DNA of 64,000 nt from an uncultured Defluviitaleaceae bacterium. GTDB lineage: Bacteria; Bacillota; Clostridia; Lachnospirales; WRBF01. The position numbers and the translations under genes are program-made. The DNA lies in assembly GCA_964533945.1 (NCBI GenBank), contig CAZHPA010000004.1, forward strand, positions 15,180 to 79,179. Reading direction: 5' to 3'. How positions within the stretch are numbered: position 1 is the first letter of the stretch; the number at the start of each line of letters is the position of its first letter. The notes beneath the pieces were generated by a model. It was given only the letters and a program-made list of their open reading frames with translations. It did no database searches and was not told where the DNA came from. Below are positions 1-64,000 of the stretch, one piece after another.

Positions 1-3000
1 GACGTTGCAGCTGGCACTGGCACAGACCCTGCTCATCAAGGAAAAAGCATTTCATATGATGTTATGTATTCAAATGCAACAACAGGGGAGGCTTACAGCC
101 TTATAAAAACAGTTGCAGGAGAAGAAGGTGCCGACCAATCATTAACATTAAATAATTTCCAGCTTGCTAAAGGAAGCATATATAAATTTAAAGCCGAACC
201 ATGGCATATTCATACCATAGAAGGGCAAAACGGAGGAACTACACAAGCAGTTCGCATTACCCCAACTTTAAAATCGCAAGAAGCATTGTACTTAACAGAT
301 ATTAGAGTTTCTGCCGAAGGTTCTGGCAATATGTTAACAGTTAAATGGGACAATCCAACTCTTGATGGAGAAGATATTTTTAACGGATACAACATATATT
401 ACAGACCACGAGGAGCAACTAAATTCGGAAACCCTGTTCGTGTTGAAACAAAAGCTGTTAAAATTCCCGGAAAACCAAATGAACTTCAATATACTATAAC
501 AGATAACGGGCTTCAAGTTGGAACTTTTTACGATGTTGCTGTTGAACCTACTATTGATAACATGGAAGTGCGTGGAGGAGACAGCAATACACCTATAACT
601 CAATACAAAAGTTATTATCTTGCATACACAAGCCAACGCAATAGATATTATATGACAACAGAAGCCAAAATTAAAATTTTACTTAGAGCAGAAGAAGTTG
701 GAAGCGAAGTTGTTCGCCTTTTTTGGAGCAGCCTAAGCAATAACGTAAGCGGCGGATTAAGTATGTATCCTAAAACTATAGAAGTTTTTGAACAAACAGA
801 TGGAGCGCCAAGAGCGGAATCAGTTGGTATATTGCAAGGCGATTTTGCAAGAAATACTAACTTTTGGTACGTTAAGCGTCCAAAAGCTATAACCGAATAC
901 TATTTGGTAGTTACTTATGACTATATAGACCCCGTTACCGGTAAAAATGCAACGCTTGATTCTGAAAAAGCAGCATTTAACCCAACATTTAATGATTTTT
1001 CACCATATAGACCAAAAATTACTTCTATTTCAGATAATGGAATTATACCGCTTAAAATTGACGTTGATTGGCTTGCGTTTACAAGAAAACCTTATAATGA
1101 AGCTGAAGAAAAAGCAGCCGTTGCAGAAGATATATATATTGACAAAAACGTTTCATATGATATTTGGGTAACAGACAATTTAACATTTATGGACGACCCA
1201 ACGTTTATTGCGCTTAAAAAAATTACAACCGCCGAAGGTGTTAACATGACGGTTGATGAAAAAGTTGATGAATTAACAGGCAATAAGTTTTATGTATTTA
1301 GCACTAAAACAAATACTAGCATTGTTTTAGATAAATATGTTACAAGAACACGGCTTCCTGATGGAACTAACACCCCATATGAAGTTAAGCCTTTAGAAGA
1401 AAATAAAGTGTATTACGTTAGAATACAAGCTACTAGGTCTTCGGCAGGTTCGCAAACTTCCCAGCCGTCAACATCATCTATATATATTCCGCCTCTAGGA
1501 AGCATTCCCGTTAACCCGGTTATGCTTTCAAGCCCTCCTTTGCGTGTTAAAGAAGATGGTGTTAAAGTTGAAGGCGGCGTTGCCACAATAGACATAGAAT
1601 GGGAATCACGCTGGTTTGAAGCATACGACCCCCAAACTGCAACATGGCATTCAAAAGTTGGTTTTGATGCAAATAAAAAGCTTGTTTTTGGAAATGTTAA
1701 AATGGAAGAAGTTGTTTTGCCTGTTGCACTTTCAGAAATTGAAGGTGGAGTTAATGTTGAAAGAATTAAAACCCAGCTTGCCCAAAAGCTTGGGGCAACA
1801 GTTCCTATTAGATATTTAGATTTAACAGGCGCAAGTTATAGATTGCATGTTGCTCAATATGATTATATATCGCAATTTAAAGATAATTCATATAAAGGCT
1901 ATGTTAATTCAATTAATTCAAACCCTAACGCTTGGTCTGGAATTACTTTTGGAAATATAGCTCAACCGCTTTTTGAATATACAATTACTACTGAAAACGT
2001 TCCTCAAGCCGGGCCGCTTAAATTAAATACGGCATATGTAATATTTCTTCAACCTATCGTTGGAACGACTGCTGCATACTTTCCATCATATGTGTATGCA
2101 ACAACTTCAAACGTTCTTCCGCCGCTTGTTATAATTCCAACTGTTCCAAATTTAGAAGATGCATCAAAAGTTGCCGTAACAAATGCAACAGGAACAGAAG
2201 GCGGGGTTGAAATGAACGAGCCAACAACAGACGGAACAGCTACCGTTAGGTGGGAATTTTCAACCGACCTTAATTACGAAATAGCATATAGCGATAAGCT
2301 TACAGACTACCCCGATTCAGGAAAATTAATTCCTGTAACAAAACAAAATATAACTACACGCCAAGACCCAAAAACTAAAGTCGACTACTATTACATGACT
2401 ATAAGAGACTTGTTCCCAAATACTCAATATTACGTTTGGATTCGCTCGAAAGCCGGAAATATTAATTCGGCTTGGTCAAATGTTGTTTATACAAGTACAA
2501 AAGATATAACAAAACCTTTCCCTCCAAATGGTTTGGGTGTTGTTTCTAAAGAAAGTCTTAACACTTACAATAAAGAAAAAAGCACAACATACACTCCTGT
2601 TAATTCCGATTACTTTATTTTGGAATGGGTTAGAAATGCGCAAGACAAAGAAGTGCCAACTTCACCCGGAACAGCAACAGGCGGAACAGCAACAGGGCTT
2701 TTAAGCAATTTAATTCCAAATTCGTATTTAGGAATGTTTAGCGAACTTACGCCAAACAAAACGTACTACGCACGTGCCAAAACTATATATACCGTTTCAT
2801 TAGGTGGCGGCAATGCAGCAGGAGGAATTAAAAGAACCTACAATTACGTCGTTCAAATTTCATTAACTAAAGATTTTGCAGAAGTTATTGAATTAACAAT
2901 TCCTGTATTAGAGCAATTCCAAGAAGGGGCAAGCAATTTTAGAAGGCTTGAATCGGATTGGTCTTCTGTAATTAACGTTATAACAGGCAAAACCGATTCG

Positions 3001-4197
3001 GAATATGATGGCGACAAAGACGAGAGAGCGTATCCGCTTCCTATTGAAGACTATGAAATAACTTTCGATTACACAACAAATACGTTAGTATATAGATTTA
3101 GAAGCGACAAAAAAGACGCAAGCGGAAATAAAGATAACGGCGTTGATGCAAGGTTTATTTCAAATCTTGTTAAAAACAAAACTATGGTATACACATTAGA
3201 CTTAAGTAAATATCAAAGTATAACGCCTGTTAACCGCATAGTTGAACTTCCATATTCTATATTTAATGCACTTGATGAACGGAAGATAAGCTTGCAAGTT
3301 AAAGCCGACAACTTGAAGTATACACTTCATCCGGGAAGCATATATACATCCGAAATTAAGCAAATTAACGACGTGGGCAAAAATGCTATAGTTAAATTAA
3401 GCTTTAGTACGTATTCACCAGATACACCAAGCTTATATGCCGGTGAAGTTTATTCTTCAAAACCTCACAAAATAGCAATGCAGCTTACAACGCCAACACG
3501 CAACGTTAATATAGAAAACTTGGCAAAAGATGCAAAAGTAGAACTTGCAGTTAACTATGAAGCCGTAAAAAACAACGCAAACACAGCAACATATTTGGCA
3601 AACAAAAATACAGCCGGCTGGGAACGCGTTAATTCAGATTACAACAGCGCTTCAAACTCAATGATAGTTAACACTAAAAAACTTGCAAGCTACGGCATTA
3701 TTACAAAAAATACTCCAAAAGGCATTATTGATGACGAGTACAGAGGCGCAATAGATAATGTTATGAGCAAAATTGCAATTACAGATGCTGCTAGTTTTGA
3801 TACAGAAGCCCCTGTTAATGCAAGCAGATTTAATAAAATTATTTCGGCACTTGCAACAAACAAAAAAGAAATTGCTATGAATGCTCCACTTACAGATTCT
3901 GAATTTAAATCACTTGGAAAATCGGGCATTTTAGTTAGTGGTTCTCAAGTTTCTAAAGAAGCAGGCATTAATTCTCTTGTTAAATTATATGAATTGAAAA
4001 ATTCGCCTGTTAAAAACTACCCTAACGACAGCCCAAAAACAGTAGGCTGTGAACCTAAATATAAATCCGGTTTATTAAAAGCCGAAAAGCTTGGGTTTTT
4101 AGATGGATATAATAACACTTTCGACCCAAAAGAACTTTTAACAACAGGGGAAATGTTTAAGTTTTTAAATTATATTATTGAAGATGCAGGACTTTAA
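1..4197 (+). CDS. Large cell-surface protein with repeated fibronectin type III-like modules and a C-terminal SLH-like segment; 5' partial because the frame is open to base 1
   Basis: Frame 1 has no stop from base 1, so the ATG at 64 is internal. There are repeated Fn3-like signatures (GYNIYYRP, YYVWIRSKAGN, YYARAKT). The C-terminal AEKLGFLDGYNNTFDPKELLTTGEMFKFL resembles the second half of an SLH domain. Confidence 0.6.
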   Translation, partial: DVAAGTGTDPAHQGKSISYDVMYSNATTGEAYSLIKTVAGEEGADQSLTLNNFQLAKGSIYKFKAEPWHIHTIEGQNGGTTQAVRITPTLKSQEALYLTDIRVSAEGSGNMLTVKWDNPTLDGEDIFNGYNIYYRPRGATKFGNPVRVETKAVKIPGKPNELQYTITDNGLQVGTFYDVAVEPTIDNMEVRGGDSNTPITQYKSYYLAYTSQRNRYYMTTEAKIKILLRAEEVGSEVVRLFWSSLSNNVSGGLSMYPKTIEVFEQTDGAPRAESVGILQGDFARNTNFWYVKRPKAITEYYLVVTYDYIDPVTGKNATLDSEKAAFNPTFNDFSPYRPKITSISDNGIIPLKIDVDWLAFTRKPYNEAEEKAAVAEDIYIDKNVSYDIWVTDNLTFMDDPTFIALKKITTAEGVNMTVDEKVDELTGNKFYVFSTKTNTSIVLDKYVTRTRLPDGTNTPYEVKPLEENKVYYVRIQATRSSAGSQTSQPSTSSIYIPPLGSIPVNPVMLSSPPLRVKEDGVKVEGGVATIDIEWESRWFEAYDPQTATWHSKVGFDANKKLVFGNVKMEEVVLPVALSEIEGGVNVERIKTQLAQKLGATVPIRYLDLTGASYRLHVAQYDYISQFKDNSYKGYVNSINSNPNAWSGITFGNIAQPLFEYTITTENVPQAGPLKLNTAYVIFLQPIVGTTAAYFPSYVYATTSNVLPPLVIIPTVPNLEDASKVAVTNATGTEGGVEMNEPTTDGTATVRWEFSTDLNYEIAYSDKLTDYPDSGKLIPVTKQNITTRQDPKTKVDYYYMTIRDLFPNTQYYVWIRSKAGNINSAWSNVVYTSTKDITKPFPPNGLGVVSKESLNTYNKEKSTTYTPVNSDYFILEWVRNAQDKEVPTSPGTATGGTATGLLSNLIPNSYLGMFSELTPNKTYYARAKTIYTVSLGGGNAAGGIKRTYNYVVQISLTKDFAEVIELTIPVLEQFQEGASNFRRLESDWSSVINVITGKTDSEYDGDKDERAYPLPIEDYEITFDYTTNTLVYRFRSDKKDASGNKDNGVDARFISNLVKNKTMVYTLDLSKYQSITPVNRIVELPYSIFNALDERKISLQVKADNLKYTLHPGSIYTSEIKQINDVGKNAIVKLSFSTYSPDTPSLYAGEVYSSKPHKIAMQLTTPTRNVNIENLAKDAKVELAVNYEAVKNNANTATYLANKNTAGWERVNSDYNSASNSMIVNTKKLASYGIITKNTPKGIIDDEYRGAIDNVMSKIAITDAASFDTEAPVNASRFNKIISALATNKKEIAMNAPLTDSEFKSLGKSGILVSGSQVSKEAGINSLVKLYELKNSPVKNYPNDSPKTVGCEPKYKSGLLKAEKLGFLDGYNNTFDPKELLTTGEMFKFLNYIIEDAGL

Positions 4198-4203
4198 AAA
4201 ATA

Positions 4204-4229
4204 CCTCGCCTATAATGGGCGGGGTTTCT
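4204..4229 (+). terminator. Weak putative intrinsic terminator after the surface-protein gene
   Basis: CCTCGCC / GGCGGGG 7-bp stem (one G-U pair) with a 7-nt loop, followed by TTTCT. Confidence 0.35.
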
Positions 4230-4234
4230 AAGTA

Positions 4235-4263
4235 TTGACAATTATTCTCATAACTTATATAAT
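4235..4263 (+). promoter_or_regulatory. Consensus sigma-A type promoter upstream of the chemoreceptor gene
   Basis: TTGACA (4235-4240), exactly 17-nt spacer, TATAAT (4258-4263). Confidence 0.6.
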
Positions 4264-4320
4264 TCCAATTAATATTAAAGCAGAAGGAGGAGCTGTTGTT
4301 CGTCTCAATGGCATATAAGT

Positions 4321-6849
4321 ATGTTTAAAACTATTAAAGCTGAAATTATGATACCAATAATTACGCTTACTACGGTTTCATTGCTTTTAGTTGGAGGTTT
4401 ATTAACGTTTTTCGGCTATAGAAGCACTGTTTCAACATTAACATCGGCTTTGCAAGATACCGTTGTTGTTGCATCGGAAATTGTTAACAAAGAACTTAAC
4501 TCATATAAAACTATCGCAAAAGACATGGGTACGCTTTTAAGACTTGCCAGCCCCGAAGCAAGCAAAGAATCTAAAGAAACCGTAATTTCTCAACGTAAAG
4601 AAATGCATGAATTTCAAAGTGTTTTTATTATTTACGAAAATCAAGAGTCTGTTTTTTTCGGAACTCCCGAAGATGGCAAAATCGACACTTCTAAACTTTA
4701 CAACGCTGCAATGCAAGGCAGAGTATACTTAACAGAACCAATTATTTCAGTAGACAAAAAAACAGCTTCAATAGCCGTCAGCGCTCCTCTTTGGGAAGGA
4801 GGAATTTATAATTCCAAAATAGTTGGGGTAGTTATTATTACATTTGATGCAAAAAAGCTTTCAGAAGCTGTAAATACAATATCAGTCGGCAAAACAGGCT
4901 CATCATATATTTTAGATAAAAACGGAACAACAATTGCACATGAAGATTATGAAAATTCTGTGTTAAGCCAAGAAAATTTAATGATAAAATCAACAGCCGA
5001 CCCAAGCTTAAAAGTTCTTGCAGAAATAGGAAGCCAAATGGTTAAGGGCATAAAAAGTTCTTCCGAATATAAATATAACGGAATTGCAAAAATATGCGCA
5101 TATTCTCCTATTTATAATACTAACGGCTGGTCTATAGCAGTTAATGCCCCAAAAGATGAATTTTTAACCGGATTTTATAATAAATTGTATGCTATTGGCG
5201 GAGTAATTGCTGTATTTATATTTATTTGCGTTGCCTTTACTATAATATTATCAAGAAGAATTTCAAACCCAATTATACTATGTGCTAAAAATATTACTTC
5301 TATTTCCGAAGGAGAAATACCAGAACCAACCCAAAAAAAATGGACAGGCGAATTAAAAGAAATGCAAAATAGTATTAACTTGCTTATTCATACATTAAGC
5401 GATATAATTGCTGTTAATGAAGAATTAAGGAAAAACCACGCCGAAGGCTATATTCTCAAGTTTATGGATTCTTCTAAGTTTAAAGGCGTTTTTAAAGAAA
5501 TGATAGAAGGAACTAATAAAATGGCAGGCGATTTAATCGACGATACCTTAGATGCAATGGAAGTTGCAACTCAATATGGCATTGGAAATTTTGAACCTTT
5601 GGTTAGAAGACATGTAAACGAAAAAGTTGTTTTAACAGAAGCGTTCGACAAGCTGCAGGATAATTTAAAAATGATTTCCGGCGAAGTTTTAAAAGCTGTT
5701 GAGGAAGCGAAAAAAGGCAATCTTTCTTTTAGAGCCGATGAATCTAAATTTAAGGCAAGTTTTAAAGAGATGATTGTAGGGATTAACCATACCTTAGATT
5801 CAATTATTGTTCCAATGAATGAAACTATTGAAGTTATGGGCAAAATATCTCAAGGAGACTTATCAGCCAAAGTTGAAGGCGAATACGAAGGAGACATTCT
5901 TAAATTAAAAAATAGCATAAACGAAACGGTTTATGAGCTTTCGTTGTATATAGGCGATATAAACCATGTTTTAGGCGAAATTTCAAAAGGCAACTTAAAT
6001 ACAGGACTTAATTACAGCTTTAAAGGGGATTTTGCGCAAATTGAAAAAGCGTTAAATAACATTGTAGAGTCTTTAAATTCTGTTATGGGATTAATTAACG
6101 AATCGTCGCAAAATTTGCAAAGCAATTCAAGGCAAATTTCCGAAGCTTCACAACTTTTAGCAAAAAGTTCAACTACACAATCAGTTGCAATTGAGGAACT
6201 AAACGCTTCTGTTGCAACAATACTTGAACAAACCGAAACAAATTCTCAAAACTCCAAAAAAGCTAGCAAAATGGCAAGCAAAACAAAAACTGCCGCTTAT
6301 AACAGCAAGAGCAGCATGGACAAAATGTTAGATTCTATGCAAGGAATTAATGAATCGTCTGAAGCTATTGGAAAAATTGTTAAAATTATAGAAAACATTG
6401 CATTCCAAACAAGTATATTGTCGATTAATGCTTCAATTGAAGCAGCAGGCGCAGGGCAATATGGGAAAGGCTTTTCGGTGGTTGCTACAGAAGTTGGCAC
6501 GCTATCCAAACGTTCTTCAGACTCGGTTAACGACACCCAAGTTTTAATAGAAGATTCAATGCAAAAAGTTTCAGAAGGTTCTGTTACTGCAAACGAAACA
6601 TCTAAGCATTTGAATAAAATTTTAGAAGACATTGAATCTGTTGCCAAAATAGTTGAAGAAATTTCTGAATCTTCAAGCCAGCAAGCAATGGCTATTGAAC
6701 AAATTTTTAAAGGAATAGAACAAATGACACAAGCAACATATTCAAATTCGGCATCTGCTGAAGAAAATTCGGCAATTGCACAAGAATTAAGCCAGCAAGC
6801 CGATAATTTGAAAAATGCAGTTTCTAAATTTACACTTAAAGCATTTTAA
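4321..6849 (+). CDS. Methyl-accepting chemotaxis protein with a periplasmic dCache-like sensor, repeated HAMP-like linkers and an MA signalling domain
   Basis: Two TM segments flank a sensor of about 270 aa. The highly conserved MCP hairpin motif IAFQTSILSINASIEAAGAGQYGKGFSVVATEVGTLSKRS is present. Internal repeats KFKGVFKEMIEGTNK / KFKASFKEMIVGINH are visible. Confidence 0.9.
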   Translation: MFKTIKAEIMIPIITLTTVSLLLVGGLLTFFGYRSTVSTLTSALQDTVVVASEIVNKELNSYKTIAKDMGTLLRLASPEASKESKETVISQRKEMHEFQSVFIIYENQESVFFGTPEDGKIDTSKLYNAAMQGRVYLTEPIISVDKKTASIAVSAPLWEGGIYNSKIVGVVIITFDAKKLSEAVNTISVGKTGSSYILDKNGTTIAHEDYENSVLSQENLMIKSTADPSLKVLAEIGSQMVKGIKSSSEYKYNGIAKICAYSPIYNTNGWSIAVNAPKDEFLTGFYNKLYAIGGVIAVFIFICVAFTIILSRRISNPIILCAKNITSISEGEIPEPTQKKWTGELKEMQNSINLLIHTLSDIIAVNEELRKNHAEGYILKFMDSSKFKGVFKEMIEGTNKMAGDLIDDTLDAMEVATQYGIGNFEPLVRRHVNEKVVLTEAFDKLQDNLKMISGEVLKAVEEAKKGNLSFRADESKFKASFKEMIVGINHTLDSIIVPMNETIEVMGKISQGDLSAKVEGEYEGDILKLKNSINETVYELSLYIGDINHVLGEISKGNLNTGLNYSFKGDFAQIEKALNNIVESLNSVMGLINESSQNLQSNSRQISEASQLLAKSSTTQSVAIEELNASVATILEQTETNSQNSKKASKMASKTKTAAYNSKSSMDKMLDSMQGINESSEAIGKIVKIIENIAFQTSILSINASIEAAGAGQYGKGFSVVATEVGTLSKRSSDSVNDTQVLIEDSMQKVSEGSVTANETSKHLNKILEDIESVAKIVEEISESSSQQAMAIEQIFKGIEQMTQATYSNSASAEENSAIAQELSQQADNLKNAVSKFTLKAF

Positions 6850-6884
6850 ACATCTTAAACATCTTAAAATGAAGGAGAAATTTT

Positions 6885-8072
6885 ATGTACAGTCCACTTG
6901 AAGTTAGAAAAGATATATATTGGGTAGGTGCATTAGACTACCACATAAGAACATTTGACATTGTTATGTATACAGAATATGGAACAACATACAATTCGTA
7001 TGTTGTTAAAGGAAGCGAAAAAACGCTTCTTGCAGAACTTTCAAAGGAAAGTTTTTATCATCAGTTTATAGCACGCCTTGAAGCTGTTGTAGACCCAAAA
7101 AGCATTGATTATATTTTAGTTAGCCATGCAGAACCAGACCATTCGGGAACGCTTTATAAGCTTTTGGAATTAAATCCTAATGTTAAAATAGTTGCAACGC
7201 CAACTTGCATTAAGTTTTTAAAACAAATTGTTAATAGAGATTTTAATTCAATTCCAGTTAAAAGTGGAGATACCTTAAGCCTTGGCGACAGAACACTAGA
7301 ATTTACAACAGTTCCGTTTTTGCATTGGCCAGATACACTCTATTCATATTCAAGAGAAGACAAAACGTTGTTTACATGCGATTCTTTCGGCTGCCACTAT
7401 TGCGATGAAAGAGTGTTTAACGACCAAATAACAGGCGACTTTTTAGAAGCATATAAATATTATTTCGATAACATAATGGGTCCTTTTAAGCCATTTGTTT
7501 TGGAAGCAATTGATAAAATTAAGCACTTGGAAATTGAAACGATTTGCAACGGTCATGGCCCTGTAATTAGAACAAATCCTGAAAAATATATTGAAATGTA
7601 TAAGCAATGGGCAACCGTTTCAAAGCGCGAAAGAAAAAGCGTTGTAATTCCATACGTTACATCATATGGATACACTAGGAAAATTGCAGAAAAAATAGCA
7701 GAGGGTATTAAAACGGAAGCCGATATTGACGTTTTTGTATTTGATTTAATTAAAGCTGATAAATCGGAAGTTATGAAAGAAATTAACGAAGCAAGCGGCT
7801 TGCTTTTTGGTTCGCCAACGCTTGTTGGAGATGCGCTTCCTCCTATTTGGGAAATTTTAATATCCTTAAACCCAATTATTCACAAAGGTAAAACAGCCGG
7901 AGCATTTGGCTCATATGGCTGGAGCGGAGAAGCTGTGCCAAATATTATAGAAAGACTTAAACAATTGAAGTTCAAACTTCCGCTTGAAGGGCTTAAAATT
8001 TGCTTTAACCCATCAGAAGCAGAGCTTCAAAAAGCGTTTGAATTTGGCAAGCAGTTTGCAAAAGCGCTTTAA
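6885..8072 (+). CDS. FprA-family flavodiiron protein (metallo-beta-lactamase-like domain plus flavodoxin-like domain)
   Basis: HAEPDHSG di-iron ligand motif, about 395 aa, C-terminal flavodoxin-like half (VVIPYVTSYGYTRKIAEKIAEG). SD AAGGAG lies 7 nt upstream. Confidence 0.85.
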   Translation: MYSPLEVRKDIYWVGALDYHIRTFDIVMYTEYGTTYNSYVVKGSEKTLLAELSKESFYHQFIARLEAVVDPKSIDYILVSHAEPDHSGTLYKLLELNPNVKIVATPTCIKFLKQIVNRDFNSIPVKSGDTLSLGDRTLEFTTVPFLHWPDTLYSYSREDKTLFTCDSFGCHYCDERVFNDQITGDFLEAYKYYFDNIMGPFKPFVLEAIDKIKHLEIETICNGHGPVIRTNPEKYIEMYKQWATVSKRERKSVVIPYVTSYGYTRKIAEKIAEGIKTEADIDVFVFDLIKADKSEVMKEINEASGLLFGSPTLVGDALPPIWEILISLNPIIHKGKTAGAFGSYGWSGEAVPNIIERLKQLKFKLPLEGLKICFNPSEAELQKAFEFGKQFAKAL

Positions 8073-8179
8073 AACTTTTAAACTTGAAACAACAAAAACT
8101 GTTGTGCTTGGCAATATTTTAATTTATAATTGTTTTGGGAATTTTAAGTAGTTATAAATTAAAAGGGGTTGTTGTTTTA

Positions 8180-9376
8180 ATGAAAATATTAGTTTTAAAT
8201 TGCGGCAGTTCATCTTTAAAATATCAATTAATTGATATGACAGACGAAACTGTTTTAGCAAAAGGGCTATGCGAAAGAATTGGAATAGATGGAACAAAGC
8301 TTAAACACGAAGCCAAAGACAAGGAAAAATTTGAGGTTTGCAAAAATTTAGAAAATCATAAAGAAGCAGTTAAGCTTGTAATTGACGCTTTGCTTGACGA
8401 AAACCACGGTGTTATTAAAAGCATTGATGAAGTTAAAGCTGTTGGTCATAGGATTGTTCATGGCGGCGAAGCTTTTAAAGATTCAGCTATAATTGATGCT
8501 GAAGCTATTAAAAAAATCGAAGACTTATGCGAACTTGCACCGCTTCACAATCCGGCAAACTTAACAGGAATTAACGCTTGCATTCAATTAATGCCAAACG
8601 CTGCTCAAGTTGGTGTATTCGATACAGCATTCCACCAAACTATGCCAGAAAAAGCATTTTTATATGCAATTCCATACGAATTTTATAAAGACAGCAAAAT
8701 CCGCCGCTATGGCTTCCACGGAACAAGCCATAAATACGTTAGTGTAGAAGCAGCAAAGGTTCTTAATAAACCAATCGAACAATTAAAAATTATAACTTGC
8801 CATTTAGGAAATGGGGCAAGCATTTGTGCAATTAACGGCGGAAAATCTGTAGATACATCAATGGGCTTTACGCCACTTGAAGGGCTTGTTATGGGCACAC
8901 GTTCTGGCGACATAGACCCTGCAATTATTGCGTTTATTGCTGAAAAGAAAGGTTTAACTGCAAAAGACGTTGAAAACATTCTAAACAAAAAATCGGGCGT
9001 TCTTGGCATTTCGGAAGTTTCAAGCGATTTTAGAGACATTGAAGCTGCAATTGAAAACGGAAACGAACAAGCTAAAATAGCACTTGAAGTTTTCTACTAT
9101 CGTGTTGCAAAATATGTTGGCTCATATGCTGCCGCTTTAAATGGCGTTGATGCAATTGTGTTTACGGCAGGCTTGGGAGAAAACAGCTCTGCGGCTCGTG
9201 CAAAAGTTTGCAGCTATTTAACATATTTAGGCATTGAAGTTGATGACGCTAAAAATAACGTGCGTGGAAAAGCAACAGTAATTTCAAGCGATAATTCAAA
9301 AGTTGCTGTTTTAACAATTCCAACAAACGAAGAGCTTGTCATTGCAAGAGATGCAAAAATGCTTCTTGACAAATAA
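8180..9376 (+). CDS. ackA: Acetate kinase
   Basis: N-terminus [17 protein letters not shown] plus [10 protein letters not shown] and [10 protein letters not shown] motifs. I chose the ATG at 8180 (SD AAAAGGGG) over the ORF-track start at 8135. Confidence 0.95.
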
Positions 9377-9415
9377 TTTCCTCAAACGTATAATTAACGC
9401 TATAGGCTTTAACGA

Positions 9416-9445
9416 GAAACGGTTTTTTGCCGTTTCCGTTTTGCC
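9416..9445 (+). terminator. Putative intrinsic terminator after ackA
   Basis: GAAACGG-TTTTTTG-CCGTTTC hairpin followed by CGTTTTG. Confidence 0.45.
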
Positions 9446-9477
9446 TTACGCCTTTTCAATCAAAGGAACGGTATAAT

Positions 9478-10005
9478 ATGATATTTAACGTAACCGAAAC
9501 TTTAGAAAAAGTACCGGTATTTTTTTGCGAATATGTTTCGCTTCCCAAAAATGGAATTATTGCAGATGAAAAAGCAAAAGTTTATGTTTCGGGAACAATT
9601 CAAAACTTAAATAGCTGTTTTTTGTTTGAAGCAAAAGCGGAAGCAAATATAACATTTTGTTGTTGCAGATGCTTGAAGTTATGCAACCAAAGTTTAAGCT
9701 TTAATATTTGCGAAAAGTTTTCAAAGCTTTCTAATAGCAAAATTCAACAAAACCAAGAAGAACTGGAAGAAAACGAGTTTTTTGTTTCAGATAACGATAC
9801 AATTAACTTAATGCCGGCAGTTGAAGCAAATCTTTTAGTAAACTTACCTATGACAGTTTTGTGTAATGAAAATTGTAAAGGACTTTGCCCTATTTGTGGG
9901 CAAAATTTAAATGAAACAAGTTGCAATTGTAAAATTACCGATGAACGCTTTGCAATTTTGCGCTCATTAACGTTTGTTGATAACGAAAATAACGAGGAGG
10001 TGTAA
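9478..10005 (+). CDS. YceD/DUF177 family protein (the conserved gene upstream of rpmF)
   Basis: Position directly upstream of rpmF. C-terminal CKGLCPICGQNLNETSCNC motif typical of DUF177. ATG at 9478 follows AAAGGAACGG. Confidence 0.8.
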   Translation: MIFNVTETLEKVPVFFCEYVSLPKNGIIADEKAKVYVSGTIQNLNSCFLFEAKAEANITFCCCRCLKLCNQSLSFNICEKFSKLSNSKIQQNQEELEENEFFVSDNDTINLMPAVEANLLVNLPMTVLCNENCKGLCPICGQNLNETSCNCKITDERFAILRSLTFVDNENNEEV

Positions 10006-10008
10006 AAA

Positions 10009-10191
10009 ATGTCAATTTGTCCAAAAGGTAAAACTTCAAGAGCAAGACGCGATAAAAGACGTGCACAAACATGGAAAATTTCAATGCCAAGCCTTGTTGC
10101 TTGCAGCAAATGCAATGAACTTATGAAATCTCATAGAGTTTGCAAATTTTGCGGAACTTACGATAAAAAAGAAATTATAGCTATGGACTAA
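10009..10191 (+). CDS. rpmF: 50S ribosomal protein L32
   Basis: 60 aa, PKGKTSRARRDKRRA N-terminus and a CxxC...CxxC zinc-ribbon pattern. Confidence 0.95.
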   Translation: MSICPKGKTSRARRDKRRAQTWKISMPSLVACSKCNELMKSHRVCKFCGTYDKKEIIAMD

Positions 10192-10202
10192 GAGGTGGTT
10201 TT

Positions 10203-11186
10203 GTGGTTGTTGCTATGGACGCAATGGGGGGCGACAATGCGCCTAAAGTTATTGTTGAAGGTGCTTTGCTTGCGACGAATTGCATCGAAAACTTAAAAAT
10301 TATTCTTTTAGGAAAAGAACAACTTATTAAACAGCACCTTGAAAACTATAACGGAAGCTCAATTGAAATATTAAATACAACCCAAACAGTTGAAAACGAC
10401 GACGTACCAACAGTTGCAATTAAGCAAAAAAAAGATTCATCAATGGTTGTCGGGCTAAATCTTTTAAAACAAAAAAAGGCAGATGCTTTCATTTCTGCCG
10501 GAAACACAGGGGCGCTGTTAACAGGTGCAACTATAATTGTTGGAAGGCTTGAAGGAATTGAACGCCCGGCAATCGGTACGGTTTTGCCAAACAAAAACAA
10601 AACATATACTTTACTTATAGATAGCGGAGCAAACGTTGACTGCAAGCCTAGTTATATTTTGCAGTTTGCCAAAATGGGTTCTGTTTATATGGAAAATGTT
10701 TTGAATATTAAAAACCCTACAGTTGGGCTTTTAAATGTTGGAACAGAGGACAAAAAAGGGAATTCTTTAGTTAAAGAATGCTTTACCATTTTAAAAGAAT
10801 GCCAAGAAATTAATTTCTTTGGAAACGTTGAAGCTTCAACTGTTTCTTATGGAACTGTAGATGTTTTAGTTTGTGATGGGTTTGTTGGAAATGTTTTTTT
10901 AAAACAAGCAGAAGGGCTTTCTAAAATGATTTTAAGCGTTATAAAAGACGAATTAATGTCGTCTTTTATGGCAAAAATAGGGGCGGCTTTGGCTAAAGGA
11001 GCTTTTGAAAACGTTAAAAAACGCTTCGATTCAGCCGAAATTGGAGGCGCACCGTTTTTGGGCTTAAATGCACTTGTTGTTAAAGCACACGGAAACTCAA
11101 ACGAAAGAGAAATTTTTGGTGCTGTGCGTCAATGCGTTAATTTTGTTAATTCCGATATAGTTTCAAAAATAAAACAAAAATTATGA
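10203..11186 (+). CDS. plsX: Phosphate acyltransferase PlsX
   Basis: VAMDAMGGDNAP N-terminus, SAGNTGA motif, and the plsX-acpP-rnc context. The start may be GTG 10203 or ATG 10215. Confidence 0.95.
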   Translation: MVVAMDAMGGDNAPKVIVEGALLATNCIENLKIILLGKEQLIKQHLENYNGSSIEILNTTQTVENDDVPTVAIKQKKDSSMVVGLNLLKQKKADAFISAGNTGALLTGATIIVGRLEGIERPAIGTVLPNKNKTYTLLIDSGANVDCKPSYILQFAKMGSVYMENVLNIKNPTVGLLNVGTEDKKGNSLVKECFTILKECQEINFFGNVEASTVSYGTVDVLVCDGFVGNVFLKQAEGLSKMILSVIKDELMSSFMAKIGAALAKGAFENVKKRFDSAEIGGAPFLGLNALVVKAHGNSNEREIFGAVRQCVNFVNSDIVSKIKQKL

Positions 11187-11204
11187 CAGGGGCTACAAAA
11201 TTTT

Positions 11205-11432
11205 ATGGAGTTTGAAAAGGTCAGAAGTATAATTGCGTCGCAAATGAATATTGCACAGAGCAAAATAACATTAAATTCATCATTTGCCGACGATTTGGGG
11301 GCGGATTCTTTAGACATTTTTCAAATAGTTACAGAGCTTGAAGAAACATTTGGCATAGAATTTTCAAACGAAGACGCCGAAAAAATTAAAACAGTCGGGG
11401 ATATTGTAAATTATATTAAGGAAAGAATTTAA
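11205..11432 (+). CDS. acpP: Acyl carrier protein
   Basis: 75 aa with the phosphopantetheine attachment motif LGADSLD. Confidence 0.95.
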
Positions 11433-12125
11433 ATGTATAGTGAATTTGAAGCAAAAATAGAATATGTTTTTAAAAATAAGGAGCTTTTAATTCAAGCTTT
11501 AACTCACAGCTCATTTTCATATGAAAATGAAAAAGTTAAAAACAACGAACGTCTTGAATTTTTAGGAGATGCCGTTTTAGAACTTTGCACAAGCGACTTT
11601 CTATATAAAAAGTTTAACGACTTTTCAGAAGGACAGCTAACTAAACTTAGAGCTTCAATAGTTTGCGAAGACAATCTTGCCAAAATAAGCAAGCAGCTTC
11701 AGCTTGGTAAATATTTAAGATTAGGCAAAGGTGAAGAAAATTCAAATGGAAGACAAAGAAATTCCACGCTGTCTGATGCATTTGAAGCTGTTATTGGTGC
11801 TGCATATTTAGATGGCGGATTTGATGCGGCTAAAGCGCTAGTTCATAGGCTTGTAACAGTTGATGTTAATGCTTCGCAAAGCATTTATTTTCCAAATGAC
11901 TATAAAACGCAGCTTCAAGAAATGGTGCAGCAAGAAAATGGCGTTCCTGTAAGTTATAAAATACTAGAACAGTTTGGGCCCGACCACAATAAAACGTTTG
12001 TTGCCCAAGTATCTCAAGGCAACAATATTTTAGGAAAAGGCAAAGGGAAAACTAAAAAGGAAGCGGAACAGCAGGCAGCATTTGAAGCTTTAGAAGCTCT
12101 AGATTCAAAAGATTCAAAGCTTTAG
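11433..12125 (+). CDS. rnc: Ribonuclease III
   Basis: RNase III signature NERLEFLGDAVLEL and a C-terminal dsRBD (GPDHNKTF...GKGKGKTKKEAEQQAA). Confidence 0.95.
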   Translation: MYSEFEAKIEYVFKNKELLIQALTHSSFSYENEKVKNNERLEFLGDAVLELCTSDFLYKKFNDFSEGQLTKLRASIVCEDNLAKISKQLQLGKYLRLGKGEENSNGRQRNSTLSDAFEAVIGAAYLDGGFDAAKALVHRLVTVDVNASQSIYFPNDYKTQLQEMVQQENGVPVSYKILEQFGPDHNKTFVAQVSQGNNILGKGKGKTKKEAEQQAAFEALEALDSKDSKL

Positions 12126-12138
12126 ATTCAAAGCTTTA
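12101..12138. repeat. Short tandem repeat spanning the rnc stop codon
   Basis: GATTCAAAGCTTTA occurs twice perfectly (12111-12124 and 12125-12138), preceded by a partial copy AGATTCAAAA. Confidence 0.8.
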
Positions 12139-12154
12139 AGCAGGAGGAAGTAAT

Positions 12155-13384
12155 TTGATTGCAGTAATAGGCGGAGGAGCGGCAGGAGTTTTGGCGGCAG
12201 GGGTTTTGGCCGAACGTGGATTTTCAGTTTCTCTTTTTGAAAAAAACGAAAAGCTTGGCAAAAAACTTCGCATAACCGGCAAAGGAAGGTGTAATTTAAC
12301 AAATGCTATACCTCCCGATGAATTTCTTGATAAAGTAATTAACAACCGTTCTTTTATGTACAGTGCATTATACAACTTCGACTCTTTCAGAACTATGGAT
12401 TTTTTTGAAAGCCTTGGTGTACCGCTTATGACCGAAAGAGGAAGCCGTGTTTATCCTGTTTCTGAAAAAGCAGGCGATATTGTTTTGGCTTTAGAAAACT
12501 ATTTAAAACAAAATAATGTTAAAGTATATTTAAATTGCTCTATTAAAGAAATTGTTGTTGAAGATGGTAAAGCTTGCGCCGTTGTTTTGGAAGATGGGCA
12601 AACGCTTTTTTGCGATGCTGTTATTGTTGCAACGGGCGGTTTATCGTACCCTAAAACAGGCTCAACCGGCGATGGCTACAAATTTGCAAAAGCAACAGGA
12701 CACAAAGTAACTAATCTTTACCCTTCGCTAGTTCCGCTTATAACTTATGAAAAATGGGTTGAAAAGCTGCAAGGGTTAAGCCTTAAAAACGTTTCAATAA
12801 CGGTTAATATTTCAGATGAAGTTGTGTATAAAAATTTCGGCGAAATGCTATTTACCCATTTCGGCTTGTCGGGTCCAATAATCTTATCAGCCAGCGCCTA
12901 TATAACAGGCAAATTTAATAAAAATCCAACTATTTCAATAGACCTAAAGCCAACATTAACCGACAAAGAACTTGATTTAAGAATTTTGCGTGATTTTGAA
13001 AAATATATTAATAAGCAGTTTAAGAATAGCCTTGATGACTTACTACCCCAAAAGTTAATACCAGTAATTATTGAATTAAGTGGCATTTCTCCAAATAAGC
13101 AAGTTAATTGCATTACAAAAGACGAGCGCAAGACGTTAGTTAAACTGCTTAAAAATTTAACATTTACAATAAAAAGCACAACAGGCTTTAATGACGCAAT
13201 TATAACGGCAGGGGGCGTGTGCGTTAACGACATTAATCCACACACAATGCAGTCTAAAAAAGTTAAAGGACTGTATTTTATAGGGGAAGTGCTTGACGTT
13301 GACGGATATACAGGCGGATTTAATTTGCAAATTGCATTTTCAACGGCATTTTTGGCGGCCGATTCTATACAATATAAGATATAG
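12155..13384 (+). CDS. NAD(P)/FAD-dependent oxidoreductase, BaiN/HI0933 (YhiN)-like flavoprotein
   Basis: N-terminal dinucleotide fold VIGGGAAGVLAAG and a C-terminal GEVLDVDGYTGGFNLQ motif typical of the HI0933 family. TTG start follows AGGAGG. Confidence 0.8.
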   Translation: MIAVIGGGAAGVLAAGVLAERGFSVSLFEKNEKLGKKLRITGKGRCNLTNAIPPDEFLDKVINNRSFMYSALYNFDSFRTMDFFESLGVPLMTERGSRVYPVSEKAGDIVLALENYLKQNNVKVYLNCSIKEIVVEDGKACAVVLEDGQTLFCDAVIVATGGLSYPKTGSTGDGYKFAKATGHKVTNLYPSLVPLITYEKWVEKLQGLSLKNVSITVNISDEVVYKNFGEMLFTHFGLSGPIILSASAYITGKFNKNPTISIDLKPTLTDKELDLRILRDFEKYINKQFKNSLDDLLPQKLIPVIIELSGISPNKQVNCITKDERKTLVKLLKNLTFTIKSTTGFNDAIITAGGVCVNDINPHTMQSKKVKGLYFIGEVLDVDGYTGGFNLQIAFSTAFLAADSIQYKI

Positions 13385-13387
13385 GGG

Positions 13388-14068
13388 GTGTTTTGCTTGT
13401 TTTCAATAGCTATAGATGGCCCAAGCGGTTCGGGCAAAAGCACTGCTGCTAAACTGTTAGCAAAAAAATTAGGCTGCATATATGTTGATACGGGCGCAAT
13501 GTATCGTGCTGTTGCATACTTTTGTATAGAAAATAACGTTAACTTAGATAGTGCTGAAAGTGTTGAAAAGGCAATATTAAATGACATTAACATTTCACTT
13601 GTTTTTGAAGACAACATGCAAAAGCTTTCGCTAAATGGCGCTTTTGTTACAGAATTACTTAGAACACAACAAGTTGCAGAAGGCTCTTCTAAAGTTGCAT
13701 CATATGATGGGGTTCGCAAAAGGCTTGTTGAAATACAACAAAACATCGCCAAAACAAATAGTGTAATTATGGACGGACGAGATATTGGAACTTGTGTTTT
13801 AAAAAATGCGTCTTTAAAAATATATTTAGATGCTTCTGTTTCCGTTAGAACAAACAGACGTATTTCAGAACTTTCGGAAAAAGGCGTTAAAGCCGACTAC
13901 GAAAAAACAAAAGAGGAAATTATAAAACGTGATTTAAGAGATAAAACAAGAGAAATTTCACCTCTTAAAGTAGCAGAAGATGCCATAATTTTAAACAGCG
14001 ACAATATGACTATTGAGCAAGTTGTGGAATTTATTGAAGGGCTGGTTAAGAAATGTTGTATTTTATAG
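13388..14068 (+). CDS. cmk: Cytidylate kinase
   Basis: IAIDGPSGSGKST P-loop and YVDTGAMYR motif. The true start may be TTG at 13397. Confidence 0.9.
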   Translation: MFCLFSIAIDGPSGSGKSTAAKLLAKKLGCIYVDTGAMYRAVAYFCIENNVNLDSAESVEKAILNDINISLVFEDNMQKLSLNGAFVTELLRTQQVAEGSSKVASYDGVRKRLVEIQQNIAKTNSVIMDGRDIGTCVLKNASLKIYLDASVSVRTNRRISELSEKGVKADYEKTKEEIIKRDLRDKTREISPLKVAEDAIILNSDNMTIEQVVEFIEGLVKKCCIL

Positions 14069-14634
14069 CAAGAGCAATTTTTATACCAATTTTTTTTCTT
14101 TTATTTCGTGTTTCAGCGCAAGGAGCTGAAAACATACCAAAAGAGGGCGGCGCAATAATTTGCAGCAATCATTTAAGCTTTTTCGACCCAATTGCAATTG
14201 GAATTAAAGCAAAACGCCAAATTCATTTCGTTGGCAAAAAAGAGCTTTTTAAAAACAAGCTTGTTGCTTGGTGCTTTAAAGAAGTTGGGGCATTTTCAAT
14301 TGATAGAGATAACCCCGACATGCAATCTTTTAAAACAGCTATGAAATTTTTAAAAGAAGGAGAAATTTTGGGGATTTTTGCTCAAGGTACAAGAATGAAA
14401 GAAGTTGACGCAAAAGGTGCAAAATCGGGTGTAACGTTTTTTGCATTAAAAGCAAATGTTCCCATAATCCCCGTTGGCATATGCGGTAATTATAAGCTTT
14501 TTAGCAAAATGACAGTTAAGTTTGGAGAACCTATTTACTTTGACGAATATAAAGACGTTAAAGTTAAAACAGAACTTCTAAATGAAATAACCGAAAACGT
14601 TATGAATCGTGTAAGCGAGTTGGTTAAAAATTGA
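14053..14634 (+). CDS. plsC: 1-acyl-sn-glycerol-3-phosphate acyltransferase
   Basis: Acyltransferase NHLSFFDP (HX4D) motif and FAQGTR motif. Overlaps the cmk end by 16 nt. Confidence 0.85.
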   Translation: MLYFIARAIFIPIFFLLFRVSAQGAENIPKEGGAIICSNHLSFFDPIAIGIKAKRQIHFVGKKELFKNKLVAWCFKEVGAFSIDRDNPDMQSFKTAMKFLKEGEILGIFAQGTRMKEVDAKGAKSGVTFFALKANVPIIPVGICGNYKLFSKMTVKFGEPIYFDEYKDVKVKTELLNEITENVMNRVSELVKN

Positions 14635-16556
14635 AACCCCTTTTAATCTTAGGGCGCTATGCCGGGTTTTGTTATGGCGTTGCATCTGCGCTAAATATGG
14701 TATATAATCACATTCATTTGGAAAAGCTTTGTACATATGGCGATATTATTCATAATAAACAAGTTATTAACGATTTAAAAAGCAAAGGTGTCGAAGTTAT
14801 AGAAAATATAGACGACGCAAACGGAAGAACTGTTGCCATAAGAACACATGGCATTTCTAAAGCCATTTATGATTACATGGATAAAAATAATATTAAATAT
14901 ATCGATTGTACTTGCAAGCACGTTAAAAAAATTCATAATATTGTTTTAAACGCTTCTAAAAAAGGGCTTTTGGTAATTGTTATAGGAGATTGCAAGCACC
15001 CCGAAGTTGCCGGCATTGCAGGCTTTTCACAAAATGGCGCAATTGTTTTAAACAGCAAGGAACAGGCACTTAATACTGTATTTGACAAATCTAAAAAATA
15101 TTGCGTTGTTGTACAAACAACATTTATATATGAAAATTATATTCAAATATTAAACATTTTAAAAGAAGCCGGTATAGAGCTTGAAGAAATTAATAATACA
15201 ATTTGTAATGCAACATCAAACCGCCAATATGAGGCGGAAAGTATATCTAAAAATGTTGATATTATGCTAGTAATAGGTGACAAAAAAAGTTCTAATACAG
15301 TCAAATTATTTGAAATATGTTATAAAAATTGCAAAAAAACATTTTTAATCGAAACAATTGACGATTTAGTATTGAATAATTTAAATCTTAATGGTAAAAT
15401 TGGAATAACGGCCGGTGCCTCAACACCGCCGGACACAATAAAGGGGGCTTTAATTAAAATGAACGAATTAGATAAATCTCAAACCCAAACCCAAACTTTT
15501 GAAGAAATGTTAGGCGAATCTATAACAACATTGCATACAGGAGACATAGTTAAAGGTACTGTTATTCAAGTTTCAAACGGGGAAGTTTCTGTTAATTTAG
15601 GATATAAATCAGATGGAATAATACCACGTTCCGAATTTTCAGAAGACCAAACTATCGACCCTAGCGAAATTGTAAAGCCTGGTGACCCAATAGAAGTATT
15701 TGTTGTTAGAGTAAACGACGGCGAAGGAAATGTTATGCTTTCTCGCAAAAAAATAGAAGCAAACAAAAGTATGGTTCTATTAGAGGCAGCATATAATGAA
15801 AAAACTGTTGTTTCTGGCAAAGTAATCGAAATTGTTAAAGGCGGGTTAATTGCATTAGTTGGAGGCGTTAGAATTTTCGTTCCTTCATCGCAAGCATCGA
15901 ATAGATATGTTGAAGATTTGTCTGTTTTCATAGGTAAAGAATTCAACTTTAATATTATTGAATTTGATAAAAGCAAACGCCGCATAGTTGGCAGCAGAAA
16001 AAATTTAGCCGCTATAGAACAAGCCGAAAGCAAAGAACGTGTGTTTAATACAATAGCAGTTGGGCAAAAAATTAAAGGCATTGTAACACGAATTGTTGAA
16101 TTTGGAGCATTTGTTGATGTTGGCGGAGTTGATGGCCTTGTTCATATTTCAGAACTTTCATGGAGCAGAATACCAAAAGTTCAAGATGTTTTAAAAGAAG
16201 GCGACCAAGTTACAGTTTGTGTACTTGCCGTTGATAAAGAAAAGGGCAAAATTTCTCTTTCTTTAAAAAATGTTGAAGGCGACCCATGGAATAATATTGC
16301 TGAAAAATACCCTGTAGGACAAGTTATTTCAGGTAAAGTTGTTCGTATGGTTCCTTTTGGTGCTTTTATTGAGCTTGAAGAAGGTCTTGATGGGCTTGTT
16401 CATGTTTCTCAAATTGCAAAAAACCATGTTGAAAAACCTGAAGATGTACTTTCCATTGGGGAAAATATAAATGTTAAAGTTATAGGCATAGACCCTGAAA
16501 ACAAAAGAATCAGTTTATCTAAAAAAGCTGCCGACTTAGCAGAACAAACTGCATAA
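14631..16556 (+). CDS. ispH: Bifunctional 4-hydroxy-3-methylbut-2-enyl diphosphate reductase (IspH) / ribosomal protein S1-domain fusion
   Basis: The N-terminal ~280 aa are IspH-like (GFCYGV, HNKQV, TICNAT). The C-terminal ~350 aa contain four S1 repeats (GxVxxVxxGGxxVxxGG...GLVHxSE). This fusion is common in Clostridia. Confidence 0.9.
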   Translation: MKPLLILGRYAGFCYGVASALNMVYNHIHLEKLCTYGDIIHNKQVINDLKSKGVEVIENIDDANGRTVAIRTHGISKAIYDYMDKNNIKYIDCTCKHVKKIHNIVLNASKKGLLVIVIGDCKHPEVAGIAGFSQNGAIVLNSKEQALNTVFDKSKKYCVVVQTTFIYENYIQILNILKEAGIELEEINNTICNATSNRQYEAESISKNVDIMLVIGDKKSSNTVKLFEICYKNCKKTFLIETIDDLVLNNLNLNGKIGITAGASTPPDTIKGALIKMNELDKSQTQTQTFEEMLGESITTLHTGDIVKGTVIQVSNGEVSVNLGYKSDGIIPRSEFSEDQTIDPSEIVKPGDPIEVFVVRVNDGEGNVMLSRKKIEANKSMVLLEAAYNEKTVVSGKVIEIVKGGLIALVGGVRIFVPSSQASNRYVEDLSVFIGKEFNFNIIEFDKSKRRIVGSRKNLAAIEQAESKERVFNTIAVGQKIKGIVTRIVEFGAFVDVGGVDGLVHISELSWSRIPKVQDVLKEGDQVTVCVLAVDKEKGKISLSLKNVEGDPWNNIAEKYPVGQVISGKVVRMVPFGAFIELEEGLDGLVHVSQIAKNHVEKPEDVLSIGENINVKVIGIDPENKRISLSKKAADLAEQTA

Positions 16557-16563
16557 AAAGGAG

Positions 16564-16818
16564 GTGTTTTACTTGAGCATTTTATTTACTATCCTTTCAG
16601 TTTTATATATTGTTGGTTGTCTTGCACTAATCGGCGTTATTCTATTACAGAAAAAACGTTCGGCAGGTATAGGCAACCTAGGAACAACCGGGGGAAGTAA
16701 CCAAACTTATTGGGATAAAAACAAGGGAAGGTCACTAGACGGTATGCTTGAAAAATATACAAAACTTGGCGGTCTATTATTTTTCATTTTAACCGTTGTG
16801 CTATGTGTTGTTAAATGA
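16564..16818 (+). CDS. secG: Preprotein translocase subunit SecG
   Basis: About 80 aa with two TM segments and the LLQKKRSAGIG motif. TTG at 16573 has better SD spacing than GTG at 16564. Confidence 0.8.
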   Translation: MFYLSILFTILSVLYIVGCLALIGVILLQKKRSAGIGNLGTTGGSNQTYWDKNKGRSLDGMLEKYTKLGGLLFFILTVVLCVVK

Positions 16819-16829
16819 AGTTTTTCTAA

Positions 16830-16852
16830 AAACGGGCAATTGCCCGTTTTTG
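16830..16852 (+). terminator. Intrinsic terminator after secG
   Basis: Perfect palindrome AAACGGGCAATTGCCCGTTT followed by a T-run. Confidence 0.8.
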
Positions 16853-16884
16853 CGTTTCCAATTATTTTTTAAGGGGTATTTAAA

Positions 16885-17568
16885 ATGAATAACGAGATAA
16901 AATGTATTTTAGAGCAAAAAGGAATTGATATTGTACGCTTCGTGGATATTTCATCCATTTCTTCTAAAGCAACAAAAGGTTTTAATAAAGCGGTTTTGCT
17001 TTGCAATGCTTTATCTAAACAATTTATTTTGAATATGCATAATAATTTACCGATAGACATAGAAAACGACGAATTTTTAAAAAAAGAAAAAAAGATTGAG
17101 GAATTAGCCGACTGGCTTGCCGAATATATTAAAGATAAAGGTTATTCGGCTTGCTCTCAATCGGAAAAAAATAATATGGAGCAAGGACAAATTGAAAAGG
17201 CATATATTAACCCTGAAGCACAACAAGGCATTAGCACTTTACCCCACAAAATAATTGCCTATTTTGCAGGGCTTGGGTTTATTGGAAAAAACAACTTGCT
17301 TATAACAGAACAATTCGGCTGCGCTTTGGTAATGTGTTCTGTTTTAACAAATGCGCCGCTCTCAACTCAAAGTTATACTTTAATTCCACCAAAATGCGGC
17401 AATTGCAATATATGTACTAAAGTTTGCATAAAAGGAGCAATAAAAGGCATCGAATGGGAGCAAAATATTAAAAGGGAAGTAATGATTGATGTTTCCAAAT
17501 GTTGCTGCGCTTTAAAATGTATGATAAATTGCCCATTTACGCTAAAATATGCAAGAAGCCAAAAATAA
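16885..17568 (+). CDS. 4Fe-4S cluster-binding protein, QueG/reductive-dehalogenase-related fold (uncertain)
   Basis: CGNCNICTKVC ferredoxin-type motif and a second Cys cluster CCCALKCMINCP. I saw no other diagnostic motif. Confidence 0.5.
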   Translation: MNNEIKCILEQKGIDIVRFVDISSISSKATKGFNKAVLLCNALSKQFILNMHNNLPIDIENDEFLKKEKKIEELADWLAEYIKDKGYSACSQSEKNNMEQGQIEKAYINPEAQQGISTLPHKIIAYFAGLGFIGKNNLLITEQFGCALVMCSVLTNAPLSTQSYTLIPPKCGNCNICTKVCIKGAIKGIEWEQNIKREVMIDVSKCCCALKCMINCPFTLKYARSQK

Positions 17569-17691
17569 ATAAATTTGAAGCTTGGATTTTAATTGAATGG
17601 CTTGATTAATGGGATACTTTCTTTTCATAGTTACATTAACAATTTTATTAATAAATCTAAAAAAGTTAGAAAATAGCATGGAGGTTAATTT

Positions 17692-18639
17692 ATGGCATAT
17701 TTGCTTTTAATAGCCGGTTTTATAGTTTTAATTAAAGGAGCAGATTTTTTCGTTTCGGGCGGTTCTTCTATTGCTGCAATTTTAAAAATTCCGCCATTAA
17801 TAATTGGGCTAACAATTATTTCTTTCGGAACAAGTGCACCCGAAGCCGCAATAAGCATTGCCGCTTCCTTAAAACAAAGTGCCGGAATGTCTATTGGTAA
17901 TGCTGTTGGTTCTAATATGTTTAATCTTTTGCCTGTCATTGGCGTTTCTGCTGTTTTATCTCCTATTTTAGTTAAAAAATCTATACTTATTAAAGACTAC
18001 CCTTTTAGCATTTTGTCTGCATTAGTTCTTTTTGTTTTAGCATCGGATACATTTTTAGGCGCAGAAGCAAAAATTTTATCACGTTCAGATGGAATTATTT
18101 TATTAATATTTTTCGGTATTTTTCTATACTATTTAATAGTTGACGCTCTTAGTAACAAATATCAAGAAAATGCAGAAACAAAAAAGCTTCCGTTTCTGCT
18201 TTCTGTTTTCTATTGCATATTTGGCATTTTATGCATAATATTTGGCGGTCAGCTTGTTGTTTCAAACGCTTCAATTATTGCTAAAAGCTTTAATATGAGC
18301 GATGAATTAATAGGGCTAACAGTCGTTGCAATAGGAACAAGCCTTCCCGAATTTGTTACGTCTGTTGTTGCAGCTAGAAAAGGAGAAAGTGATATTGCCG
18401 TTGGAAACGTTATTGGTTCTAACATTTTCAACATATTTTTCGTGCTTGGCACTTCTGCCGCAATTTCTCCGCTTGCTGTTGATTCTAAAGTTTATGTTAG
18501 TATAATAATATTTTTTGCCGCTTCGTTGTTTTGCTATATGTTTATATACACGGGGCATAAAATAACCCGAACAGAAGGGCTGCTTATGACGGCGCTATAT
18601 ATTCTTTATTTTGGATTTACAATTATATATGGGGTTTAA
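17692..18639 (+). CDS. Calcium/sodium (cation) antiporter, CaCA/YrbG family
   Basis: Polytopic protein with both alpha-repeat signatures, GNAVGSNMFNLL and GNVIGSNIFNIF. Confidence 0.85.
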   Translation: MAYLLLIAGFIVLIKGADFFVSGGSSIAAILKIPPLIIGLTIISFGTSAPEAAISIAASLKQSAGMSIGNAVGSNMFNLLPVIGVSAVLSPILVKKSILIKDYPFSILSALVLFVLASDTFLGAEAKILSRSDGIILLIFFGIFLYYLIVDALSNKYQENAETKKLPFLLSVFYCIFGILCIIFGGQLVVSNASIIAKSFNMSDELIGLTVVAIGTSLPEFVTSVVAARKGESDIAVGNVIGSNIFNIFFVLGTSAAISPLAVDSKVYVSIIIFFAASLFCYMFIYTGHKITRTEGLLMTALYILYFGFTIIYGV

Positions 18640-18663
18640 ATTGTCGAATTATTGTGATATAAT
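18635..18663 (+). promoter_or_regulatory. Putative extended -10 promoter for prs
   Basis: TTTAAA, 17 nt, then TGATATAAT (TGnTATAAT). The -35 element is weak. Confidence 0.35.
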
Positions 18664-18714
18664 TGCAAATGAGTTTTAAAAAGGATAATAAAAAAGTAAA
18701 CGGAGGATAGCAAA

Positions 18715-19677
18715 ATGGAATATGTTACTAATGACAGCATTAAAATTTTCACTTGCAATGCAAATATTCCGCTTGCAAACGGAATAGCCAAAAAGCTTGG
18801 GCTAACACTTGGAAATTCTGAAGCATTGCGATTTTCAGATGGGGAAATTTGTATTAGAATTAACGAATTAGTTCGTGGTGTTGATGTTTTTATAGTTCAA
18901 CCAACATGCCCACCTGTTAATGAAAATTTAATGGAACTTTTAATTATGATAGACGCATTGCGCCGTGCATCTGCCGGAAGAATTACAGCTGTTATGCCAT
19001 ATTTTGGTTATGCAAGACAAGACCGAAAAGCAAGAGCCAGAGACCCAATTAGCGCTAAACTTGTTGCAGATATTTTAACAACAGCAGGAGCAGACAGACT
19101 TTTAACAATGGATTTGCATTGCGACCAAATTCAAGGCTTTTTCGACATCCCTGTAGACCATTTAAGGGGCGTGCAACTATTTTCAGATTACTACAGCAAA
19201 AAGTTTGAAGATTTATCTGATGTTGTTGTTGTTTCCCCAGATTTAGGGAGCGTTTCAAGGGCGCGTTCGTTTGCAGAAAGACTAGATGTTCCCCTTGCAA
19301 TCGTTGACAAACGCCGTCCGAAACAAAACGTTTCTGAAGTTATGAACATAATTGGAAATATTAAAGATAAAAAAGTTATAATTTTAGATGATATGATTGA
19401 CACGGGCGGAAGTATTACAAACGCTGCCAATATTTTGAAAGAAAGAGGAGCCGTTGATGTTTTTGCTTGCTGCACACACGGCATTTTTTCGGGCCCTGCG
19501 CTGCAACGCATTGAAGATTCTGCAATTTCAGAACTTGTTGCATTAAACACAATTCCTTTTGAACATAGTGAAATAACAAATAAAATTAAAGTTCTTTCGG
19601 TTGCAGGGCTTTTTGCCAAAGCAATTAGCCGTGTGCATGACGGGCTTTCGATTTCTAAACTTTTTGAAGAAGATTAA
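18715..19677 (+). CDS. prs: Ribose-phosphate pyrophosphokinase
   Basis: YFGYARQDRK and VSPDLG motifs and the PRPP-binding loop ILDDMIDTGGS. Confidence 0.95.
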   Translation: MEYVTNDSIKIFTCNANIPLANGIAKKLGLTLGNSEALRFSDGEICIRINELVRGVDVFIVQPTCPPVNENLMELLIMIDALRRASAGRITAVMPYFGYARQDRKARARDPISAKLVADILTTAGADRLLTMDLHCDQIQGFFDIPVDHLRGVQLFSDYYSKKFEDLSDVVVVSPDLGSVSRARSFAERLDVPLAIVDKRRPKQNVSEVMNIIGNIKDKKVIILDDMIDTGGSITNAANILKERGAVDVFACCTHGIFSGPALQRIEDSAISELVALNTIPFEHSEITNKIKVLSVAGLFAKAISRVHDGLSISKLFEED

Positions 19678-19706
19678 AAAGTAGGATTAATAAGGGAAGA
19701 TTAAAA

Positions 19707-20276
19707 ATGACTTTAATAATTGGCTTGGGCAATCCGGAAAAAGAATATAAAGGAACACGACATAATGTTGGATTTGAAGCTATAAATAAACTTGCATATG
19801 ACGAAAATATTGAAATTAATAAGGCAAAATTCCGCTCTCATATTGGAGAAGGTGTAATTTCTGGCAAAAAAGTTTTATTAATGAAGCCTCAAACATATAT
19901 GAATTTAAGTGGAGAAGCTGTTTTAGATGCTCTTTCTTTTTATAAACTTAAACCCGAAAATATAATTGTTATTTATGACGATACAAGCATACCTTTAGGT
20001 CAAATTAGAATTAGAAAAAAAGGAAGTTCTGCCGGCCATAACGGCATGAAAAACATAATATATCTTTTAAACACAGACGAATTTCTGCGAATTAGAATTG
20101 GTATTGGCGAAAAACCTTCGGGCTTTTCGCTTTCAAATTACGTTTTAAGTCATTTTAGCAAAGCTGAATTTGAAACGGTTGTTGAAGGAATAACAAAAGC
20201 TACAGATGCTGCTTTAGAAATTATTTTAAATGGAACGGATTGTGCAATGAATAGATTTAATCAAAAAGTTAATTAA
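19707..20276 (+). CDS. pth: Peptidyl-tRNA hydrolase
   Basis: IIGLGNPEKEYKGTRHNVGF N-terminus and GHNGMKNI motif. Confidence 0.95.
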   Translation: MTLIIGLGNPEKEYKGTRHNVGFEAINKLAYDENIEINKAKFRSHIGEGVISGKKVLLMKPQTYMNLSGEAVLDALSFYKLKPENIIVIYDDTSIPLGQIRIRKKGSSAGHNGMKNIIYLLNTDEFLRIRIGIGEKPSGFSLSNYVLSHFSKAEFETVVEGITKATDAALEIILNGTDCAMNRFNQKVN

Positions 20277-20307
20277 TAGCTAATTAATGTTAAAAGGAAG
20301 TGTTGAA

Positions 20308-23300
20308 ATGTTGACGCTGCCGCTTGAACAACTTGAAGCGTTTAACACTTTAATAAAAGATATAGAAAACAAAACAACGCCTGTTTTAGCAACGGGCGTT
20401 GTTGATTCGCAAAAATGCCATTTGGTTTTTTGCCTTTTATATAAGCTTAATAAGTCGAGCGTTATAATTACCCATTCAGAACTTAACGCAAAGCAAATTT
20501 ACGACGATATAGAATATTTTATGAAAGATAAAGTTAAATACTATCCGTCAAAAGATGCGGTTTTTTATAATGCAGATGTTAGAAGCGTTGAAATTACAAA
20601 GCGCAGGCTTCAAGTAGTTGAAAGTTTGCTAAAAGGCGAGCAATGCGTTGTTGTTTTGTCTGCCGAAGCTCTTTTAGATAAACTAACGCCTAAACATATT
20701 TTTAAAAGCTTTATTTTAGAACTTTCTGTAGGAGAACAAATACCAATCGAAAGCTTAATTGAAAAGCTCCAGCTTATAGGCTACGAACGTTCAGATATAG
20801 TTTATTCGCAAGGACAGTATGCCGTTAGAGGCTGTATTGTTGATATTTTCCCAATACTTTCTAATAATGCCATAAGAATTGAATTTTTTGATGATGAAAT
20901 TGATTCAATAAGGTTTTTAGATATAGATTCCCAACGTTCTATTGAAAAAATTAACGACAAAACAGAAATTTTCCCTATGCGAGAGCTTGTATTTAATGAT
21001 GAAAAAATTAAAGAAGTAAAATATACAATTGAAAAAGAATATAAAAAAGCTTACGAAAACTATGTTCAAAAAGGGCTGCATGAAGAAGCAAATAATCTAA
21101 AAAACACTGTTTTTGAAACGCTTGAAAAGCTTGAATATCATAAAAATTTTGCGGGAATTGAAAGCTACGTTAATTATTTTTACAAAAACTCATCAACAAT
21201 TTTAGATTATATTTGCCCTGAAACTATTTTATTTTTCGATGAGCCGCAAAAAATTAGCGAGCATATTAAAAATGTCGACAAGGAACTTAACGAAAACATA
21301 AAAAACAAAATGCTAAAAGGCCTTTTGCTTAAAAATCAAAGTAATTTTGTCTTTTCGTATTCCCATATTTTAACACTTACTCAAAGCTATTGTACAATTT
21401 TGTTTACAATGTTAACACATTCTATCAAAGATTTTATAATAAAAAGAATAATAAACTTTGACGTTAAAACCGTGGGGGTTTTTAAAAACCAAGCAGAACT
21501 TCTTTTCGACGACTTAAAATATTGGAAAGACAACAACTACACAATTGCCGTTTTGGCAGGAGGGCAATCAAGAGGCGAACGGCTTGTTTCGGAAATTAAT
21601 GAAAAAGGCATTCCATGCAAATATTGCGATAACATTTTAAGTGAACAAAATGAGCAAATACCAAAAGGAGTTGTATTTGTTTCAAGCGGAAATTTAAATA
21701 AAGGTTTTGAATATAGGCAAATTAAATTTGTTGTTGTAACGTTAAAAGAATTTTATGGAAACAAGAAAAAGCGCAAACCTTCTAAAAAAACGCATGGGGC
21801 AAAAATTCAAAGCTTTGTTGATTTAAAAATTGGCGATTATATCGTACATGATAACCACGGTATAGGTATTTATAAAGGAATAGAGCAAATAGTTAGAGAT
21901 GGCGTAAGCCGTGACTATTTAAAGCTTTTGTATGCAGATGGCGGTGTTTTATATATACACACCAGCCAAATGGATATGATACAAAAATATATTGGAAGCG
22001 ACAGCGCAAAGCTTAAACTAAACAAACTTTCAAGCGGAGATTTTACGAAAGCCAAGTTAAAAGCAAAAGCCGCAGCAAAAGTTTTAGCTTCAGAGCTTTT
22101 AAGTCTTTATGCAAAGCGGCAAAGCGTTAAAGGTTTTAGTTATTCTAAAGATACTGTTTGGCAGCAAGAATTTGAAGACAGCTTTCCATATGAAGAAACA
22201 GAAGACCAATTAACAGCAATTGCAGACGTTAAAGACGATATGGAATCTGATAAAGTTATGGACAGGCTAATTTGCGGAGATGTTGGGTATGGCAAAACAG
22301 AAATTGCAATTAGGGCAGCATTTAAGGCTGTGCAAGACAATAAGCAGGTTGCATATTTAGTTCCAACAACAATTTTAGCCCAACAACACTACAGCACATT
22401 TACACAGCGCATGAAAGATTTTCCAATATCAATTGAAATGCTTTCACGCTTTAAAACACCAAAGCAGCAAAAAGAAAGTATAGAAAAAATTAAAAACGGC
22501 ATTGCCGACATAGCAATCGGAACGCATAGGCTTTTATCTAAAGACATTAAATTCAAAAACTTAGGGCTTGTTATAATTGATGAGGAACAGCGTTTCGGCG
22601 TAGCCCACAAAGAAAAGCTAAAGCAATTTAAAAAAGATGTTGATGTTTTAACGCTAACAGCAACACCAATTCCAAGAACGCTTCATATGAGCATGATTAG
22701 AATTAGAGATATGAGCATTTTGCAAGAACCGCCGGGAGAGCGCCAGCCAATTCAAACTTATGTTATGGAATATGATTTAGAGCTTGTTAAAGAAGCTATA
22801 AACCGTGAACTTTCAAGAGGCGGGCAAGTTTACTATTTGCATAATAAAGTTAGAAATATTGAAGAAATTGCAAGAAAAATACAGCTTCTTGTTCCCGATG
22901 CAGCCGTTAGTTTTGCACATGGACAAATGTCGGAACACGAGCTTGAATACGTTATGATGGACTTTATAGAAGGCGAAATTGACGTTTTGGTTTGCACAAC
23001 AATAATTGAAACAGGGCTGGATATTCCAAATGTTAACACAATTATAATTCAAGATGCAGACCATATGGGCTTATCACAGCTTTACCAGCTAAGAGGGCGT
23101 GTTGGGCGTTCAAATAGGTTGGCATATGCATATTTAATGTATCGCAAAGATAAAGTACTTGTTGAAAATGCAGAAAAGCGACTTCAAACTATTCGTGAAT
23201 TTACAGAATTTGGTTCTGGTTTTAAAATTGCAATGCGTGATTTGGAAATACGTGGTGCAGGCAGTATTTTGGGCGGAGAACAGCACGGTCATTTAGATGT

Positions 23301-23823
23301 TGTTGGTTATGATATGTATTGTAGGCTGTTGGCAGAAGCCGTTTCAGAGCTTAAAGACGAAAAAGCCCCAGAAACATTTGAAACAACTATAGATATTAAT
23401 ATAAATGCATACATTCCGGCGTTTTATATTGAAAGCGAAGAACAAAAGCTTGAAATATACAAGAAAATAGCTTCAATATCAAATATGCACGATTACTATG
23501 ATGTTTGGGAAGAAATTGAAGACCGATTCGGAAACATTCCTGTTAGCGTTCAAAACCTTTTAGAAATTGCGTTGTTAAAAGCATACGCACACAAAGCCGA
23601 AATTGTTTCTGTAGTTCAAAAGCAAGGCACTATTGTTATGACATTTAAAGAAAATGCAAATGTTGATATTTTAAAAATATTTGAAATTACAAACAATAAT
23701 AAAGAAAAGCTTCTTTTTTCAACAAAAGGAACACCTACTCTTGTTTACGGCAAAGTTTTAGATATTAAAAATGCTTTAAAAGAAATTAGAGGCTATTTAA
23801 CAGAACTTGAATGCTTTAACTAA
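20308..23823 (+). CDS. mfd: Transcription-repair coupling factor
   Basis: About 1170 aa with a CarD-like segment (GDYIVHDNHGIGIY) and superfamily-2 helicase motifs (GDVGYGKTE, DEEQRFG, TATPIPRT, QLRGRVGRS). ATG at 20308 follows AAGGAAG; ATG at 20287 is an alternative start. Confidence 0.95.
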   Translation: MLTLPLEQLEAFNTLIKDIENKTTPVLATGVVDSQKCHLVFCLLYKLNKSSVIITHSELNAKQIYDDIEYFMKDKVKYYPSKDAVFYNADVRSVEITKRRLQVVESLLKGEQCVVVLSAEALLDKLTPKHIFKSFILELSVGEQIPIESLIEKLQLIGYERSDIVYSQGQYAVRGCIVDIFPILSNNAIRIEFFDDEIDSIRFLDIDSQRSIEKINDKTEIFPMRELVFNDEKIKEVKYTIEKEYKKAYENYVQKGLHEEANNLKNTVFETLEKLEYHKNFAGIESYVNYFYKNSSTILDYICPETILFFDEPQKISEHIKNVDKELNENIKNKMLKGLLLKNQSNFVFSYSHILTLTQSYCTILFTMLTHSIKDFIIKRIINFDVKTVGVFKNQAELLFDDLKYWKDNNYTIAVLAGGQSRGERLVSEINEKGIPCKYCDNILSEQNEQIPKGVVFVSSGNLNKGFEYRQIKFVVVTLKEFYGNKKKRKPSKKTHGAKIQSFVDLKIGDYIVHDNHGIGIYKGIEQIVRDGVSRDYLKLLYADGGVLYIHTSQMDMIQKYIGSDSAKLKLNKLSSGDFTKAKLKAKAAAKVLASELLSLYAKRQSVKGFSYSKDTVWQQEFEDSFPYEETEDQLTAIADVKDDMESDKVMDRLICGDVGYGKTEIAIRAAFKAVQDNKQVAYLVPTTILAQQHYSTFTQRMKDFPISIEMLSRFKTPKQQKESIEKIKNGIADIAIGTHRLLSKDIKFKNLGLVIIDEEQRFGVAHKEKLKQFKKDVDVLTLTATPIPRTLHMSMIRIRDMSILQEPPGERQPIQTYVMEYDLELVKEAINRELSRGGQVYYLHNKVRNIEEIARKIQLLVPDAAVSFAHGQMSEHELEYVMMDFIEGEIDVLVCTTIIETGLDIPNVNTIIIQDADHMGLSQLYQLRGRVGRSNRLAYAYLMYRKDKVLVENAEKRLQTIREFTEFGSGFKIAMRDLEIRGAGSILGGEQHGHLDVVGYDMYCRLLAEAVSELKDEKAPETFETTIDININAYIPAFYIESEEQKLEIYKKIASISNMHDYYDVWEEIEDRFGNIPVSVQNLLEIALLKAYAHKAEIVSVVQKQGTIVMTFKENANVDILKIFEITNNNKEKLLFSTKGTPTLVYGKVLDIKNALKEIRGYLTELECFN

Positions 23824-23830
23824 AGCTAAA

Positions 23831-23867
23831 ACCATAAAAGAGAATATCGTTCTCTTTTTTTATGGTA
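23831..23867 (+). terminator. Putative intrinsic terminator after mfd
   Basis: ACCATAAAAGAGAA-TATCG-TTCTCTTTTTTTATGGT long hairpin containing a T-run. Confidence 0.55.
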
Positions 23868-23902
23868 TTATAAGGCGAATAACATTAAGAGGAGTTTTTA
23901 CT

Positions 23903-25216
23903 TTGAATTACACACAATCCCTTGAATATTTAGAAAATATATATAAATCAAATTCCCAAAGAAATATGCAATCTCTTTTAAAAGTGCTTGATAAGTTAGG
24001 AAATCCACAAGATAAATTAAAAGTAATTCATGTTGCAGGAACAAACGGCAAGGGTTCAACTTGTGCTATGCTTACAAGTATTTTAATTGAAGCCGGATAT
24101 AAAGTAGGAACATTCACATCACCACACCTTGAAACGTATAATGAACGAATTACAATTAACAATATAATGATTTCAGATGAAGACTTAGCCAACCAGATTT
24201 CGTTAGTTGAAGAAACAGTTAAATTAACCGAAACTTCACTGTCTTTTTTTGAAGTATTTACAGTTGCAACATACAACTATTTATTTAAGCAGCAAGTTGA
24301 TATAGCAATAATTGAAGTTGGCTTAGGGGGAAGGCTTGACTGCACAAACGTAGTTAAAAGCCCCATTCTTTCAGTTATAACATCAATAAGCTACGACCAC
24401 ATGAAGCTTTTGGGAAATACGCTTGAACAAATTACAAAAGAAAAGGCAGGAATAATTAAAAAAAATTGCCCTGTTGTGTTGTATAGTGCAATTGATAAGG
24501 TGTATAATGTAGTTTATGAAACCGCAATGCAAAATAATAGCAAGCTTTATCATTTGAAATGGGAAGACTTTTCTATAGACATTAAACAATTAACTGTTGA
24601 ACAAACTAATTTTTCCATTACAAGTCGTTTTTTTAACTATAATGATTTAACAATTAGGCTTTTAGGTAAGTATCAAATATATAATGCTTCTAATTTGCTT
24701 CTTTGTATTTATGCACTTAAACAAGCAGGAATCATAATAGAAGACAAAGCTTTGAAACAGGGGCTTTTAAAGGCAAAATGGGCAGGAAGAATGGAAGTTG
24801 TGCAAATTGCGCAAGAAATGCCTCCAATTATTTTAGACGGCGCCCATAACTATGATGGGGTTTTAGCATATTGCCAATCTATGAAGGAATATTTTAAGCA
24901 TAAAAATATAACTTTAGTTGTTGGATTTTTGGGAGATAAACAGTTTGACAAAATGCTTAGAAGCCTGGCTTTAATAGCAAATACAATAATTTTAACAGAA
25001 CCTAATAACAAACGTGCGCTTTCGGCTGATGTTCTATACGAAACCTTTAAAACTTTTGAAAAAGAAATTAAAGAAAAGAAACACATTATTATCCAAAAAG
25101 ACTATAAAAACGCAATTAACACCGCACTTGACATAACTTTAAATAGTGATATTATTTCAGTAGTAGGTTCATTGTATTTGGTTGGAGATGTTAAAGCTTA
25201 TTTAGCGAAAGGGTGA
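23903..25216 (+). CDS. folC: Bifunctional folylpolyglutamate synthase / dihydrofolate synthase
   Basis: Mur-ligase P-loop HVAGTNGKGST, SPHL motif and DGAHN motif. TTG at 23903 follows AAGAGGAG and lies downstream of the mfd terminator, so the ORF-track start at 23807 is rejected. Confidence 0.9.
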   Translation: MNYTQSLEYLENIYKSNSQRNMQSLLKVLDKLGNPQDKLKVIHVAGTNGKGSTCAMLTSILIEAGYKVGTFTSPHLETYNERITINNIMISDEDLANQISLVEETVKLTETSLSFFEVFTVATYNYLFKQQVDIAIIEVGLGGRLDCTNVVKSPILSVITSISYDHMKLLGNTLEQITKEKAGIIKKNCPVVLYSAIDKVYNVVYETAMQNNSKLYHLKWEDFSIDIKQLTVEQTNFSITSRFFNYNDLTIRLLGKYQIYNASNLLLCIYALKQAGIIIEDKALKQGLLKAKWAGRMEVVQIAQEMPPIILDGAHNYDGVLAYCQSMKEYFKHKNITLVVGFLGDKQFDKMLRSLALIANTIILTEPNNKRALSADVLYETFKTFEKEIKEKKHIIIQKDYKNAINTALDITLNSDIISVVGSLYLVGDVKAYLAKG

Positions 25217-25223
25217 TTAATAT

Positions 25224-25373
25224 ATGATAGATTTCAAGGAGGAACTGCAAAAATATAAGCCTATATTAAATGTTGATGAAGTGGAAAAAGCTGTGTATTC
25301 TGATGAAATTCGTGATATAATGGACTTAATGCAGCAAATTTCAAACAAAGTATCAGCTGCCGAAAGGAAGTAG
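25224..25373 (+). CDS. Small hypothetical protein (49 aa), absent from the ORF track
   Basis: ATG lies 8 nt after AAAGGGTGA. The product MIDFKEELQKYKPILNVDEVEKAVYSDEIRDIMDLMQQISNKVSAAERK is helical and charged. The ORF fits exactly between folC and the next gene on the same strand. Confidence 0.4.
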   Translation: MIDFKEELQKYKPILNVDEVEKAVYSDEIRDIMDLMQQISNKVSAAERK

Positions 25374-25379
25374 AGTAAG

Positions 25380-26759
25380 GTGTATTGTCCAAAATGCAGC
25401 AGTACAATTTTTGGCACAAAATGCCCTTCGTGCGGAATAGACACGCTTATTTATAAAAAAATAATTAATTTGTCTAACACTTTATATAACAAAGGGCTTT
25501 CCCAAGCAAAAATTAAAGACTTATCAGGCGCAATTGAAAGCTTAAATAAAAGCGTTATGTTTAATAAAAATAATACAGATGCAAGAAATTTGCTTGGGTT
25601 AATTTTTTATGAAACAGGAAAAATAGGAGAGGCACTTAAGCAATGGGTTATTAGTGCTTCTCTTGATAAAAAAGAAAATTTGGCACAACAATATATTAAC
25701 GAAATTCAAAAAGATGCAAGAATGCTCGAAAAACTAAATGATGCCGTTAATATGTATAATCAAGCTATTGTATATGTTCAGCAAAAGAATGAAGATATGG
25801 CAATAATACAGCTTAAAAAAGCATTAGACTTAAACCCTAAATTTATTGATGCAATGAATTTACTTTCACTTTGCTTTCTTTTGCAAGAAACTAAAACTAA
25901 AGCAATAGCATATGTAGAGCGCGTGCTTTCTCAAGATACAAAAAACCCAATAGCATTAGGCTATGCAAACGAATTATCTTTTAAAGCCGCTTTGCAAAAT
26001 CCTCAAAGTGTTCCAAACAAAGTTTCAAAAACTGCTCCGCCAAAAGCTCCGGTTAATACTGTTAAAGAAAAAAGTTTTTCAAATAAATTTTATTTAAGCG
26101 AAATAATTAGCTTTATAGTAGGAGGACTTTGTGCCGTTTTAATAATTTATGCACTTGTCATTCCGGATGTTACGAAAAAAAGCGAATTGTCTATTTCGGA
26201 GTTAAAGTTAAGCTTAGATGGGGCAAATCAAATTTTAGCCGACACTATATCTAAAAACAACGAAAAAAATAGCTCGCTTGAAGCAGAAATTAAAAGGCTT
26301 AATGATGAGGTTAAAACGCAAAACGAACAAATTTATGTTTACGAAAGACTGCAAATAGTTGCCAATGCTTCTAAACTAATGTTTGAAAAAAATTATATTA
26401 GCGCCGCCGATTTATTGCATTCTGCAGATTTAAAGGGAATACCCCAAGATGTTTTGGAGCAAGCAGAAGAAATGAAAAAAGAAGCATATAAACAAGCAGC
26501 AACAACACTATACAGCGACGGAGTTAATCAATATAACAGAAAAGAATACGAGGAAGCAAAAGTTACGCTTACAAAATCACTAAAATACAATGAAAAAGAA
26601 ACGGCAGATAAAATAATATACTATTTAGGAATGACAGCAAAAGCACTTGAAAACACAGCCGAAGCAAGGCAGCATTTTCAGACGGTTGTTGATGAATACC
26701 CTAATTCGTCGCAATTTTATCGTGCAAAAAACGAATTGTCAAGATTGCCTAGCAGTTAA
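25380..26759 (+). CDS. Zinc-ribbon / TPR-repeat protein with a central TM segment and coiled coil
   Basis: N-terminal CPKCSS...CPSCG zinc ribbon, TPR-like repeats, TM segment IISFIVGGLCAVLIIYALVI, and C-terminal TPR-like repeats. Confidence 0.6.
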   Translation: MYCPKCSSTIFGTKCPSCGIDTLIYKKIINLSNTLYNKGLSQAKIKDLSGAIESLNKSVMFNKNNTDARNLLGLIFYETGKIGEALKQWVISASLDKKENLAQQYINEIQKDARMLEKLNDAVNMYNQAIVYVQQKNEDMAIIQLKKALDLNPKFIDAMNLLSLCFLLQETKTKAIAYVERVLSQDTKNPIALGYANELSFKAALQNPQSVPNKVSKTAPPKAPVNTVKEKSFSNKFYLSEIISFIVGGLCAVLIIYALVIPDVTKKSELSISELKLSLDGANQILADTISKNNEKNSSLEAEIKRLNDEVKTQNEQIYVYERLQIVANASKLMFEKNYISAADLLHSADLKGIPQDVLEQAEEMKKEAYKQAATTLYSDGVNQYNRKEYEEAKVTLTKSLKYNEKETADKIIYYLGMTAKALENTAEARQHFQTVVDEYPNSSQFYRAKNELSRLPSS

Positions 26760-26780
26760 ATTTTAAGGGAGGTGTTTGCT

Positions 26781-27191
26781 ATGCGTACACAAATAATTGA
26801 ATATACCAAAATTGCATCATATTTTTTATGGGAATATACAAATTACGACAACCCGCTTTGTCATTGGTATTGCTCTGAAGATATTGCTTGTGTTTTAGAA
26901 AAAATGGGAATTTTAACGTTTGAGCAAATAGCAGAATTTAAGAAAATGAGCAAATATGATTTTGCTTATATTGAATTTATTCGGAAAATAGCTTTTATGA
27001 TTTTCACATATACAAATATAAAAGATAATGTTGCCAATTGGTTTTATGCCGAAAGGCTTATATCAACCAATGAATGGTGCGATGCAATTACAAAAATGTC
27101 GAGCATTTATTCAAGAGAAAAAGAAAGTTTAGAATTTATTTCTAAGCTTCGTTCAGAAAAAGTTAGGGTATACTACCAAAGCTTGTTATAA
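26781..27191 (+). CDS. Hypothetical protein
   Basis: ATG at 26781 follows GGGAGGTG. No recognisable motif. Confidence 0.5.
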   Translation: MRTQIIEYTKIASYFLWEYTNYDNPLCHWYCSEDIACVLEKMGILTFEQIAEFKKMSKYDFAYIEFIRKIAFMIFTYTNIKDNVANWFYAERLISTNEWCDAITKMSSIYSREKESLEFISKLRSEKVRVYYQSLL

Positions 27192-27308
27192 TTATAGTTG
27201 TTTTGCTTTAATTTTTTTAGTTTTATTATTCAATTTCCGCAAACAAATTTAAAACTTCTTCGTATATATAATCAAATAAGGTTAATAAATTATGAGGAGG
27301 AAAATTTA

Positions 27309-27671
27309 ATGTCGGATTTAAAAATATTTGATAAAGGCGCACCAGGCAGAGTTGCTTTTGGGCTTACCGAAAACGTTGCTTCAACGCTGTCATATGCAGG
27401 GTTTTTTATAACAGGCATTGTGTTTTTAGTTTGCGAAAGAGAAAATAAATTCGTTAGATTTAATGCATTGCAATCAATAATTACTTTTGGCGCATTGTCA
27501 CTTGCTATTTCAATTGCTTCGGCAGTTCCACTTCTTGGAGGAATTGTTGCTTGGGCATTAGGAACTGTTCAAACACTTTTATGGTTATTTTTAATGTATA
27601 ACGCTATTTTGGGCAAAACATTTAAAGTGCCTTTAATCGGAGATACAATTTGGTCACAAATTTATAAATAA
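27309..27671 (+). CDS. DUF4870-like small membrane protein
   Basis: ATG at 27309 follows GGAGGA. It has three TM segments and the YAGFFITGIVFLV-ERENKFVRFNALQS motif that I associate with DUF4870. Confidence 0.6.
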   Translation: MSDLKIFDKGAPGRVAFGLTENVASTLSYAGFFITGIVFLVCERENKFVRFNALQSIITFGALSLAISIASAVPLLGGIVAWALGTVQTLLWLFLMYNAILGKTFKVPLIGDTIWSQIYK

Positions 27672-27686
27672 TTAGTAATTATACAC

Positions 27687-27715
27687 TTGACAATTTTATT
27701 AAATTAACTTAAAAT
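27687..27715 (+). promoter_or_regulatory. Putative sigma-A promoter for the ABC-F gene
   Basis: TTGACA, 17 nt, TAAAAT. Confidence 0.4.
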
Positions 27716-27773
27716 TAACAATTAGTGCATATAATGCAAAGTTTCCCTTGACAAAACATAGGAAGAAATCAAA

Positions 27774-29681
27774 ATGATACTTTCATTAAAAAACATAACA
27801 AAATTATTCGGCACCGACGAAGTACTTAAAGATATTTCATTTAATGTTGGTGAGCGTGAAAAAATAGCAATTGTCGGAGTAAATGGTGCCGGTAAAACTA
27901 CACTGTTTAAAATTATTACAGAACAGCTTTTAAAAGACGGCGGAGATATTATATTATCAAAAGGAGTATCTATAGGATACTTGCCGCAAATTAGCGAAAT
28001 GGAGAGCAAGAACAATGTTTACGATGAAATGCTCTCCGTTTTTGCTTATTTAATTCAGCTTGAACAAGACATAAGGCAGCTTGAGCATGAAATGTCTTTA
28101 ATTAAAGATGAAAACAGACAAAAGAAAGAAAACGAACAGCTAATGCTTAAATATAGCCGCCTTTTAGAAGAATTTGAAGCAAAAAAAGGCTATGAATATA
28201 AAAGTCGTGTGCGTGGAGTTGTTCGTGGACTTGGGTTTTCGGATGAAGAAAGTATGCAAATTGTTTCAACACTTTCGGGCGGAGAAAAAACCCGTGTTGC
28301 GCTAGGCAAACTGCTTTTAACACAGCCAAACCTTCTTCTTTTAGACGAACCAACAAACCATTTAGATATTAACGCCATAGAATGGCTTGAAGACTTTTTA
28401 AAAAACTATAGTAAAAGCGTTCTAATAATTTCCCACGACAGATATTTTCTTAACAGAGTAATAACAAAAGTAATCGAAATAGAAAACGGAAGTTCAGTAG
28501 TCTACGATGGCGACTACTCATTTTTTGCGTCCAAAAAAGAAATAGACAGGCAAGTTGCCTTAAAACATTATTTAAACCAGCAAAAAGAAATAAAACGCCA
28601 AGAAGATATTATTAAAAAGCTTAGGTCTTTTAACCGTGAAAAGTCTATAAAACGTGCAGAAAGCCGTGAAAAACTTCTTTCTAAACTTGAAAGAGTTGAA
28701 AAGCCAAACGAACTCCCCGAAAAAATGAGAATATCCCTTACCCCAAAAAAAGAAAGCGGAAACGATGTTTTTTCTGTAATATGCCTTTCAAAATATTTTG
28801 AAGACGAAATGCTTTTTAAAAATATAAGCTTTGATATTAAAAAAGGGGAAAAAATTGCCCTTATAGGCCCTAATGGAGTTGGAAAAACAACGCTTCTTAG
28901 AATTATGTTAAATAGACTTAGCTATAATAGCGGCGAAATTAAAAAAGGTGTTGGCGTAACAATTGGCTATTATGACCAAGAGCACCAAAATTTAGAAGAA
29001 GATAATACTCTTTTTGATGAATTAAAAAATGCATATCCCAATTTAACTGATTTAGAAGTTAGAAATGCGTTGGCGGCTTTTATGTTTACAGAAGATGATG
29101 TTTTTAAGCAAATTAAAACATTAAGTGGCGGAGAAAGAGGTAGAGTTTCTCTTGCTAAAATAATGCTTTCAAATGCAAACTTTTTAATTTTAGACGAGCC
29201 GACAAACCATCTTGACATGTATTCAAAAGAAATTTTAGAAGAAACTATAAGAAATTATACGGGAACTGTCTTTTACGTTTCCCATGACCGTTATTTTATA
29301 AATAACACAGCAGAAAAAGTTTTAGAGCTTCGCAAAGACGGCGTTAGTAAGTTTTTGGGAAATTATGATTACTACGTTGAAAAGAAAGCCGAAAACAAAC
29401 AATTAAGCATTGAAACAAATGCCGAATTGCCAACGGGCAAAAATGATTATAAGCAAAAGAAAGACGACCAAAGCGAAAAACGCCGCATTAAAAACTTGAT
29501 TTTAAAAACTGAAAAAAATATTAAAGAAGCAGAAGCAAGATTAAGCGAACTTGATAATCTTCTGCTAAAAGAAGAAATATGCACAAACCATTTAGAACTT
29601 GAAAAAATATATAATGAAAAAGAAGCTGTCGAAAATAAACTATATGAATTATATGAGTTGTTAGAAAAAACAAGTAATTAA
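27774..29681 (+). CDS. ABC-F family ATPase (Uup/YfmR-like, two ABC domains, no TM domain, C-terminal coiled coil)
   Basis: Two Walker A motifs (GVNGAGKTT, GPNGVGKTT), two LSGGE signatures, an inter-domain linker and a lysine-rich C-terminal extension. Confidence 0.9.
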   Translation: MILSLKNITKLFGTDEVLKDISFNVGEREKIAIVGVNGAGKTTLFKIITEQLLKDGGDIILSKGVSIGYLPQISEMESKNNVYDEMLSVFAYLIQLEQDIRQLEHEMSLIKDENRQKKENEQLMLKYSRLLEEFEAKKGYEYKSRVRGVVRGLGFSDEESMQIVSTLSGGEKTRVALGKLLLTQPNLLLLDEPTNHLDINAIEWLEDFLKNYSKSVLIISHDRYFLNRVITKVIEIENGSSVVYDGDYSFFASKKEIDRQVALKHYLNQQKEIKRQEDIIKKLRSFNREKSIKRAESREKLLSKLERVEKPNELPEKMRISLTPKKESGNDVFSVICLSKYFEDEMLFKNISFDIKKGEKIALIGPNGVGKTTLLRIMLNRLSYNSGEIKKGVGVTIGYYDQEHQNLEEDNTLFDELKNAYPNLTDLEVRNALAAFMFTEDDVFKQIKTLSGGERGRVSLAKIMLSNANFLILDEPTNHLDMYSKEILEETIRNYTGTVFYVSHDRYFINNTAEKVLELRKDGVSKFLGNYDYYVEKKAENKQLSIETNAELPTGKNDYKQKKDDQSEKRRIKNLILKTEKNIKEAEARLSELDNLLLKEEICTNHLELEKIYNEKEAVENKLYELYELLEKTSN

Positions 29682-29697
29682 AAGAAAAAAAGAATTT

Positions 29698-29758
29698 GCC
29701 AATTTATCTCCCAACCATTTAATATATAAAAAGATGGGAGAATTATTGGCATTTTTTT
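29698..29758. terminator. Putative bidirectional terminator between the convergent ABC-F and GH3 genes
   Basis: GCCAAT..TCTCCCA / TGGGAGA..ATTGGC interrupted stem flanked by an A-run upstream and a T-run downstream. Confidence 0.55.
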
Positions 29759-29759
29759 G

Positions 29760-32051
29760 TTAAATTTGGCTTTTTAGCTGCTCTATAGCATCATTAATCT
29801 CTTTTAATGTAATTGGCGGTTTGGCAAAGCTAACCAAGCTATGCAGCGGCATACTGCCTATCATATGTTTTATCATTTCCTTTGCGCTTGGTCCAATGGC
29901 ACTTTCATCGCCATCTGTTAAACTAATGCGTTGCGCAAGCTTATCTAATGGCGTTGTATCAATGCTTAAATAACCTATATTACTTAAATTCCAAATATCT
30001 TCGCAAGTTGTTGTATCTGAAAATTTAAAAGGTATTTTTTGAGTACTTAATACTTCAACAGAGGCGGCAACATGTAAATTTCTGCTTGAATTGCCAACTA
30101 AAATTTCAAAGTTTCCGCTTTCAACATACCAGTCATTTAATTGCTTTTCGTAATATGCAAAGCTTCGCTTATCCAATTTAAAAACAACTTCCTTTTGCTC
30201 GCCGGGCAAAAGATGCACTTTATCAAAGCCTTTTAATTCTTTTATAGGGCGTGGCTGCTTTAATTGCTTTTGGGGTGCAACGTATAATTGTACAACTTCG
30301 CTTCCTGCACGGCTTCCTATATTTTTTATTTTAACGGTTGCGGTAATTGTATCTGTGTCTTTAATTTTACTGGCCGAAAGTATTAAATCGGTAATTTCAA
30401 ATTCGGTATACGAAAGGCCAAACCCAAAAGGATACAATACAGGCATTTTACGTGCATCATAGTAGCGGTAACCAACATATATTCCTTCTGTGTAATCTAC
30501 GTTTTCGGCAGTTCCGGGGAAGTTAAGATAACATGGCGTGTCTTCAAGTTTTGCCGGAAACGTTTCTGCAAGCTTGCCGCTTGGATTTACATCTCCAAAC
30601 AAAATATTAATTGCTGCCTGTCCTACTGCTTGTCCGCCTAAATACAAATTAAGTATAGCTTTTACTTTGCCGCCCCAAGGCATAACGATGGGGCTTCCAA
30701 TATGAAGCACAACAACAGTATTTGGTTGAACTTCTACTACTGCTTCAATTAATTTATTTTGGCAATCAGGCAAGTTCATATGCGTGCGGTCGTAGCCTTC
30801 CGATTCAAAACTATTTGGCAGCCCTGCAAAAATAACGGCTACCTCAGCTTTTTTTGCTGCTTCAACTGCCTCATTAAATAACTTTGTATTTTCAATATCC
30901 CCTTCAACGCCAAATCCTTCACAATAAACAATATTTTCCATACCATATACTGCATCAAGCGCACTTGTTACCTTAAAGCTATTAACATAACTGCTTCCGC
31001 CGCCTTGGTAGCGAGGGCATTTTGCAAAACCCCCTATTAATGCTATTTTAGCATTTTTTTCAAGCGGTAGTATGCTGTCATTTTTCAAAAGAACGGCGCA
31101 TTGTTCTGCAACGTGTTGCGCTGTTAAATGGTGCTGTTCTTTATTGTATCCATCTTCTATGTTTTTTAGGTTTTCTTCCAAGTTTTCCAATGGCTTTTTA
31201 ATCCATTCAATTAGTTGTTTAACACAATTGTTAAGTATAGCTTCATCTAATGTGCCGTTTTTAACAGCTTCAACAATTAACTTGTCATTTTCGCCGTTTG
31301 AAGACGGCATTTCTAAATTAAGCCCTGCAATTAACGCTTTAGGGCGATTGTTCATAGCACCCCAATCTGTCATAACAATGCCGTTAAAACCCCATTCTTT
31401 GCGCAACACATCATTAAGAAGCCATTCATTCTCACACGAATACGTGCCATTTATGCGGTTGTAGCTGCACATAATAGTCCACGGGTTTGATTTTTTAACA
31501 GCTATTTCAAAGTTTGCAAGATAGATTTCACGCAACGTTCTTTCATCAACATTTGCACTAATACTCATGCGGTGGTATTCTTGATTGTTTGCCGCCAAAT
31601 GTTTAAGGCTTGTGCCAACTCCATTTTTTTGAACTGCATTAATATAACTTGCGGCAAGTTCTCCTGCAACATATGGGTCTTCGGACATATATTCAAAATT
31701 TCTGCCACAAAGCGGGCTACGTTTAATATTTATAGCAGGGCCAAGCAAAGTATGTACGCCTTCTGCTTTTGATTCTTCACTTAATGCTTCCCCAACTGTT
31801 TCTAAAAGTTTGCGGTCGAAGCTTGAAGCAAGTGCTGTTCCTGAAGGAAAGCAAACCGCTTTAATGCTCTCAACATTATTTTTTTCGTTTTCTCTTTGCA
31901 CACGCAATCCGTGCGGCCCATCGCTAACCATAACAGAAGGCAAACCAAGGCGTTCTATAGATTTAGTATGCCAAAAATCTTTACCGGAACATAGCGCAGC
32001 TTTTTCTTCAAGTGTCATATTTAACAATATTTCCTGAATATTTATTTGCAT
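29760..32051 (-). CDS. Glycoside hydrolase family 3 beta-glucosidase (BglX-like)
   Basis: MTLEEKAALCSG, SDGPHGLR and VMTDWGA (catalytic Asp region) motifs and a C-terminal Fn3-like domain. The start is uncertain (ATG 32051, ATG 32087 or TTG 32114). Confidence 0.9.
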   Translation of the reverse strand: MQINIQEILLNMTLEEKAALCSGKDFWHTKSIERLGLPSVMVSDGPHGLRVQRENEKNNVESIKAVCFPSGTALASSFDRKLLETVGEALSEESKAEGVHTLLGPAINIKRSPLCGRNFEYMSEDPYVAGELAASYINAVQKNGVGTSLKHLAANNQEYHRMSISANVDERTLREIYLANFEIAVKKSNPWTIMCSYNRINGTYSCENEWLLNDVLRKEWGFNGIVMTDWGAMNNRPKALIAGLNLEMPSSNGENDKLIVEAVKNGTLDEAILNNCVKQLIEWIKKPLENLEENLKNIEDGYNKEQHHLTAQHVAEQCAVLLKNDSILPLEKNAKIALIGGFAKCPRYQGGGSSYVNSFKVTSALDAVYGMENIVYCEGFGVEGDIENTKLFNEAVEAAKKAEVAVIFAGLPNSFESEGYDRTHMNLPDCQNKLIEAVVEVQPNTVVVLHIGSPIVMPWGGKVKAILNLYLGGQAVGQAAINILFGDVNPSGKLAETFPAKLEDTPCYLNFPGTAENVDYTEGIYVGYRYYDARKMPVLYPFGFGLSYTEFEITDLILSASKIKDTDTITATVKIKNIGSRAGSEVVQLYVAPQKQLKQPRPIKELKGFDKVHLLPGEQKEVVFKLDKRSFAYYEKQLNDWYVESGNFEILVGNSSRNLHVAASVEVLSTQKIPFKFSDTTTCEDIWNLSNIGYLSIDTTPLDKLAQRISLTDGDESAIGPSAKEMIKHMIGSMPLHSLVSFAKPPITLKEINDAIEQLKSQI

Positions 32052-32222
32052 TTTTACATTACACGCCTTTCCTTTTATTATTGCCATAATATCACATATT
32101 AAAGTGCAATACAATAATTTTTAAAATAAATTGACAAGTTGTTATCACCAAAATACAAGCTATACATATTATATAACTAGGGGAGCAAACAAGCGTATTA
32201 CAACAAAATAGGAGGTAAAAAC

Positions 32223-33095
32223 ATGAGTGCTTTTGAATTAAAAAACAACTGCGGCGACAAAGTTGCAGCAGAAACTAATAATTTAAGACCAGATAGATTA
32301 AGACAAGAATGTATTATAGCGCTTAAAGTTTACGATAGCTGTAGACAACAAGACTGTTTAACAGGCGCTGAAATTGGACCTGCAAGAGCTGCAGAAAACG
32401 TTTGTATTGGCGATGAACACATTAGAGAAGGCGACGTTATTGATCCACCATCAAATGCGGCAGCAGTTACAATAGACAGATTAAGAGTTAAAAAAATAAT
32501 TATAGTTAATAAAGAACCAAACGATTTTAAAAAGGGATTTTGGGATATTGACCTAAAATACGTTTTTGAATATCGCTTAACTTTCAGAGAAGCAGATGGA
32601 GCAACAATTGGTTCAGTTAGAGCTAACAGCATTTTCAATAAGAGAGTTACACTTTTTGGCTCGCTTGGCTCAGACCTTGTTATTTCAACAGACTTATTCC
32701 ATCAACATTGCGGTTCTTCCCATACACTTGATGCAGACCCATTCATTTTGGTTGAAGCAAAAGCAGTTGCATTAGCAGCAGAACTTCGTTACCAAAGACG
32801 CAGAAATTGCGGTGATGAAGATTTTGCGCCTGAACCAAATGAAGTTTTAGTAACAATTGGTTTATTTACTATAATTAAGTTGTACAGAATAGTTAATCTT
32901 TTAGTTGAATCAAGAGGTTTCTGTATTCCTGAAGAATGCGACGAAGTTTCGCCGCTTAACCCATGTGAATTCTTTGATAGCTTAGACTTCCCAATGGATA
33001 TTTTTGCACCACCTCAAAGACCTGAATTTTTAGCAGGCATAAGTGGAGATATTCCACGCCATACAAGAAGAGGCGGCTGCGGCTGCAACGACTAA
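32223..33095 (+). CDS. Hypothetical cysteine-containing protein (orphan, monocistronic)
   Basis: Strong SD AGGAGG 8 nt upstream. It is flanked by its own promoter region and a strong terminator. No motif recognised; the C-terminus ends RRGGCGCND. Confidence 0.6.
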   Translation: MSAFELKNNCGDKVAAETNNLRPDRLRQECIIALKVYDSCRQQDCLTGAEIGPARAAENVCIGDEHIREGDVIDPPSNAAAVTIDRLRVKKIIIVNKEPNDFKKGFWDIDLKYVFEYRLTFREADGATIGSVRANSIFNKRVTLFGSLGSDLVISTDLFHQHCGSSHTLDADPFILVEAKAVALAAELRYQRRRNCGDEDFAPEPNEVLVTIGLFTIIKLYRIVNLLVESRGFCIPEECDEVSPLNPCEFFDSLDFPMDIFAPPQRPEFLAGISGDIPRHTRRGGCGCND

Positions 33096-33117
33096 ACCAC
33101 AAAACCTTCGCATTACA

Positions 33118-33150
33118 AAACCGTGGGAAACTCCCACGGTTTATTTTTTT
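33118..33150. terminator. Strong bidirectional intrinsic terminator
   Basis: AAACCGTGGGA-AAC-TCCCACGGTTT 11-bp stem followed by a T-run. It lies between convergent genes. Confidence 0.8.
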
Positions 33151-33158
33151 ATTATTTG

Positions 33159-36100
33159 TTATTCGTTTAAGTTAATATCCCAATTTGCAAGATATTGCAA
33201 TATTTTAACAACGTCTTTGGTGTCAACTCTGTCGTCGTGGGTAACGTTTGCAGCTTTTAATTGGTTTTCTGTAAGTTTTGCACTGCTCCAGTTTGTAAGG
33301 TATTGCATAAGTAAAACCAAATCTGCACTATCAATAATTCCATCGCTGTTAACGTCGCCGTATTTAATAGTGTTTGTAGGTATTATTTCAATAGTTTTTA
33401 TAAGGCTTGAAAAAACATATAAATCATTTAAGTCTTTGTCGGTAGCTTGAGCATCACTAAATAATAAAGCAGTCATTTCACTCTGAGAAATGTTTGAATT
33501 TGTTTTAAATATAATAGAAACAATATTATTGTTATCTAAAGCAACATTTTCTAAATTAGCCCAAACGAATGAAACAAAATCAAGGGAATCTAAATTATTT
33601 CCGCTTCCTTTATCCATATTTGAGGTTAATTTACCGCCTTCTTCTGCAAAAATTCCCAAGCCTTCATATGAAACAGGTGTAAGTTTTGTTTTATCGAAGT
33701 TAATTTTAAATTTTGCTCCTGAAATTGGGGGTTTGCCTTGCAATTTAATATTTACAATTACTTCAGACCCCGCTTCAACTGTTTCTTTATTTGTTTCTGC
33801 TACTAAACCTGCAATGCCTTTAAAAACTTCAACTGTTACAACATTGCTTTTAATAGTTCCATTTACAACGCAATAAAAATAATAAGTTCCTTCTTGTTCT
33901 GCGTTAAATGTGTATGAATTTTTTGTTGCACTTTCAATTTTAGTTCCACCTGTTGTGCTGCTTGTTGTGTTTGAATACCATTCATAAGTTGGGTTTTCAA
34001 TATTTGCCGTCCCTACACTTAGCCATACTTTTTCCCCAACTTCCCCAATTCGTAACTCTGGCAAAATTAATGCTATAGGTTGCGAATCATTATCAACTAC
34101 TAAAGTTATAACATTACTTTTAATGCCATTAGCTGTGCAGTAAAATTCATAGGTTCCCGGCAATAACGGTTCTGGCATTTTCAAAGGTTCTAATGTTAAC
34201 GTTGGTTTTGTTTGGTCAAAAATAATATAATCATTTCTAGTTTTGTCATTAAGATACCACTTATAATCGTAAGTACCATTACCTCCTGTTGCGATAGCAG
34301 CAAGCGTTGCAGTTTCGTCAAGCTTAATTGTTTGCGCTGATGAAGTTATAATTGCCAAAACAGGTTCACTTGAAACATTAACAAAAAATGATTTGCCAAA
34401 CACTCCTACTCCGTTGTCACCTGAAACTAAATAACTATATTCAAATGCTCCTGAATTATCAGCCGTGAAAGTATATGTGTTTGCGGTTGCTCCGCCAATA
34501 GGCAATCCTTTTAAAAGCCATTGATATCTTGGGTTTTCAATGCCATTAGCAACTGCTTTAAGCGTTACTGTTTCTCCTAATTCTATTCTGCCATTGTTTT
34601 CTAAATCATCAGAAGCAATATCAAGTTCACTAAAGGTAATAGGATATTCTATAAAGTTTAACTTTATTTTTTCGCCATTTTCATTTGAAGCTTGTGTTTC
34701 TTCCTTTATAAATGAAACCGGAATTTGTGTTACTTCTTCAATATTTTTATTTAACACAAATTGAACCCAAACAAATTCTTTACGGTTGGCAATATCGTAT
34801 GGGTTTCTCCAATTAAATGTTATAGAATTAGCCTCGCTTATGTTAAAGTCTGGTTCGTCCATGCTTGATGAAATGCTATCTTCTTGTTGTTCCGATATTC
34901 TAGGAATTCCGTATGAAATAGGCGTCATTAAGTTGTTATCAAACTCAAGCTTAATTTTAGCATTACTAATACCCGGGTTGTCAAACAATGTAGAAATTTG
35001 AACAAATACTCTTTTCGTGCCAAGCTTAACAGCTCCGCTTGTTAATCTAAGAGTCGCTTCCAAGCCCGAATCAGGTTCAGAACTAATTTCCCCATCTATT
35101 AAATTACTAATAACTTTAACGGTTATTTTCTTTCCAATATCAGCAGATGTTACGTAATATGTGTTTAAGCTTGTTTCAATACCAATAGGTTCGCCGTTTC
35201 TATACCATTGATATTTTAAGCTGCTTGCATTTACGTTAACCCCTGAAACTACCGCTGTTAATTTATTTCCTATTACTTGCTCGCCTGTAATAGCAACAGT
35301 TCCTGTTAATTTATCACCTGTTACAGCTTCTGGAGAAGTTATTCTAACTTCGGCAGCAGAAGCAAAAATTTTGCCTGTTTGGTCACTAACTGCATCTTTA
35401 ACAACCAAACGTACTTTAGTTGCATTTTCTATAACGTTAAAGCTAGCTATCTTCCATTCGCTTGTTGTAGTCCATGTTCCCTCTGCAACTTTAGCAGAAG
35501 CGCTTGTTTCTGTTGTAACCCAAATTTCGTATTGCTTAATTATTCCGTTAACTCCTCCGCCGGAGCGTGGTAATACTCTAATTCCGTCAATTTTTTTAAC
35601 ACCGCCCAAGTCAATTTCAAGCCAGTGATTTTCTCTTGGTTCTGTTCCTGCCCAAAGCGTATGCCAAATTGTTCCGGTGTTACCATCTAAAACATATTCT
35701 GCAGCGCCTTCCCCAACAACTCCGGGTTGAGCACTTCCTGTTGTTGCTGTCATGCCGCTTGTTGGCAAGTCTTTTGCAGCAGAATCGTCAGCGTTAACAA
35801 CTTTGTTTAACATAAAGTTTTCAACAACATTGTCTCCTAGTTGTTTTAAATCAAGGTTTGATTTTTGGGCTGTAAATTCTTTGCGTCCTCTTGCCCAAGC
35901 CCATTCAAATTCAAACCATTCGTCTGTAGTTATGTTTGGAATTGCTGTAGTGCTTGTAATTTGTTGTCTGCTTCTTCCTATCCATTCTTCCCAACGTGCC
36001 TTGTAGAAGTCGCTTGTTAAGCCTGCCCATTGGCGGTTTGAATAATCTGTTAATCCGCCTGAAATAGCTTGCGGATAGCCGCCCCATGTTGTTATTAAAG

Positions 36101-39100
36101 CTTTTGCATTTAATTCATAAATCTTCTTCGTAAAGTCGTCGGCGTTAGCTGCCATTGCTTTTGCGTTTTCAGTCCATGTTCCTAATAAAAATGAAGTTTG
36201 AGTGCTTAAAATTTTATCAACTTCATCAATAATTGCTAAAAATTTAGCTGAAAGTTCATTAAATCTTTCAATGTCTTTAGCATCTTTTGCAGCCGACATT
36301 TCTTCTTGAACGTTTTGTGCTGTATTTGAAAGAACTTGTTTCAAAATATCTGCAACGTCATAAAGGTATGCAGGGCTGTCTTTTAATTTATCATAGTCTT
36401 TTAAAAGAAGTATTGCAGCTTGTTCTAAATGTTCTTTATCATAGCTTACAACAGAGTTGCCCCATGTTGAAGCAGCGCCTATTCTTCCTGAACGAGGTCT
36501 TGCGTTAATAACAGATTCGGGCGCACCTTGTCCTAAATTGTTAAGTTCTGGTTTGTATACGGTGTCGTTTAAAATTAACATAGCTCTATAAGCGCTGTCG
36601 CTATATTCGCCATATCTGCGTTCTGTATATTTAGCAAACCATTCTGTTAAGTTAATTGGTTGCAAATTGTCTGGGGTTTCTGTCCAAATTGTTTCAAAGA
36701 ACAAATCGTATAAAACAGGGTTGTTAACAGAAGCTTCAGGAGTTATTCCAATTCCTCTAAACCAATTAGCATTATTTGCAGCATATGGTATTCTGTTTAT
36801 GAAATTTTCAATATGCCCATGCAAGCCAACACGTCCGCCAAAGTTATTAAGCATACAATATACCCAAGGTGTTGATTGAAATTCTTGGCGTTTTGAATAT
36901 TCTTCGGATTTTTCAGCGTATAAGTCAAGAACAAGTGCATTTTCCTTGTAAGGTGCAATACCATTTAATAAACCGCTACTTGGGTTTCCTCCCCATGCTT
37001 GAATTATCCAAACGCCGTCAGGGTCTGCTTTAAGCATTTCTTCCATAACTATTCTTCCGATAGTTGCTGTAGACATTCCGCCTGTTGCTCCACCTTCATG
37101 GAATGGGTCTGTTGCATAATAGTTAGTTACATCGCCGTAAACGTCTTTTTGGTGTTTATAAAATTTTTCTGCAAAATCTACAAAACTTTGTGTATCTGTT
37201 TTTAGCATGTCTGGTCTTTTACTTCCAACCCAATAAGGTTGAACAATTACTTCTGCTGAAGGAACTTTGTTTTTAATATCAACAGGAACCATACCGCTGT
37301 ATGCTTGAAGAACAGGTTGCATACCCAATTTTCTCATAACAAGTTGATTTTTGCGTGCTAATTCTGTTCTTTCTGTAAACCATGTGTCATGAACAGGCCC
37401 ACCAAGCCCAAAAAGGTTTGCCATATATGCCCAAGCATAATATGCCGGCCCTGCTATAAAGTTTTTAGCTTCTTTGTGGGTGTAGCCTAAGTCTGTTAAA
37501 AATCTTCTCCAAACTTCCTCTTGACCTGTTAAATCTAAAATAACGTTAACGCCATTTAGTGCAAGCCAGTCAAGCTCGTTTCTCCACTCATCCTCTCCCC
37601 AAAAAGCCATTGAATAGGAAAGCGTGCAGTAGTTGTATGAATATCTAATTTTATATTTTGTTTCTCTCCTGTAAGGAGTGTTTCCAATTCTAACTATATT
37701 TTGCGGCATTTCTACTTGATTTTCAACTTGAGAAATATGTACGTTGCAGAAATATTTATAATAATGATTTAGCCCTGTTGCCAAAGAAACACCATTGTTT
37801 CCTGTTATTTTAATTTTTCCGTTTGAATCCGAAAGTTCAAAATAGTCATATGCTGTGTTAACTGCATTAGGAGCTATAACAAAATCGAACCAATCCACAT
37901 ATTCAGCACCAACTGTTCTTGTAACAATGCCTTTTAATTCGTTTACTGTGTCTTGTTCTGTTATTTCAACATCATATACGCTTCCTTCAAAATCAGGAAC
38001 GGTAACATCAGGAATTTGTACAAGTGGAACACTGCTTTCTGTTCCAATAACACGAACTTCATTTAAAACTGCAGCAGAACTTGTTGAATTATATTCCATA
38101 TAAACACGAACAAAACGTGCTGTTGCATTTTCAAAATAAGATTCGCCGTCTGCTGTTGCTTTTTCTTTTGAAGTTTTTGTTGCAAATTCGCTATAATCTT
38201 TGCCGTCTAGGCTTGTAAATATTGAATATTGGGAATAACCTGTTATTGGTGTGTATATTTGAATTTCTGTAATGTCATAATTTTTTTCTAAGTCAATGTC
38301 TATATATGCAGGGTATTGTCCGCCTGTCCAGCCGGAAGTTTTAACGCCGTTAACTGCTCTATGTGCATTTTCCATATTTGAGTTTGAAAAAACAGGCTTT
38401 TTAAATGCAATGTTATCGCCGTCACCTTCAACCTCTTGCTGTGTTGCCATAATTTTAAGCTCTGCCATAGAAGGCCAAATGCTTTGGTTGCCGTCTGTTC
38501 TGGACATTTTTGTAAAGTTAATTCTAACTGTTTCAATTTCTTCAAGCGGTTCAAAGTTATATTCAACAGCAACTTTATCTCTGCGGTCGCCCGTTGTTTG
38601 GCTAACAAGTGTTCTAAATTCAGTTTCACCTTTTGCTTTGCCTAAAATATCGTAAGTGTATACTATGCCGTAATTTTCTGCCGCTCCTTCTTTTTCAAAA
38701 GCAACTTCTATTGATTTAACTTTTTTGTTATCTTTAAATGACAAATCAACATATAAAGGTGTTTCTGGAGTTATGCTATTAATGGCTAACCCGTCCCAAT
38801 CTCCATCTCCTAACATTTTGTAAAGACTTGGGTTTGTGCCGTATATTCCATCGCTTAAAAAGTTAACGCCAGATTGCCCTTTTGCAGCATTTGTTGAAAC
38901 TTCTGCAAGTGGTGTTATGTTTTCGTATTTATAGTCTATTTCTTCTTTTTCTTCAACCCAAATTTCAACTTCTGCTATTGCAGGCCAAAACGCTCCAGTA
39001 CTTCCGTTGTTTTTAGGGTTTGATAAAACTATTTCAAAATCTGAAACTGTAACTAATTCTGTAAATTCGTAAACATAAGGCTCTGTGAATTTTTGGTCTG

Positions 39101-39641
39101 TTTTTTGATTATCAACAATTCTAAGGTCTGTAACGTTATTAACAGCATGTGAAAGTTTAACGTCAACAGTCCAGTCGGGTTTATTTTGTTCAAATTTTAA
39201 AACAACTTTTTTAATAGGTGTATTCATATAATGCTCAACGGGCATTCCAAAAATAATTGTTCCGGGAAAGCCGCCGTCTTGAATCCACAACGTAGTTTCG
39301 TCACCGTCAACCATATTTCCTTTAGAACCTTGCCCGCTTGAAACTGTTATGTCGCAATCCGCAGCTATGTTAATTAATTTTTTTTCTGCATATGTAGTTG
39401 GTGCATTTTGAAGCAATTGCTGTTCAAATTCAATAATTTGGTCTATAACTTGTTCATTGTCAATGTTGTTTGCAAGCTGTTCGAGTTGTTCTGGTGTTGA
39501 TACTGTTATTGTTTCAATTTCTTCTTCTGCTTCTGTTTGCACTTCTATGTTTTCATCTGCAAAAGCCATTAAAGTAGGAAAAACTTGAAATGCCATAGAC
39601 ATACATAAAACTAAACATATAATTGATTTAAGTTTTTTCAT
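33159..39641 (-). CDS. Secreted multimodular GH89 alpha-N-acetylglucosaminidase with F5/8 type C (CBM32-like) domains, Ig-like repeats, two cohesin-like modules and a C-terminal type-I-like dockerin
   Basis: Signal peptide MKKLKSIICLVLCMSMAFQVFPTLMAFA. NAGLU-type core (NYCTLSYSMAFWGEDEWRNELDWLALNGVNVILDLTGQEEVW). Discoidin-like segments flank the core. Four Ig-like repeats have a YxWY pattern. Cohesin-like blocks are AKIKLEFDNNLMTPISYG and AKFKINFDKTKLTPVSYEG. The dockerin is a duplicated Ca-binding segment, GDVNSDGIIDSADLVLLMQYL ... VTHDDRVDTKDVVKILQYL. Confidence 0.85.
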   Translation of the reverse strand: MKKLKSIICLVLCMSMAFQVFPTLMAFADENIEVQTEAEEEIETITVSTPEQLEQLANNIDNEQVIDQIIEFEQQLLQNAPTTYAEKKLINIAADCDITVSSGQGSKGNMVDGDETTLWIQDGGFPGTIIFGMPVEHYMNTPIKKVVLKFEQNKPDWTVDVKLSHAVNNVTDLRIVDNQKTDQKFTEPYVYEFTELVTVSDFEIVLSNPKNNGSTGAFWPAIAEVEIWVEEKEEIDYKYENITPLAEVSTNAAKGQSGVNFLSDGIYGTNPSLYKMLGDGDWDGLAINSITPETPLYVDLSFKDNKKVKSIEVAFEKEGAAENYGIVYTYDILGKAKGETEFRTLVSQTTGDRRDKVAVEYNFEPLEEIETVRINFTKMSRTDGNQSIWPSMAELKIMATQQEVEGDGDNIAFKKPVFSNSNMENAHRAVNGVKTSGWTGGQYPAYIDIDLEKNYDITEIQIYTPITGYSQYSIFTSLDGKDYSEFATKTSKEKATADGESYFENATARFVRVYMEYNSTSSAAVLNEVRVIGTESSVPLVQIPDVTVPDFEGSVYDVEITEQDTVNELKGIVTRTVGAEYVDWFDFVIAPNAVNTAYDYFELSDSNGKIKITGNNGVSLATGLNHYYKYFCNVHISQVENQVEMPQNIVRIGNTPYRRETKYKIRYSYNYCTLSYSMAFWGEDEWRNELDWLALNGVNVILDLTGQEEVWRRFLTDLGYTHKEAKNFIAGPAYYAWAYMANLFGLGGPVHDTWFTERTELARKNQLVMRKLGMQPVLQAYSGMVPVDIKNKVPSAEVIVQPYWVGSKRPDMLKTDTQSFVDFAEKFYKHQKDVYGDVTNYYATDPFHEGGATGGMSTATIGRIVMEEMLKADPDGVWIIQAWGGNPSSGLLNGIAPYKENALVLDLYAEKSEEYSKRQEFQSTPWVYCMLNNFGGRVGLHGHIENFINRIPYAANNANWFRGIGITPEASVNNPVLYDLFFETIWTETPDNLQPINLTEWFAKYTERRYGEYSDSAYRAMLILNDTVYKPELNNLGQGAPESVINARPRSGRIGAASTWGNSVVSYDKEHLEQAAILLLKDYDKLKDSPAYLYDVADILKQVLSNTAQNVQEEMSAAKDAKDIERFNELSAKFLAIIDEVDKILSTQTSFLLGTWTENAKAMAANADDFTKKIYELNAKALITTWGGYPQAISGGLTDYSNRQWAGLTSDFYKARWEEWIGRSRQQITSTTAIPNITTDEWFEFEWAWARGRKEFTAQKSNLDLKQLGDNVVENFMLNKVVNADDSAAKDLPTSGMTATTGSAQPGVVGEGAAEYVLDGNTGTIWHTLWAGTEPRENHWLEIDLGGVKKIDGIRVLPRSGGGVNGIIKQYEIWVTTETSASAKVAEGTWTTTSEWKIASFNVIENATKVRLVVKDAVSDQTGKIFASAAEVRITSPEAVTGDKLTGTVAITGEQVIGNKLTAVVSGVNVNASSLKYQWYRNGEPIGIETSLNTYYVTSADIGKKITVKVISNLIDGEISSEPDSGLEATLRLTSGAVKLGTKRVFVQISTLFDNPGISNAKIKLEFDNNLMTPISYGIPRISEQQEDSISSSMDEPDFNISEANSITFNWRNPYDIANRKEFVWVQFVLNKNIEEVTQIPVSFIKEETQASNENGEKIKLNFIEYPITFSELDIASDDLENNGRIELGETVTLKAVANGIENPRYQWLLKGLPIGGATANTYTFTADNSGAFEYSYLVSGDNGVGVFGKSFFVNVSSEPVLAIITSSAQTIKLDETATLAAIATGGNGTYDYKWYLNDKTRNDYIIFDQTKPTLTLEPLKMPEPLLPGTYEFYCTANGIKSNVITLVVDNDSQPIALILPELRIGEVGEKVWLSVGTANIENPTYEWYSNTTSSTTGGTKIESATKNSYTFNAEQEGTYYFYCVVNGTIKSNVVTVEVFKGIAGLVAETNKETVEAGSEVIVNIKLQGKPPISGAKFKINFDKTKLTPVSYEGLGIFAEEGGKLTSNMDKGSGNNLDSLDFVSFVWANLENVALDNNNIVSIIFKTNSNISQSEMTALLFSDAQATDKDLNDLYVFSSLIKTIEIIPTNTIKYGDVNSDGIIDSADLVLLMQYLTNWSSAKLTENQLKAANVTHDDRVDTKDVVKILQYLANWDINLNE

Positions 39642-39732
39642 TTTATATTCTCCTTTTAAAATATTTTGAACCTACTTTAAATTGCCTCCTCTCTTAAATA
39701 ATTTTGGTTAACTTTAATTAATTTTTGGTTAA

Positions 39733-39761
39733 ATTATAGCAATTATTTACTGTTGTGTCAA
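39733..39761 (-). promoter_or_regulatory. Consensus sigma-A promoter for the GH89 gene
   Basis: The minus strand reads TTGACA-caacagtaaataattgc-TATAAT (17-nt spacer), about 90 nt upstream of the ATG. Confidence 0.65.
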
Positions 39762-39780
39762 ATAAAATAAGAAAACTAAA

Positions 39781-39806
39781 CAAAAAAGGAACGGCTTTCG
39801 TTCCTT
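39781..39806 (-). terminator. Intrinsic terminator after the 441-aa gene
   Basis: The minus strand reads AAGGAACG-AAAGC-CGTTCCTT followed by TTTTTT. Confidence 0.75.
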
Positions 39807-39819
39807 AATTTATTAATAT

Positions 39820-41145
39820 TTAGTCAGTTGTTGACTTTTCCATAAAGCTTTTAATTTGACTTGTTAAATCAGCAACATTTGTAGGTCTGTAAGTTGGGCT
39901 ATAGCCTGTAGTCATAGGCGAACCTTTTTCAATAAAAAATACTGTTGGAAAGCGATTGTTTCCGTATATGTTACCCCACCAAAGCGAATCGTTACGCAAA
40001 GTTCTTGTTTCGTTGCTTGTGCTTGAAACGTAATATGATGAAGCAGCATCTATTGTATAAACATTGTAGCCCGAATCGTATGATGCTCGGTTTATAACGT
40101 TATTCATAGTATAAGATGAATCGGTGTCTTGGCTATCGTAATATACTAATATAAATTTATCACCATTAGTTAGCTTTGAATCTACGCCTGATTTGCTAAT
40201 TGGAATTAAATACCTTGAATAATCTGTTGATGAGCTGCCATAATATCTTGTGCTATACATATACCTGTCAAATTCAATGCGAAGTTGCTGTTCAATCGTT
40301 GGCTCTTTGTTAACTTTTATGTCGTCTTGGGAAACAACATAAAACACATAAGGATATGGCAAAACATTACTTGTTCCAACATATGTTCCAATAAATTTAG
40401 GGCTTATTTCGGTACCTGTTTCATATTCAAGGTCTACACCATAAACTCTAACCCTTAAATCTTGGGCAATGTCTATAATAGTTGGCACATATTCCATTGA
40501 TGTTGACATTGTACTATCGTAATATACTAAAATAAAAGATTCTTTGTTGTTATACATAGATTGCGCTCTTGCGCCTGAAATTATTTTAAAATATGTTGTA
40601 TCTGCAATAACCGTTTCGGTTTGAGAAGAGCTTGTTGTAGATTGAGGCGGAGTTTGAGGAATTGACGGCTTAGGCGGCGCTTCTGGTTTAATAGGCGAAG
40701 TTATATATACCGTTTTTGTTGTTTGAACCCACACCACATTTGCCCCAATTCCTTCAGAAACTGCACGCAAAGGAACCAAAACTCTGCCTTCAACGTTAAT
40801 AGGCACAGAATCAAGCGTTCTTTCATTAGCCGTTTCATAAACATATGAAGTTCCGTTGCTTGTCATTGTTCCATATGTCATTATGTTTTTGCCTACATAA
40901 ATTACAACATATTTTCCGTTAAGTGTCATTGTAACTTTCTTTTGAGAATCGTCCCAGCTTGTTCTTGCCCCAATAGCGCTCCCAATTGCACTAAACGGAA
41001 CCAAAACTCTATCATTTATAACCTGAGGCTCAACATCCGATGAAAGAAAATTACCGTCTACGTAAACTGTCGCCGCTTTAACGACTAAAGGCGACATAAT
41101 AAAAGCAATACACATAAACATTATGCAGTAAATAGCTTTTTTCAA
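39820..41145 (-). CDS. Secreted protein with a copper-amine-oxidase N-terminal-like (stalk) domain, a Pro/Ser/Thr linker and two repeated thioredoxin-fold-like modules lacking CxxC
   Basis: Signal peptide. The VLVPFSAIGSAIGA...W and VLVPLRAVSEGIGANVVW halves are typical of the Cu_amine_oxidN1 domain. There is an internal repeat (FILVYYDSTMSTS / FILVYYDSQDTDS). TTG start is 7 nt after GGAGGTG. Confidence 0.6.
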   Translation of the reverse strand: MKKAIYCIMFMCIAFIMSPLVVKAATVYVDGNFLSSDVEPQVINDRVLVPFSAIGSAIGARTSWDDSQKKVTMTLNGKYVVIYVGKNIMTYGTMTSNGTSYVYETANERTLDSVPINVEGRVLVPLRAVSEGIGANVVWVQTTKTVYITSPIKPEAPPKPSIPQTPPQSTTSSSQTETVIADTTYFKIISGARAQSMYNNKESFILVYYDSTMSTSMEYVPTIIDIAQDLRVRVYGVDLEYETGTEISPKFIGTYVGTSNVLPYPYVFYVVSQDDIKVNKEPTIEQQLRIEFDRYMYSTRYYGSSSTDYSRYLIPISKSGVDSKLTNGDKFILVYYDSQDTDSSYTMNNVINRASYDSGYNVYTIDAASSYYVSSTSNETRTLRNDSLWWGNIYGNNRFPTVFFIEKGSPMTTGYSPTYRPTNVADLTSQIKSFMEKSTTD

Positions 41146-41281
41146 TACTAAACACCTCCAAACTAACTTATTCCCAATATAGGTTTTTATTATACAACAT
41201 TTATTTTATTAATTCAATTGATTTAAAAATTTAATTATGTTATTATAGTATTAATTATAATGAAAAATAGGTGGTGTTTAA

Positions 41282-42277
41282 TTGAACGACAAAAAAATAA
41301 TTTTCAGCGGAATGCAGCCTTCCGGCTTGCCCTCTTTAGGCAACTATTTAGGGGCTATTAAAAATTGGGTTACGCTGCAAGAACAGTATAACTGCCTATA
41401 TTGTATAGTGGATATGCACGCTATAACGGTTAGACAAGATGCAACCTTGCTTAGAAAAAAAGCTCGTGATTTGCTTACTTTATATATTGCTGCGCAACTT
41501 GACCCAAACAAAAACATAATATATTATCAATCCCATGTTTTTGGACACGCCGAGCTTGCGTGGATTTTAAATTGCTATACTTATATGGGTGAACTTAACA
41601 GAATGACCCAATTTAAAGAAAAATCACAAAAACACGAGGGTAATATAAACGCCGGGCTTTTTACGTACCCCGTTTTAATGGCAGCAGATATTTTATTATT
41701 TAATACAGACCTTGTGCCAGTTGGCGAAGACCAAAGGCAACATTTAGAACTTTGCAGAGATATTGCACAAAGATTTAACGGCATTTACGGAGATGTTTTT
41801 AAAATACCAGAACCTTTCATTAACAAAACTGGAGCAAAAATTATGAGCTTGCAAGAGCCTAATAAGAAAATGTCTAAATCTGAAAGTGAAAATGATAATA
41901 ATGTAATATTTTTGCTAGACGAGCCTAATGTAATTAGAAATAAATTAAAACGTGCAGTTACAGATTCGGGGAGCGAAGTTGTGTATTCGCCTGAAAAGCC
42001 GGGAATTAAAAATCTTTTAGATATATATTGTACTATAACAGGGAAGACAATTAATGAAGCAGAAAAACAATTTTGCGGCGTCCAGTATGGCGAATTTAAG
42101 CTTGCTGTTGCAGATTCGGTTATTTCAGAGCTTTTACCAATTCAAAATAGGTTTAAAGAACTTTCTAAAGACAAAGACTATATTGATAAAATAATTAAAC
42201 AAAATGCCGAAATCGCAAATAGCTTAGCTATAAAAACGCTTAGAAAAGTTAAAAGGAAAGTTGGTTTTTGGGCTTAG
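41282..42277 (+). CDS. trpS: Tryptophan--tRNA ligase
   Basis: Class I aaRS motifs (GMQPSGLPSLGNYLG HIGH-like region, KMSKS present as KKMSKS). TTG start follows AGGTGG. Confidence 0.95.
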   Translation: MNDKKIIFSGMQPSGLPSLGNYLGAIKNWVTLQEQYNCLYCIVDMHAITVRQDATLLRKKARDLLTLYIAAQLDPNKNIIYYQSHVFGHAELAWILNCYTYMGELNRMTQFKEKSQKHEGNINAGLFTYPVLMAADILLFNTDLVPVGEDQRQHLELCRDIAQRFNGIYGDVFKIPEPFINKTGAKIMSLQEPNKKMSKSESENDNNVIFLLDEPNVIRNKLKRAVTDSGSEVVYSPEKPGIKNLLDIYCTITGKTINEAEKQFCGVQYGEFKLAVADSVISELLPIQNRFKELSKDKDYIDKIIKQNAEIANSLAIKTLRKVKRKVGFWA

Positions 42278-42309
42278 TAGCTTGAATTAAATGTAGGAGG
42301 TGTGTTATC

Positions 42310-42726
42310 GTGGAAGTTAAAAATTGCCCAAAATGTGGGAAATTATTTACCTATACCCCAGGGAACAGAGTTTGCGCTCAATGCATTAAAGAAGAAGAAG
42401 AACTTTTTGAAGAAATAAGAATTTTTATTAAAGAACATCCAAATTGTACAATGGCAGAAGTTTCTGAACAAACAGGAGTTAGTGCTAAAAAATTAATACG
42501 ATATATTAGAGAAGGTCGTATTGAAATATCAAAAGGAATGTCTGAAGACGTAACTTGCGATTCTTGCGGCGAACCAATTACAACAGGAAGATTTTGCGAA
42601 GCATGTGCTTTTAAATTAACTAGCAGCGCACAAGAAGTAATTAAAGGACGACGAGTTAAAGAAGCTGTTGCGGAAAAAAGAGTGTCGGATAAAATGCACT
42701 TTTTATCTAAAAAAAAGTTGAAATAA
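42310..42726 (+). CDS. YvyF-like zinc-ribbon protein (flagellar-region protein family, TIGR03826-like)
   Basis: N-terminus NCPKCGKLF...VCAQCIKEEEELFEEIRIFIKEH and a C-terminal CDSCGEPI...FCEACA. From memory this resembles B. subtilis YvyF. GTG start follows GGAGGTG. Confidence 0.55.
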   Translation: MEVKNCPKCGKLFTYTPGNRVCAQCIKEEEELFEEIRIFIKEHPNCTMAEVSEQTGVSAKKLIRYIREGRIEISKGMSEDVTCDSCGEPITTGRFCEACAFKLTSSAQEVIKGRRVKEAVAEKRVSDKMHFLSKKKLK

Positions 42727-42738
42727 ACCTTTTAGGAG

Positions 42739-43221
42739 GTGTTTTTGGTGTATAGTTTACTTGGCCTTTTGTTAATTTTAGGTGTTATTATGCTTTTAAT
42801 AGAGGCATTTACCCCTAATTTTGGAATATGCGGCACTTTAGGTATTATTTTCTTATCAATATTTATTGGAGTCGTTGTTGGCATTAGATACGGTTTGTTA
42901 GTTGCTGCACTTGCATTTGTTGGTTTAGTAATTATAGCTAAATTATTTTATAACTACATTAAAAGACACCAGCTATACGGAAAGATTATATTAGATGAAA
43001 CACTTGCTTGCGAAAGAAGCGAACTTGGAAATTTAGAAGGTCTTTTGGGCAAAGAAGGTATGACAAAAACTCCGCTTAAACCGCTAGGTGTTGCAGATTT
43101 TAACGGAAATGCATTTGAAGTTTGTTCGGACGGAGAATATATTTTGGCAAATAAAAAGATTAAAGTAATTAATGTTACAAAAAACAAAATTATCGTTAGA
43201 AAATGTATTGAGCAGGCGTAG
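42739..43221 (+). CDS. NfeD-family membrane protein (partner of flotillin FloA)
   Basis: Three N-terminal TM segments plus a C-terminal OB-like soluble domain, directly upstream of floA. GTG at 42748 has better SD spacing. Confidence 0.75.
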
Positions 43222-43246
43222 TTCTTTTTTAAAGGGGGTATTGCTT

Positions 43247-44248
43247 ATGTATCGTTATGAATTTGCAATTTGGAGTTTTATTATACTTGTAGCAGGAATA
43301 ATTTTTATTTCAATATTCTTAAGCTTTGTTCCGATTGGGCTTTGGATTTCCGCAATGGCAGCAGGTGTTAAAGTTAGCTTTTTTTCACTTGTTGGTATGA
43401 GGTTAAGGCGTGTACGTCCTGATAGAATAATACGCCCTTTAATTAAAGTTTCAAAAGCAGGGCTTAACATTTCTGTAAATCAGCTTGAATCTCATTTTTT
43501 ATCGGGCGGGCATGTTGATAACGTAGTTGATGCTTTAATTGCAGCACATAGAGCAAATCTTGAACTTTCATTTGAACGTGCTGCAGCAATAGATTTAGCA
43601 GGACGAGATGTTTTTGAAGCTGTTAGAATGAGTGTTTCTCCAAAAATAATTGAAACACCTTGGATTTCAGCCGTTGCAATAGATGGCATTGAAGTTAAAG
43701 TTATTGCCCGTGTAACAGTTAGGGCAAATCTTGCAAGGCTTGTTGGAGGAGCAGGGGAAGAAACAATAATTGCCAGAGTTGGAGAGGGCATTGTAACTAC
43801 AGTTGGCTCATCTCAAAGTCATAAAGATGTTTTGGAAAACCCCGACAAAATTTCACAAACGGTTTTATCAAAAGGTTTAGATTCGGGAACGGCATTTGAA
43901 ATACTTTCAATAGATATTGCAGATATAGACATTGGAAGAAATATTGGAGCGCATTTGCAAATAGAGCAAGCCGAAGCCGATAAACAAATTGCACAAGCAA
44001 AAGCTGAAGAACGCCGCGCAAGCGCAATAGCCCACGAACAAGAAATGAAAGCGCATGTTCAAGAAATGAGGGCAAAAGTTGTTGAAGCCGAAGCGCAAGT
44101 TCCAACAGCACTAGCTGAAGCTTTAAGAAGCGGAAACCTTGGGGTTTTAGATATATATAAAATGGATAATATAAAAGCAGATACAAAAATGCGTGAAAGC
44201 ATAGGCGGTTTAAATGTTGATGTTAGTTTGAGCAATAACAAAAAATAA
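43247..44248 (+). CDS. floA: Flotillin-like protein FloA (YqfA/UPF0365)
   Basis: N-terminal membrane hairpin, an SPFH-like core, and the Ala/Glu-rich [20 protein letters not shown] repeat. ATG at 43247 follows AAAGGGGG. Confidence 0.9.
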
Positions 44249-44358
44249 GTTTTTTCTTTTGGAAGTTATGTATAAAAATAGCATTTTAATTCCATACTAA
44301 CTATCGTAGAGTACTTCTCTATTATGCAGTTTAAGTAGCGGAAGGGAGGTTGAGTAGT

Positions 44359-44460
44359 ATGGATAGCAAAAGCAAAAGCAACAACGATAGCTCAAAAAGA
44401 ACAGATAAATCAGATTATTCTGATGACATTAGCTCCGATTCGAGTATAAAAAATAGCTAA
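44359..44460 (+). CDS. Small hydrophilic Ser/Asp/Lys-rich peptide (33 aa), absent from the ORF track
   Basis: Strong SD GGAAGGGAGG upstream of the ATG, and a strong terminator 30 nt downstream. The product is MDSKSKSNNDSSKRTDKSDYSDDISSDSSIKNS. Confidence 0.35.
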   Translation: MDSKSKSNNDSSKRTDKSDYSDDISSDSSIKNS

Positions 44461-44492
44461 TTTCTTTCAATTAGAAAAATTAAAAGTTTTGA

Positions 44493-44520
44493 AAACAGGC
44501 GGGACGTTTGCCTGTTTTTT
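44493..44520 (+). terminator. Intrinsic terminator
   Basis: AAACAGGC-9 nt loop-GCCTGTTT followed by a T-run. Confidence 0.7.
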
Positions 44521-44613
44521 AACGTCCCAAAATTAAAGCTCTGTTTAGTATAAACTTTTTATAGCATAAATACGTTCTGATGTTAATTGGTCTAAATAGA
44601 GCATTCTGAAATG

Positions 44614-45261
44614 CTACTTTTTATAATATGAATACAAAAACTTCCCATCTCCTATCAATTGTTTTGATAATTGTTTTGGATAGTTAGTGGTTTCAGAAGA
44701 TTTTAATTCCGGATGGCTAGGTTTTTTGGCAGCTTTTAAATAGACATCTACAATTCCGTGTTGAATTTCATATGTACCCGAAAAACATTGACCTTGGATA
44801 ATAACCGATCGTTGTAATTGTACATAGTATTTAGTTATTGATATAGGAGAAATCCCTTCGTCAACAGAATAATATGTTGCTATTGAAGAACCATTTTCGT
44901 TTGCCACTCTTAAAGGCGCTTTATTATCATATACGTATAATCCCACAGCTAACCCTTCTTCATCTTCTACTAATGTTTTTAATACTGCCGATTTCTTTTC
45001 TTTAATCTTAGCTAAAAATTTATTTATTATCTTACTTTGTCCGTCTAAAGGACTTCTAACATCCACATCAACAAGCTTTTTCTTAATTAATTCTTCTGCT
45101 CCGTATTGTTTTGGTATAGCAATTAGTTTGTTAACTTCTCTAGCTTCTAAATCTATTGCATAACAGCTGCGTATTACAGTTAATGCCCATAAAATCAAGC
45201 ATAAAGATATTATAGCGCCAGCTCTTTCTGTAGTTTTATTATTAATTAATGGTTTTTTCAT
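44614..45261 (-). CDS. Hypothetical N-terminally membrane-anchored protein, paralog 1
   Basis: MKKPLINN... with a TM segment. By eye it is about 60-65 percent identical to the adjacent gene product. Confidence 0.6.
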   Translation of the reverse strand: MKKPLINNKTTERAGAIISLCLILWALTVIRSCYAIDLEAREVNKLIAIPKQYGAEELIKKKLVDVDVRSPLDGQSKIINKFLAKIKEKKSAVLKTLVEDEEGLAVGLYVYDNKAPLRVANENGSSIATYYSVDEGISPISITKYYVQLQRSVIIQGQCFSGTYEIQHGIVDVYLKAAKKPSHPELKSSETTNYPKQLSKQLIGDGKFLYSYYKK

Positions 45262-45314
45262 TTATAACCACGCCTTTGCATAAAAACACATAGACAACAG
45301 CAAGTTTTGCCGCA

Positions 45315-45929
45315 TTAATTTTTATAGTATGAATACAAAAACTGGTCTTCTTCCTCTAATTGGTCTGGAAAGTCAGGGACTTTAGCAACTTTTAAATAAA
45401 CATTTACAGCATCCCCGTTTTCCACTTCATGCGTACCCGAAAAGGATTGACCACTTTTAGAAACCGAACACTGCAATTGAGGATAATATTTAGTTATTGA
45501 TATTGGAGAAATTTCCTTATCAAATTCATGATACCATGCTACAGATGAACCGCCTTTACCTACTACTTTCAATGATGCTTTATTATCATATACATATAAT
45601 ACTACGGCCAATCCTCCTTCATCTTCTATTAATGTTTTTAATACTGCCGATTTCTTTTCTTTAGTCTTGACTAGAAATTCATTTATTATATCACTTTGCC
45701 CGTCTAAAGTATTTCTAACATCTACATCAACAATTTTTTTCTTAATTAATTCATCTGCCCCATATTGTTTCGGTGTAGCAATTAGTTTGCTAATTTCCAT
45801 AGCTTCAAAACCTATTAAGTCTATTTTATAGCTGTTGTATATTACAATTATTGCCAATGAAATTAAACATAAAGATATTATAACGCCAATTCTTTCTATA
45901 CTAAAATTGCTAATTAAAGGTTTTTTCAT
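45315..45929 (-). CDS. Hypothetical N-terminally membrane-anchored protein, paralog 2
   Basis: I chose the start at MKKPLISN (45929), by homology with paralog 1 and a shared leader sequence. The ORF-track extension to 45980 reads through that conserved leader. Confidence 0.6.
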   Translation of the reverse strand: MKKPLISNFSIERIGVIISLCLISLAIIVIYNSYKIDLIGFEAMEISKLIATPKQYGADELIKKKIVDVDVRNTLDGQSDIINEFLVKTKEKKSAVLKTLIEDEGGLAVVLYVYDNKASLKVVGKGGSSVAWYHEFDKEISPISITKYYPQLQCSVSKSGQSFSGTHEVENGDAVNVYLKVAKVPDFPDQLEEEDQFLYSYYKN

Positions 45930-45984
45930 TGATAACCACGCCTTTGCATAAAAACAAATAGCCAACAGCAAATATAACAATAAA

Positions 45985-46668
45985 TTATTTAAGTAAATCT
46001 GGGCGTTTAGCTTTGGTTAAAGCTAAAGACTGTTCATGCCTCCACTTTTCAATGTTTGCATGATGCCCCGAAATTAAAACATCGGGAACTTTTTTGCCCA
46101 AAAATTCATATGGTCTTGTATATTGGGGATATTCAAGCAAGTTGTTAGAAAAGCTTTCTATTTCAGAAGAAGCATCTTTGCCCAAAACACCTGAAACAAG
46201 CCTTGAAACAGCATCTATAACTACCATTGCCGCAAGTTCTCCGCCTGTTAATATGTAGTCGCCAATAGATATTTCGTCTGTAACAATTTCGTCAACAACT
46301 CTTTGGTCTATGCCTTCATAGTGTCCGCATAAAATAATTAATTCTTTTTGCAATGATAGTTCTTTTGCTTTTTGCTGATTAAATGTTTTTCCGTGAGGGC
46401 TCATATATATAACAGGGACATTTTCGCATGAAACAATGCTTTTTAAATGCAAATATGTGTCATAAACAGGTTGCGGCATAATAACCATACCAACACCGCC
46501 CCCATATGAATAATCATCAACGTGTTTGTGCTTGCTTTTTGAAAAGTCCCTAATGTTTATGCAATTTACATTTACTATGCCGTCTTCAATAGCACGCTTA
46601 ATTATGCTATGATTTATGCCACCCGTTATCATTTCGGGAAAAAGCGTCATAACATGAAATGTAATCAT
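45985..46668 (-). CDS. trmD: tRNA (guanine37-N1)-methyltransferase
   Basis: [18 protein letters not shown] and [16 protein letters not shown] motifs. Confidence 0.95.
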
Positions 46669-47183
46669 AAAAGCCCCTCCGGCAACTTAACTTTTATAGT
46701 TCCGTTTGCAACATCAACATTTAAAATACATTGCTTAATTGCCGGAATTAAAATTTCCTTTTTGCTGTTATTATCAATATCATCGGAAACTACATAAACA
46801 TCATTTGCCCCTGTAAATAAAACATCTTTTACTTTGCCAATACTTTTGCCATCTTCTTCTAAAACATTAAGCCCAATTAAGTCGCTTAAATAGTATTCAT
46901 CTTCTTCAAGCGGCAATGCTTTATCTTTTGGTATTTTAATTACGCCGCCTTTTAGCTTTTCGGCTTCTGTCATATTATCTATGCCTTTAAATTGCAAAAT
47001 AACAAACTTTTTATGATACCAAACCTTTTTAATTTGAAGTGTTTTATAATTATCGCCAAAAAAAACATATACATCATCCGAAATTAAAAGTTCAAACCGT
47101 TTTATGTCGTCTGTTGTGGGCATAATGCGAACATCGCCGTGTATGCCTTGTGTATTTACTATTGTTCCTATTGAAAAGTACAA
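46665..47183 (-). CDS. rimM: 16S rRNA processing protein RimM
   Basis: The N-terminus [15 protein letters not shown] and a PRC-barrel C-terminus. It overlaps the trmD start by 4 nt. Confidence 0.9.
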
Positions 47184-47201
47184 ATTATCACCTTTTGTTT
47201 T

Positions 47202-48311
47202 TTAATTATTATTAAAAGTTTTTGAAACCGCTTCTATTAATTCATTAGTAAAATCATCATCTAAAGGGTAGCCTAAATCGTAATTGCTTGATACTGAAAG
47301 AAAGTCTTTGAAAGAACCGCTTTCAAAATTATATTCTAAATTAAGCTGTGAGAAATTAAAGCCCATACTTTCCAGTTCTTTAATTTGCGACTCATTAAAG
47401 CAAAATTTTATTTCTTTTGATTGGTTGTTGTAGTGTAATATTTCTTGATTGTCGATATTTAGTGAAAAGTAGCTATATTTTCTGCATTTTGTTTCTTTAG
47501 GAGTATAATACACCATTCCAACTTCTTTTTCAAGACCTGTTTCTTTGCAAATATCATATAGCTTTTCAATTTCTATATAATCATTATAAGGGTATTCGTT
47601 AGTTAACAAGTTAAAAATAGCTTCCTCACAAGCTGTAACTTTATTTTCTATAATACATTCTATATAGTTAATTTTTTCATGTTCCGTGAATTTGCATTCA
47701 CAATTAATTACAGTTCCATAATCTGAAATGCTTAAAGTGCAATATTTATTTGTAAAAAAGCTAATCGAATAAAACGGATTTGCAATACATTTTTCTGCTA
47801 AATAGTTTAAATATAATTGTAATTCATTGGCGCTTCCTTGAAATATTACTTTTGCATACTTATCATCTTTAAAAGCAATAAAAGCATTTGAAATATTTAA
47901 GCTATTTATATTGATTTGCGAAAGTTTTAGCCAAGCTACAATGGAAGTAATATCTGAATTAACTTTTTGCAAGCATATATTAAAGTATGGGTTGATAATT
48001 GATAATGAATTGTAAATATTTTTAAAATCAATGTGTTTTAATGAAATTCTTGGGAAATTAGCATTATATATTAACTTGTTTTTAGAATTATTTATGCCAA
48101 ATTTCAATATAGTTTCGATGTTTTGCCTTTCATTAGAAATTGCTGAATTAAATGTTGGAATGATAATGCTAAATTCTAATTTGTTTAACCTCTCCTTTAA
48201 AAACGAACTAATAATTTGCCTGTTGCTTTGATTTATCTTATCTGTTTTAAAACAATACACACAACCACCCTTTCCTATTACAATTATATAATAAATTTTT
48301 CCATGTTTCAA
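47202..48311 (-). CDS. Hypothetical protein (very AT-rich, Asn/Ile/Lys-rich); start uncertain
   Basis: Long uninterrupted ORF 18 nt upstream of rimM. It has a TTG start with no convincing SD and no internal Met for about 265 codons. No motif recognised. Confidence 0.4.
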   Translation of the reverse strand: MKHGKIYYIIVIGKGGCVYCFKTDKINQSNRQIISSFLKERLNKLEFSIIIPTFNSAISNERQNIETILKFGINNSKNKLIYNANFPRISLKHIDFKNIYNSLSIINPYFNICLQKVNSDITSIVAWLKLSQININSLNISNAFIAFKDDKYAKVIFQGSANELQLYLNYLAEKCIANPFYSISFFTNKYCTLSISDYGTVINCECKFTEHEKINYIECIIENKVTACEEAIFNLLTNEYPYNDYIEIEKLYDICKETGLEKEVGMVYYTPKETKCRKYSYFSLNIDNQEILHYNNQSKEIKFCFNESQIKELESMGFNFSQLNLEYNFESGSFKDFLSVSSNYDLGYPLDDDFTNELIEAVSKTFNNN

Positions 48312-48381
48312 ATAAAATTTATGCTATAAATTGGCTAATTTTCACAAATTGAATATTTGGGCTATAAATTACCCATTTATA

Positions 48382-48390
48382 TGCTATAAT
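48382..48390 (+). promoter_or_regulatory. Putative extended -10 element for ppdK
   Basis: TGCTATAAT (TGnTATAAT) lies about 50 nt upstream of the ATG. The -35 is poor. Confidence 0.35.
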
Positions 48391-48438
48391 GTATTGCGTG
48401 AAAAGGTGTATTTAATATATAGGAGGGTTTAAAAAAAC

Positions 48439-51063
48439 ATGGGACAAAAATATGTTTATATGTTTTCAGAGGGCGATGGCTCAATGAAAAATTTGCTTGG
48501 TGGAAAAGGCGCAAACCTTGCTGAAATGACAAAGCTTGGGCTTCCAATTCCTCCCGGTTTTATCGTAACAACTGAAAGCTGCACACTATATAACACTTCG
48601 GGTAAAGTTTTATCAGATGAAATTAAAGCGCAAATTGACGCTTGTATGGCAGAACTTGAAAAAATATCAGATAAAAAATTCGGCGATACAAAAAATCCGC
48701 TTCTAGTTTCCGTGCGTTCAGGCTCAAGAGCTTCAATGCCCGGTATGATGGATACAGTTTTAAATTTAGGCTTAAATGACGATGCCGTTTCTGGTCTTGC
48801 TACAGCAACAGGCAACGAACGTTTTGCATACGATTCATATAGACGTTTCATTATGATGTTTTCGGACGTTGTAATTGGTGTTTCAAAGCATAAATTTGAA
48901 AGGGTTTTAGATGAATTTAAAGAACAAAAAGGCGTTAAAGACGATTTAGATTTAACTGTTGAAGACTTAAAATCAATAGTTTCAAAATTTAAACAAATAT
49001 ATAGAGAAGACCAAGGAAAAGAATTCCCATCTGATGCTAAAGAACAATTGTATGAAGCAATTTGTGCCGTCTTTAGGTCTTGGGACAACCCTCGTGCTTT
49101 CGTATACCGCCGTATGCACGACATACCATATGAATGGGGTACAGCAGTAAACGTACAATCAATGGTATTTGGCAACATGGGTGATGAATCCGGAACAGGC
49201 GTTGTTTTTACAAGAAATGCTGCAACAGGCGAAAATGCAATTTATGGCGAATACATGATGAATGCGCAAGGCGAAGACGTTGTTGCCGGCGTTCGTACTC
49301 CTAAGCCTTTTGCCGAACTTAAAGACGAAATGCCTGAAATTTACGAACAATTTATAAAATATGCAAATCTTTTAGAAAATCACTACAAAGATATGCAAGA
49401 TATGGAAATTACAATCGAAAACAAAAAACTATACTTCCTTCAAACAAGAAACGGCAAAAGAACAGCTCAAGCTGCTTTAAAAATTGCTGTTGATATGGTT
49501 AATGAAGGATTAATTACAGAAGAAGAAGCAATTATGAAGGTAGACCCAAAACAATTAGACCAACTTCTTCACCCAACGTTTGATGCTGAATCTTTAAAAG
49601 CAGCTAAAAGCATTGGTAAAGCGCTTCCTGCTTCTCCTGGTGCTGCAACAGGTAAAATTTACTTTAATGCAGAAGACGCTAAAGAAGCTGTTGCAAGAGG
49701 CGAAAAAGTTGTTTTAGTTCGTCTTGAAACTTCACCGGAAGACATTGAAGGAATGTATGTTTCTGAAGGCGTTTTAACAGTTCGTGGCGGTATGACTTCT
49801 CATGCGGCAGTTGTTGCTCGCGGTATGGGAAGATGTTGTGTTTCTGGCTGTGAAAAAATTAAAATGAATGAAGAAGAAAAATGCTTTGAATTAGACGGTG
49901 CTACTTTTAAAGAAGGCGATTTCCTTTCATTAGATGGTACAACAGGCATAATTTACGCTGGTTCAATTAAAACTGTTACTCCTGAAATTTCTGGCGATTT
50001 TGCGAAATTTATGGCTTGGGCAGACAAAGCAAGAACATTAAAAGTTAGAACAAATGCAGACACTCCTGCAGATGCTAAAAAAGCTGTTGAATTTGGCGCT
50101 GAAGGAATCGGCTTAACGCGTACTGAACATATGTTCTTTGAAGAATCACGTTTGCCAAAAATGCGCAAAATGATTTTATCAGATACAGAAGAAGAAAGAC
50201 GCGCTGCATTAAATGAGTTGTTACCTTTCCAAAAGGCAGACTTTGTAGGTATATATGAAGCTATGGAAGAACGCCCTGTAACAATTCGTCTTTTAGACCC
50301 ACCGCTCCATGAATTTTTACCTAAAGAAGATGCTGATTTTGAAGCTTTGGCGAAAGACATGAACAAACCTGTTGCAGAATTAAAAACAAAAGCAACAAAC
50401 CTTCACGAATTAAACCCAATGATGGGTCACCGTGGTTGCCGCCTTGCTGTTAGCTATCCTGAAATTGCAGAAATGCAAACTAAAGCAATAATAGAAGCGG
50501 CTATTGAAGTTAAAAAGAACAAAGGCTATAACATTATTCCGGAAATAATGATTCCACTTGTAGGCGACACTAAAGAGTTTAAATTCGTTAGAGAAATCGT
50601 TGACAAAACTGCTAAAGCTTTAATTGAAGAAACAGGCATTGAATTAAATTATATGGTTGGTACTATGATTGAAATTCCAAGAGCTTGCTTAACAGCAGAT
50701 GAAATTGCAAAAGATGCAGAATTTTTCTCATTTGGAACAAACGATTTAACACAAATGACATTTGGTCTTTCCCGTGACGATGCAGGAAAAATATTAAACG
50801 ACTATATCGAAAAGAAAATTTACGAAGGCGACCCAACAGCAAAATTAGACCAAACAGGCGTTGGTTCATTAATGAAAATAGCTGTTGAAAAAGGACAAAC
50901 AACAAGACCAAACATTAAGCTTGGTATTTGCGGCGAACACGGAGGCGAACCTTCAAGCATAGATTTCTGCCATAGAATTGGGCTTAACTATGTTTCATGC
51001 TCACCATTTAGAGTTCCAATAGCAAGACTTGCAGCAGCACAAGCGGCAATTTCTAATAAGTAG
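48439..51063 (+). CDS. ppdK: Pyruvate, phosphate dikinase
   Basis: 874 aa with LLGGKGANLAEM, the phosphohistidine region GGMTSHAAVVARGMG, and a C-terminal PEP-utilising TIM barrel (FFSFGTNDLTQ). Confidence 0.95.
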   Translation: MGQKYVYMFSEGDGSMKNLLGGKGANLAEMTKLGLPIPPGFIVTTESCTLYNTSGKVLSDEIKAQIDACMAELEKISDKKFGDTKNPLLVSVRSGSRASMPGMMDTVLNLGLNDDAVSGLATATGNERFAYDSYRRFIMMFSDVVIGVSKHKFERVLDEFKEQKGVKDDLDLTVEDLKSIVSKFKQIYREDQGKEFPSDAKEQLYEAICAVFRSWDNPRAFVYRRMHDIPYEWGTAVNVQSMVFGNMGDESGTGVVFTRNAATGENAIYGEYMMNAQGEDVVAGVRTPKPFAELKDEMPEIYEQFIKYANLLENHYKDMQDMEITIENKKLYFLQTRNGKRTAQAALKIAVDMVNEGLITEEEAIMKVDPKQLDQLLHPTFDAESLKAAKSIGKALPASPGAATGKIYFNAEDAKEAVARGEKVVLVRLETSPEDIEGMYVSEGVLTVRGGMTSHAAVVARGMGRCCVSGCEKIKMNEEEKCFELDGATFKEGDFLSLDGTTGIIYAGSIKTVTPEISGDFAKFMAWADKARTLKVRTNADTPADAKKAVEFGAEGIGLTRTEHMFFEESRLPKMRKMILSDTEEERRAALNELLPFQKADFVGIYEAMEERPVTIRLLDPPLHEFLPKEDADFEALAKDMNKPVAELKTKATNLHELNPMMGHRGCRLAVSYPEIAEMQTKAIIEAAIEVKKNKGYNIIPEIMIPLVGDTKEFKFVREIVDKTAKALIEETGIELNYMVGTMIEIPRACLTADEIAKDAEFFSFGTNDLTQMTFGLSRDDAGKILNDYIEKKIYEGDPTAKLDQTGVGSLMKIAVEKGQTTRPNIKLGICGEHGGEPSSIDFCHRIGLNYVSCSPFRVPIARLAAAQAAISNK

Positions 51064-51091
51064 ATTAAATAGATTTAATAAACCAAACCAT

Positions 51092-51120
51092 AAAGGGCGC
51101 TTAATTGCGCCTTTTGTGTT
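51092..51120 (+). terminator. Intrinsic terminator after ppdK
   Basis: AAGGGCGC-TTAATT-GCGCCTTTT followed by GTGTT. Confidence 0.75.
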
Positions 51121-51145
51121 AAGTATTTAAGGGAGGGTGCTAGAA

Positions 51146-51781
51146 ATGGATATATACAAAGTGTTTAATAGTTTGCTTTTACAAAACAGGATATTTAGCT
51201 CGGAAGCAGATTTTCAATTTGCACTAGCTTGGGAAATTAAGGCTGTATATGGTGATAGTGTAAATATCCGATTAGAATATATACCTTGGAAATATAATGA
51301 CAAAATGCATATTGATATTGCCGTCTTCTATCGTAAACATCTTATCTCAATAGAACTTAAATACATTAAAAACAGCTTAAAAATAAAACACCAAGGCGAA
51401 CATATCAAACTAAAAAGGCATACAGCACGCCATATTGGCGCTTACAAATACTTAAAGGATATTGAGCGTATGGAGGGTATAATAAATTCAAAGGAATACA
51501 ATATTAAGAAAGCTTACGCCATTATTTTGACAAATGATTCCGGTTACTGGCGAGATGTTCGAATAAAAAAACAACCCATTGATATGGCATTTAGAATATT
51601 TGAAGGTACAGCCATTTCTGGTAAACGAGAATGGGGAAAAGACGCTGGGGAAGGGACAATAAGAAATCATAAAGACCCCATTGTTTTCTCGGGTAGTTAT
51701 ACGATAAACTGGCAAAAATACAAGCCGGCAAGAGATGTTGGATTCCGGTATACGATTGCGGAAATAAAAAAGGGGATTTAA
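51146..51781 (+). CDS. PD-(D/E)xK nuclease-superfamily-like hypothetical protein
   Basis: The ordered motif SEADFQ ... HIDIAVF ... ISIELKY matches the E / D / ExK pattern of restriction-endonuclease-like folds. ATG at 51146 is 8 nt after GGGAGGG. Confidence 0.5.
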   Translation: MDIYKVFNSLLLQNRIFSSEADFQFALAWEIKAVYGDSVNIRLEYIPWKYNDKMHIDIAVFYRKHLISIELKYIKNSLKIKHQGEHIKLKRHTARHIGAYKYLKDIERMEGIINSKEYNIKKAYAIILTNDSGYWRDVRIKKQPIDMAFRIFEGTAISGKREWGKDAGEGTIRNHKDPIVFSGSYTINWQKYKPARDVGFRYTIAEIKKGI

Positions 51782-51785
51782 ATAT

Positions 51786-52310
51786 ATGGTTCATTTATAT
51801 TATGGCAACGGCAAAGGCAAAACAACTGCCGCAATAGGGTTATGCGTTCGTGCAATAGGGCATAGATTTAATGTTTTGTTTGCTCAATTTTTAAAAAGCG
51901 AACCTACAGGGGAAATTATATGCTTTGAAAAGCTTGGCAATCTTGATAATATAAAAGTTTTAAGAAGCCGAAAGCGCTTCCCTTTTACTCAAAGTATGAC
52001 TACCGAACAGCAACAGGAAATTATTGAAATTCATAACAATATTTTTAAAGAAGCAGCTAAAGCATATAAAGAAAGTAAATTTAAAATTATTGTATTAGAT
52101 GAAATTGTTTCCGCATATAATTATGGATTTATAGATAAAAACTTGATTGACGAATTTCTAAGCAATTTAAATCAAGATATTGAGCTTATTTTAACAGGGC
52201 ATGAACCAAATCAAAAATTTATTGATATTGCCGACTATGCTTCCGAAATTAAAAAGATAAAACACCCTTACGATTTAGGTATTTTGGGAAGGGTTGGGGT
52301 TGAATTATAA
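51786..52310 (+). CDS. cobO: Cob(I)yrinic acid a,c-diamide adenosyltransferase (CobA/CobO/BtuR family)
   Basis: GNGKGKTTAAIG P-loop, ILDEI motif, and the C-terminal TGHEP...ADYASEIKKIKHPYDLGILGRVGVEL typical of the family. Confidence 0.85.
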   Translation: MVHLYYGNGKGKTTAAIGLCVRAIGHRFNVLFAQFLKSEPTGEIICFEKLGNLDNIKVLRSRKRFPFTQSMTTEQQQEIIEIHNNIFKEAAKAYKESKFKIIVLDEIVSAYNYGFIDKNLIDEFLSNLNQDIELILTGHEPNQKFIDIADYASEIKKIKHPYDLGILGRVGVEL

Positions 52311-52515
52311 TTTTGTTGAAAATTGCAAGTTAAATTATAGCACAAGAACCTACTATTTTTATATAAAGCATATGTTATAACATTATTAAAAAATTGGGGT
52401 TAAAATATATAAAAACCTTATTAAAGCCATAAGTTAAATTATAACGCAAAAACGTATTATTTTATATCAAATATATGTTGCAACCTTGTTAAAAATTCGG
52501 AGTTGAATTACAATG
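52296..52515. repeat. Imperfect tandem repeat of about 100 bp (2.2 copies) that starts inside the cobO 3' end and ends at the chrA start codon
   Basis: Copies begin at 52296 (GGGGTTGAATTATAA), 52396 (GGGGTTAAAATATATAA) and 52499 (GGAGTTGAATTACAATG). The units share internal blocks such as AAGTTAAATTATA[G/A]C and ATATGTT. Confidence 0.7.
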
Positions 52516-53061
52516 CATAAAAAACATTACCTAAAACTGTTTATTTCAACATTTTATTTAAGCGCTTTTACGTTTGGCGGAGGATATGTTATAGTTTCTT
52601 TAATGAAGAAAAAATTTGTAGATAATTTAAAATGGATTGAAGAAGAAGAAATGTTAAATTTAATCGCAATAGCTCAAGCTTCCCCCGGAGCTGTTGCCGT
52701 TAACGCTTCCATTTTAATAGGATACCGTATTGGAGGAACTTTGGGGGCATTTATTGCAATATTAGGAACAGTTTTACCGCCGCTTATTATAATTTCTATA
52801 GTTTCTGTGTTTTATGCTTCTTTTCGCAACAACGAAATAATTAGCCGTGCGTTAAAAGCAATGCAACCTGCCGTTGCTGCTATAATATTTGATGTTGTAA
52901 TTAATATGGGGAAGAATACTGTTGAACAGAAAAAGAGTATGGCTATTTTTATTGGAGCTTTTATAGCAAACTATATATTTAAAATTAATGTTATTTATAT
53001 TATTGTAACTTGCGTAGTATTAGGCATTTTTCAAAGAAACGAAAAAGAGGAGAGGGCATGA
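52513..53061 (+). CDS. chrA: Chromate transporter family protein (short CHR, first half of a pair)
   Basis: About 180 aa and polytopic, with the FTFGGGYVIVSLM and IAIAQASPGAVAVN motifs typical of the CHR family. Confidence 0.85.
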   Translation: MHKKHYLKLFISTFYLSAFTFGGGYVIVSLMKKKFVDNLKWIEEEEMLNLIAIAQASPGAVAVNASILIGYRIGGTLGAFIAILGTVLPPLIIISIVSVFYASFRNNEIISRALKAMQPAVAAIIFDVVINMGKNTVEQKKSMAIFIGAFIANYIFKINVIYIIVTCVVLGIFQRNEKEERA

Positions 53062-53141
53062 ACCTTTTGAACACTATTTATGTCATCATAACTTGCATAA
53101 TATTAGGAGTTTTCAAAATAAGCAAAGGAGCAAAAGCATGA
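52987..53141. repeat. Tandem duplication with an 80-bp period covering the chrA-1 3' end and the ATGA stop/start junction
   Basis: 52991-53061 (TTATTTATATTATTGTAACTTGCGTAGTATTAGGCATTTTTCAAAG...GGCATGA) aligns with 53071-53141 (CTATTTATGTCATCATAACTTGCATAATATTAGGAGTTTTCAAAAT...AGCATGA). Confidence 0.8.
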
Positions 53142-53674
53142 TTTACTTAGAACTTTTTGTAAGTTTCTTTAAAATAGGGCTATTTACTATAGGCGGTGGC
53201 TATGCTGCAATACCTCTTATTCAAAATGAAGTTATAGATGTTAATAATTGGTTAACACTAGCACAATTTACAGATTTAATTACAATTGCCGAAATGACAC
53301 CTGGGCCCATAGCAATTAATTGTGCAACATTCGTTGGAATACAAGTTGGCGGCTTTTTGGGTGGCGTTGTTTCAACTATCGGCTGCATTTTTCCTTCTTG
53401 CATAATTGTTTCACTTCTTGCCTATTTATATTATAAATATAAAAATCTTGCAATAATTCAAAAGATTTTAAACAACCTAAGACCGGCTATTGTTGCTTTA
53501 ATTGCTTGCGCCGGATTGTCTATATTAAAGCTTTCAGTTTTAAGCGATTCTTATTCAATTAACGTAAAAGCCATTTTAATATTTATAGCCGTACTGTTTG
53601 CAATTAAAAAGTTTAAATTAAAAAATCCTATAATTGCAATGCTTGTCGCCGGTGTTATAGGAATATTAATGTAA
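53138..53674 (+). CDS. chrA: Chromate transporter family protein (short CHR, second half of a pair)
   Basis: FTIGGGYAAIPLI and IAEMTPGPIAINCATFVG motifs. ATG at 53138 follows AAAGGAG, so the ORF-track start at 53093 is rejected. Confidence 0.85.
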   Translation: MIYLELFVSFFKIGLFTIGGGYAAIPLIQNEVIDVNNWLTLAQFTDLITIAEMTPGPIAINCATFVGIQVGGFLGGVVSTIGCIFPSCIIVSLLAYLYYKYKNLAIIQKILNNLRPAIVALIACAGLSILKLSVLSDSYSINVKAILIFIAVLFAIKKFKLKNPIIAMLVAGVIGILM

Positions 53675-53736
53675 ACTTTTTTGTATTTAATACGTTGTTA
53701 TACATAATACGACATTTATTTAATTACTTTTAATTA

Positions 53737-53766
53737 TTGATATTGTGTCGTAATATGTATTATAAT
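53737..53766 (+). promoter_or_regulatory. Putative sigma-A promoter for the vWA/tubulin-like cluster
   Basis: TTGATA, 18 nt, TATAAT, about 30 nt upstream of the GTG start. Confidence 0.45.
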
Positions 53767-53796
53767 AAAGTATATTTAATCGAAAGAGGGTGCATT

Positions 53797-55839
53797 GTGG
53801 TTAGAAAAATATTATGCTTTATCGTATTTATTTTTAGTGTATATACAGTATATACATACGCTGCTCAAAGCGCAAATCCAAACAATCATATTGATGCCGT
53901 GCTTGTAATTGATACAAGCAATTCAATGAATGGCAACGACCCCATGCACATAGCCGTTGAAGGCGTTAAGCTTTTTATTGATATGTTGGAACATAGCGGC
54001 TCAAGAGTTGGTTTTGTTGGGTTTAACGGAAGCGTTGTTTCTGAAATACCACTTACAGAAATTAACACATTTCAAGATAAAATAGATATTTTAGATAAAG
54101 TAGGCAAAATAAAATATACAGGCTATACAGACATTGGGCTTGCGCTTAAAACGGCAGAATCGCTTTTATTAAACACACAAGATAAAGGCAACAACCAAAT
54201 GATTTTAATGTTTACAGACGGCTTTGTTGAAGTTGACAGTAAAACAGGAAGAACAGAACAACAATCAAATCAGGAAATAGAAGACGTTTTGTCTTCGGCA
54301 ATGTCAAATTACCCTATATACACAATAGGCTTAAATAGCAGCGATAGAGTGGACAAAGATTTAATAGATAAAATAGCCAACCAAACAAGTGCTAAAAGCT
54401 ATATGACAAATAACGCCGAAGACTTGCCTGAAATTTTTAACGAAATTTTCGCAAGGCATATTAAATCAAATGTAATAAATGTAGGTTCAGTTATTGCCGA
54501 TGGAACAAATTATGAAACATTTGACATAAACATACCAAACCCAAACATAGCAGAAGCAAATATTGTTTTACTATCAGACAGCAAATTAATAGACGTAAGG
54601 TTAACAAACCCAAATAATCAAAATATTTTACTAACACAATCAAATGGAATTTATTATTCCAATTCGTCAAAATATTCTGTAATTAAAATTGTTAACCCAA
54701 TGCAAGGGGATTGGGTTTTGCATATTAAAGGCGCTAAGGGCAGCCAAATTAAAGTTAATTTAATTTATAACTACGACATTGTTCTTGAAGCCAAATTGCC
54801 AAAAGATGCAAAAGACGTTGTTAAAGGGGAAACTTTAAACGTTTCGGCTTTTATATCAGACCAAAACGGTACAACGCTTGGCAGTGATTTAATTTCTTCA
54901 TTTAGTGCAGAGCTTAATGTTTTAAATGAAACTGGTCAAATAATTGAAGCCGTTGCTATGAATCATGTTAAAGATAATGAATTTGCTGCAGTTTGCAACA
55001 TTCCAAACTATGATGGGCAAATAAGCATTATTGTAAAAGCCGCAGGTTCAGGGTTTTATAGAGAAAGCCAGCCTATTGTAATAGATTTAGAAAACAAGCC
55101 GCCAAAGCTTGAAAACCCTATATCAAATAAGTTTTATTTTTATTTGCCAATGGCTGTTTTAAATTCAACTATCAACTTAAACGAAGTTTTTAACGACCCA
55201 GATAATTTAGAAGATTTAGAATATAAGATTACAGCAGATAAAGATTACATAAGCTTCGATGAGTCAAACGGAAAAGCAAAAATAAAAACAAGCAAAATAT
55301 TAAATTTTGGAACAGCGGAAGTAATAATTGAATGCATAGACCCAGCCAAAGAAAAGGCAGAAGCAAGCTTTAAAATAATTTTAATACCAATTTTGCCTTT
55401 TGGCTTGGTAATTTTAATAGTTATAGGTTTGATAGCAATAAAAGCCGGAAAGCAAAAAAACATAAGGCTATCGGGCTACATTCAATGCATACTTTCCGTT
55501 GACGGTGTTAACGGAGCAAGCGAAATAACAAATACGCAGGCATATAAAGGCATAGTTAATATGTCGCAGTTTGTAGGCGAGCAAGTTTTAGAAAAATTGC
55601 CAGAACTTAAAAAAATTTCTTTTTGTCAATTAACACAATCAGGGAGCAAATTAGGTGAATTAGGCGGGGAAGCTTGGGAATTTAAAAATAAATCACGCTA
55701 CAAAATAAATAAAATGATGCTTGAATTAAAAGACGAAAAGTTTGTTATTGTTAAAGGAGAAACTTTTGAAATAAGAGAATTAAGAAGCAGTGATGATGAA
55801 AATGAAGGGGAAGTTTTGATAGTAACCTTTATAAAGTAG
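53797..55839 (+). CDS. Type-I membrane protein: signal peptide, extracytoplasmic vWA domain with complete MIDAS, beta-rich stalk, single TM segment, and a cytoplasmic tail domain of about 130 aa
   Basis: GTG at 53797 is 6 nt after AAAGAGGG. The signal peptide is VRKILCFIVFIFSVYTVYTYA/AQS. MIDAS elements are DTSNS (53911-53925), GYTDIG and MFTDG. The TM segment is ILIPILPFGLVILIVIGLIAI, followed by KAGKQK. Confidence 0.8.
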   Translation: MVRKILCFIVFIFSVYTVYTYAAQSANPNNHIDAVLVIDTSNSMNGNDPMHIAVEGVKLFIDMLEHSGSRVGFVGFNGSVVSEIPLTEINTFQDKIDILDKVGKIKYTGYTDIGLALKTAESLLLNTQDKGNNQMILMFTDGFVEVDSKTGRTEQQSNQEIEDVLSSAMSNYPIYTIGLNSSDRVDKDLIDKIANQTSAKSYMTNNAEDLPEIFNEIFARHIKSNVINVGSVIADGTNYETFDINIPNPNIAEANIVLLSDSKLIDVRLTNPNNQNILLTQSNGIYYSNSSKYSVIKIVNPMQGDWVLHIKGAKGSQIKVNLIYNYDIVLEAKLPKDAKDVVKGETLNVSAFISDQNGTTLGSDLISSFSAELNVLNETGQIIEAVAMNHVKDNEFAAVCNIPNYDGQISIIVKAAGSGFYRESQPIVIDLENKPPKLENPISNKFYFYLPMAVLNSTINLNEVFNDPDNLEDLEYKITADKDYISFDESNGKAKIKTSKILNFGTAEVIIECIDPAKEKAEASFKIILIPILPFGLVILIVIGLIAIKAGKQKNIRLSGYIQCILSVDGVNGASEITNTQAYKGIVNMSQFVGEQVLEKLPELKKISFCQLTQSGSKLGELGGEAWEFKNKSRYKINKMMLELKDEKFVIVKGETFEIRELRSSDDENEGEVLIVTFIK

Positions 55840-55863
55840 AAAATAAAAAGGAGTTGTAAGTTA

Positions 55864-58800
55864 ATGCCATTAAACGAAACACTTAAAACCCATTTAAAAA
55901 GCAATTTAATGCGTGGTGTCGGAAGTGGTTTGCATTTAAAAAGCAGAAATTCAAAGCTTATAGATGCCCCAATTTTAGTTATAGGTTTAGGCGGAACAGG
56001 CGCAAACTCCTTAATTCGCCTAAAAAGCCTTATTAACGAAAGAATTAATTCAGATTTTAACAACGAAAAGCCTAAAAATATTGAATATTTAGCTATAGAT
56101 ACCGATATGTCAACAAAAGATTTTCAACATAAAGGCGTGTCTTTTTCAAAGGCAAATTCTGAAGTTTGCATTTATGCACATGCAAATCTAGGAAGAACAT
56201 ATGAAGATTTATGCAAGCGCCCCGAAAGCTTGCCTCACATTACAAGCTGGATTTCTCACGGCATGGACGTTAGCAAAATTACAAACGGCGCAGGCGGCGT
56301 TAGGCAAGTTGGAAGATTTTTAATGTTTAAAGAGTTTAACGACATTGAAAACAAAATTACAACTAAAGTTGAATCTATTTTAAACGGATATTCCGCCGAC
56401 AAAATGGTTTTTGTATTTATTGCAACAGGCGTTTCGGGCGGAACAGGAAGCGGAACTTTTTTAGATATTCCATATATCGTTAAAGAAATTTTAAGGCGAA
56501 AAGGGTTTAATGCCCAAATGCTAGGTTTTATATTTTTGCCCGACGTTAATATTAGCGTTATAGATAGAAATGACCACGCCAAAGTTCGTGCTATTAAGCG
56601 CAACGGCTTTGCTGCTTTAAAAGAACTAGATTTTTTAATGAACCTTGGCAATGAGGGTAACAGAGAACGCTTTGTTCAGGAATACAGCAGCAACTTTAAA
56701 GTTGATTACGGTGAACCTCCATATGATGTTTGCCATTTAGTTTCTACTATAAATAAAAGAGGATTAATAACTAACTCTATAGACGACTGCATGAACGTTG
56801 TTTCTGAAACAATTGCAAACTTTATTTCAGGCGAAAGTGGCGTTATATCAGGAGTTTCAGGAGGTTCAACAGATGATTTTTCCGTTGCACAATATATTTC
56901 AAATATTTCAGATACCATTAATACGTTTGTTGCAGGGCTTTCTGTTAAATATCCAATCAATTATAAATATTTGGCAATCGGCAGTTCATCAGGTGTTTTG
57001 CCTATGGACGACATATTAAACTACATTGCAAGCACATTATTTGAACGCATATATGAAATATACAACCGTTTGCCTGAAAAGTCGGAAGTTTTAAACTTTG
57101 CAAATATGCTTGGAATAAACAGAGAAGGAATTTATGTTGCTGTATGCAAAAACAGCGAATTGCCAACGTATGGGTACGATTTCGATACGCTAAAAGCAAA
57201 CCCAAACATTTTAAGACTTGCTTTTGAAGAAAGCATTGAAAAATCTTTATCTATAATCAAAGAAAACGTTAGCGATTTCATAGATTCCTTTAAAGAAAAC
57301 GCAAACAAAAAAATAGAAGAAGTATTTTTAGATAACAAAAAAGGCCCATACTTCGCTTCAAGATTAATTAGTTCTATAGAAAACTATTGCTTGCTTGCCC
57401 ATATTAAAGATTTAAGAAATAAGCTAGTGCTTGAAAAAGTAAATGATGCCGATATGGAAAGGCTTAGAAAAAATGTTGAATTAACACAACGAAAAATTGC
57501 AACTTCTGAACCTTTGCTTGGGTTTGGCAAAAATGGGCTTGCTGATAATCACATTAAAGCTTGCAATGAATATTATTCAAAGCGAATGTTTAATAACGTT
57601 TTTGACGGCATGATTAAATGCTTTGAAGCATTTTACAAATATTTAAATGACAAAAACGATGATTTATTCGATTTGCTTGCAGAAACAATTACATTACTTA
57701 AAAATATATTTGCAGATTATGGAAGCATTGACGGCGACATTTCCCTTACAAGTGAAGAAAGTACAACAACTTTAACATGGGACATAATAGATAAAAAAGT
57801 TTTAGCCGAAACTGTTAAGTTAATGATAAACGACGAAAGCGAAGTTAAATTTAACACAGTTATTGACGAATTTATTAAAGAACTTAACGCTAATTCCGCC
57901 ACATGGCTAAACTGCTCAAAGCCAAACGCTGTAGCAAAGCTAAACGATTTTATTAACAATAGGTTCGACAACATTCTTAATAAATCGCTTGACTTTTATA
58001 TAAGTAAGATTGCCAACGACGATAAAATTAGAATAGACAGCGAAGCACAGCAAATAACAGAAAAGCTTGCTAAAAATGCACAAGTTATGTTTCCTGTTAA
58101 CGTTTTCGGCGATAATTTAAACGCTTCTTTGTATAGCTATATGTCTGTTCCGTCTAACGCCGACATAATTAAAAGCAAACTTGAAGCCGATACAGGCGGC
58201 AAAATGATTAAACAAAGCATTATAACAAACCGTGTTTTTATGCTTAAAGTTAATTTGGTTTACCCTTTAATGGCATATAGAGAGCTTGAAAGCTATGAAG
58301 CGGAATACGAAAAGTTTTCGGAAGAAAGAGCCGGCATAGGAATGCATTTATACGAAAACAACACTAGAAATTGGAGGGAATTACCTTCTCCAATATATGA
58401 CAATGCTTGGTCACCAACATATAAAAACGAGCGCCTTAAAGCTTCAAACAACAAAATTAGAAGCTTATTTGATAAAGCGCTTAAATATAAATATATACAA
58501 TGGGACACTAAAGAAAACAAGGTTGCTTGCAAGTTTAAGCAGGAAATTAATATAAAGACGTTTTTAAATGAATGCAACATAGAAAATATTAACGACATAG
58601 ATTCAATAAGTGTTGCCAGCGCAAATTTGGCACTTAATAAGCTAAAATCTATTTTAGCCGAGGATAGTTGGCAAGGCGTTGAATATCTTTACGATTACAA
58701 GCTTAAAGATGGCGAGCCCGATTTGGAATTTTCGAAAGCGATTTTTATAAATATGCCAACGCTTAATAAGCATATGCAAAAAATGATTGACCAGCACGAA

Positions 58801-59253
58801 CAGTTGCTTGAAATTGAGCAAAAGCTTATGAAAATACAAGGAAGCGTTGCCGTTTATTCCCATTTTGCCGCCGTTTTATATACTTCTTTAATTAGAAAAA
58901 GCAGAGGCATATATAAATACACAGATAACAAACAATTAGAGAAAATTTTGCTTGAACCTAACACAAATGAGCTTGAATATATAGAATACTATTTGTATAA
59001 GGCATTCAAGCAAATGCCCGATGCCGAACGCGAATATTTAAACAGCACAGCAAGAAAAACTATAAACGAATGCAACGACGACGAATTTAAAAAATGCATA
59101 GACGTTATGGAAAACTTTGAAAATATGTTCAAAGAAAAGACCCAAAAGCTTACAACAACATATTTATCTGAATTTGAAGGAGACAAAAAGTCAAGCTTCT
59201 ATCAAGTTATGCGTGAAGAAATGAAAAAAGCGCTTGAAAAATATTCTGAATAA
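55864..59253 (+). CDS. Giant (1129 aa) tubulin/FtsZ-superfamily-like GTPase with a long helical C-terminal extension
   Basis: T1-like loop VIGLGGTGANS (55984-56007), T3-like NGAGGVRQVGR (56284-56316), and T4 tubulin signature GVSGGTGSGT (56428-56457). A possible T7/H8-like NGFAALKELDF follows. There is no signal peptide or TM segment. SD AAAGGAG. Confidence 0.75.
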   Translation: MPLNETLKTHLKSNLMRGVGSGLHLKSRNSKLIDAPILVIGLGGTGANSLIRLKSLINERINSDFNNEKPKNIEYLAIDTDMSTKDFQHKGVSFSKANSEVCIYAHANLGRTYEDLCKRPESLPHITSWISHGMDVSKITNGAGGVRQVGRFLMFKEFNDIENKITTKVESILNGYSADKMVFVFIATGVSGGTGSGTFLDIPYIVKEILRRKGFNAQMLGFIFLPDVNISVIDRNDHAKVRAIKRNGFAALKELDFLMNLGNEGNRERFVQEYSSNFKVDYGEPPYDVCHLVSTINKRGLITNSIDDCMNVVSETIANFISGESGVISGVSGGSTDDFSVAQYISNISDTINTFVAGLSVKYPINYKYLAIGSSSGVLPMDDILNYIASTLFERIYEIYNRLPEKSEVLNFANMLGINREGIYVAVCKNSELPTYGYDFDTLKANPNILRLAFEESIEKSLSIIKENVSDFIDSFKENANKKIEEVFLDNKKGPYFASRLISSIENYCLLAHIKDLRNKLVLEKVNDADMERLRKNVELTQRKIATSEPLLGFGKNGLADNHIKACNEYYSKRMFNNVFDGMIKCFEAFYKYLNDKNDDLFDLLAETITLLKNIFADYGSIDGDISLTSEESTTTLTWDIIDKKVLAETVKLMINDESEVKFNTVIDEFIKELNANSATWLNCSKPNAVAKLNDFINNRFDNILNKSLDFYISKIANDDKIRIDSEAQQITEKLAKNAQVMFPVNVFGDNLNASLYSYMSVPSNADIIKSKLEADTGGKMIKQSIITNRVFMLKVNLVYPLMAYRELESYEAEYEKFSEERAGIGMHLYENNTRNWRELPSPIYDNAWSPTYKNERLKASNNKIRSLFDKALKYKYIQWDTKENKVACKFKQEINIKTFLNECNIENINDIDSISVASANLALNKLKSILAEDSWQGVEYLYDYKLKDGEPDLEFSKAIFINMPTLNKHMQKMIDQHEQLLEIEQKLMKIQGSVAVYSHFAAVLYTSLIRKSRGIYKYTDNKQLEKILLEPNTNELEYIEYYLYKAFKQMPDAEREYLNSTARKTINECNDDEFKKCIDVMENFENMFKEKTQKLTTTYLSEFEGDKKSSFYQVMREEMKKALEKYSE

Positions 59254-59280
59254 ATTCAAATAAAATTTTGGGAGGATAGT

Positions 59281-59682
59281 ATGTTAAAAAAATCCCCAAA
59301 CCAAAGCCTGTGTCCATATTATTATATGGGCGGAGAGCTTCATCCGTTGAAATATGGAAGTTATTTTAATGATAAAACGGCTTTATTTAACATTATAGAT
59401 GCCGAGGAGCAGTTTATATTAGAATCATTCGGAATAAATAATAGTTGTATTTGGATTGATTTATATGAAACAGCGCTTGACCACAAAGTTATTAAAAAGC
59501 TTAGTATGCATTTAAATAATATAAATCATAAAATACGCAAGCTTTGCTTTGTAGGTTGTTCATGGGTTAATAAAAATAAGCTAAAAAATAAAATAAAAAT
59601 TAAAAATATGGATTTATCCAAACAAATTAAGTTTTTTTCAGACCCCAAATTGGCTAAACAGTGGTTAGTTGGAAATAGGTGA
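59281..59682 (+). CDS. Small hypothetical protein of the cluster (133 aa)
   Basis: SD GGGAGG lies 7 nt upstream. No motif I can name with confidence. Confidence 0.5.
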   Translation: MLKKSPNQSLCPYYYMGGELHPLKYGSYFNDKTALFNIIDAEEQFILESFGINNSCIWIDLYETALDHKVIKKLSMHLNNINHKIRKLCFVGCSWVNKNKLKNKIKIKNMDLSKQIKFFSDPKLAKQWLVGNR

Positions 59683-59686
59683 GTTT

Positions 59687-61609
59687 ATGTTAAAGCTTAC
59701 GCACCCTGTGCTTTATGTGTTTTTTGATGAACAATCAAAAGACACATTAAGGCTTCTTTGCAATGAAAAGTTTCAGAATACGCAAAGCATTGCTTATTTA
59801 AATATAAAAAGTAAAGACGACTTGGATTTTGATACATTAGTTAATATCAATAGAAGGTTTCTTGAAAAAGAATATTCAAGACCTTTTGAAAGGCGAATAT
59901 ATTTTATTGTTGATTCAAACAAAAAGCTTCTTGTTTCTTTATCAGATGCTGTTTTATTTATTAAAAGCTTTTTTGAAAATATAAACATAACACCAATAAT
60001 AGATATTTTCGCACTTACAGATGAAGCCAAGCTTCCAAATTTAAACATTCAGCAAGCAATTACTAATACATACGACGAACTTAAATTTTTGGCAACAAGT
60101 AATTTATGCAATATGGTATATATAATTTCCAACTTAAATAGCAAAGGCGTATTAATTAATGACTATATGCAGTTTTATCAAGCAATTGTTTTATGCTCCA
60201 TTTTAAAAGATTGTTCTAAAACAGGCTATGATGAGTTAAACTTTTTGCAAAACTGCGAAGCCAAAAATAAAGACGGCTATTTTTACACAGTTGGTATGAA
60301 AAAAATTAGTAAGCCTATAGAAATTTTAAGCTCTGTAATTCTTAAACAAATAATTGATGAAAATAGCATAATTTACGAAAAAAGTAAAGATAGTAATATT
60401 GTTGCAGAAATGCTTGAAAGCTTTTTAAAAACTATTGATGAAATATTTAAGGCAGCCGAACAAAAATATAGCTTAAACGTTAATTCTCTTGCAATAAACA
60501 TAGAAATGCAAAACAGGCTGTTTAATTGCAACGGGGATGCTTTAGATGCTTGCTTTGGAGAAAGCTATGTTGATTTATATTACGAAATTAACTACGAAAA
60601 AGAATGCGGCGTTATAGCTTCAAAAATTGTTTATGAACACTGCAAAACACTAAAAGAAGCCGTTTATGGCTGTATTGAAAATGAAAACGTTGGTTTTTTT
60701 GCAGTTAAGCGTATGCTTTACAAACTTAAGAGTGAGCATTTGCCTGAATTAAAAGAGCGTATAAAAGAAGAAATATTTAATGCAGAAAGTATGTTGCAAA
60801 CATGGCAAAATGAACAGCCTGTAATTACTAAAGGTTTGAAAAAAGTAAATGCATTTGGCAATGCGCTTTTTTTCCCTTTTGAGTTGGCACAGTTTTACAT
60901 AGCCCTTAAAAACGACTACTTTAAATGCAAAGCAAAACTTAGCGCTTTATTTCAATACGAAACCGTACTGCTTGAATTTATAAACAACTTTAAAAATATA
61001 TGCGAAAAGCTTAGTTTTAATTGCGATAAATTAAACGGATTTATAAAATTAAGCCTTAGCGAAAAACCAACGCTAATCGCTGAAAACTTCGAGCAATATT
61101 ATTCAAATAAAGCTTGTATGTATATTGCAAATAATTTTAAAAGCTACTTTAAACAACTATATAAAGATTTTTATAAATTAGGATTTGAAAATATCGAAGC
61201 ATTGTACAAAGAGTGCAACGCATATATTAGCAAGCTTATAGGAAGTGATAGCTTTAACTTAGATATATACAGCGAAATATACGAGCGGATTAAAAGTAAT
61301 ATAAGTACAGAATTTAAAACCGAAGAAAGCATAGCAAGACTTTTAATCGAAGAAATAAAAGAGGACAAAATTTATTTTTCAAAGCTTACATCGGCAGCTA
61401 ACTTTTTTGATAGTGTTTGCCTAATTACAGGTGATGGACAACTTGTTGAAAAACTTTCCGAAAAAAATACATTGGGTCATTTAAATGTATTTTTTGATTT
61501 ATTTCTTAACCTTAATAATTTTAATGAGGGCGAACAGCTTGATGTAGTATACTTTATTGGGAAATTTTCAATAGAACAAATGCATTATTCAAACCTATAT
61601 AAGCTATAA
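59687..61609 (+). CDS. Hypothetical cytoplasmic protein of the cluster (about 640 aa)
   Basis: ATG at 59687 is 4 nt after the upstream stop, and AGGTGAG overlaps that stop. TTG at 59669 is an alternative start. The N-terminus alternates beta and alpha segments, and the remainder looks helical. Confidence 0.55.
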   Translation: MLKLTHPVLYVFFDEQSKDTLRLLCNEKFQNTQSIAYLNIKSKDDLDFDTLVNINRRFLEKEYSRPFERRIYFIVDSNKKLLVSLSDAVLFIKSFFENINITPIIDIFALTDEAKLPNLNIQQAITNTYDELKFLATSNLCNMVYIISNLNSKGVLINDYMQFYQAIVLCSILKDCSKTGYDELNFLQNCEAKNKDGYFYTVGMKKISKPIEILSSVILKQIIDENSIIYEKSKDSNIVAEMLESFLKTIDEIFKAAEQKYSLNVNSLAINIEMQNRLFNCNGDALDACFGESYVDLYYEINYEKECGVIASKIVYEHCKTLKEAVYGCIENENVGFFAVKRMLYKLKSEHLPELKERIKEEIFNAESMLQTWQNEQPVITKGLKKVNAFGNALFFPFELAQFYIALKNDYFKCKAKLSALFQYETVLLEFINNFKNICEKLSFNCDKLNGFIKLSLSEKPTLIAENFEQYYSNKACMYIANNFKSYFKQLYKDFYKLGFENIEALYKECNAYISKLIGSDSFNLDIYSEIYERIKSNISTEFKTEESIARLLIEEIKEDKIYFSKLTSAANFFDSVCLITGDGQLVEKLSEKNTLGHLNVFFDLFLNLNNFNEGEQLDVVYFIGKFSIEQMHYSNLYKL

Positions 61610-61763
61610 GCGGTAACTTAATATAACATATTTTAACTTAGAAACAAATAAGCAAATACACTATTTCAACCTATACAAACTATAAGGGAAACTTAACATA
61701 ATAATTTTAATTTAAAAGCAGGTAAATAAATGCATTATTTTAACCTATACAAAATGTAAATGG
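61578..61763. repeat. Tandem repeat of about 75 bp (2.4 copies) beginning in the last 10 codons of the 640-aa gene and ending just before the next start codon
   Basis: Copies are anchored at 61580 (ATGCATTATTCAAACCTATATAAGCTATAA), 61656 (ATACACTATTTCAACCTATACAAACTATAA) and 61730 (ATGCATTATTTTAACCTATACAAAATGTAA). Confidence 0.8.
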
Positions 61764-63035
61764 GTGATTACTTTGAAAAAAATATTAGATATACCGCTTT
61801 TGCTATTTACAGCACTAGCAGCTTTAATTTCTTTTTTTGTCGGGGAAATGCTGCTTAAAGCTTTTTGTGAAAGTATAGATAACATAGCTTTAATGGGTAT
61901 ATATTTTTGCGCTGTTGGCTCAATTATAGTTTTGTTTACAAATATTTGCGCCTATAAATTAAGCCCAATTGCAAAAATGCTGCCTGCTCCTAATGCTTTT
62001 AAAAAATCGGCGCTTCTTTTTGGCTTTTTAGTAGCTTTACTTTTATTTTTGTTTGGCTGTCTTTTTCAATTTTTATATAGCTTTGATAAAAAAGAGTCAA
62101 AAAGTTCAAACTTAAACTATATAGTTGCAATAGATAATTCGGGTAGCATGTTAAATACAGACCCATTATTTAAACGATACACCGCATTAAAACAGCTCTT
62201 TGAATCTATGGCTTCTAATAAAAAAGGCAAAAAGCAAAACCTTGGAGTATATGTATTTACAGATGGAAACGAAAAAGTATTTTCAATGCAGGAAATAACA
62301 AGTAATCATGTAAATCAATTTGATAGCATATTTTCACAGCATATGGTATCAAACGGTGGAACTAACATTATGAAAGTTCTTGAAGCTATAGCAGAAGACC
62401 CAGACTTAACAGAAAATACAAATATCGTTTTAATCTCAGATGGAGAAAGCCCAGTATATGACGATACATTGGAAAAATTAAAAGAGAAAAGCATTCGTGT
62501 TGATACTGTGGGTGTTTTTGAAGCCGAACCCGACAACGCCTTGCGAAAAATTTCAACAGAAACAGGCGGAACATATTTTAATATAGATAAAATCGAACAA
62601 TTAACAGGCGTTTTAAATAACATAACTACTTTAAAAATGGAAGACCGGCTGTTAACAGCACGCCGCCTTGATTTGGAAAATTCGGTTAATTACATTGTTA
62701 TGCATTTAGCTTTTATATTTTTGCTCGCGCTAATAATAAAAATAATTCAAGCTTTAATTATGGACATAAAAAGCGTTAGGGCAGCTTTGTTTTCACAAGC
62801 ACTTTGCTTTAGCTTAATTTCTTCTTTACTTATGGAAGCTTTGTTTTTAAAGACAGAACTTAGCGAAAGCGTCGTACGCTGTATTGTAATTGCATTTATT
62901 TCGCTTTTGGTGCTTTTAATTGGGAAAGAACAAACAAATATTATAAATTTCGGTTCTGCCAGTAGCATTAACAGCGCAAGCTTCGGCTTTAACAGAGAAT
63001 ACGTAAACAAAGGGAAACAAAAAGTTTTAAAATAA
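61764..63035 (+). CDS. Polytopic membrane protein with a vWA domain (complete MIDAS) inserted between TM3 and TM4
   Basis: Three N-terminal TM segments, MIDAS DNSGS (62133-62147) with GGTNI and LISDGE, three C-terminal TM segments and a basic tail. The start is GTG 61764 or TTG 61773, and the SD is weak. Confidence 0.75.
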   Translation: MITLKKILDIPLLLFTALAALISFFVGEMLLKAFCESIDNIALMGIYFCAVGSIIVLFTNICAYKLSPIAKMLPAPNAFKKSALLFGFLVALLLFLFGCLFQFLYSFDKKESKSSNLNYIVAIDNSGSMLNTDPLFKRYTALKQLFESMASNKKGKKQNLGVYVFTDGNEKVFSMQEITSNHVNQFDSIFSQHMVSNGGTNIMKVLEAIAEDPDLTENTNIVLISDGESPVYDDTLEKLKEKSIRVDTVGVFEAEPDNALRKISTETGGTYFNIDKIEQLTGVLNNITTLKMEDRLLTARRLDLENSVNYIVMHLAFIFLLALIIKIIQALIMDIKSVRAALFSQALCFSLISSLLMEALFLKTELSESVVRCIVIAFISLLVLLIGKEQTNIINFGSASSINSASFGFNREYVNKGKQKVLK

Positions 63036-63056
63036 TTAGATTTGGGAGGTGTTTTT

Positions 63057-63725
63057 GTGGAGTTAGACATAGTTAATGTTTTTAAAGACGAGGAGCAATC
63101 GTTTTTTATAAAAAATTTAAACGGCAAAGTTTTAGAAAGTGGAATAATTATGCTAAATTGGGATTGGCCTGAAGTGCATTCGGATATGGACGGAGTTTAT
63201 ATATTTGAAATTAAAGACGAAAGCGAAGATTTGGAAACACTTGTTGAACGCTTTAACGAAATGGAAACACCCCCAATATATATACCACGGAAAGCTTTTG
63301 GCGGAGAAAAATTTAAATGGCGAGAAGCAATGAAAGAAAAAAAACTGCAATTAAAACTTTTCCCTGTTAAAACAAATAAGTATAAAGCTATTATATATAG
63401 GCAAACATCTGGAAACTGCACGCAAGTTTTTTATAAGCCCGTAAGCTTAAAAAGAAAAGTTTTATATAGGCATATTAATTTTAAAACTAAAATAGCAACA
63501 TTCGAGTTCGAGAAAAAAATGCTTTTTCTTTTGAATGAATTGCCAATAGATTGTTTGCTCTTTTGCAAATATAATAAAAAGACAATGGTTCCAATTTGCT
63601 ACTACCCAGTTAATTTAGAAGTTTTATGCAATTCATCTTACGAAATTGCAATTGAAAGCAGCTGCAACATTGATTTAATTTGTAACGATAAATATAACGG
63701 CGCTATTGTAGTTAAAGACTTTTAG
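63057..63725 (+). CDS. Hypothetical protein of the cluster (about 222 aa)
   Basis: GTG at 63057 is 6-7 nt after GGGAGGTG. No motif recognised. Confidence 0.5.
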   Translation: MELDIVNVFKDEEQSFFIKNLNGKVLESGIIMLNWDWPEVHSDMDGVYIFEIKDESEDLETLVERFNEMETPPIYIPRKAFGGEKFKWREAMKEKKLQLKLFPVKTNKYKAIIYRQTSGNCTQVFYKPVSLKRKVLYRHINFKTKIATFEFEKKMLFLLNELPIDCLLFCKYNKKTMVPICYYPVNLEVLCNSSYEIAIESSCNIDLICNDKYNGAIVVKDF

Positions 63726-63758
63726 AAGTCTTAGAAAACTTGGAAAGGAGAAAATTTT

Positions 63759-64000
63759 ATGGGCAGAGAAGTTAAATGTTTTTTCTGTTTTGAATACTTT
63801 AAGCCAGAAGAAGCGCACTTTAGGGCAAAAAAGCATATTAAAAAAATAGATAGCCTAAGCGAAGACGAGTATGTCGTTGATGAAAAATTAAAAGCTTACT
63901 ATAAAAAATTTTTGCAATATGATGATGACAGTGCAGAAAGTGCCGCAAGGCTTCTTCCAACGTTTAAAATAGACCAAAACCGAAAAATTGTTGAAGTTAG
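63759..64000 (+). CDS. Hypothetical protein, 3' partial (runs off the window), absent from the ORF track
   Basis: ATG at 63759 is 8 nt after AAAGGAG. The frame is open for 80 codons to the window end. The N-terminus is MGREVKCFFCFEYFKPEEAHFRAKK. Confidence 0.45.
   Translation, partial: MGREVKCFFCFEYFKPEEAHFRAKKHIKKIDSLSEDEYVVDEKLKAYYKKFLQYDDDSAESAARLLPTFKIDQNRKIVEV

What the first reader, a model, noticed from the sequence alone, without database searches (positions are those of the whole stretch)
53737..64000. Cluster of at least seven genes pairing a giant tubulin/FtsZ-like GTPase with two outward-facing vWA membrane proteins: candidate uncharacterised system
Seen: seven consecutive + strand genes behind their own TTGATA-18-TATAAT promoter. 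Intergenic gaps are 24, 27, 4, 154, 21 and 33 nt, and six of the seven genes have a Shine-Dalgarno sequence. The products are:
- a signal-peptide vWA protein with one TM segment and a cytoplasmic tail;
- a 1129-aa cytoplasmic protein carrying FtsZ/tubulin T1, T3 and T4 loops;
- a 133-aa protein;
- a protein of about 640 aa;
- a 6-TM protein with an embedded vWA domain;
- a protein of about 222 aa;
- a further gene cut by the window edge.
None of the usual partners is present: no TubR/PhuZ-type segregation partners, no FtsA/ZapA-type division genes, and no kinase or phosphatase as in TerY-type triads. Established knowledge: the motif [SAG]GGTG[SA]G is the tubulin signature, and DxSxS..T..D is the vWA MIDAS. 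From memory, divergent tubulin-like proteins next to vWA genes have been catalogued bioinformatically (a Pfam 'Tubulin-like' family), but I know of no experimentally assigned function and cannot verify this here. Inference: this is a transmembrane apparatus in which extracellular metal-dependent ligand binding is coupled to a cytoplasmic GTP-dependent polymer. Possible roles are envelope or membrane remodelling, adhesion-linked signalling, or a phage/conflict system.
Basis: partly seen in the sequence, partly recalled or inferred. Interest (0 to 1): 0.88.

Follow-up and report, generated by a model that had tools for sequence, protein, structure and literature searches.

The report
Tubulin-like, vWA and GTPase gene cluster
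This is a real nine-gene operon that pairs a giant tubulin/FtsZ-like GTPase with two outward-facing vWA membrane proteins, but comparative-genomics papers from 2010 and 2020 already catalogued the system, and its function has still not been tested experimentally.

Summary
An AlphaFold model of the 1129-aa protein (pLDDT 88) matches only FtsZ, CetZ, TubZ and tubulin structures.

The cluster is not unknown. It is an FtsZl1 operon (Makarova & Koonin 2010). More precisely, it is the Firmicute "tubulin theme" of GAP1-N2-type DO-GTPase systems (Kaur et al. 2020).

The same contig continues past the window edge. The cut seventh gene is a zinc-ribbon DO-GTPase, followed by two GAP1 genes, making nine genes in all.

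The order vWA, tubulin-like, G4, TM-vWA, G6, DO-GTPase, GAP1 is exact in 61 of 85 loci.

New details from this work:
- The 640-aa protein is a diverged paralog of the tubulin-like protein that lacks the GTP-binding motifs.
- The 133-aa gene is an unrelated insertion specific to this lineage.
- The 154-nt gap is a degenerate tandem duplication of the 3' end of g4.

GAP1, G6 and G4 evolve much faster than the tubulin-like protein and the GTPase. Synteny around the cluster is lost quickly. There is no defence-island, plasmid or phage association.

The function is inferred only. I rate it a new member of a known kind, of moderate interest.

The parts
53737..53766 (+). Sigma-70-type promoter-like site, TTGATA-18 nt-TATAAT, 30 nt upstream of the g1 start
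   Evidence: It is the best-scoring site in 53000-64000 (11 of 12 positions) and lies in the intergenic region after the chromate-transporter gene. This is a consensus match only. It is not evidence that the site functions.
53797..55839 (+). g1 (V1): signal peptide, extracellular MIDAS vWA domain, beta-sandwich stalk, one TM segment and a cytoplasmic tail of about 130 aa (680 aa from GTG 53797)
   Evidence: VWA (PF00092) E 8e-18 and VWA_2 E 6e-16. MIDAS motif DTSNS, signal-peptide-like N-terminus and a TM segment at residues 527-545. Across 24 family members: VWA in 24, GBD_Hemicentin in 18, MG2 in 10 and YtkA in 1. A vWA gene lies next to the tubulin-like gene in 84 of 85 loci.
55864..59253 (+). 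g2 (TUB): 1129-aa cytoplasmic FtsZl1 / Tubulin_2 GTPase, with an FtsZ/tubulin two-domain core (about residues 30-400), long helices and an alpha/beta C-terminal region
   Evidence: Tubulin_2 (PF13809) E 2e-65. AlphaFold2 with an 87-sequence alignment gives pLDDT 87.8 and pTM 0.76. The top Foldseek PDB hits are all FtsZ, CetZ, TubZ or tubulin (probability 1.00, E down to 2e-6, about 365 aligned columns). The T1, T3, T4 and T5 loops and the H7 motif NGFAALKELD are 95-100% invariant. No TM segment is predicted.
59281..59682 (+). g3: 133-aa gene, a lineage-specific insertion and not a core member of the system
   Evidence: It is found only in this genome's contigs among the 85 loci. It has no Pfam, PADLOC, NCBIfam or PHROG hit. 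An exhaustive search finds 77 representative relatives of about 130 aa. The two relatives I looked up sit in unrelated contexts, one next to a serine recombinase and one among housekeeping genes.
59687..61609 (+). g4 (G4): 640-aa fast-evolving paralog of the tubulin-like protein that lacks the GTP-binding motifs (a 'pseudo-tubulin')
   Evidence: No Pfam hit, and word-seeded search finds only the protein itself. An iterative HMM finds the family directly downstream of TUB in 85 of 85 loci. hhalign of the G4 family against the TUB family gives probability 93.4%, E 3.8e-8 and 578 collinear columns. The N-terminal parts alone give E 2.9e-4 and the C-terminal parts E 2.3e-3, while negative controls give E of 0.14 or worse. 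The GGTG and SGGTGSG motifs are absent across the family.
61570..61753 (+). Degenerate tandem repeat (74-nt period, 2.4 copies) made of the g4 3' end and two decayed copies of it; it accounts for the unusual 154-nt gap between g4 and g5
   Evidence: TRF score 226 with 79% matches. The three-copy alignment has 80% column identity and includes the motif AACCTATAYAARCTATAA, which encodes 'NLYKL*'. No Rfam match.
61764..63035 (+). g5 (V2): 423-aa polytopic membrane protein with three TM segments, an extracellular MIDAS vWA domain, then two or three more TM segments
   Evidence: VWA E 3e-12. MIDAS motif DNSGS, five strong TM segments plus one weaker one, and a K/R distribution that places the N- and C-termini inside and the vWA domain outside. 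It occupies the V2 position in most loci.
63057..63725 (+). g6 (G6): 222-aa cytoplasmic, beta-rich, fast-evolving protein with a conserved L-x-W-x-W-P motif; candidate for the FNIII-type component of GAP1-N2 systems
   Evidence: The family is present in 84 of 85 loci, always just upstream of the DO-GTPase gene. The FNIII assignment is not established. The AlphaFold2 model failed (pLDDT 32), and there were no significant Pfam or PDB sequence hits. The only support is faint precomputed Fn3_SaeA_6th hits in the longer Clostridium paralogs.
63759..64000 (+). g7 (DOG): 5' end of a 462-aa zinc-ribbon DO-GTPase2 gene, cut by the window edge. On the same contig it is followed by g8 (GAP1-N2 + GAP1-M, 486 aa) and g9 (GAP1-M plus C-terminal TM segments, 1016 aa), and then by an unrelated gene
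   Evidence: Contigs L001 and L086 match the window with 0 mismatches over 13,271 nt and extend it. Pfam scores: DO-GTPase2 31.7 bits (cut-off 27); GAP1-N2 37.9 and GAP1-M 34.8 bits (cut-off 24); g9 GAP1-M 31.7 bits. C7, C10, C125, C128, the Walker A motif, DxxGE and [ST]KxD are 100% conserved in 81 sequences. In virtual window coordinates, g7 ends at about 65147, g8 spans about 65173-66633 and g9 about 66673-69723.

Best explanation
The locus is a complete nine-gene operon. It belongs to the Firmicute 'tubulin theme' of GAP1-N2-type DO-GTPase systems (Kaur et al. 2020), which are also FtsZl1 operons (Makarova & Koonin 2010).

Shown here:
- Two membrane proteins carry MIDAS vWA domains, and sequence-based topology places them on the outer face of the membrane.
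- A 1129-aa cytoplasmic protein has an intact FtsZ/tubulin GTP-binding core.
- It is paired with a paralog that lacks the GTP motifs (G4).
- A beta-rich protein (G6), a zinc-ribbon TRAFAC-type GTPase with the Walker-B glutamate (DO-GTPase) and two GAP1 proteins, one of them membrane-anchored, complete the set.
- The tubulin-like protein and the DO-GTPase are the slowly evolving core. GAP1, G6 and G4 evolve fast.

Inferred mechanism:
- The fast-evolving parts (GAP1, G6 and the extracellular vWA/beta-sandwich modules) recognise a trigger at or near the membrane. Following Kaur et al., the most likely trigger is an invading phage or other foreign element.
- The DO-GTPase-GAP1 pair acts as a GTP-dependent threshold switch.
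- Switching licenses GTP-dependent co-assembly of the tubulin-like protein with its pseudo-tubulin partner into a polymer near the membrane, tethered through the vWA-protein tail or the GAP1 TM segments.
- This polymer is the effector. It could contain the invader, remodel the envelope or arrest the cell, rather than degrade anything enzymatically.

Identity of the system is about 0.95 certain. The conflict or immune role is about 0.45.
For: Identity:
- Pfam Tubulin_2 at 2e-65, VWA in two genes, and DO-GTPase2, GAP1-N2 and GAP1-M all above their gathering scores.
- The FtsZ/tubulin fold comes from a high-confidence model.
- The gene order V1-TUB-G4-V2-G6-DOG-GAP1 is exact in 61 of 85 loci, and each family is present in 78-85 loci.
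- The architecture matches the text of PMC7159879 section 29 and PMC2875224.

Switch: the Walker A motif, DxxGE, [ST]KxD and four cysteines are 100% conserved.

Effector pair:
- All GTP loops of TUB are invariant, and they are absent in G4.
- G4 and TUB are homologous by hhalign (E 3.8e-8), with clean negative controls.

Conflict-like signatures:
- In locus pairs with 95-100% TUB identity, the medians are GAP1 75%, G6 83% and G4 85%, against TUB 98% and DOG 98%.
- Flank synteny collapses. Only 16% (upstream) and 5% (downstream) of pairs at 85-95% TUB identity share a flank gene.
- There are lineage-specific additions: g3, an extra G6-DOG-GAP1-DOG module in Clostridium, and a divergently transcribed zinc-ribbon/TM gene in Bacillales.
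Against: - I found no experimental data on any member of this system.
- None of the nine proteins hits PADLOC or PHROGs, apart from one weak PHROG hit that falls on the g5 vWA domain.
- 142 immediate neighbours from 50 non-redundant loci show no defence-island signal. They are heterogeneous housekeeping and accessory genes, with only a few PADLOC hits that look mostly like generic-domain cross-hits.
- The tubulin-like protein has no match among 72,556 plasmids, and only one weak fragment among 50,697 phage records.
- The flanks in this genome are housekeeping genes: PPDK, a corrinoid adenosyltransferase, chromate transporters and, from its opening residues only, an RNase HI-like gene.
- There is no recognisable toxic or enzymatic effector.
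- Fast evolution of some subunits and loss of synteny are also compatible with a non-immune accessory envelope system, and I ran no housekeeping-gene control for the synteny decay.
- GTP binding, polymerisation and all protein-protein contacts are inferred, not shown.
Confidence: 0.5

Rival explanations
1. This is a housekeeping or accessory machine for membrane remodelling or vesicle biogenesis, as Makarova & Koonin proposed in 2010. The tubulin-like polymer would deform or organise the cytoplasmic membrane, anchored by the vWA membrane proteins and regulated by the GTPase. No foreign element would be involved.
For: - Most components are at or in the membrane: g1, g5 and g9 have TM segments.
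- The system is chromosomal and absent from plasmids and phages.
- The neighbours are not defence genes.
- The promoter is of the housekeeping sigma-70 type.
- This is the published prediction in PMC2875224.
Against: - The system sits in a different genomic place in nearly every species. GAP1, G6 and G4 evolve much faster than the core. Both patterns are unusual for a conserved physiological machine.
- No lipid-binding or membrane-curving domain was recognised.
- There is no experimental support.
Confidence: 0.27
2. This is a surface-sensing or adhesion signalling device that works like an integrin. Extracellular MIDAS vWA domains would bind cell-wall, matrix or neighbouring-cell ligands. They would be coupled, inside-out or outside-in, to a cytoplasmic polymer under GTPase control, serving social or developmental behaviour such as biofilm formation or sporulation.
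For: - There are two outward-facing MIDAS vWA domains, and V1 has a hemicentin-like arrangement of a vWA domain followed by a GBD/MG2 beta-sandwich.
- Kaur et al. report a significant association of GAP1-N2 systems with organisms that have a multicellular habit.
- The retrieved loci come from Paenibacillus, Bacillus and relatives, Clostridium, Brevibacillus, Lutispora and Defluviitaleaceae. From my own knowledge, most of these are endospore formers.
Against: - No ligand is known.
- The fast-evolving parts are mostly cytoplasmic (GAP1, G6, G4), while the extracellular V1 is relatively conserved (93% identity in close pairs).
- No developmental regulator or sporulation-type promoter was seen.
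Confidence: 0.15
3. This is a DNA-segregation or cell-division paralog of the TubZ, PhuZ or FtsZ type.
For: It shares the FtsZ/tubulin fold. TubZ and phage tubulins are among the structural hits.
Against: - There is no TubR-like DNA-binding partner and no centromere-like repeat array.
- There are no FtsA or ZapA-type genes.
- It is not found on plasmids.
- It is always embedded with vWA, DO-GTPase and GAP1 genes.
- The protein is 1129 aa with an unrelated C-terminal region of about 700 aa.
- Makarova & Koonin note that these genomes typically also carry a conventional FtsZ.
Confidence: 0.03

Closest known systems
GAP1-N2-type DO-GTPase-centric system, tubulin theme, Firmicute version (Kaur, Burroughs, Iyer & Aravind 2020, eLife 9:e52696)
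   Same: It has a DO-GTPase with an N-terminal zinc-binding motif and the Walker-B glutamate, and a downstream GAP1 with N2 and M domains. It has two tubulin-domain genes with helical C-terminal regions. It has two vWA genes, one with a beta-sandwich (YtkA-like) stalk and the other multi-TM with an extracellular vWA domain. It also has a small fast-evolving beta-rich component.
   Different: - GAP1 is split or duplicated into a soluble 486-aa gene and a TM-anchored 1016-aa gene. The Defluviitaleaceae locus L006 shows the same arrangement.
- A 133-aa unrelated gene is inserted between TUB and G4.
- The divergently transcribed zinc-ribbon/TM gene found in 60 of 85 loci (mostly Bacillales) is absent.
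- The FNIII nature of G6 could not be verified here.
- I find that the second 'tubulin' lacks all the GTP-binding motifs. The passages I read do not state this.
FtsZl1 (FtsZ-like 1) operons; Pfam Tubulin_2 PF13809 (Makarova & Koonin 2010, Biol Direct 5:33)
   Same: It has an N-terminal FtsZ-like GTPase domain followed by long helices and a C-terminal domain, and a total length of about 1100 aa. It is linked in an operon to MIDAS-intact vWA proteins and a divergent P-loop GTPase. Clostridium kluyveri, cited in that paper, carries a homologous cluster.
   Different: There is no OmpA-family protein and no Ser/Thr kinase in this version. The AlphaFold model aligns to essentially whole FtsZ core chains (about 365 columns). 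The 2010 sequence analysis could align reliably only up to helix H5.
TubZ/TubR (plasmid) and PhuZ (phage) tubulin-like segregation systems
   Same: They share the FtsZ/tubulin fold and GTP-binding signature.
   Different: There is no DNA-binding adaptor or centromere. The system is chromosomal. The protein is three times larger, and its partners are membrane vWA proteins and a GTPase switch.
alpha/beta-tubulin and BtubA/B heterodimers (functional analogy only)
   Same: Two paralogous tubulin-fold subunits are encoded side by side. Only one has a canonical, conserved nucleotide site.
   Different: G4 has lost the nucleotide-binding loops altogether, whereas (from my own knowledge) alpha-tubulin still binds GTP. 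No evidence of heterodimerisation was obtained.
TerY-P triads, BatA/BatB and MoxR-vWA systems
   Same: They have bacterial vWA domains with MIDAS motifs. There are weak NCBIfam hits to BatA and BatB.
   Different: There is no kinase/phosphatase pair and no MoxR AAA+ ATPase. The similarity is confined to the generic vWA domain.

Membership tests
GAP1-N2-type DO-GTPase system (Kaur et al. 2020) | A TRAFAC-clade DO-GTPase with a conserved glutamate in the Walker B motif | tested here: met
   g7 hits PF19993 DO-GTPase2 at 31.7 bits (cut-off 27). GxxxxGK[ST], DxxGE and [ST]KxD are 100% conserved in 81 family members.
GAP1-N2-type DO-GTPase system (Kaur et al. 2020) | N-terminal zinc ribbon(s) on the GTPase | tested here: met
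   C7xxC10 and C125xxC128 are 100% conserved. Whether they form one split zinc ribbon or two was not resolved.
GAP1-N2-type DO-GTPase system (Kaur et al. 2020) | A GAP1 gene (GAP1-N2 + GAP1-M) immediately downstream of the DO-GTPase gene | tested here: met
   g8 hits GAP1-N2 at 37.9 bits and GAP1-M at 34.8 bits (cut-off 24). g9 hits GAP1-M at 31.7 bits. GAP1 follows DOG in 78 of 85 loci.
GAP1-N2-type DO-GTPase system (Kaur et al. 2020) | A protein with rapidly evolving FNIII repeats | tested here: inconclusive
   G6 is fast-evolving, beta-rich and carries an LxWxWP motif. But the AlphaFold2 model failed (pLDDT 32), and the Pfam and PDB searches were negative. The only FNIII signal is faint precomputed Fn3 hits in longer paralogs.
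Firmicute tubulin theme of GAP1-N2 systems | Two genes encoding tubulin domains fused to C-terminal coiled-coil or helical regions | tested here: met
   g2 is clear by Pfam and by fold. g4 is supported by hhalign at 93.4% probability and E 3.8e-8, with clean negative controls, and it is present in 85 of 85 loci. The g4 assignment rests on profile comparison only.
Firmicute tubulin theme of GAP1-N2 systems | Two vWA genes: one fused to a YtkA-like domain, the other multi-TM with an extracellular vWA domain | tested here: met
   g1 has a vWA domain plus a beta-sandwich stalk. Across the family, GBD_Hemicentin hits 18 of 24 members, MG2 10 of 24 and YtkA itself only 1 of 24. g5 has a 3TM-vWA-3TM layout with the vWA domain outside by the positive-inside rule.
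Firmicute tubulin theme of GAP1-N2 systems | [quoted passage not shown] | not tested
   Here g9 ends in TM segments. I did not analyse the composition of the GAP1 C-termini.
FtsZ/tubulin superfamily | GTP-binding loops T1 (GGTG), T3 and T4 ([SAG]GGTG[SA]G) | tested here: met
   G41xGGTG46, G142AGGxRQxGR151 and G192GTGSG197 are 98-100% conserved in 87 sequences.
FtsZ/tubulin superfamily | The two-domain FtsZ/tubulin fold | tested here: met
   The model has pLDDT 87.8. The 50 best PDB matches listed are all FtsZ, CetZ, TubZ or tubulins, at probability 1.00 and about 365 aligned columns. TM scores are modest (0.30-0.45 on the target).
FtsZ/tubulin superfamily | A catalytic T7-loop acidic residue and GTP-dependent polymerisation | not testable with these tools
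   E254 and D256, at the end of helix H7, are 100% and 95% conserved and are candidates. Their position relative to a neighbouring subunit's nucleotide could not be examined. Assembly needs biochemistry.
Known anti-phage defence systems (PADLOC-DB v2) | Any component matches a model of a known or candidate defence system | tested here: not met
   None of the seven window-encoded proteins has a hit at E of 0.1 or better. g8 and g9, which lie beyond the window, were not scanned against PADLOC. The neighbours show no defence-island signal.
TubZRC / PhuZ segregation systems | An adjacent DNA-binding adaptor (TubR) and centromere repeats, with a plasmid or phage location | tested here: not met
   No such gene is present in the cluster. 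There are no matches in plasmids and only one weak phage fragment.

The most novel reading that the evidence does not exclude
The GTP-binding tubulin-like protein and its GTP-motif-less paralog form an obligate heteropolymer, a bacterial counterpart of the alpha/beta-tubulin principle. This polymer would be physically tethered to two extracellular MIDAS receptors and gated by a zinc-ribbon GTPase with GAP1. That would make it an integrin-like signalling cytoskeleton spanning the membrane, whose assembly is itself the output, either as immune containment or abortive arrest, or as envelope remodelling. It would be a new functional class of prokaryotic cytoskeleton.
Probability: 0.25. Interest if true: 0.85.

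Novelty: new member of a known kind. Interest (0 to 1): 0.45.

Why it matters
FtsZl1 proteins are among the most divergent members of the FtsZ/tubulin superfamily. I found no paper that tests what they do.

A compact, complete nine-gene operon is a usable template for experiments. It has a clear active/degenerate tubulin pair, a GTPase switch, and two membrane proteins whose MIDAS vWA domains are predicted to face outward. Possible experiments include heterologous expression, polymerisation assays, phage challenge and localisation.

If the polymer turns out to be an immune effector or a receptor-coupled cytoskeleton, that would add a new function to bacterial tubulin homologs. It would also test the 2020 prediction that these systems limit infection in social or multicellular bacteria. 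The locus itself adds little conceptually beyond the published catalogues.

Tried and rejected
- Structure of G6 (222 aa): the AlphaFold2 model built on an 11-sequence alignment was unusable (pLDDT 32). Pfam scans of 25 family members and of five longer paralogs, and a PDB profile search, all returned nothing useful. The FNIII identity stays open.
- Homologs of g4: word-seeded search found only the protein itself, and pairwise BLAST of g4 against g2 was not significant. Homology appeared only with family profiles.
- Defence hypothesis checks: PADLOC (window-encoded proteins) and PHROGs (all nine proteins) were negative. The defence-island test on 142 neighbours was negative. The plasmid and phage searches were negative.
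- g3 as a fragment of a neighbouring gene: rejected. G4 aligns to TUB from its first residue, and TUB is full length. g3 also has free-standing relatives of about 130 aa elsewhere.
- The 154-nt gap as a regulatory RNA or internal promoter region: there is no Rfam hit. It is a decayed tandem duplication of the g4 3' end.
- TubZ/FtsZ-type segregation or division role, and a TerY-type triad: rejected because the defining partners are absent.
- Experimental literature: four full-text searches found none for FtsZl1, Tubulin_2, DO-GTPase or GAP1.

Full report
**1. Checking the observation**

The seven + strand ORFs are present as described. The intergenic gaps of 24, 27, 4, 154, 21 and 33 nt reproduce exactly.

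TTGATA-18-TATAAT at 53737-53766 is the best promoter-like match in 53000-64000, at 11 of 12 positions. The region as a whole has no more such sites than shuffled sequence. The finding's start coordinate, 53737, is this -35 box. The probable g1 start is GTG 53797 behind GAGGG. That start gives a textbook signal peptide, MVRKILCFIVFIFSVYTVYTYA|AQS.

Shine-Dalgarno sequences are clear for g1, g2, g3, g6 and g7. The one for g4 is weak, and g5 has none.

Pfam gives the following:
- g1: VWA, 8e-18
- g2: Tubulin_2 (PF13809), 2e-65
- g5: VWA, 3e-12
- g3, g4 and g6: no hit

Both MIDAS motifs (DTSNS and DNSGS) and the tubulin T1 and T4 signatures are present. The T3 loop is present as well.

Topology:
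- g1 has a signal peptide, a vWA domain, one TM segment and a tail of about 130 aa.
- g5 has three TM segments, a vWA domain and then two or three more TM segments. Its lysine/arginine distribution places the vWA domain outside the cell.
- g2 has no hydrophobic segment.

**2. Is g2 a tubulin/FtsZ fold?**

An AlphaFold2 model of g2, built on an 87-sequence alignment, is confident (mean pLDDT 87.8, pTM 0.76). All 50 best Foldseek matches listed in the PDB are FtsZ, CetZ, TubZ or tubulins. They have probability 1.00, E down to 2e-6, and about 365 aligned columns, which covers essentially whole FtsZ core chains. TM scores are modest, at 0.30-0.45 on the target.

After residue 400 or so the model shows long helices, including one spanning 556-623, and then an alpha/beta region. 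I could not obtain a fold match for that region.

In 87 homologs the T1, T3, T4 and T5 loops and the helix-H7 motif NGFAALKELD are 95-100% invariant, so GTP binding is expected.

**3. Extending the cluster**

The exact g2 protein lies on Logan contigs that match the window with 0 mismatches over 13,271 nt and continue past position 64000.

- The cut seventh gene encodes a 462-aa DO-GTPase2 (PF19993, 31.7 bits against a cut-off of 27).
- It is followed by g8, 486 aa, with GAP1-N2 (37.9 bits) and GAP1-M (34.8 bits).
- Next is g9, 1016 aa, with GAP1-M (31.7 bits) and C-terminal TM segments.
- After g9 a new gene starts with 'LRTVEIYTDGACS'. From its opening residues alone I read this as RNase HI-like.

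The operon therefore has nine genes. In g7's family the Walker A motif, DxxGE (the DO-GTPase glutamate), [ST]KxD and four cysteines are 100% conserved.

**4. Co-conservation**

A scan of species-representative genomes found at least 550 confirmed relatives, and I kept 80 loci. The closest are Defluviitaleaceae MAGs at 41% identity. The rest are mostly Paenibacillus, Bacillus and relatives, Clostridium, Brevibacillus and Lutispora.

I ran iterative HMM searches seeded with each cluster protein. The number of loci with a hit, out of 85:

| Family | Loci with a hit |
|---|---|
| TUB (g2) | 85 |
| G4 | 85 |
| G6 | 84 |
| vWA (g1 and g5; the two searches hit the same ORFs) | 84 |
| DO-GTPase (g7) | 83 |
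| GAP1 (g8, g9) | 78 |
| g3 | 2 (this genome's own contigs only) |

The order V1-TUB-G4-V2-G6-DOG-GAP1 is exact in 61 of 85 loci. Most of the others are truncated contigs or expanded variants.

**5. The unannotated genes**

*G4.* The G4 family aligns collinearly with the TUB family in hhalign: probability 93.4%, E 3.8e-8, 578 columns, with G4 residues 1-640 matching TUB 30-802. Comparing domains separately, the N-terminal parts give E 2.9e-4 and the C-terminal parts E 2.3e-3. Crossed comparisons and unrelated-family controls give E of 0.14 or worse. G4 lacks GGTG and SGGTGSG throughout the family. G4 is therefore the 'second tubulin' that Kaur et al. describe, but in a degenerate form without the GTP motifs.

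*G6.* G6 is beta-rich with an LxWxWP motif. Its presumed FNIII identity could not be confirmed.

*g3.* g3 has 77 representative relatives of about 130 aa. The two I looked up sit in unrelated contexts, one beside a serine recombinase and one among housekeeping genes. g3 is an insertion, not a core part of the system.

*The 154-nt gap.* The gap between g4 and g5 is a decayed tandem duplication of the 3' end of g4, with a 74-nt period, 2.4 copies and 79% matches.

**6. What is known**

Makarova & Koonin (2010, PMC2875224) defined the FtsZl1 family. [quoted passage not shown] They described its operons with MIDAS-intact vWA proteins and a divergent P-loop GTPase, and they predicted a role in membrane remodelling.

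Kaur et al. (2020, PMC7159879) defined DO-GTPases and GAP1. They state that about 52% of GAP1-N2 neighbourhoods are centred on tubulin-domain genes. They also state that the Firmicute versions have two tubulin-domain genes and two vWA genes, one fused to a YtkA domain and one multi-TM with an extracellular vWA domain. They predicted conflict systems in which the GTPase-GAP1 pair is a switch and the tubulins form multimeric effector assemblies.

The V1 family here shows a vWA domain followed by beta-sandwich hits: GBD_Hemicentin in 18 of 24 members, MG2 in 10 and YtkA in 1.

Four full-text searches found no experimental study. None of the proteins hits PADLOC (window-encoded proteins only) or, beyond one weak hit on the g5 vWA domain, PHROGs.

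**7. Evidence on function**

Points that favour a conflict-type role:
- Evolutionary rates differ sharply between components. For locus pairs with 95-100% TUB identity, median identities are:

| Component | Median identity |
|---|---|
| TUB | 98% |
| DOG | 98% |
| V1 | 93% |
| V2 | 90% |
| G4 | 85% |
| G6 | 83% |
| GAP1 | 75% |

- Flank synteny collapses quickly. At 85-95% TUB identity, only 16% of pairs share an upstream flank gene and 5% share a downstream one. At 70-85% it is 0%. I ran no housekeeping-gene control for this.
- There are lineage-specific additions. Clostridium has an extra G6-DOG-GAP1-DOG module. A divergently transcribed zinc-ribbon/TM gene is present in 60 of 85 loci, mostly Bacillales.

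Points against:
- 142 immediate neighbours from 50 non-redundant loci show no defence-island signal.
- The protein is absent from 72,556 plasmids and essentially absent from phages.
- The local flanks are housekeeping genes.
- No enzymatic effector is present.

**8. Verdict**

The identity of the system is secure, at about 0.95.

The most likely mechanism is inferred, not shown. Fast-evolving recognition parts would feed a DO-GTPase-GAP1 switch. That switch would license GTP-dependent assembly of the TUB/G4 pair into a membrane-tethered polymer, and the polymer would be the effector. I put an immune or conflict purpose at about 0.45, membrane remodelling at about 0.27, and adhesion or developmental signalling at about 0.15.

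The locus is a new member of a computationally catalogued kind that has not been studied experimentally. Interest is moderate (0.45). The details added here are the degenerate tubulin partner, the full FtsZ-like core seen by structure, the rate asymmetry, the negative defence-island test, the split GAP1, the g3 insertion and the tandem-duplicated 3' end of g4.

Noticed in passing
window 61570-61753: The unusually long 154-nt gap between g4 and g5 is a 74-nt-period tandem repeat (2.4 copies, 79% matches). It consists of the 3' end of g4 and two decayed copies of it, each still showing the 'NLYKL*' codons.
   Followed up: yes
window 59281-59682 (g3); loci L089 640-1056 and L091 4889-5290: The 133-aa gene between TUB and G4 belongs to a small family of free-standing proteins of about 130 aa, with 77 representatives. 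In one contig a relative sits near a large serine recombinase and sigma-70/HTH genes, which looks like a mobile element. In another it sits among housekeeping genes. Its function is unknown.
   Followed up: partly
e.g. L005 6850-7788 (-) and L012 4886-6667 (-): In 60 of 85 related loci, mostly Bacillales, a protein of about 315 aa with a zinc ribbon, TM segments and a helical domain is transcribed divergently 100-500 bp upstream of the vWA gene. In 33 loci a protein of about 590 aa lies further upstream. Neither has a Pfam hit, and both are absent from the window. I did not see them mentioned in the passages of the two papers that I read.
   Followed up: partly
L003 1834-8219; also L024, L028, L063, L084: Clostridium versions carry an extra upstream module of a long G6 paralog (334-448 aa), a DO-GTPase, GAP1 (about 887 aa) and a second DO-GTPase. 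Their systems therefore have three DO-GTPases and two GAP1 genes.
   Followed up: no
window 51137-51781: A 214-aa ORF lies between the pyruvate phosphate dikinase gene and the corrinoid adenosyltransferase gene. It has no precomputed Pfam hit. By eye, 'HIDIAV...SIELKY' resembles a PD-(D/E)xK nuclease motif. I did not verify this.
   Followed up: no
L086 13617-16667 (virtual window coordinates about 66673-69723): The second GAP1 gene (g9, 1016 aa) ends in a cluster of TM segments with a weak CD20-like Pfam hit (E 0.0035). This suggests that one GAP1 copy is itself anchored in the membrane.
   Followed up: partly
phage record MT836542.1, 6937-7770: This was the only phage-collection match to g2. 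It is an unannotated 9.8-kb 'Bacteriophage sp.' fragment from human faeces, with 26.7% identity over the N-terminal tubulin-like domain (E 8e-9).
   Followed up: no

Follow-up and report, generated by a model that had tools for sequence, protein, structure and literature searches.

The product of the first gene in the operon described here, vWA1, is probably the exported and membrane-anchored part of that operon, joining a binding event at the cell surface to a GTP-dependent assembly in the cytoplasm; we assign this reading a probability of roughly 0.6. The operon lies in a 64,000-nucleotide stretch of DNA (the 'window') from an uncultured Defluviitaleaceae bacterium, and exact copies of the locus are present in the Logan assemblies SRR10912417 and SRR10912418. 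Among the GAP1-N2 DO-GTPase systems it belongs to the 'tubulin theme' of Firmicutes, and it is equally an FtsZl1-vWA operon. The gene set and the export of a vWA protein have both been published, and the locus does not represent a new kind of system. The topology that an initial annotation of the window considered notable is thus not novel, as exported vWA partners are already part of both earlier descriptions (PMC2875224 and the portion of PMC7159879 drawn on here). What we add is that the closest solved architecture to vWA1 is that of ANTXR2/CMG2 rather than that of an integrin, that a family-restricted domain follows its transmembrane (TM) helix, and that its gene holds a constant place immediately 5' of the Tubulin_2 gene.

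The FtsZl1/Tubulin_2 family and the DO-GTPase/GAP1 systems occur widely among Firmicutes and Actinobacteria, and we found no experimental work on either in the literature searched. A putative type I vWA receptor with a small, family-restricted tail, encoded by a gene adjoining that of a tubulin homologue, offers a concrete entry point into them. It bears on whether bacteria connect a tubulin homologue to their surface, and on whether such systems serve immunity or envelope remodelling.

Gene content and order of the operon

The genes of the operon that fall within the window, together with the best promoter-like match of the region, are as follows:

53737..53766, + strand: sigma70-like promoter match (TTGATA-18-TATAAT, 11/12), 31 nt ahead of the vWA1 GTG codon
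53797..55839, + strand: vWA1 gene, coding for a 680-aa predicted type I membrane protein
55864..59253, + strand: FtsZl1/Tubulin_2, 1129 aa (PF13809, E 2e-65), no TM segment
59281..59682, + strand: 133-aa ORF, no family match, seen only in the window's own lineage
59687..61609, + strand: 640-aa helical protein, no Pfam match, between the 133-aa ORF and vWA2
61764..63035, + strand: vWA2, polytopic (3TM-vWA-3TM), MIDAS motifs intact (DNSGS, GGT, SDG)
63057..63725, + strand: 222-aa protein, in the position of a ~210-aa gene in related operons
63759..64000, + strand: start of DO-GTPase2 (first 80 codons; the gene continues past the end of the window)

The open reading frame enclosing vWA1 (53737-55839) includes the GTG start codon at 53797, which is preceded at a distance of 6 nt by the Shine-Dalgarno sequence AAAGAGGG. 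The promoter match is the best in the region and is suggestive only, because the total number of promoter-like sites in the region was not above that found in shuffled sequences. No terminator-like sites were found on the + strand inside the cluster. The GC content is 33.9%.

The stop codon of vWA1 and the start of Tubulin_2 are separated by 24 nt in the window. Among related loci with enough downstream DNA, vWA1 was located directly 5' of Tubulin_2 in all eight (8/8), at distances of 12-100 nt or with the two genes overlapping, and the gene order is kept in Paenibacillus, Neobacillus, Bacillus and one Clostridiales MAG; a Defluviitaleaceae variant of the operon is without vWA2. The 462-aa DO-GTPase2 gene, which matches PF19993, is found in full in an identical contig (L001), where the next gene, beyond the end of the window, encodes GAP1-N2/GAP1-M (PF20013, PF20014); the latter is also present in two further loci (L004 and L005).

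The Tubulin_2 protein matches its profile with 221.8 bits (cut-off 27) and carries two motifs, GLGGTGAN (residue 41) and SGGTGSG (residue 191). Hydropathy analysis indicated no membrane segment in it or in the other soluble proteins of the cluster, and the Tubulin_2 protein is presumably cytoplasmic. The 640-aa protein is probably a degenerate second tubulin-like paralogue, as suggested by a profile-profile comparison (hhalign) of its positional orthologues with those of Tubulin_2, which aligned its residues 129-255 with residues 275-428 of Tubulin_2 (probability 84%, E 7e-6, 127 columns). This signal comes from profile-profile comparison only, since BLASTP detected no similarity of the 640-aa protein to Tubulin_2 or to an 830-aa Paenibacillus protein, and the GGGTGSG motif is absent from it. 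We also considered the 133-aa ORF as a split N-terminus of the 830-aa Paenibacillus protein and rejected it, as the two display no similarity. For the 222-aa protein and its ~210-aa positional orthologues hhalign returned a probability of 21%, and homology is not demonstrated.

A homologue search with vWA2, limited by its word index, gave three matches, and additional orthologues were taken from the related loci. The K/R-rich N-terminus, second loop and C-terminal tail of vWA2 fit a protein with its N-terminus inside and its vWA domain outside, a pattern repeated in three orthologues. Hydropathy and the positive-inside rule therefore lead to a predicted topology with three TM segments on either side of an external vWA domain, in agreement with the initial annotation, which had also placed both vWA domains outside and the tubulin-like GTPase in the cytoplasm.

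Predicted architecture and topology of vWA1

Read from its N-terminus, vWA1 is predicted to comprise a signal peptide, a vWA domain with a MIDAS, three beta-sandwiches, a TM helix and a cytoplasmic tail domain:

53797..53862, + strand: signal-peptide-like N-terminus, residues 1-22 (MVRK, hydrophobic core, TYA-AQ)
53890..54459, + strand: vWA domain, residues 32-221 (MIDAS D39-S41-S43, T111, D141)
54472..54795, + strand: beta-sandwich 1, residues 226-333 (AF2 model), conserved along with the vWA head
54832..55089, + strand: beta-sandwich 2, residues 346-431 (AF2 model), variable, 25% identity
55129..55389, + strand: beta-sandwich 3, residues 445-531 (AF2 model), missing from 42/75 homologues
55390..55461, + strand: single TM helix, residues 532-555 (Kyte-Doolittle peak 3.04), acidic side before and basic side after
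55462..55839, + strand: predicted cytoplasmic tail domain, residues 556-680, ~125 aa, folded, mostly beta, family-restricted

The N-terminus (MVRK, then ILCFIVFIFSVYTVY, then TYA-AQS) has the n/h/c layout typical of a signal peptide, and a basic n-region followed by a hydrophobic core is found across the vWA1 family. In the AF2 model of the full-length protein (pLDDT 91.4), residues 2-20 form a helix that is followed by a linker (residues 21-25) at low confidence. A simple -3/-1 scan for cleavage sites proved too permissive and was left out of the evidence.

The vWA domain that follows is matched by Pfam VWA (PF00092) over residues 33-215 at E 8.4e-18, the score of 65.6 bits exceeding the 23.8-bit gathering cut-off. 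An alignment of 75 homologues shows no variation at the MIDAS positions D39, S41, S43 and D141, nor at D112, and a conservation of at least 90% at T111; the DxSxS motif is found in 115 of 116 full-length homologues. Foldseek matched the domain to integrin I-domains, CMG2 and VWF A2.

The stalk (residues 226-531) is modelled with high pLDDT as three beta-sandwiches. The first gives a weak GBD_Hemicentin-like signal (PF23560 in 42/75 members, best E 9e-7; E 0.022 for the window protein), and Big_9 and Cadherin-like matches occur among the homologues. No YtkA match to the vWA1 of the window was returned by Pfam at a threshold as lax as E <= 10, and PF13115 matches 3/75 homologues at E < 0.05 (best E 0.008). 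With the third sandwich missing in more than half of the family, stalk length differs among members. Mean pairwise identity is 45% for the vWA domain and 42% for beta-sandwich 1, compared to 20-26% for the remaining stalk, the TM helix and the tail. The far greater conservation of the head argues for a conserved ligand.

The TM helix is directly followed by the basic stretch KAGKQKNIR. Across the 116 full-length homologues, the 15 residues before the helix contain on average 0.97 K+R and those after it 3.82, with the count being higher after the helix in 113/116; the corresponding means for D+E are 2.66 and 0.72. From hydropathy and the positive-inside rule, taken with conservation and the AF2 model, we predict a protein that crosses the membrane once, with its head outside and a folded tail domain on the cytoplasmic side. 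The signal-peptide-like N-terminus, intact MIDAS, and single TM helix with basic residues after it had all been read correctly in the initial annotation; its beta-rich stalk and C-terminal domain are likewise present, the former at ~310 aa rather than the claimed ~330 and the latter, which is folded and conserved, at ~125 aa rather than ~130.

The tail, when modelled alone, retains a pLDDT of 81. Its length ranges from 91 to 141 aa across the 116 full-length homologues. A profile search recovered only 171 matches among 1.84 billion representatives, and these sit at the extreme C-terminus just after a TM helix wherever the protein looks complete. The tail has no Pfam match at E <= 10, its profile found nothing relevant among PDB sequences, and Foldseek searches against PDB and BFVD returned nothing significant (best E 0.07). 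Resemblances to FHA, SMAD-MH2 and IRF domains are weak (TM-score 0.36-0.43, E >= 0.38), no FHA profile matches, and the phosphothreonine-binding residues of FHA domains (GR, SxxH, NG) are not conserved in it, G560 being its sole invariant residue. Assignment of the tail to FHA, PilZ or another known domain was therefore rejected, and homology does not imply a function for it, because no structural or sequence match reaches significance.

Two distant vWA proteins carry the tail in loci without Tubulin_2: one (L014) is encoded beside DnaJ, FHA and PP2C genes and the other (L015) stands alone. Strict co-occurrence of tail and tubulin was accordingly rejected as an absolute rule, and the tail is not exclusively tied to tubulin.

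A proposed transmembrane role and its alternatives

The conserved Firmicutes operon in which we place vWA1 consists of its gene and those of FtsZl1/Tubulin_2, the putative degenerate tubulin-like helical protein, vWA2, the ~210-aa protein, DO-GTPase2 and GAP1-N2. The vWA1 head and its conserved first sandwich are predicted to lie outside the membrane, carried by a stalk with one or two more Ig-like domains. There the head may use its metal ion to bind an acidic residue on a conserved ligand outside the cytoplasm; a cell-envelope component and the vWA2 ectodomain are both candidates. On the opposite face of the membrane, the tail could tether or recruit the cytoplasmic tubulin-like proteins, as ZipA, FtsA and SepF do for FtsZ, and the DO-GTPase and GAP1 proteins might then switch polymer assembly. 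Transmembrane coupling through vWA1 is plausible and is put forward as a putative activity. In its favour are the short distance between the vWA1 and Tubulin_2 genes, the lack of terminator-like sites on the + strand of the cluster, the position of the tail just after a TM helix, and the absence of membrane segments from Tubulin_2 and the other soluble proteins; the tail-bearing vWA proteins of loci without Tubulin_2 speak against it. Its purpose could be either surveillance or conflict, as suggested by Kaur et al., or remodelling of the membrane or envelope, as suggested by Makarova and Koonin.

If conflict is the purpose, the exposed vWA heads might sense an invader or envelope damage and trigger tubulin-like assembly in the cytoplasm as an anti-phage or anti-invader effector, an idea already put forward for DO-GTPase/GAP1-N2 systems. 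We view this more specific reading as possible, though somewhat unlikely. The neighbourhood has been classed as a conflict system (PMC7159879), and the cytoplasmic 640/830-aa and ~210-aa partners evolve so fast that neither BLASTP nor phmmer detects their orthologues. The exposed head, however, is the most conserved part of vWA1 and not hypervariable as would be expected of an invader sensor, and the flanking genes are housekeeping genes (PPDK, CobO and a chromate transporter) rather than a defence island. Moreover, none of six cluster proteins (0/6) matched a PADLOC model at E <= 0.01, and no family member was found in plasmids or phages by tblastn at E <= 1e-10; membership in known defence systems and a mobile-element origin were rejected on these respective grounds.

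Alternatively, vWA1 might be a static anchor, namely a surface adhesin or wall-binding protein whose tail only tethers a filament or stabilises the protein, with no signal passing across the membrane. One TM helix joined to a folded tail would suit a passive tether, and a conserved head is what a constant wall component would lead one to expect. ZipA tethers FtsZ to the membrane, and tethers of its type act in just such a manner. Set against this, the operon retains two regulatory GTPase components (DO-GTPase2 and GAP1) as well as two MIDAS vWA proteins, and vWA domains are typically conformationally switchable, as in integrin I-domains. We regard a purely passive role as possible but rather unlikely.

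A more elaborate version of the proposed coupling would make vWA1 a prokaryotic counterpart of adhesion receptors linked to a cytoskeleton: metal-dependent binding by its head, with or without vWA2, would act through the single TM helix on a previously undescribed SMAD/FHA-like tail, and the tail would either nucleate a polymer of the tubulin family or release it, with DO-GTPase/GAP1 in control and signalling in either the outside-in or the inside-out direction. We consider this full scheme decidedly doubtful.

Many bacterial vWA proteins that partner NTPases are cytoplasmic, and vWA1 could by that precedent be a MoxR/CoxE-type co-chaperone acting on the tubulin-like protein, its N-terminal hydrophobic stretch being no export signal; we judge this highly improbable, given the family-wide n-region and hydrophobic core, a charge asymmetry that fits a cytoplasmic C-terminus in nearly all homologues, stalk domains of an Ig-like type (Big_9, Cadherin-like) typical of extracytoplasmic proteins, and the agreement of PMC2875224 and the relevant portion of PMC7159879 on exported vWA partners.

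Comparison with known systems

The FtsZl1-vWA operons were described computationally by Makarova and Koonin (Biol Direct 2010; PMC2875224), who proposed a role in membrane remodelling; Reviewer 1 of that paper drew attention to the puzzle of signal-peptide-bearing vWA partners beside a cytoplasmic FtsZl1. Those operons and the window have in common an FtsZl1 gene (now Pfam Tubulin_2) beside a vWA gene with an intact MIDAS, vWA partners of which some have signal peptides or TM segments, and a GTPase in the operon. The OmpA partners found in Gram-negatives are absent from the window operon, and that paper contains no analysis of a tail domain.

The tubulin-theme system was subsequently described, also computationally, by Kaur, Burroughs, Iyer and Aravind (eLife 2020; PMC7159879) as a conflict system with two tubulin genes, two vWA genes (one polytopic, with its vWA domain external), DO-GTPase2 and GAP1-N2. 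Judging from the portion of that paper drawn on here, Tubulin_2, two vWA proteins, DO-GTPase2 and GAP1-N2 are common to it and to the window operon, as is the phylum, while the 133-aa ORF is an extra feature of the window's lineage. Of the first vWA protein the same portion says no more than that it is 'fused to YtkA', and does not spell out its signal peptide, single TM helix or folded tail. The stalk of vWA1 is modelled as Ig-like beta-sandwiches.

BatA/BatB-type proteins resemble the vWA proteins described here in having a vWA domain flanked by TM segments, but their operon partners differ, and the BatA/BatB NCBIfam models scored 27-35 bits, far under their cut-offs of 350-380.

The initial annotation described vWA1 as integrin-like in its logic. 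As an analogy of architecture this description holds: integrins and vWA1 are alike in an extracellular MIDAS vWA fold (target-normalised TM-score 0.73-0.75 for the integrin alpha1 I-domain by Foldseek), a beta-sandwich stalk, a single TM helix and a cytoplasmic tail, and a link across the membrane to a cytoskeleton would be the concept that the two share. It does not extend to membership in the integrin family. The NPxY/NxxY motifs through which integrin tails bind talin or kindlin are absent from vWA1 residues 549-680, the ~125-aa tail is folded whereas that of integrins is a short peptide, and the neighbouring gene encodes a tubulin-family rather than an actin-linked protein.

The best solved structural matches of vWA1 found by Foldseek include ANTXR2/CMG2, integrin I-domains and Cav alpha2delta, with ANTXR2 (9rt4) being the second-best PDB match over the vWA domain and the adjoining sandwich (E 8e-12). 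The domain order of ANTXR2/CMG2 and ANTXR1/TEM8 is that of vWA1: a signal peptide, a MIDAS vWA domain, an Ig-like region, a single TM helix and a cytoplasmic tail. Architecture and vWA fold are thus common to them, and orthology is not implied because sequence identity is 12-19%. ANTXR proteins have one Ig-like domain where vWA1 has three sandwiches. A long tail, for the most part unstructured, couples them to the actin cytoskeleton, in contrast to the tail of vWA1, which is a small folded domain in a protein whose gene neighbours that of a tubulin homologue.

Layout and family conservation of vWA1

vWA1, the 680-aa product of the gene at 53797-55839 (+ strand), opens with MVRK, then ILCFIVFIFSVYTVY, then TYA|AQS. 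It matches the Pfam VWA family at residues 33-215 (E 8.4e-18) and carries a second hydrophobic segment near residues 530-550 (Kyte-Doolittle peak 3.04), preceded by acidic residues and followed by basic ones. An AlphaFold2 model, run with an alignment of 75 full-length family members (mean pLDDT 91.4), divides the chain as follows.

Predicted segments of vWA1 (AlphaFold2 model)
Residues 2-20, then 21-25: helix, then low-confidence linker
Residues 32-221: alpha/beta vWA domain
Residues 226-333, 346-431 and 445-531: three beta-sandwiches
Residues 532-555: TM helix
Residues 561-678: mostly beta domain (the tail)

A search of 5.8 billion proteins (E <= 1e-5) returned 186 relatives, from sources including Paenibacillus, Brevibacillus, Herbinix, Defluviitaleaceae and many further assemblies. 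Topology statistics were drawn from the 116 proteins of at least 560 aa among 120 of these relatives. In this set the hydropathy peak of the C-proximal TM segment averages 2.96, the tail that follows spans 91-141 aa, mean K+R in the 15 residues on each side of the helix rises from 0.97 before to 3.82 after, and mean D+E around it falls from 2.66 to 0.72. K+R is higher after the helix than before it in 113 of the 116 proteins, and 115 have DxSxS near the N-terminus. The MIDAS is intact across the family: the 75-member alignment shows no variation at D39, S41, S43, D112 or D141, and conservation of T111 is at least 90%. Mean pairwise identity is 45% for the vWA domain, 42%, 25% and 26% for sandwiches 1 to 3, 20% for the TM helix and 24% for the tail, and sandwich 3 is missing from 42 of the 75 members; the exposed head thus stays constant among members, and the stalk is variable in length.

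The order of signal peptide, vWA domain, beta-rich region, TM helix and C-terminal domain proposed in the initial annotation is confirmed by hydropathy, charge asymmetry, family conservation and the AlphaFold2 model. As modelled, the MIDAS head of vWA1 is exported and sits on an Ig-like stalk of variable length; a single TM helix leads to a folded tail that is conserved.

Gene start, operon content and setting

The vWA1 ORF is followed on the same strand, at short gaps, by ORFs of 1129, 133, 646/640, 423 and 227/222 aa.

Features of the cluster
53737-55839, +: vWA1 ORF (ORF list)
55864-59253, +: Tubulin_2 (FtsZl1) protein, 1129 aa
59281-59682, +: 133-aa ORF between two large genes; no family match
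59687-61609, +: 640-aa protein; no Pfam match, no BLASTP similarity to Tubulin_2
61764-63035, +: vWA2, 423 aa
63057-63725, +: 222-aa protein; positional counterparts, for example at 19099-19740 of related locus L004
63759-64000: DO-GTPase2 N-terminus, first 80 codons (last 242 bases of the window), continuing at 13030-14418 of L001 (a contig identical to the window that runs past its end); 462 aa in L001

Public gene calls start vWA1 at an ATG at 53755, 42 bases further upstream, giving 694 aa. We favour the GTG at 53797 on sequence grounds, because it has a Shine-Dalgarno sequence (AAAGAGGG) six bases 5' of it and because the region's best sigma70-like site (TTGATA-18-TATAAT at 53737-53766, 11/12 match) falls within the longer alternative starts, the 694-aa version included; over the region taken whole, the promoter scan gave sites not above chance. 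No terminator-like site was found on the + strand within the cluster. Directly 5' of the operon (52513-53674) lie a split ChrA pair (182 + 193 aa, chromate-transporter-family) and a CobO-type corrinoid adenosyltransferase gene, with a PPDK gene at 48439-51063. This is an ordinary chromosomal context and not an island.

The gene after vWA1 encodes Tubulin_2 (PF13809, E 2e-65; motifs GLGGTGAN and SGGTGSG), with no hydrophobic segment, and Tubulin_2 lies directly 3' of vWA1 in each of the eight related loci whose downstream DNA reaches far enough (gap of 12-100 nt, or overlap). Past the window end, contigs identical to the window carry the DO-GTPase2 gene (PF19993) and then a GAP1-N2/GAP1-M gene; these two genes, mostly beyond the window, identify the system. 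The common order is vWA1, Tubulin_2 (1125-1134 aa), a large helical protein (604-830 aa), vWA2 (403-428 aa), a protein of ~210 aa, DO-GTPase2 and GAP1; it recurs in Paenibacillus durus, other Paenibacillus, Neobacillus niacini, a Bacillus species and a Clostridiales MAG, and vWA2 is missing at one Defluviitaleaceae locus.

Profile-profile comparison (nine positional orthologues each) aligned residues 129-255 of the 640-aa protein with residues 275-428 of Tubulin_2 (probability 84%, E 7e-6, 127 columns); the former is probably a degenerate tubulin-like paralogue lacking the GGGTGSG signature. The 133-aa ORF lacks an equivalent in those related operons that were examined, and one of two contigs identical to the window leaves it uncalled; it could be a small gene specific to the lineage, or no gene at all. 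A gene of ~210-220 aa always lies between vWA2 and DO-GTPase2, and the 222-aa protein could not be shown to resemble its Paenibacillus counterparts (hhalign probability 21%), pointing either to very fast divergence or to replacement by a non-orthologous gene. vWA2 has three hydrophobic segments on each side of its vWA domain (Pfam E 3e-12; motifs DNSGS, GGT and SDG), with a K/R-rich N-terminus, loop 2 and C-terminal tail and an acidic loop 1. This pattern, also seen in two database homologues and the P. durus orthologue, fits the N-in, vWA-out, C-in topology suggested earlier.

The cytoplasmic tail domain

Modelled alone with 35 sequences, the tail (residues 556-680) is folded (pLDDT 81). It matched no Pfam family at E <= 10, a profile search of PDB sequences gave nothing relevant, and neither the PDB (best E 0.07) nor viral models yielded a significant Foldseek match. 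Its best TM-scores (0.36-0.43), to SMAD-MH2, IRF association domains and one FHA domain, hint weakly at a sandwich of the SMAD/FHA kind. The residues with which FHA domains bind phosphothreonine are not conserved, and G560 is the only invariant residue.

Among 1.84 billion representative proteins (E <= 0.001) the tail profile had only 171 matches, nearly all of them at the very C-terminal end of 580-700-aa proteins; a TM helix always precedes the domain. Most shorter matches are fragment-like, and a few are shorter proteins made up of signal peptide, TM helix and tail. The tail is a cytoplasmic, membrane-proximal domain confined to this family. Two distant vWA proteins that bear the tail are without Tubulin_2, so the tail is not tied exclusively to tubulin. 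One of them, from a Lachnospiraceae MAG (L014, 961-11607), shares the tail domain (E 1e-7) and is encoded first in an operon of another make-up, together with a 727-aa unknown protein, small proteins, DnaJ, two FHA proteins, a pair of PP2C-like phosphatases and a TPR domain; Tubulin_2 is absent. This operon suggests that the tail serves more than one membrane-proximal system.

Possible role and relation to known systems

vWA1 adjoins soluble tubulin-like and GTPase components without a membrane segment of their own. From this and its layout we infer that the tail would attach or recruit the tubulin-like proteins at the membrane, that the head's metal ion would mediate binding of a conserved extracytoplasmic ligand, and that assembly would be switched by DO-GTPase and GAP1. 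vWA1 may be a passive tether or a transducer across the membrane, and the system may serve immunity or envelope remodelling. The very fast divergence of the cytoplasmic partners speaks for a conflict role. A classical defence role is disfavoured by the absence of a PADLOC match, the failure to find family members on plasmids or phages, the housekeeping flanking genes, and an exposed head that is conserved, not hypervariable.

Makarova and Koonin 2010 (PMC2875224) defined the FtsZl1 family, described its operons, in which vWA proteins with an intact MIDAS, a GTPase and membrane proteins occur, and suggested a role in membrane remodelling; one comment by Reviewer 1 was that signal peptides occur on several vWA partners, FtsZl1 being cytoplasmic. 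In Kaur et al. 2020 (PMC7159879), the Firmicutes version is the tubulin theme of GAP1-N2 DO-GTPase systems, read as a conflict system near the membrane. The pairing of exported vWA domains with a cytoplasmic tubulin homologue, put forward as notable in the initial annotation, was thus already published. Neither the type I layout of vWA1 with a folded cytoplasmic tail nor the ANTXR-like resemblance is spelled out in the text consulted. YtkA is barely detectable in the vWA1 family (3 of 75 members) and was not detected in the window protein. The literature searched contained no experimental study of the system. The window operon adds a new and fairly divergent member to a system known from computation.

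The integrin comparison is reasonable as an analogy, but the claim that the topology is new is not borne out. In a Foldseek search of the PDB, the vWA1 model ranked closest to 4fx5, a vWA protein from an actinobacterium, and second closest to ANTXR2/CMG2 (9rt4, E 8e-12; vWA plus Ig-like domain); further matches were Cav alpha2delta subunits, integrin I-domains and headpieces, ITIH1 and VWF A2. The anthrax toxin receptor family shares with vWA1 the order signal peptide, vWA, Ig-like, TM helix and tail. On this ranking and domain order, the closest solved protein to the overall order of the modelled vWA1 is the anthrax toxin receptor family, not integrin.

Follow-up and report, generated by a model that had tools for sequence, protein, structure and literature searches.

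The 1129-aa protein described here belongs, in full length, to the FtsZ-like-1 family (FtsZl1, Pfam Tubulin_2) of the FtsZ/tubulin superfamily. It forms the cytoplasmic core of a conserved chromosomal operon, which corresponds to the firmicute tubulin theme among the GAP1-N2-type DO-GTPase predicted conflict systems. Both were already known, the family since 2010 and the operon since 2020, and the apparent "oversized FtsZ" of the window (the whole stretch of 64,000 nt that was analysed) is a routine family member within an already catalogued operon type. As a whole, the explanation that combines FtsZl1 identity, the tubulin-theme operon core and the mechanism proposed below appears very probable to us. 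The features concerned are collected in Table 1.

Table 1. Features of the tubulin-like gene and its operon (positions within the window)
Feature	Position	Strand	Basis
Candidate sigma-70-like promoter, TTGATA, 18 nt spacer, TATAAT	53737..53766	+	motif scan
vWA protein 1	53797..55839	+	Pfam VWA E 8e-18
FtsZl1/Tubulin_2 family tubulin-like protein, 1129 aa	55864..59253	+	Pfam, homologue alignment, AF2, Foldseek, hhalign
Tubulin_2 domain, FtsZ/tubulin-type GTPase core, residues 38-397	55975..57054	+	PF13809; Foldseek vs PDB
T1 loop VIGLGGTGANS, residues 39-49	55978..56010	+	conservation; hhalign
T3 loop NGAGGVRQVGR, residues 141-151	56284..56316	+	conservation; hhalign
Strand S4 and T4 signature IATGVSGGTGSGTFLDIP, residues 186-203	56419..56472	+	conservation; hhalign
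NGFAALKELDF, residues 247-257, conserved helix at H5 position	56602..56634	+	model and conservation
Alternative T7 candidate N319-F320-x-x-x-E324	56818..56835	+	spacing and conservation
Long-helix region, residues 401-740	57064..58083	+	DSSP on AF2 model
Conserved alpha/beta core of the C-terminal part, residues 750-850	58111..58413	+	conservation blocks
133-aa ORF of uncertain status, inserted between both tubulin-like genes	59281..59682	+	ORF call
Degenerate tubulin-like paralogue, 646 aa as longest ORF (640 aa if start 59687)	59669..61609	+	hhalign
vWA protein 2	61764..63035	+	Pfam VWA E 3e-12; TM prediction
227-aa protein (p227), conserved, fast-evolving	63042..63725	+	locus comparison
DO-GTPase gene, 5' end, cut by the window end	63759..64000	+	contig L001

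Family membership and the GTPase core

The reading frame starts with ATG and is preceded, 9 nt upstream, by an AAGGAG ribosome-binding site. Its product matches PF13809 with 221.8 bits (E 2e-65; cutoff 27) over positions 1-355 of the 356 in the Tubulin_2 model, and aligns at 90-100% coverage with 120 full-length homologues of 1106-1162 aa. The NCBI name "tubulin-like domain-containing protein" is carried by hundreds of full-length homologues. The closest genome matches are Defluviitaleaceae MAGs, the closest non-identical relative shares 45% identity, and a full-length homologue of Clostridium kluyveri shares 29%. FtsZl1 was defined by computer analysis, with a C. kluyveri member in the alignment, as a family of proteins of ~1050-1150 aa that begin with an FtsZ-like GTPase domain, in which T1 and T4 are conserved and which can be aligned only to H5, and continue with a long coiled-coil/helical region and an alpha-helical C-terminal domain; in its operons a divergent P-loop GTPase is encoded together with vWA proteins (Makarova and Koonin 2010, PMC2875224). 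Our literature searches brought up no experimental work on the FtsZl1/Tubulin_2 family.

The AF2 model of the protein (pLDDT 88.1, pTM 0.76) retrieved almost exclusively FtsZ, tubulin, TubZ, BtubB or PhuZ among the best 50 Foldseek matches in the PDB, with a probability of 1.00, a best E of 3.9e-4 and about 350-390 columns aligned with FtsZ, tubulin and TubZ; the TM-scores are modest (0.34-0.46, target-normalised; rmsd 6-13 A). In BFVD, phage tubulins were the only matches. The tubulin fold, on whose presence the first-pass annotation had made its reading depend, is therefore found by structure prediction and Foldseek.

Assignment of the three motifs to the T1, T3 and T4 loops, as proposed in that annotation, is borne out by the Tubulin_2 match, by invariant residues and by profile pairing, and its ORF and motif positions, including NGFAALKELDF, are correct. 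Across the 120 homologues G41, G43, G44 and G46 of T1 are invariant, as are G142, R147, Q148, G150 and R151 of T3 and G189, G192, G193, T194, G195, G197 and D201 of T4, where S196 is conserved in at least 90%. The stretch IATGVSGGTGSGTF comprises residues 186-199 and carries the variant SGGTGSG, compared to GGGTGTG in FtsZ. In hhalign against what we take to be the sequence of E. coli FtsZ, all three loops were paired (E 1.4e-5, 39% identity over aligned columns), their counterparts being VIGVGGGGGNA for T1, GAGANPEVGR for T3 and IAAGMGGGTGTGAA for T4. As sequence motifs they lie far above chance, and these results support the N-terminal third as a genuine GTPase domain of the FtsZ/tubulin superfamily with T1, T3 and T4 intact.

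T7 candidates and the C-terminal tail

NGFAALKELDF, in which N247, A250, K253, E254 and L255 are invariant in the 120 homologues, had been put forward as the T7/H8 segment. In the model it is part of helix 238-259, which comes after S5 (strand 217-224) and before S6 (strand 289-293), and it is probably not T7 because this is where H5 sits. The placement agrees with the alignability of FtsZl1 only to H5 (PMC2875224). Another candidate for T7, by spacing and conservation, is N319-F320-x-x-x-E324, where helix 306-321 of the model ends; a disordered Gly/Ser loop comes after it. N319 is conserved in at least 90% of the sequences, F320 occurs in all of them, and position 324 is always acidic (D or E, 100%). 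The spacing of +5 from N319 to E324 matches that of the T7 residues N207/D212 in FtsZ and N249/E254 in alpha-tubulin. Neither FtsZ_C (PF12327) nor Tubulin_C (PF03953) was matched in the protein at E <= 0.1, and past S6, from residue 300 on, the model contains helices with only one strand (369-378), in contrast to FtsZ, whose C-terminal sheet is four-stranded. The missing C-terminal activation domain agrees with the FtsZl1 description of 2010 (PMC2875224).

About 70% of the protein had been called unassigned in the first-pass annotation. This holds insofar as no Pfam domain matches residues 398-1129, but the family conserves this region, for which a coiled coil plus an alpha-helical domain were described in 2010. 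Residues 401-740, mostly modelled with pLDDT 85-95, correspond to the coiled-coil region reported for FtsZl1 (PMC2875224); long helices occur at 449-488, 556-620 and 965-1006. In the 750-850 core, block conservation reaches 0.57-0.61, equal to that of the GTPase domain, compared to 0.33-0.50 in the adjoining blocks, and P763, S785, Y815, G826, H828, W837, L840, P841 and P843 are invariant in the 120 homologues. The C-terminal module of 670 residues is essentially confined to positions ~450-1130 of proteins of ~1000-1260 aa; it otherwise occurs in short entries, presumably fragments. As had been suggested, the tail may plausibly serve in docking or assembly.

The surrounding operon

The gene order vWA, tubulin-like, paralogue, vWA, p227, DO-GTPase, GAP1 is present in 48 of 84 loci, with close variants in most others. 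The genes for the membrane vWA proteins and the degenerate paralogue adjoin the 1129-aa gene. The candidate promoter, with 11 of 12 positions matched, ranks first in 51000-64000, where the total of such sites is no higher than in shuffled sequences; no terminator-like site was found on the + strand inside the operon (53737-64000). vWA protein 1 probably starts at GTG 53797, 3' of AGAGGGTG, while its longest ORF begins at 53737. It comprises a signal anchor, an extracytoplasmic vWA domain, Ig-like beta domains, one TM helix (residues 547-565 in the 700-aa numbering) and a cytoplasmic tail of ~135 aa. Its MIDAS motif is intact (DxSxS, T and D invariant in 35 orthologues), and among these 35 orthologues MG2 was matched in 10, GBD in 16 and, weakly, a YtkA-like domain in two. 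In vWA protein 2 the extracytoplasmic vWA domain is flanked by three N-terminal and two C-terminal TM helices.

By profile comparison, the 646-aa neighbour is a remote colinear homologue of the 1129-aa protein. Its family aligns with the tubulin-like family over residues 3-645 versus 26-816 (hhalign probability 96.7%, E 3.4e-10), compared to E 0.07-0.76 for controls against other operon families. The paralogue has a helical tail and is devoid of the G-rich T1, T3 and T4 loops; its family identity is 13-31%, and its AF2 model is poor (pLDDT 35). It lies directly 3' of the tubulin-like gene in 83 of the 84 loci. The 133-aa ORF, with no match in Pfam, NCBIfam or PADLOC, occurs among the 84 loci only in two contigs identical to the window and is absent from the nearest relative (L085). 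Homologues of p227 are present in 82 of the 84 loci, with 13-23% identity within the family and no Pfam or PDB sequence-profile match, FNIII included. This protein occupies the operon position of the FNIII-repeat component of Kaur et al. (PMC7159879).

Contig L001, which shares 13,271 identical nt with the window, continues the operon past the window end. The full DO-GTPase gene on this contig matches PF19993 (DO-GTPase2; 31.7 bits, cutoff 27) and encodes Walker A GDTYSGKT, DIAGE, SKTD and two CxxC motifs. Downstream of it, GAP1-N2 and GAP1-M are matched above the cutoffs (PF20013, 37.9 bits; PF20014, 34.8 bits), in a GAP1 that is split or duplicated into a 486-aa GAP1-N2+M protein and another, 860 aa or longer, with GAP1-M and C-terminal TM helices.

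GAP1-N2-type DO-GTPase systems were predicted to act in conflict, in a defence-like manner (Kaur, Burroughs, Iyer and Aravind 2020, PMC7159879). The firmicute tubulin theme described there combines two tubulin-domain proteins that have coiled-coil tails with two vWA proteins, of which one is joined to YtkA-type Ig-like domains and the other is multi-TM with its vWA domain outside the cell; it further includes a fast-evolving FNIII-repeat protein, a DO-GTPase with zinc ribbon, and GAP1-N2 and GAP1-M (PMC7159879). PADLOC-DB 2.0 gave zero matches to seven locus proteins at E <= 0.1. Since the neighbouring genes are chromosomal housekeeping genes (Mfd, IspH-S1, PPDK) and not a defence island, the label "conflict system" has no independent support at this locus.

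Proposed mechanism, alternatives and known systems

We propose that the system is most likely a membrane-coupled, GTP-dependent assembly triggered via vWA sensors and a GTPase switch. With its T1, T3 and T4 loops the N-terminal domain would bind GTP, a step that we consider likely and hold with good confidence. The 1129-aa protein would pair with the loop-less paralogue, while the long helices and the conserved C-terminal core would drive higher-order assembly and contact the cytoplasmic tails of the vWA proteins. Ligand caught by the extracellular, MIDAS-containing vWA domains would be signalled via the DO-GTPase/GAP1 switch, and this relay would allow GTP-dependent assembly beneath the membrane. 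That the assembly is an FtsZ-type protofilament is a tentative reading, to which we give somewhat less than an even chance because neither T7 nor the C-terminal domain of FtsZ/tubulin can be recognised. It is unlikely, yet conceivable, that intact and loop-less copies form an obligate heterodimer, comparable to alpha/beta-tubulin or BtubA/B, and build a submembrane GTP-dependent polymer with a non-canonical catalytic contact (N319/E324 or the 750-850 core), triggered by the vWA MIDAS ligand and DO-GTPase/GAP1. If so, the operon would encode a bacterial cytoskeleton that is transmembrane, gated by a signal and used in defence or envelope remodelling.

Two interpretations seem very improbable. 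One is an FtsZ for cell division or a TubZ/PhuZ-type tubulin for plasmid/phage DNA segregation. The fold that the protein has in common with FtsZ, TubZ and PhuZ fits it, but the score for NCBIfam ftsZ (TIGR00065) is 23 bits against a cutoff of 295.2 and FtsZ_C is absent, the context is chromosomal, the scanned subset of window ORFs showed neither phage nor plasmid genes, and the partners are vWA, DO-GTPase and GAP1 instead of TubR with a centromere or division genes; of all readings this one has the least credit. Hardly better placed is the framing of the first-pass annotation, in which the protein is new, atypically large for the FtsZ/TubZ/PhuZ type and extended at its C-terminus without precedent. 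A length two to three times that of FtsZ, TubZ or PhuZ and a tail free of Pfam domains would fit it. However, the architecture has been in print since 2010 (PMC2875224), the tail is co-inherited with the GTPase domain, and there are hundreds of full-length homologues. More than 100 of these, aligned over their full length, measure 1106-1162 aa, and the tail is standard in FtsZl1, so neither size nor extension is atypical. The Tubulin_2 match, the 2010 description, the homologue lengths and the tail distribution together rule out a new FtsZ-like protein.

The remaining alternatives concern function. The tubulin-like domain may be a non-polymerising GTP switch or scaffold, a dimerisation module fixed in a complex by the helical tail, which forms no protofilaments. 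We regard this as a serious contender, though well short of even, since T7 and the activation domain are not recognisable and a paralogue devoid of G-rich loops would break a homotypic GTP-sandwiching filament. On the other hand, the conserved N319, F320 and E324 are spaced as in T7, and alpha/beta-tubulin and BtubA/B heterodimers polymerise despite one non-exchanging or non-hydrolysing site. The switch was raised by Makarova and Koonin (PMC2875224) and repeated in a 2011 review, whereas Kaur et al. favour a multimeric assembly (PMC7159879). Somewhat less likely, in our view, is a housekeeping or developmental machine for membrane remodelling or vesicle biogenesis, in which the FtsZl1 complex would shape or pinch membrane instead of acting against invaders, as argued in 2010 (Makarova and Koonin 2010, PMC2875224). 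It draws on the two membrane vWA proteins, on a chromosomal operon among housekeeping genes without a match to PADLOC models, and on weak helical similarity to an F-BAR domain (E 0.02) and to BDLP (probability 0.28-0.66), but these two matches fall under any reliable threshold. The patchy distribution, the fast-evolving paralogue and p227, and the DO-GTPase/GAP1 switch common to effector-bearing systems suit conflict better. Membrane remodelling disputes the purpose of the system and not the identity of the protein.

Compared to the tubulin theme of Kaur et al., the tubulin pair, two vWA proteins, small fast-evolving protein, DO-GTPase and GAP1-N2/GAP1-M are all alike, while the locus differs by its split or duplicated GAP1 and the extra 133-aa ORF; the YtkA label is weakly reproduced and FNIII is without a match in Pfam or PDB profiles. 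With FtsZ, tubulin, BtubA/B, TubZ and PhuZ the 1129-aa protein has the Rossmann-like GTPase fold and T1, T3 and T4 in common, but it has no recognisable FtsZ_C/Tubulin_C or T7. It also differs from the canonical filament formers by an insertion of ~40 residues between S3 and T3, a hairpin between H5 and S6, a family-specific tail of ~730 residues and different partner genes. The intact copy adjoining a degenerate paralogue may recall the pairing of alpha/beta-tubulin and BtubA/B. Compared to FtsZl1 of 2010, the copy represents a divergent lineage, at a locus without a protein kinase or OmpA gene, whereas domain layout, length and the vWA/GTPase operon are alike and there is no essential difference.

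The FtsZl1/Tubulin_2 protein

The 1129-aa protein, whose ATG is preceded by an AAGGAG ribosome-binding site 9 nt away, belongs to the FtsZl1/Tubulin_2 family. Its residues 38-397 match nearly the full Pfam model PF13809 (Tubulin_2; 221.8 bits, E 2e-65), and PF00091, the classical Tubulin/FtsZ GTPase model, matches weakly and slightly below cutoff (29 bits). Alignment of 120 full-length homologues revealed invariant positions in nucleotide-binding loops T1 (G41/G43/G44/G46) and T3 (G142/R147/Q148/G150/R151) and in the T4 region (G189/G192/G193/T194/G195/G197). In a profile-to-sequence comparison using what we take to be the E. coli FtsZ sequence, FtsZ residues 8-113 aligned with residues 32-199 (E 1.4e-5, 39% identity over aligned columns), which matches up T1, the S2 strand (EYLAIDTD/EFFAVNTD), T3 and S4-T4. 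The loops read by the first-pass annotation are located where it had placed them and, given the Pfam match, their invariance and the FtsZ alignment, do not result from chance. Against PDB sequences the family HMM profile matched FtsZ marginally (E 0.67); weak helical matches to adenylosuccinate lyase and Fes F-BAR were taken as noise.

The full-length AlphaFold2 model, based on a 120-sequence alignment, is confident (mean pLDDT 88.1, pTM 0.76). Foldseek searches of the PDB with this model returned almost solely FtsZ, alpha-, beta- and gamma-tubulin, TubZ, BtubB, Asgard tubulin and PhuZ (probability 1.00, ~350-390 aligned columns, best E 3.9e-4, TM-scores 0.34-0.46 normalised to the target), and among viral predicted structures phage tubulins and PhuZ alone scored. 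Therefore the tubulin GTPase fold, whose lack would have refuted the first-pass reading, is present in the model, and the earlier assignment to the FtsZ/tubulin superfamily stands.

The segment NGFAALKELDF (247-257), in which N247, A250, K253, E254 and L255 are invariant among homologues, had been proposed as T7/H8. This is probably wrong, since in the model it occupies the position of helix H5, within helix 238-259 and between strands 217-224 (S5), which is followed by invariant P226-D227, and 289-293 (S6). The placement agrees with the limit of alignment described for the FtsZl1 family, of which H5 is the last alignable element (Makarova and Koonin, PMC2875224). Judged by secondary-structure order and spacing in the model, N319-F320-x3-E324 is a better T7 candidate, located at the end of helix 306-321; a disordered Gly/Ser-rich loop (328-337) and helix 339-358 come directly after it. 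At least 90% of the aligned homologues have N319, all have F320, and each has D or E at position 324. Asn and acid are five residues apart, as in FtsZ (N207/D212) and alpha-tubulin (N249/E254).

Size and C-terminal extension had been regarded as atypical, a view that does not survive recognition of the FtsZl1/Tubulin_2 family: the best 120 homologues all comprise 1106-1162 aa (coverage 90-100%), among them proteins of Paenibacillus, Neobacillus, Clostridium and Lachnospiraceae named "tubulin-like domain-containing protein" by NCBI, and the tail is family-wide. Residues 460-1129 alone matched 146 proteins among 1.84 billion cluster representatives, nearly all of ~1000-1260 aa and matched over ~450-1130; the short entries, which make up most of the remaining matches, are taken to be fragments. 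The tail, found nearly only within proteins of this size, is therefore a module specific to the family and inherited together with the GTPase domain. The model shows long helices at 449-488, 556-620 and 965-1006, among others, and alpha/beta elements at ~740-1030. The 750-850 stretch is conserved as strongly as the GTPase domain, with P763, S785, Y815, G826, H828, W837, L840, P841 and P843 invariant in the homologue alignment, and this suggests that the protein has a second functional surface. The tail has no reliable structural analogue among the matches obtained; BDLP and F-BAR matches were sub-threshold, and a BDLP/dynamin likeness was rejected (Foldseek probability 0.28-0.66, TM at most 0.16).

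A degenerate paralogue next to the tubulin-like gene

The 646-aa protein has no database match, and a third homologue search with its 38-sequence profile returned the same two proteins and no others. Aligned profile to profile, its family (82 sequences) and the tubulin-like family are colinear (3-645 vs 26-816; probability 96.7%, E 3.4e-10); the same profiles against the five other operon families gave E 0.07-0.76. Strands S1, S2, S4 and S5 are in register. T1 is replaced (PVLYVFFDEQ where the 1129-aa family has PILVIGLGGTG), as is T4 (YFIVDSNKK instead of VFIATGVSGGTGSG), and the S3-T3 segment is deleted. The alignment thus identifies the neighbour as a degenerate paralogue of the tubulin-like protein and, with its G-rich loops replaced and S3-T3 lost, the operon is predicted to encode two tubulin-like subunits, one of them nucleotide-competent and the other nucleotide-incompetent. 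A two-sequence AlphaFold2 model of the paralogue was unusable (pLDDT 35) and was kept out of the fold search.

In a variant operon (L086, positions 1625-11897 of a Logan SRR13490891 contig) the first gene is a homologue of the paralogue, followed by genes for a vWA protein, a 201-aa protein, DO-GTPase, GAP1-N2 and a 1133-aa protein; the genes upstream lie on the opposite strand. Both an intact Tubulin_2 gene and the first vWA gene are absent within the 13.7 kb examined, which suggests that the loop-less paralogue can operate without a GTP-competent copy.

The 133-aa ORF has no family match and was found neither in the 82 loci other than the window copies L001 and L002 nor in L085, the nearest relative, in which only 10 nt separate the tubulin-like gene from the paralogue downstream. 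It is called as a gene in L001 and not in L002.

Operon structure and surroundings

Features of the locus and its flanks; from vWA protein 1 onwards the rows follow the gene order
Feature	Position	Strand	Remarks
IspH (LytB) fused to four S1 RNA-binding domains	14631-16556	+	641 aa
NAGLU enzyme	33162-39641	-	2160 aa, secreted; NAGLU N, TIM-barrel and C domains
214-aa ORF	51137-51781	+	between PPDK and cob(I)alamin adenosyltransferase genes; two genes before the operon
vWA protein 1	likely start GTG 53797	+	upstream of the 1129-aa gene; signal anchor
1129-aa tubulin-like protein	55864-59253	+	
133-aa ORF	59281-59682	+	wedged between the two tubulin-like genes; this lineage only
646-aa paralogue	59669-61609	+	
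Polytopic vWA membrane protein		+	
p227 (227 aa)	63042-63725	+	
Gene cut by the window end	5' end only	+	DO-GTPase, per public contig L001

The genes neighbouring the 1129-aa gene are all on the plus strand with short gaps, and no plus-strand terminator-like site was detected within the operon (53737-64000). The promoter scan overall equalled shuffled sequence (59 sites vs 59.2 expected); the best single intergenic site is a candidate promoter. In vWA protein 1 the extracytoplasmic vWA domain, whose MIDAS motif is invariant, precedes Ig-like beta domains, a single TM helix and ~135 aa of cytoplasmic tail. For p227 neither database searches nor a PDB profile search gave a match.

The public contig L001 is identical to the window across 13,271 nt. 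Its DO-GTPase matches PF19993 and carries Walker A GDTYSGKT, DIAGE, SKTD and two CxxC motifs. Two further proteins are encoded 3' of it, the first with GAP1-N2 and GAP1-M, the second with GAP1-M and TM helices at its C terminus. Across Clostridia and Bacilli, 48 of the 84 loci compared have the order vWA, tubulin-like, 646-aa homologue, vWA, 227-aa homologue, DO-GTPase, GAP1, and most others are close variants. Cultured carriers include Priestia megaterium S2, Neobacillus vireti, Paenibacillus species and Clostridium kluyveri. GAP1 appears split or duplicated at 14444-18524 of L001 (~65.2-69.3 kb in window coordinates), as a 486-aa GAP1-N2+GAP1-M protein and the second one, at least 860 aa long; in Paenibacillus and Neobacillus loci GAP1 is a single protein of ~950-1050 aa. 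Between 9 and 16 loci, mostly of termite-gut Defluviitaleaceae MAGs (L007-L020 and others), lack the second vWA gene, the multi-TM one, which leaves vWA, tubulin-like, paralogue, p227, DO-GTPase. PADLOC has no corresponding model and gave no match for the proteins of the locus.

On either side of the operon lie genes that are usual for Clostridia chromosomes (Mfd, IspH-S1, MCP, NAGLU, GH3, PPDK). The NAGLU (alpha-N-acetylglucosaminidase) also contains F5/8 type C modules, an Ig domain and, in cellulosome-style architecture, cohesin and dockerin. IspH-S1 fusions are known in Clostridia, which fits the taxonomy that the nearest loci point to. The 214-aa ORF has neither a Pfam nor a PADLOC match.

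Proposed function and comparison with known systems

Family membership, fold, loop integrity, the relation to the paralogue, the layout of the operon and membrane topology are shown by the analysis; the mechanism built on them is inferred. We propose that the 1129-aa protein, which very probably binds GTP, would pair with its loop-less paralogue, and that assembly and docking would run through its helical tail and the conserved core at 750-850. The trigger may be ligand capture by the extracellular vWA/MIDAS domain, relayed via DO-GTPase/GAP1. An FtsZ-type protofilament is a tentative idea for this assembly, somewhat on the doubtful side. Its purpose may be defence or else membrane remodelling.

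The finding is already known in kind as the FtsZl1/Tubulin_2 family, regarded in subsequent reviews and phylogenies as a divergent outgroup without a known function. Our literature searches found no experimental study of the family, and the remaining interest lies in this experimentally unexplored family as a whole. Makarova and Koonin, with Clostridium kluyveri as one representative, found T6-H7 and the C-terminal domain not alignable, described operons that also encode vWA proteins, divergent GTPases and membrane proteins, and predicted a membrane-remodelling role (PMC2875224). The GAP1-N2-type DO-GTPase systems of Kaur, Burroughs, Iyer and Aravind (2020) comprise, in firmicutes, a pair of genes for tubulin-domain proteins that have coiled-coil tails, two vWA genes (one YtkA-fused, one multi-TM with extracellular vWA), an FNIII protein that evolves fast, a DO-GTPase bearing zinc ribbons and GAP1, for which a regulated, cytoskeleton-like assembly in biological conflict was predicted (PMC7159879). 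For p227, at the position of the FNIII component, Pfam and PDB profile searches gave no FNIII match, and YtkA-like hits among orthologues of vWA protein 1 were weak (2 of 35); otherwise the locus agrees item by item with both descriptions.
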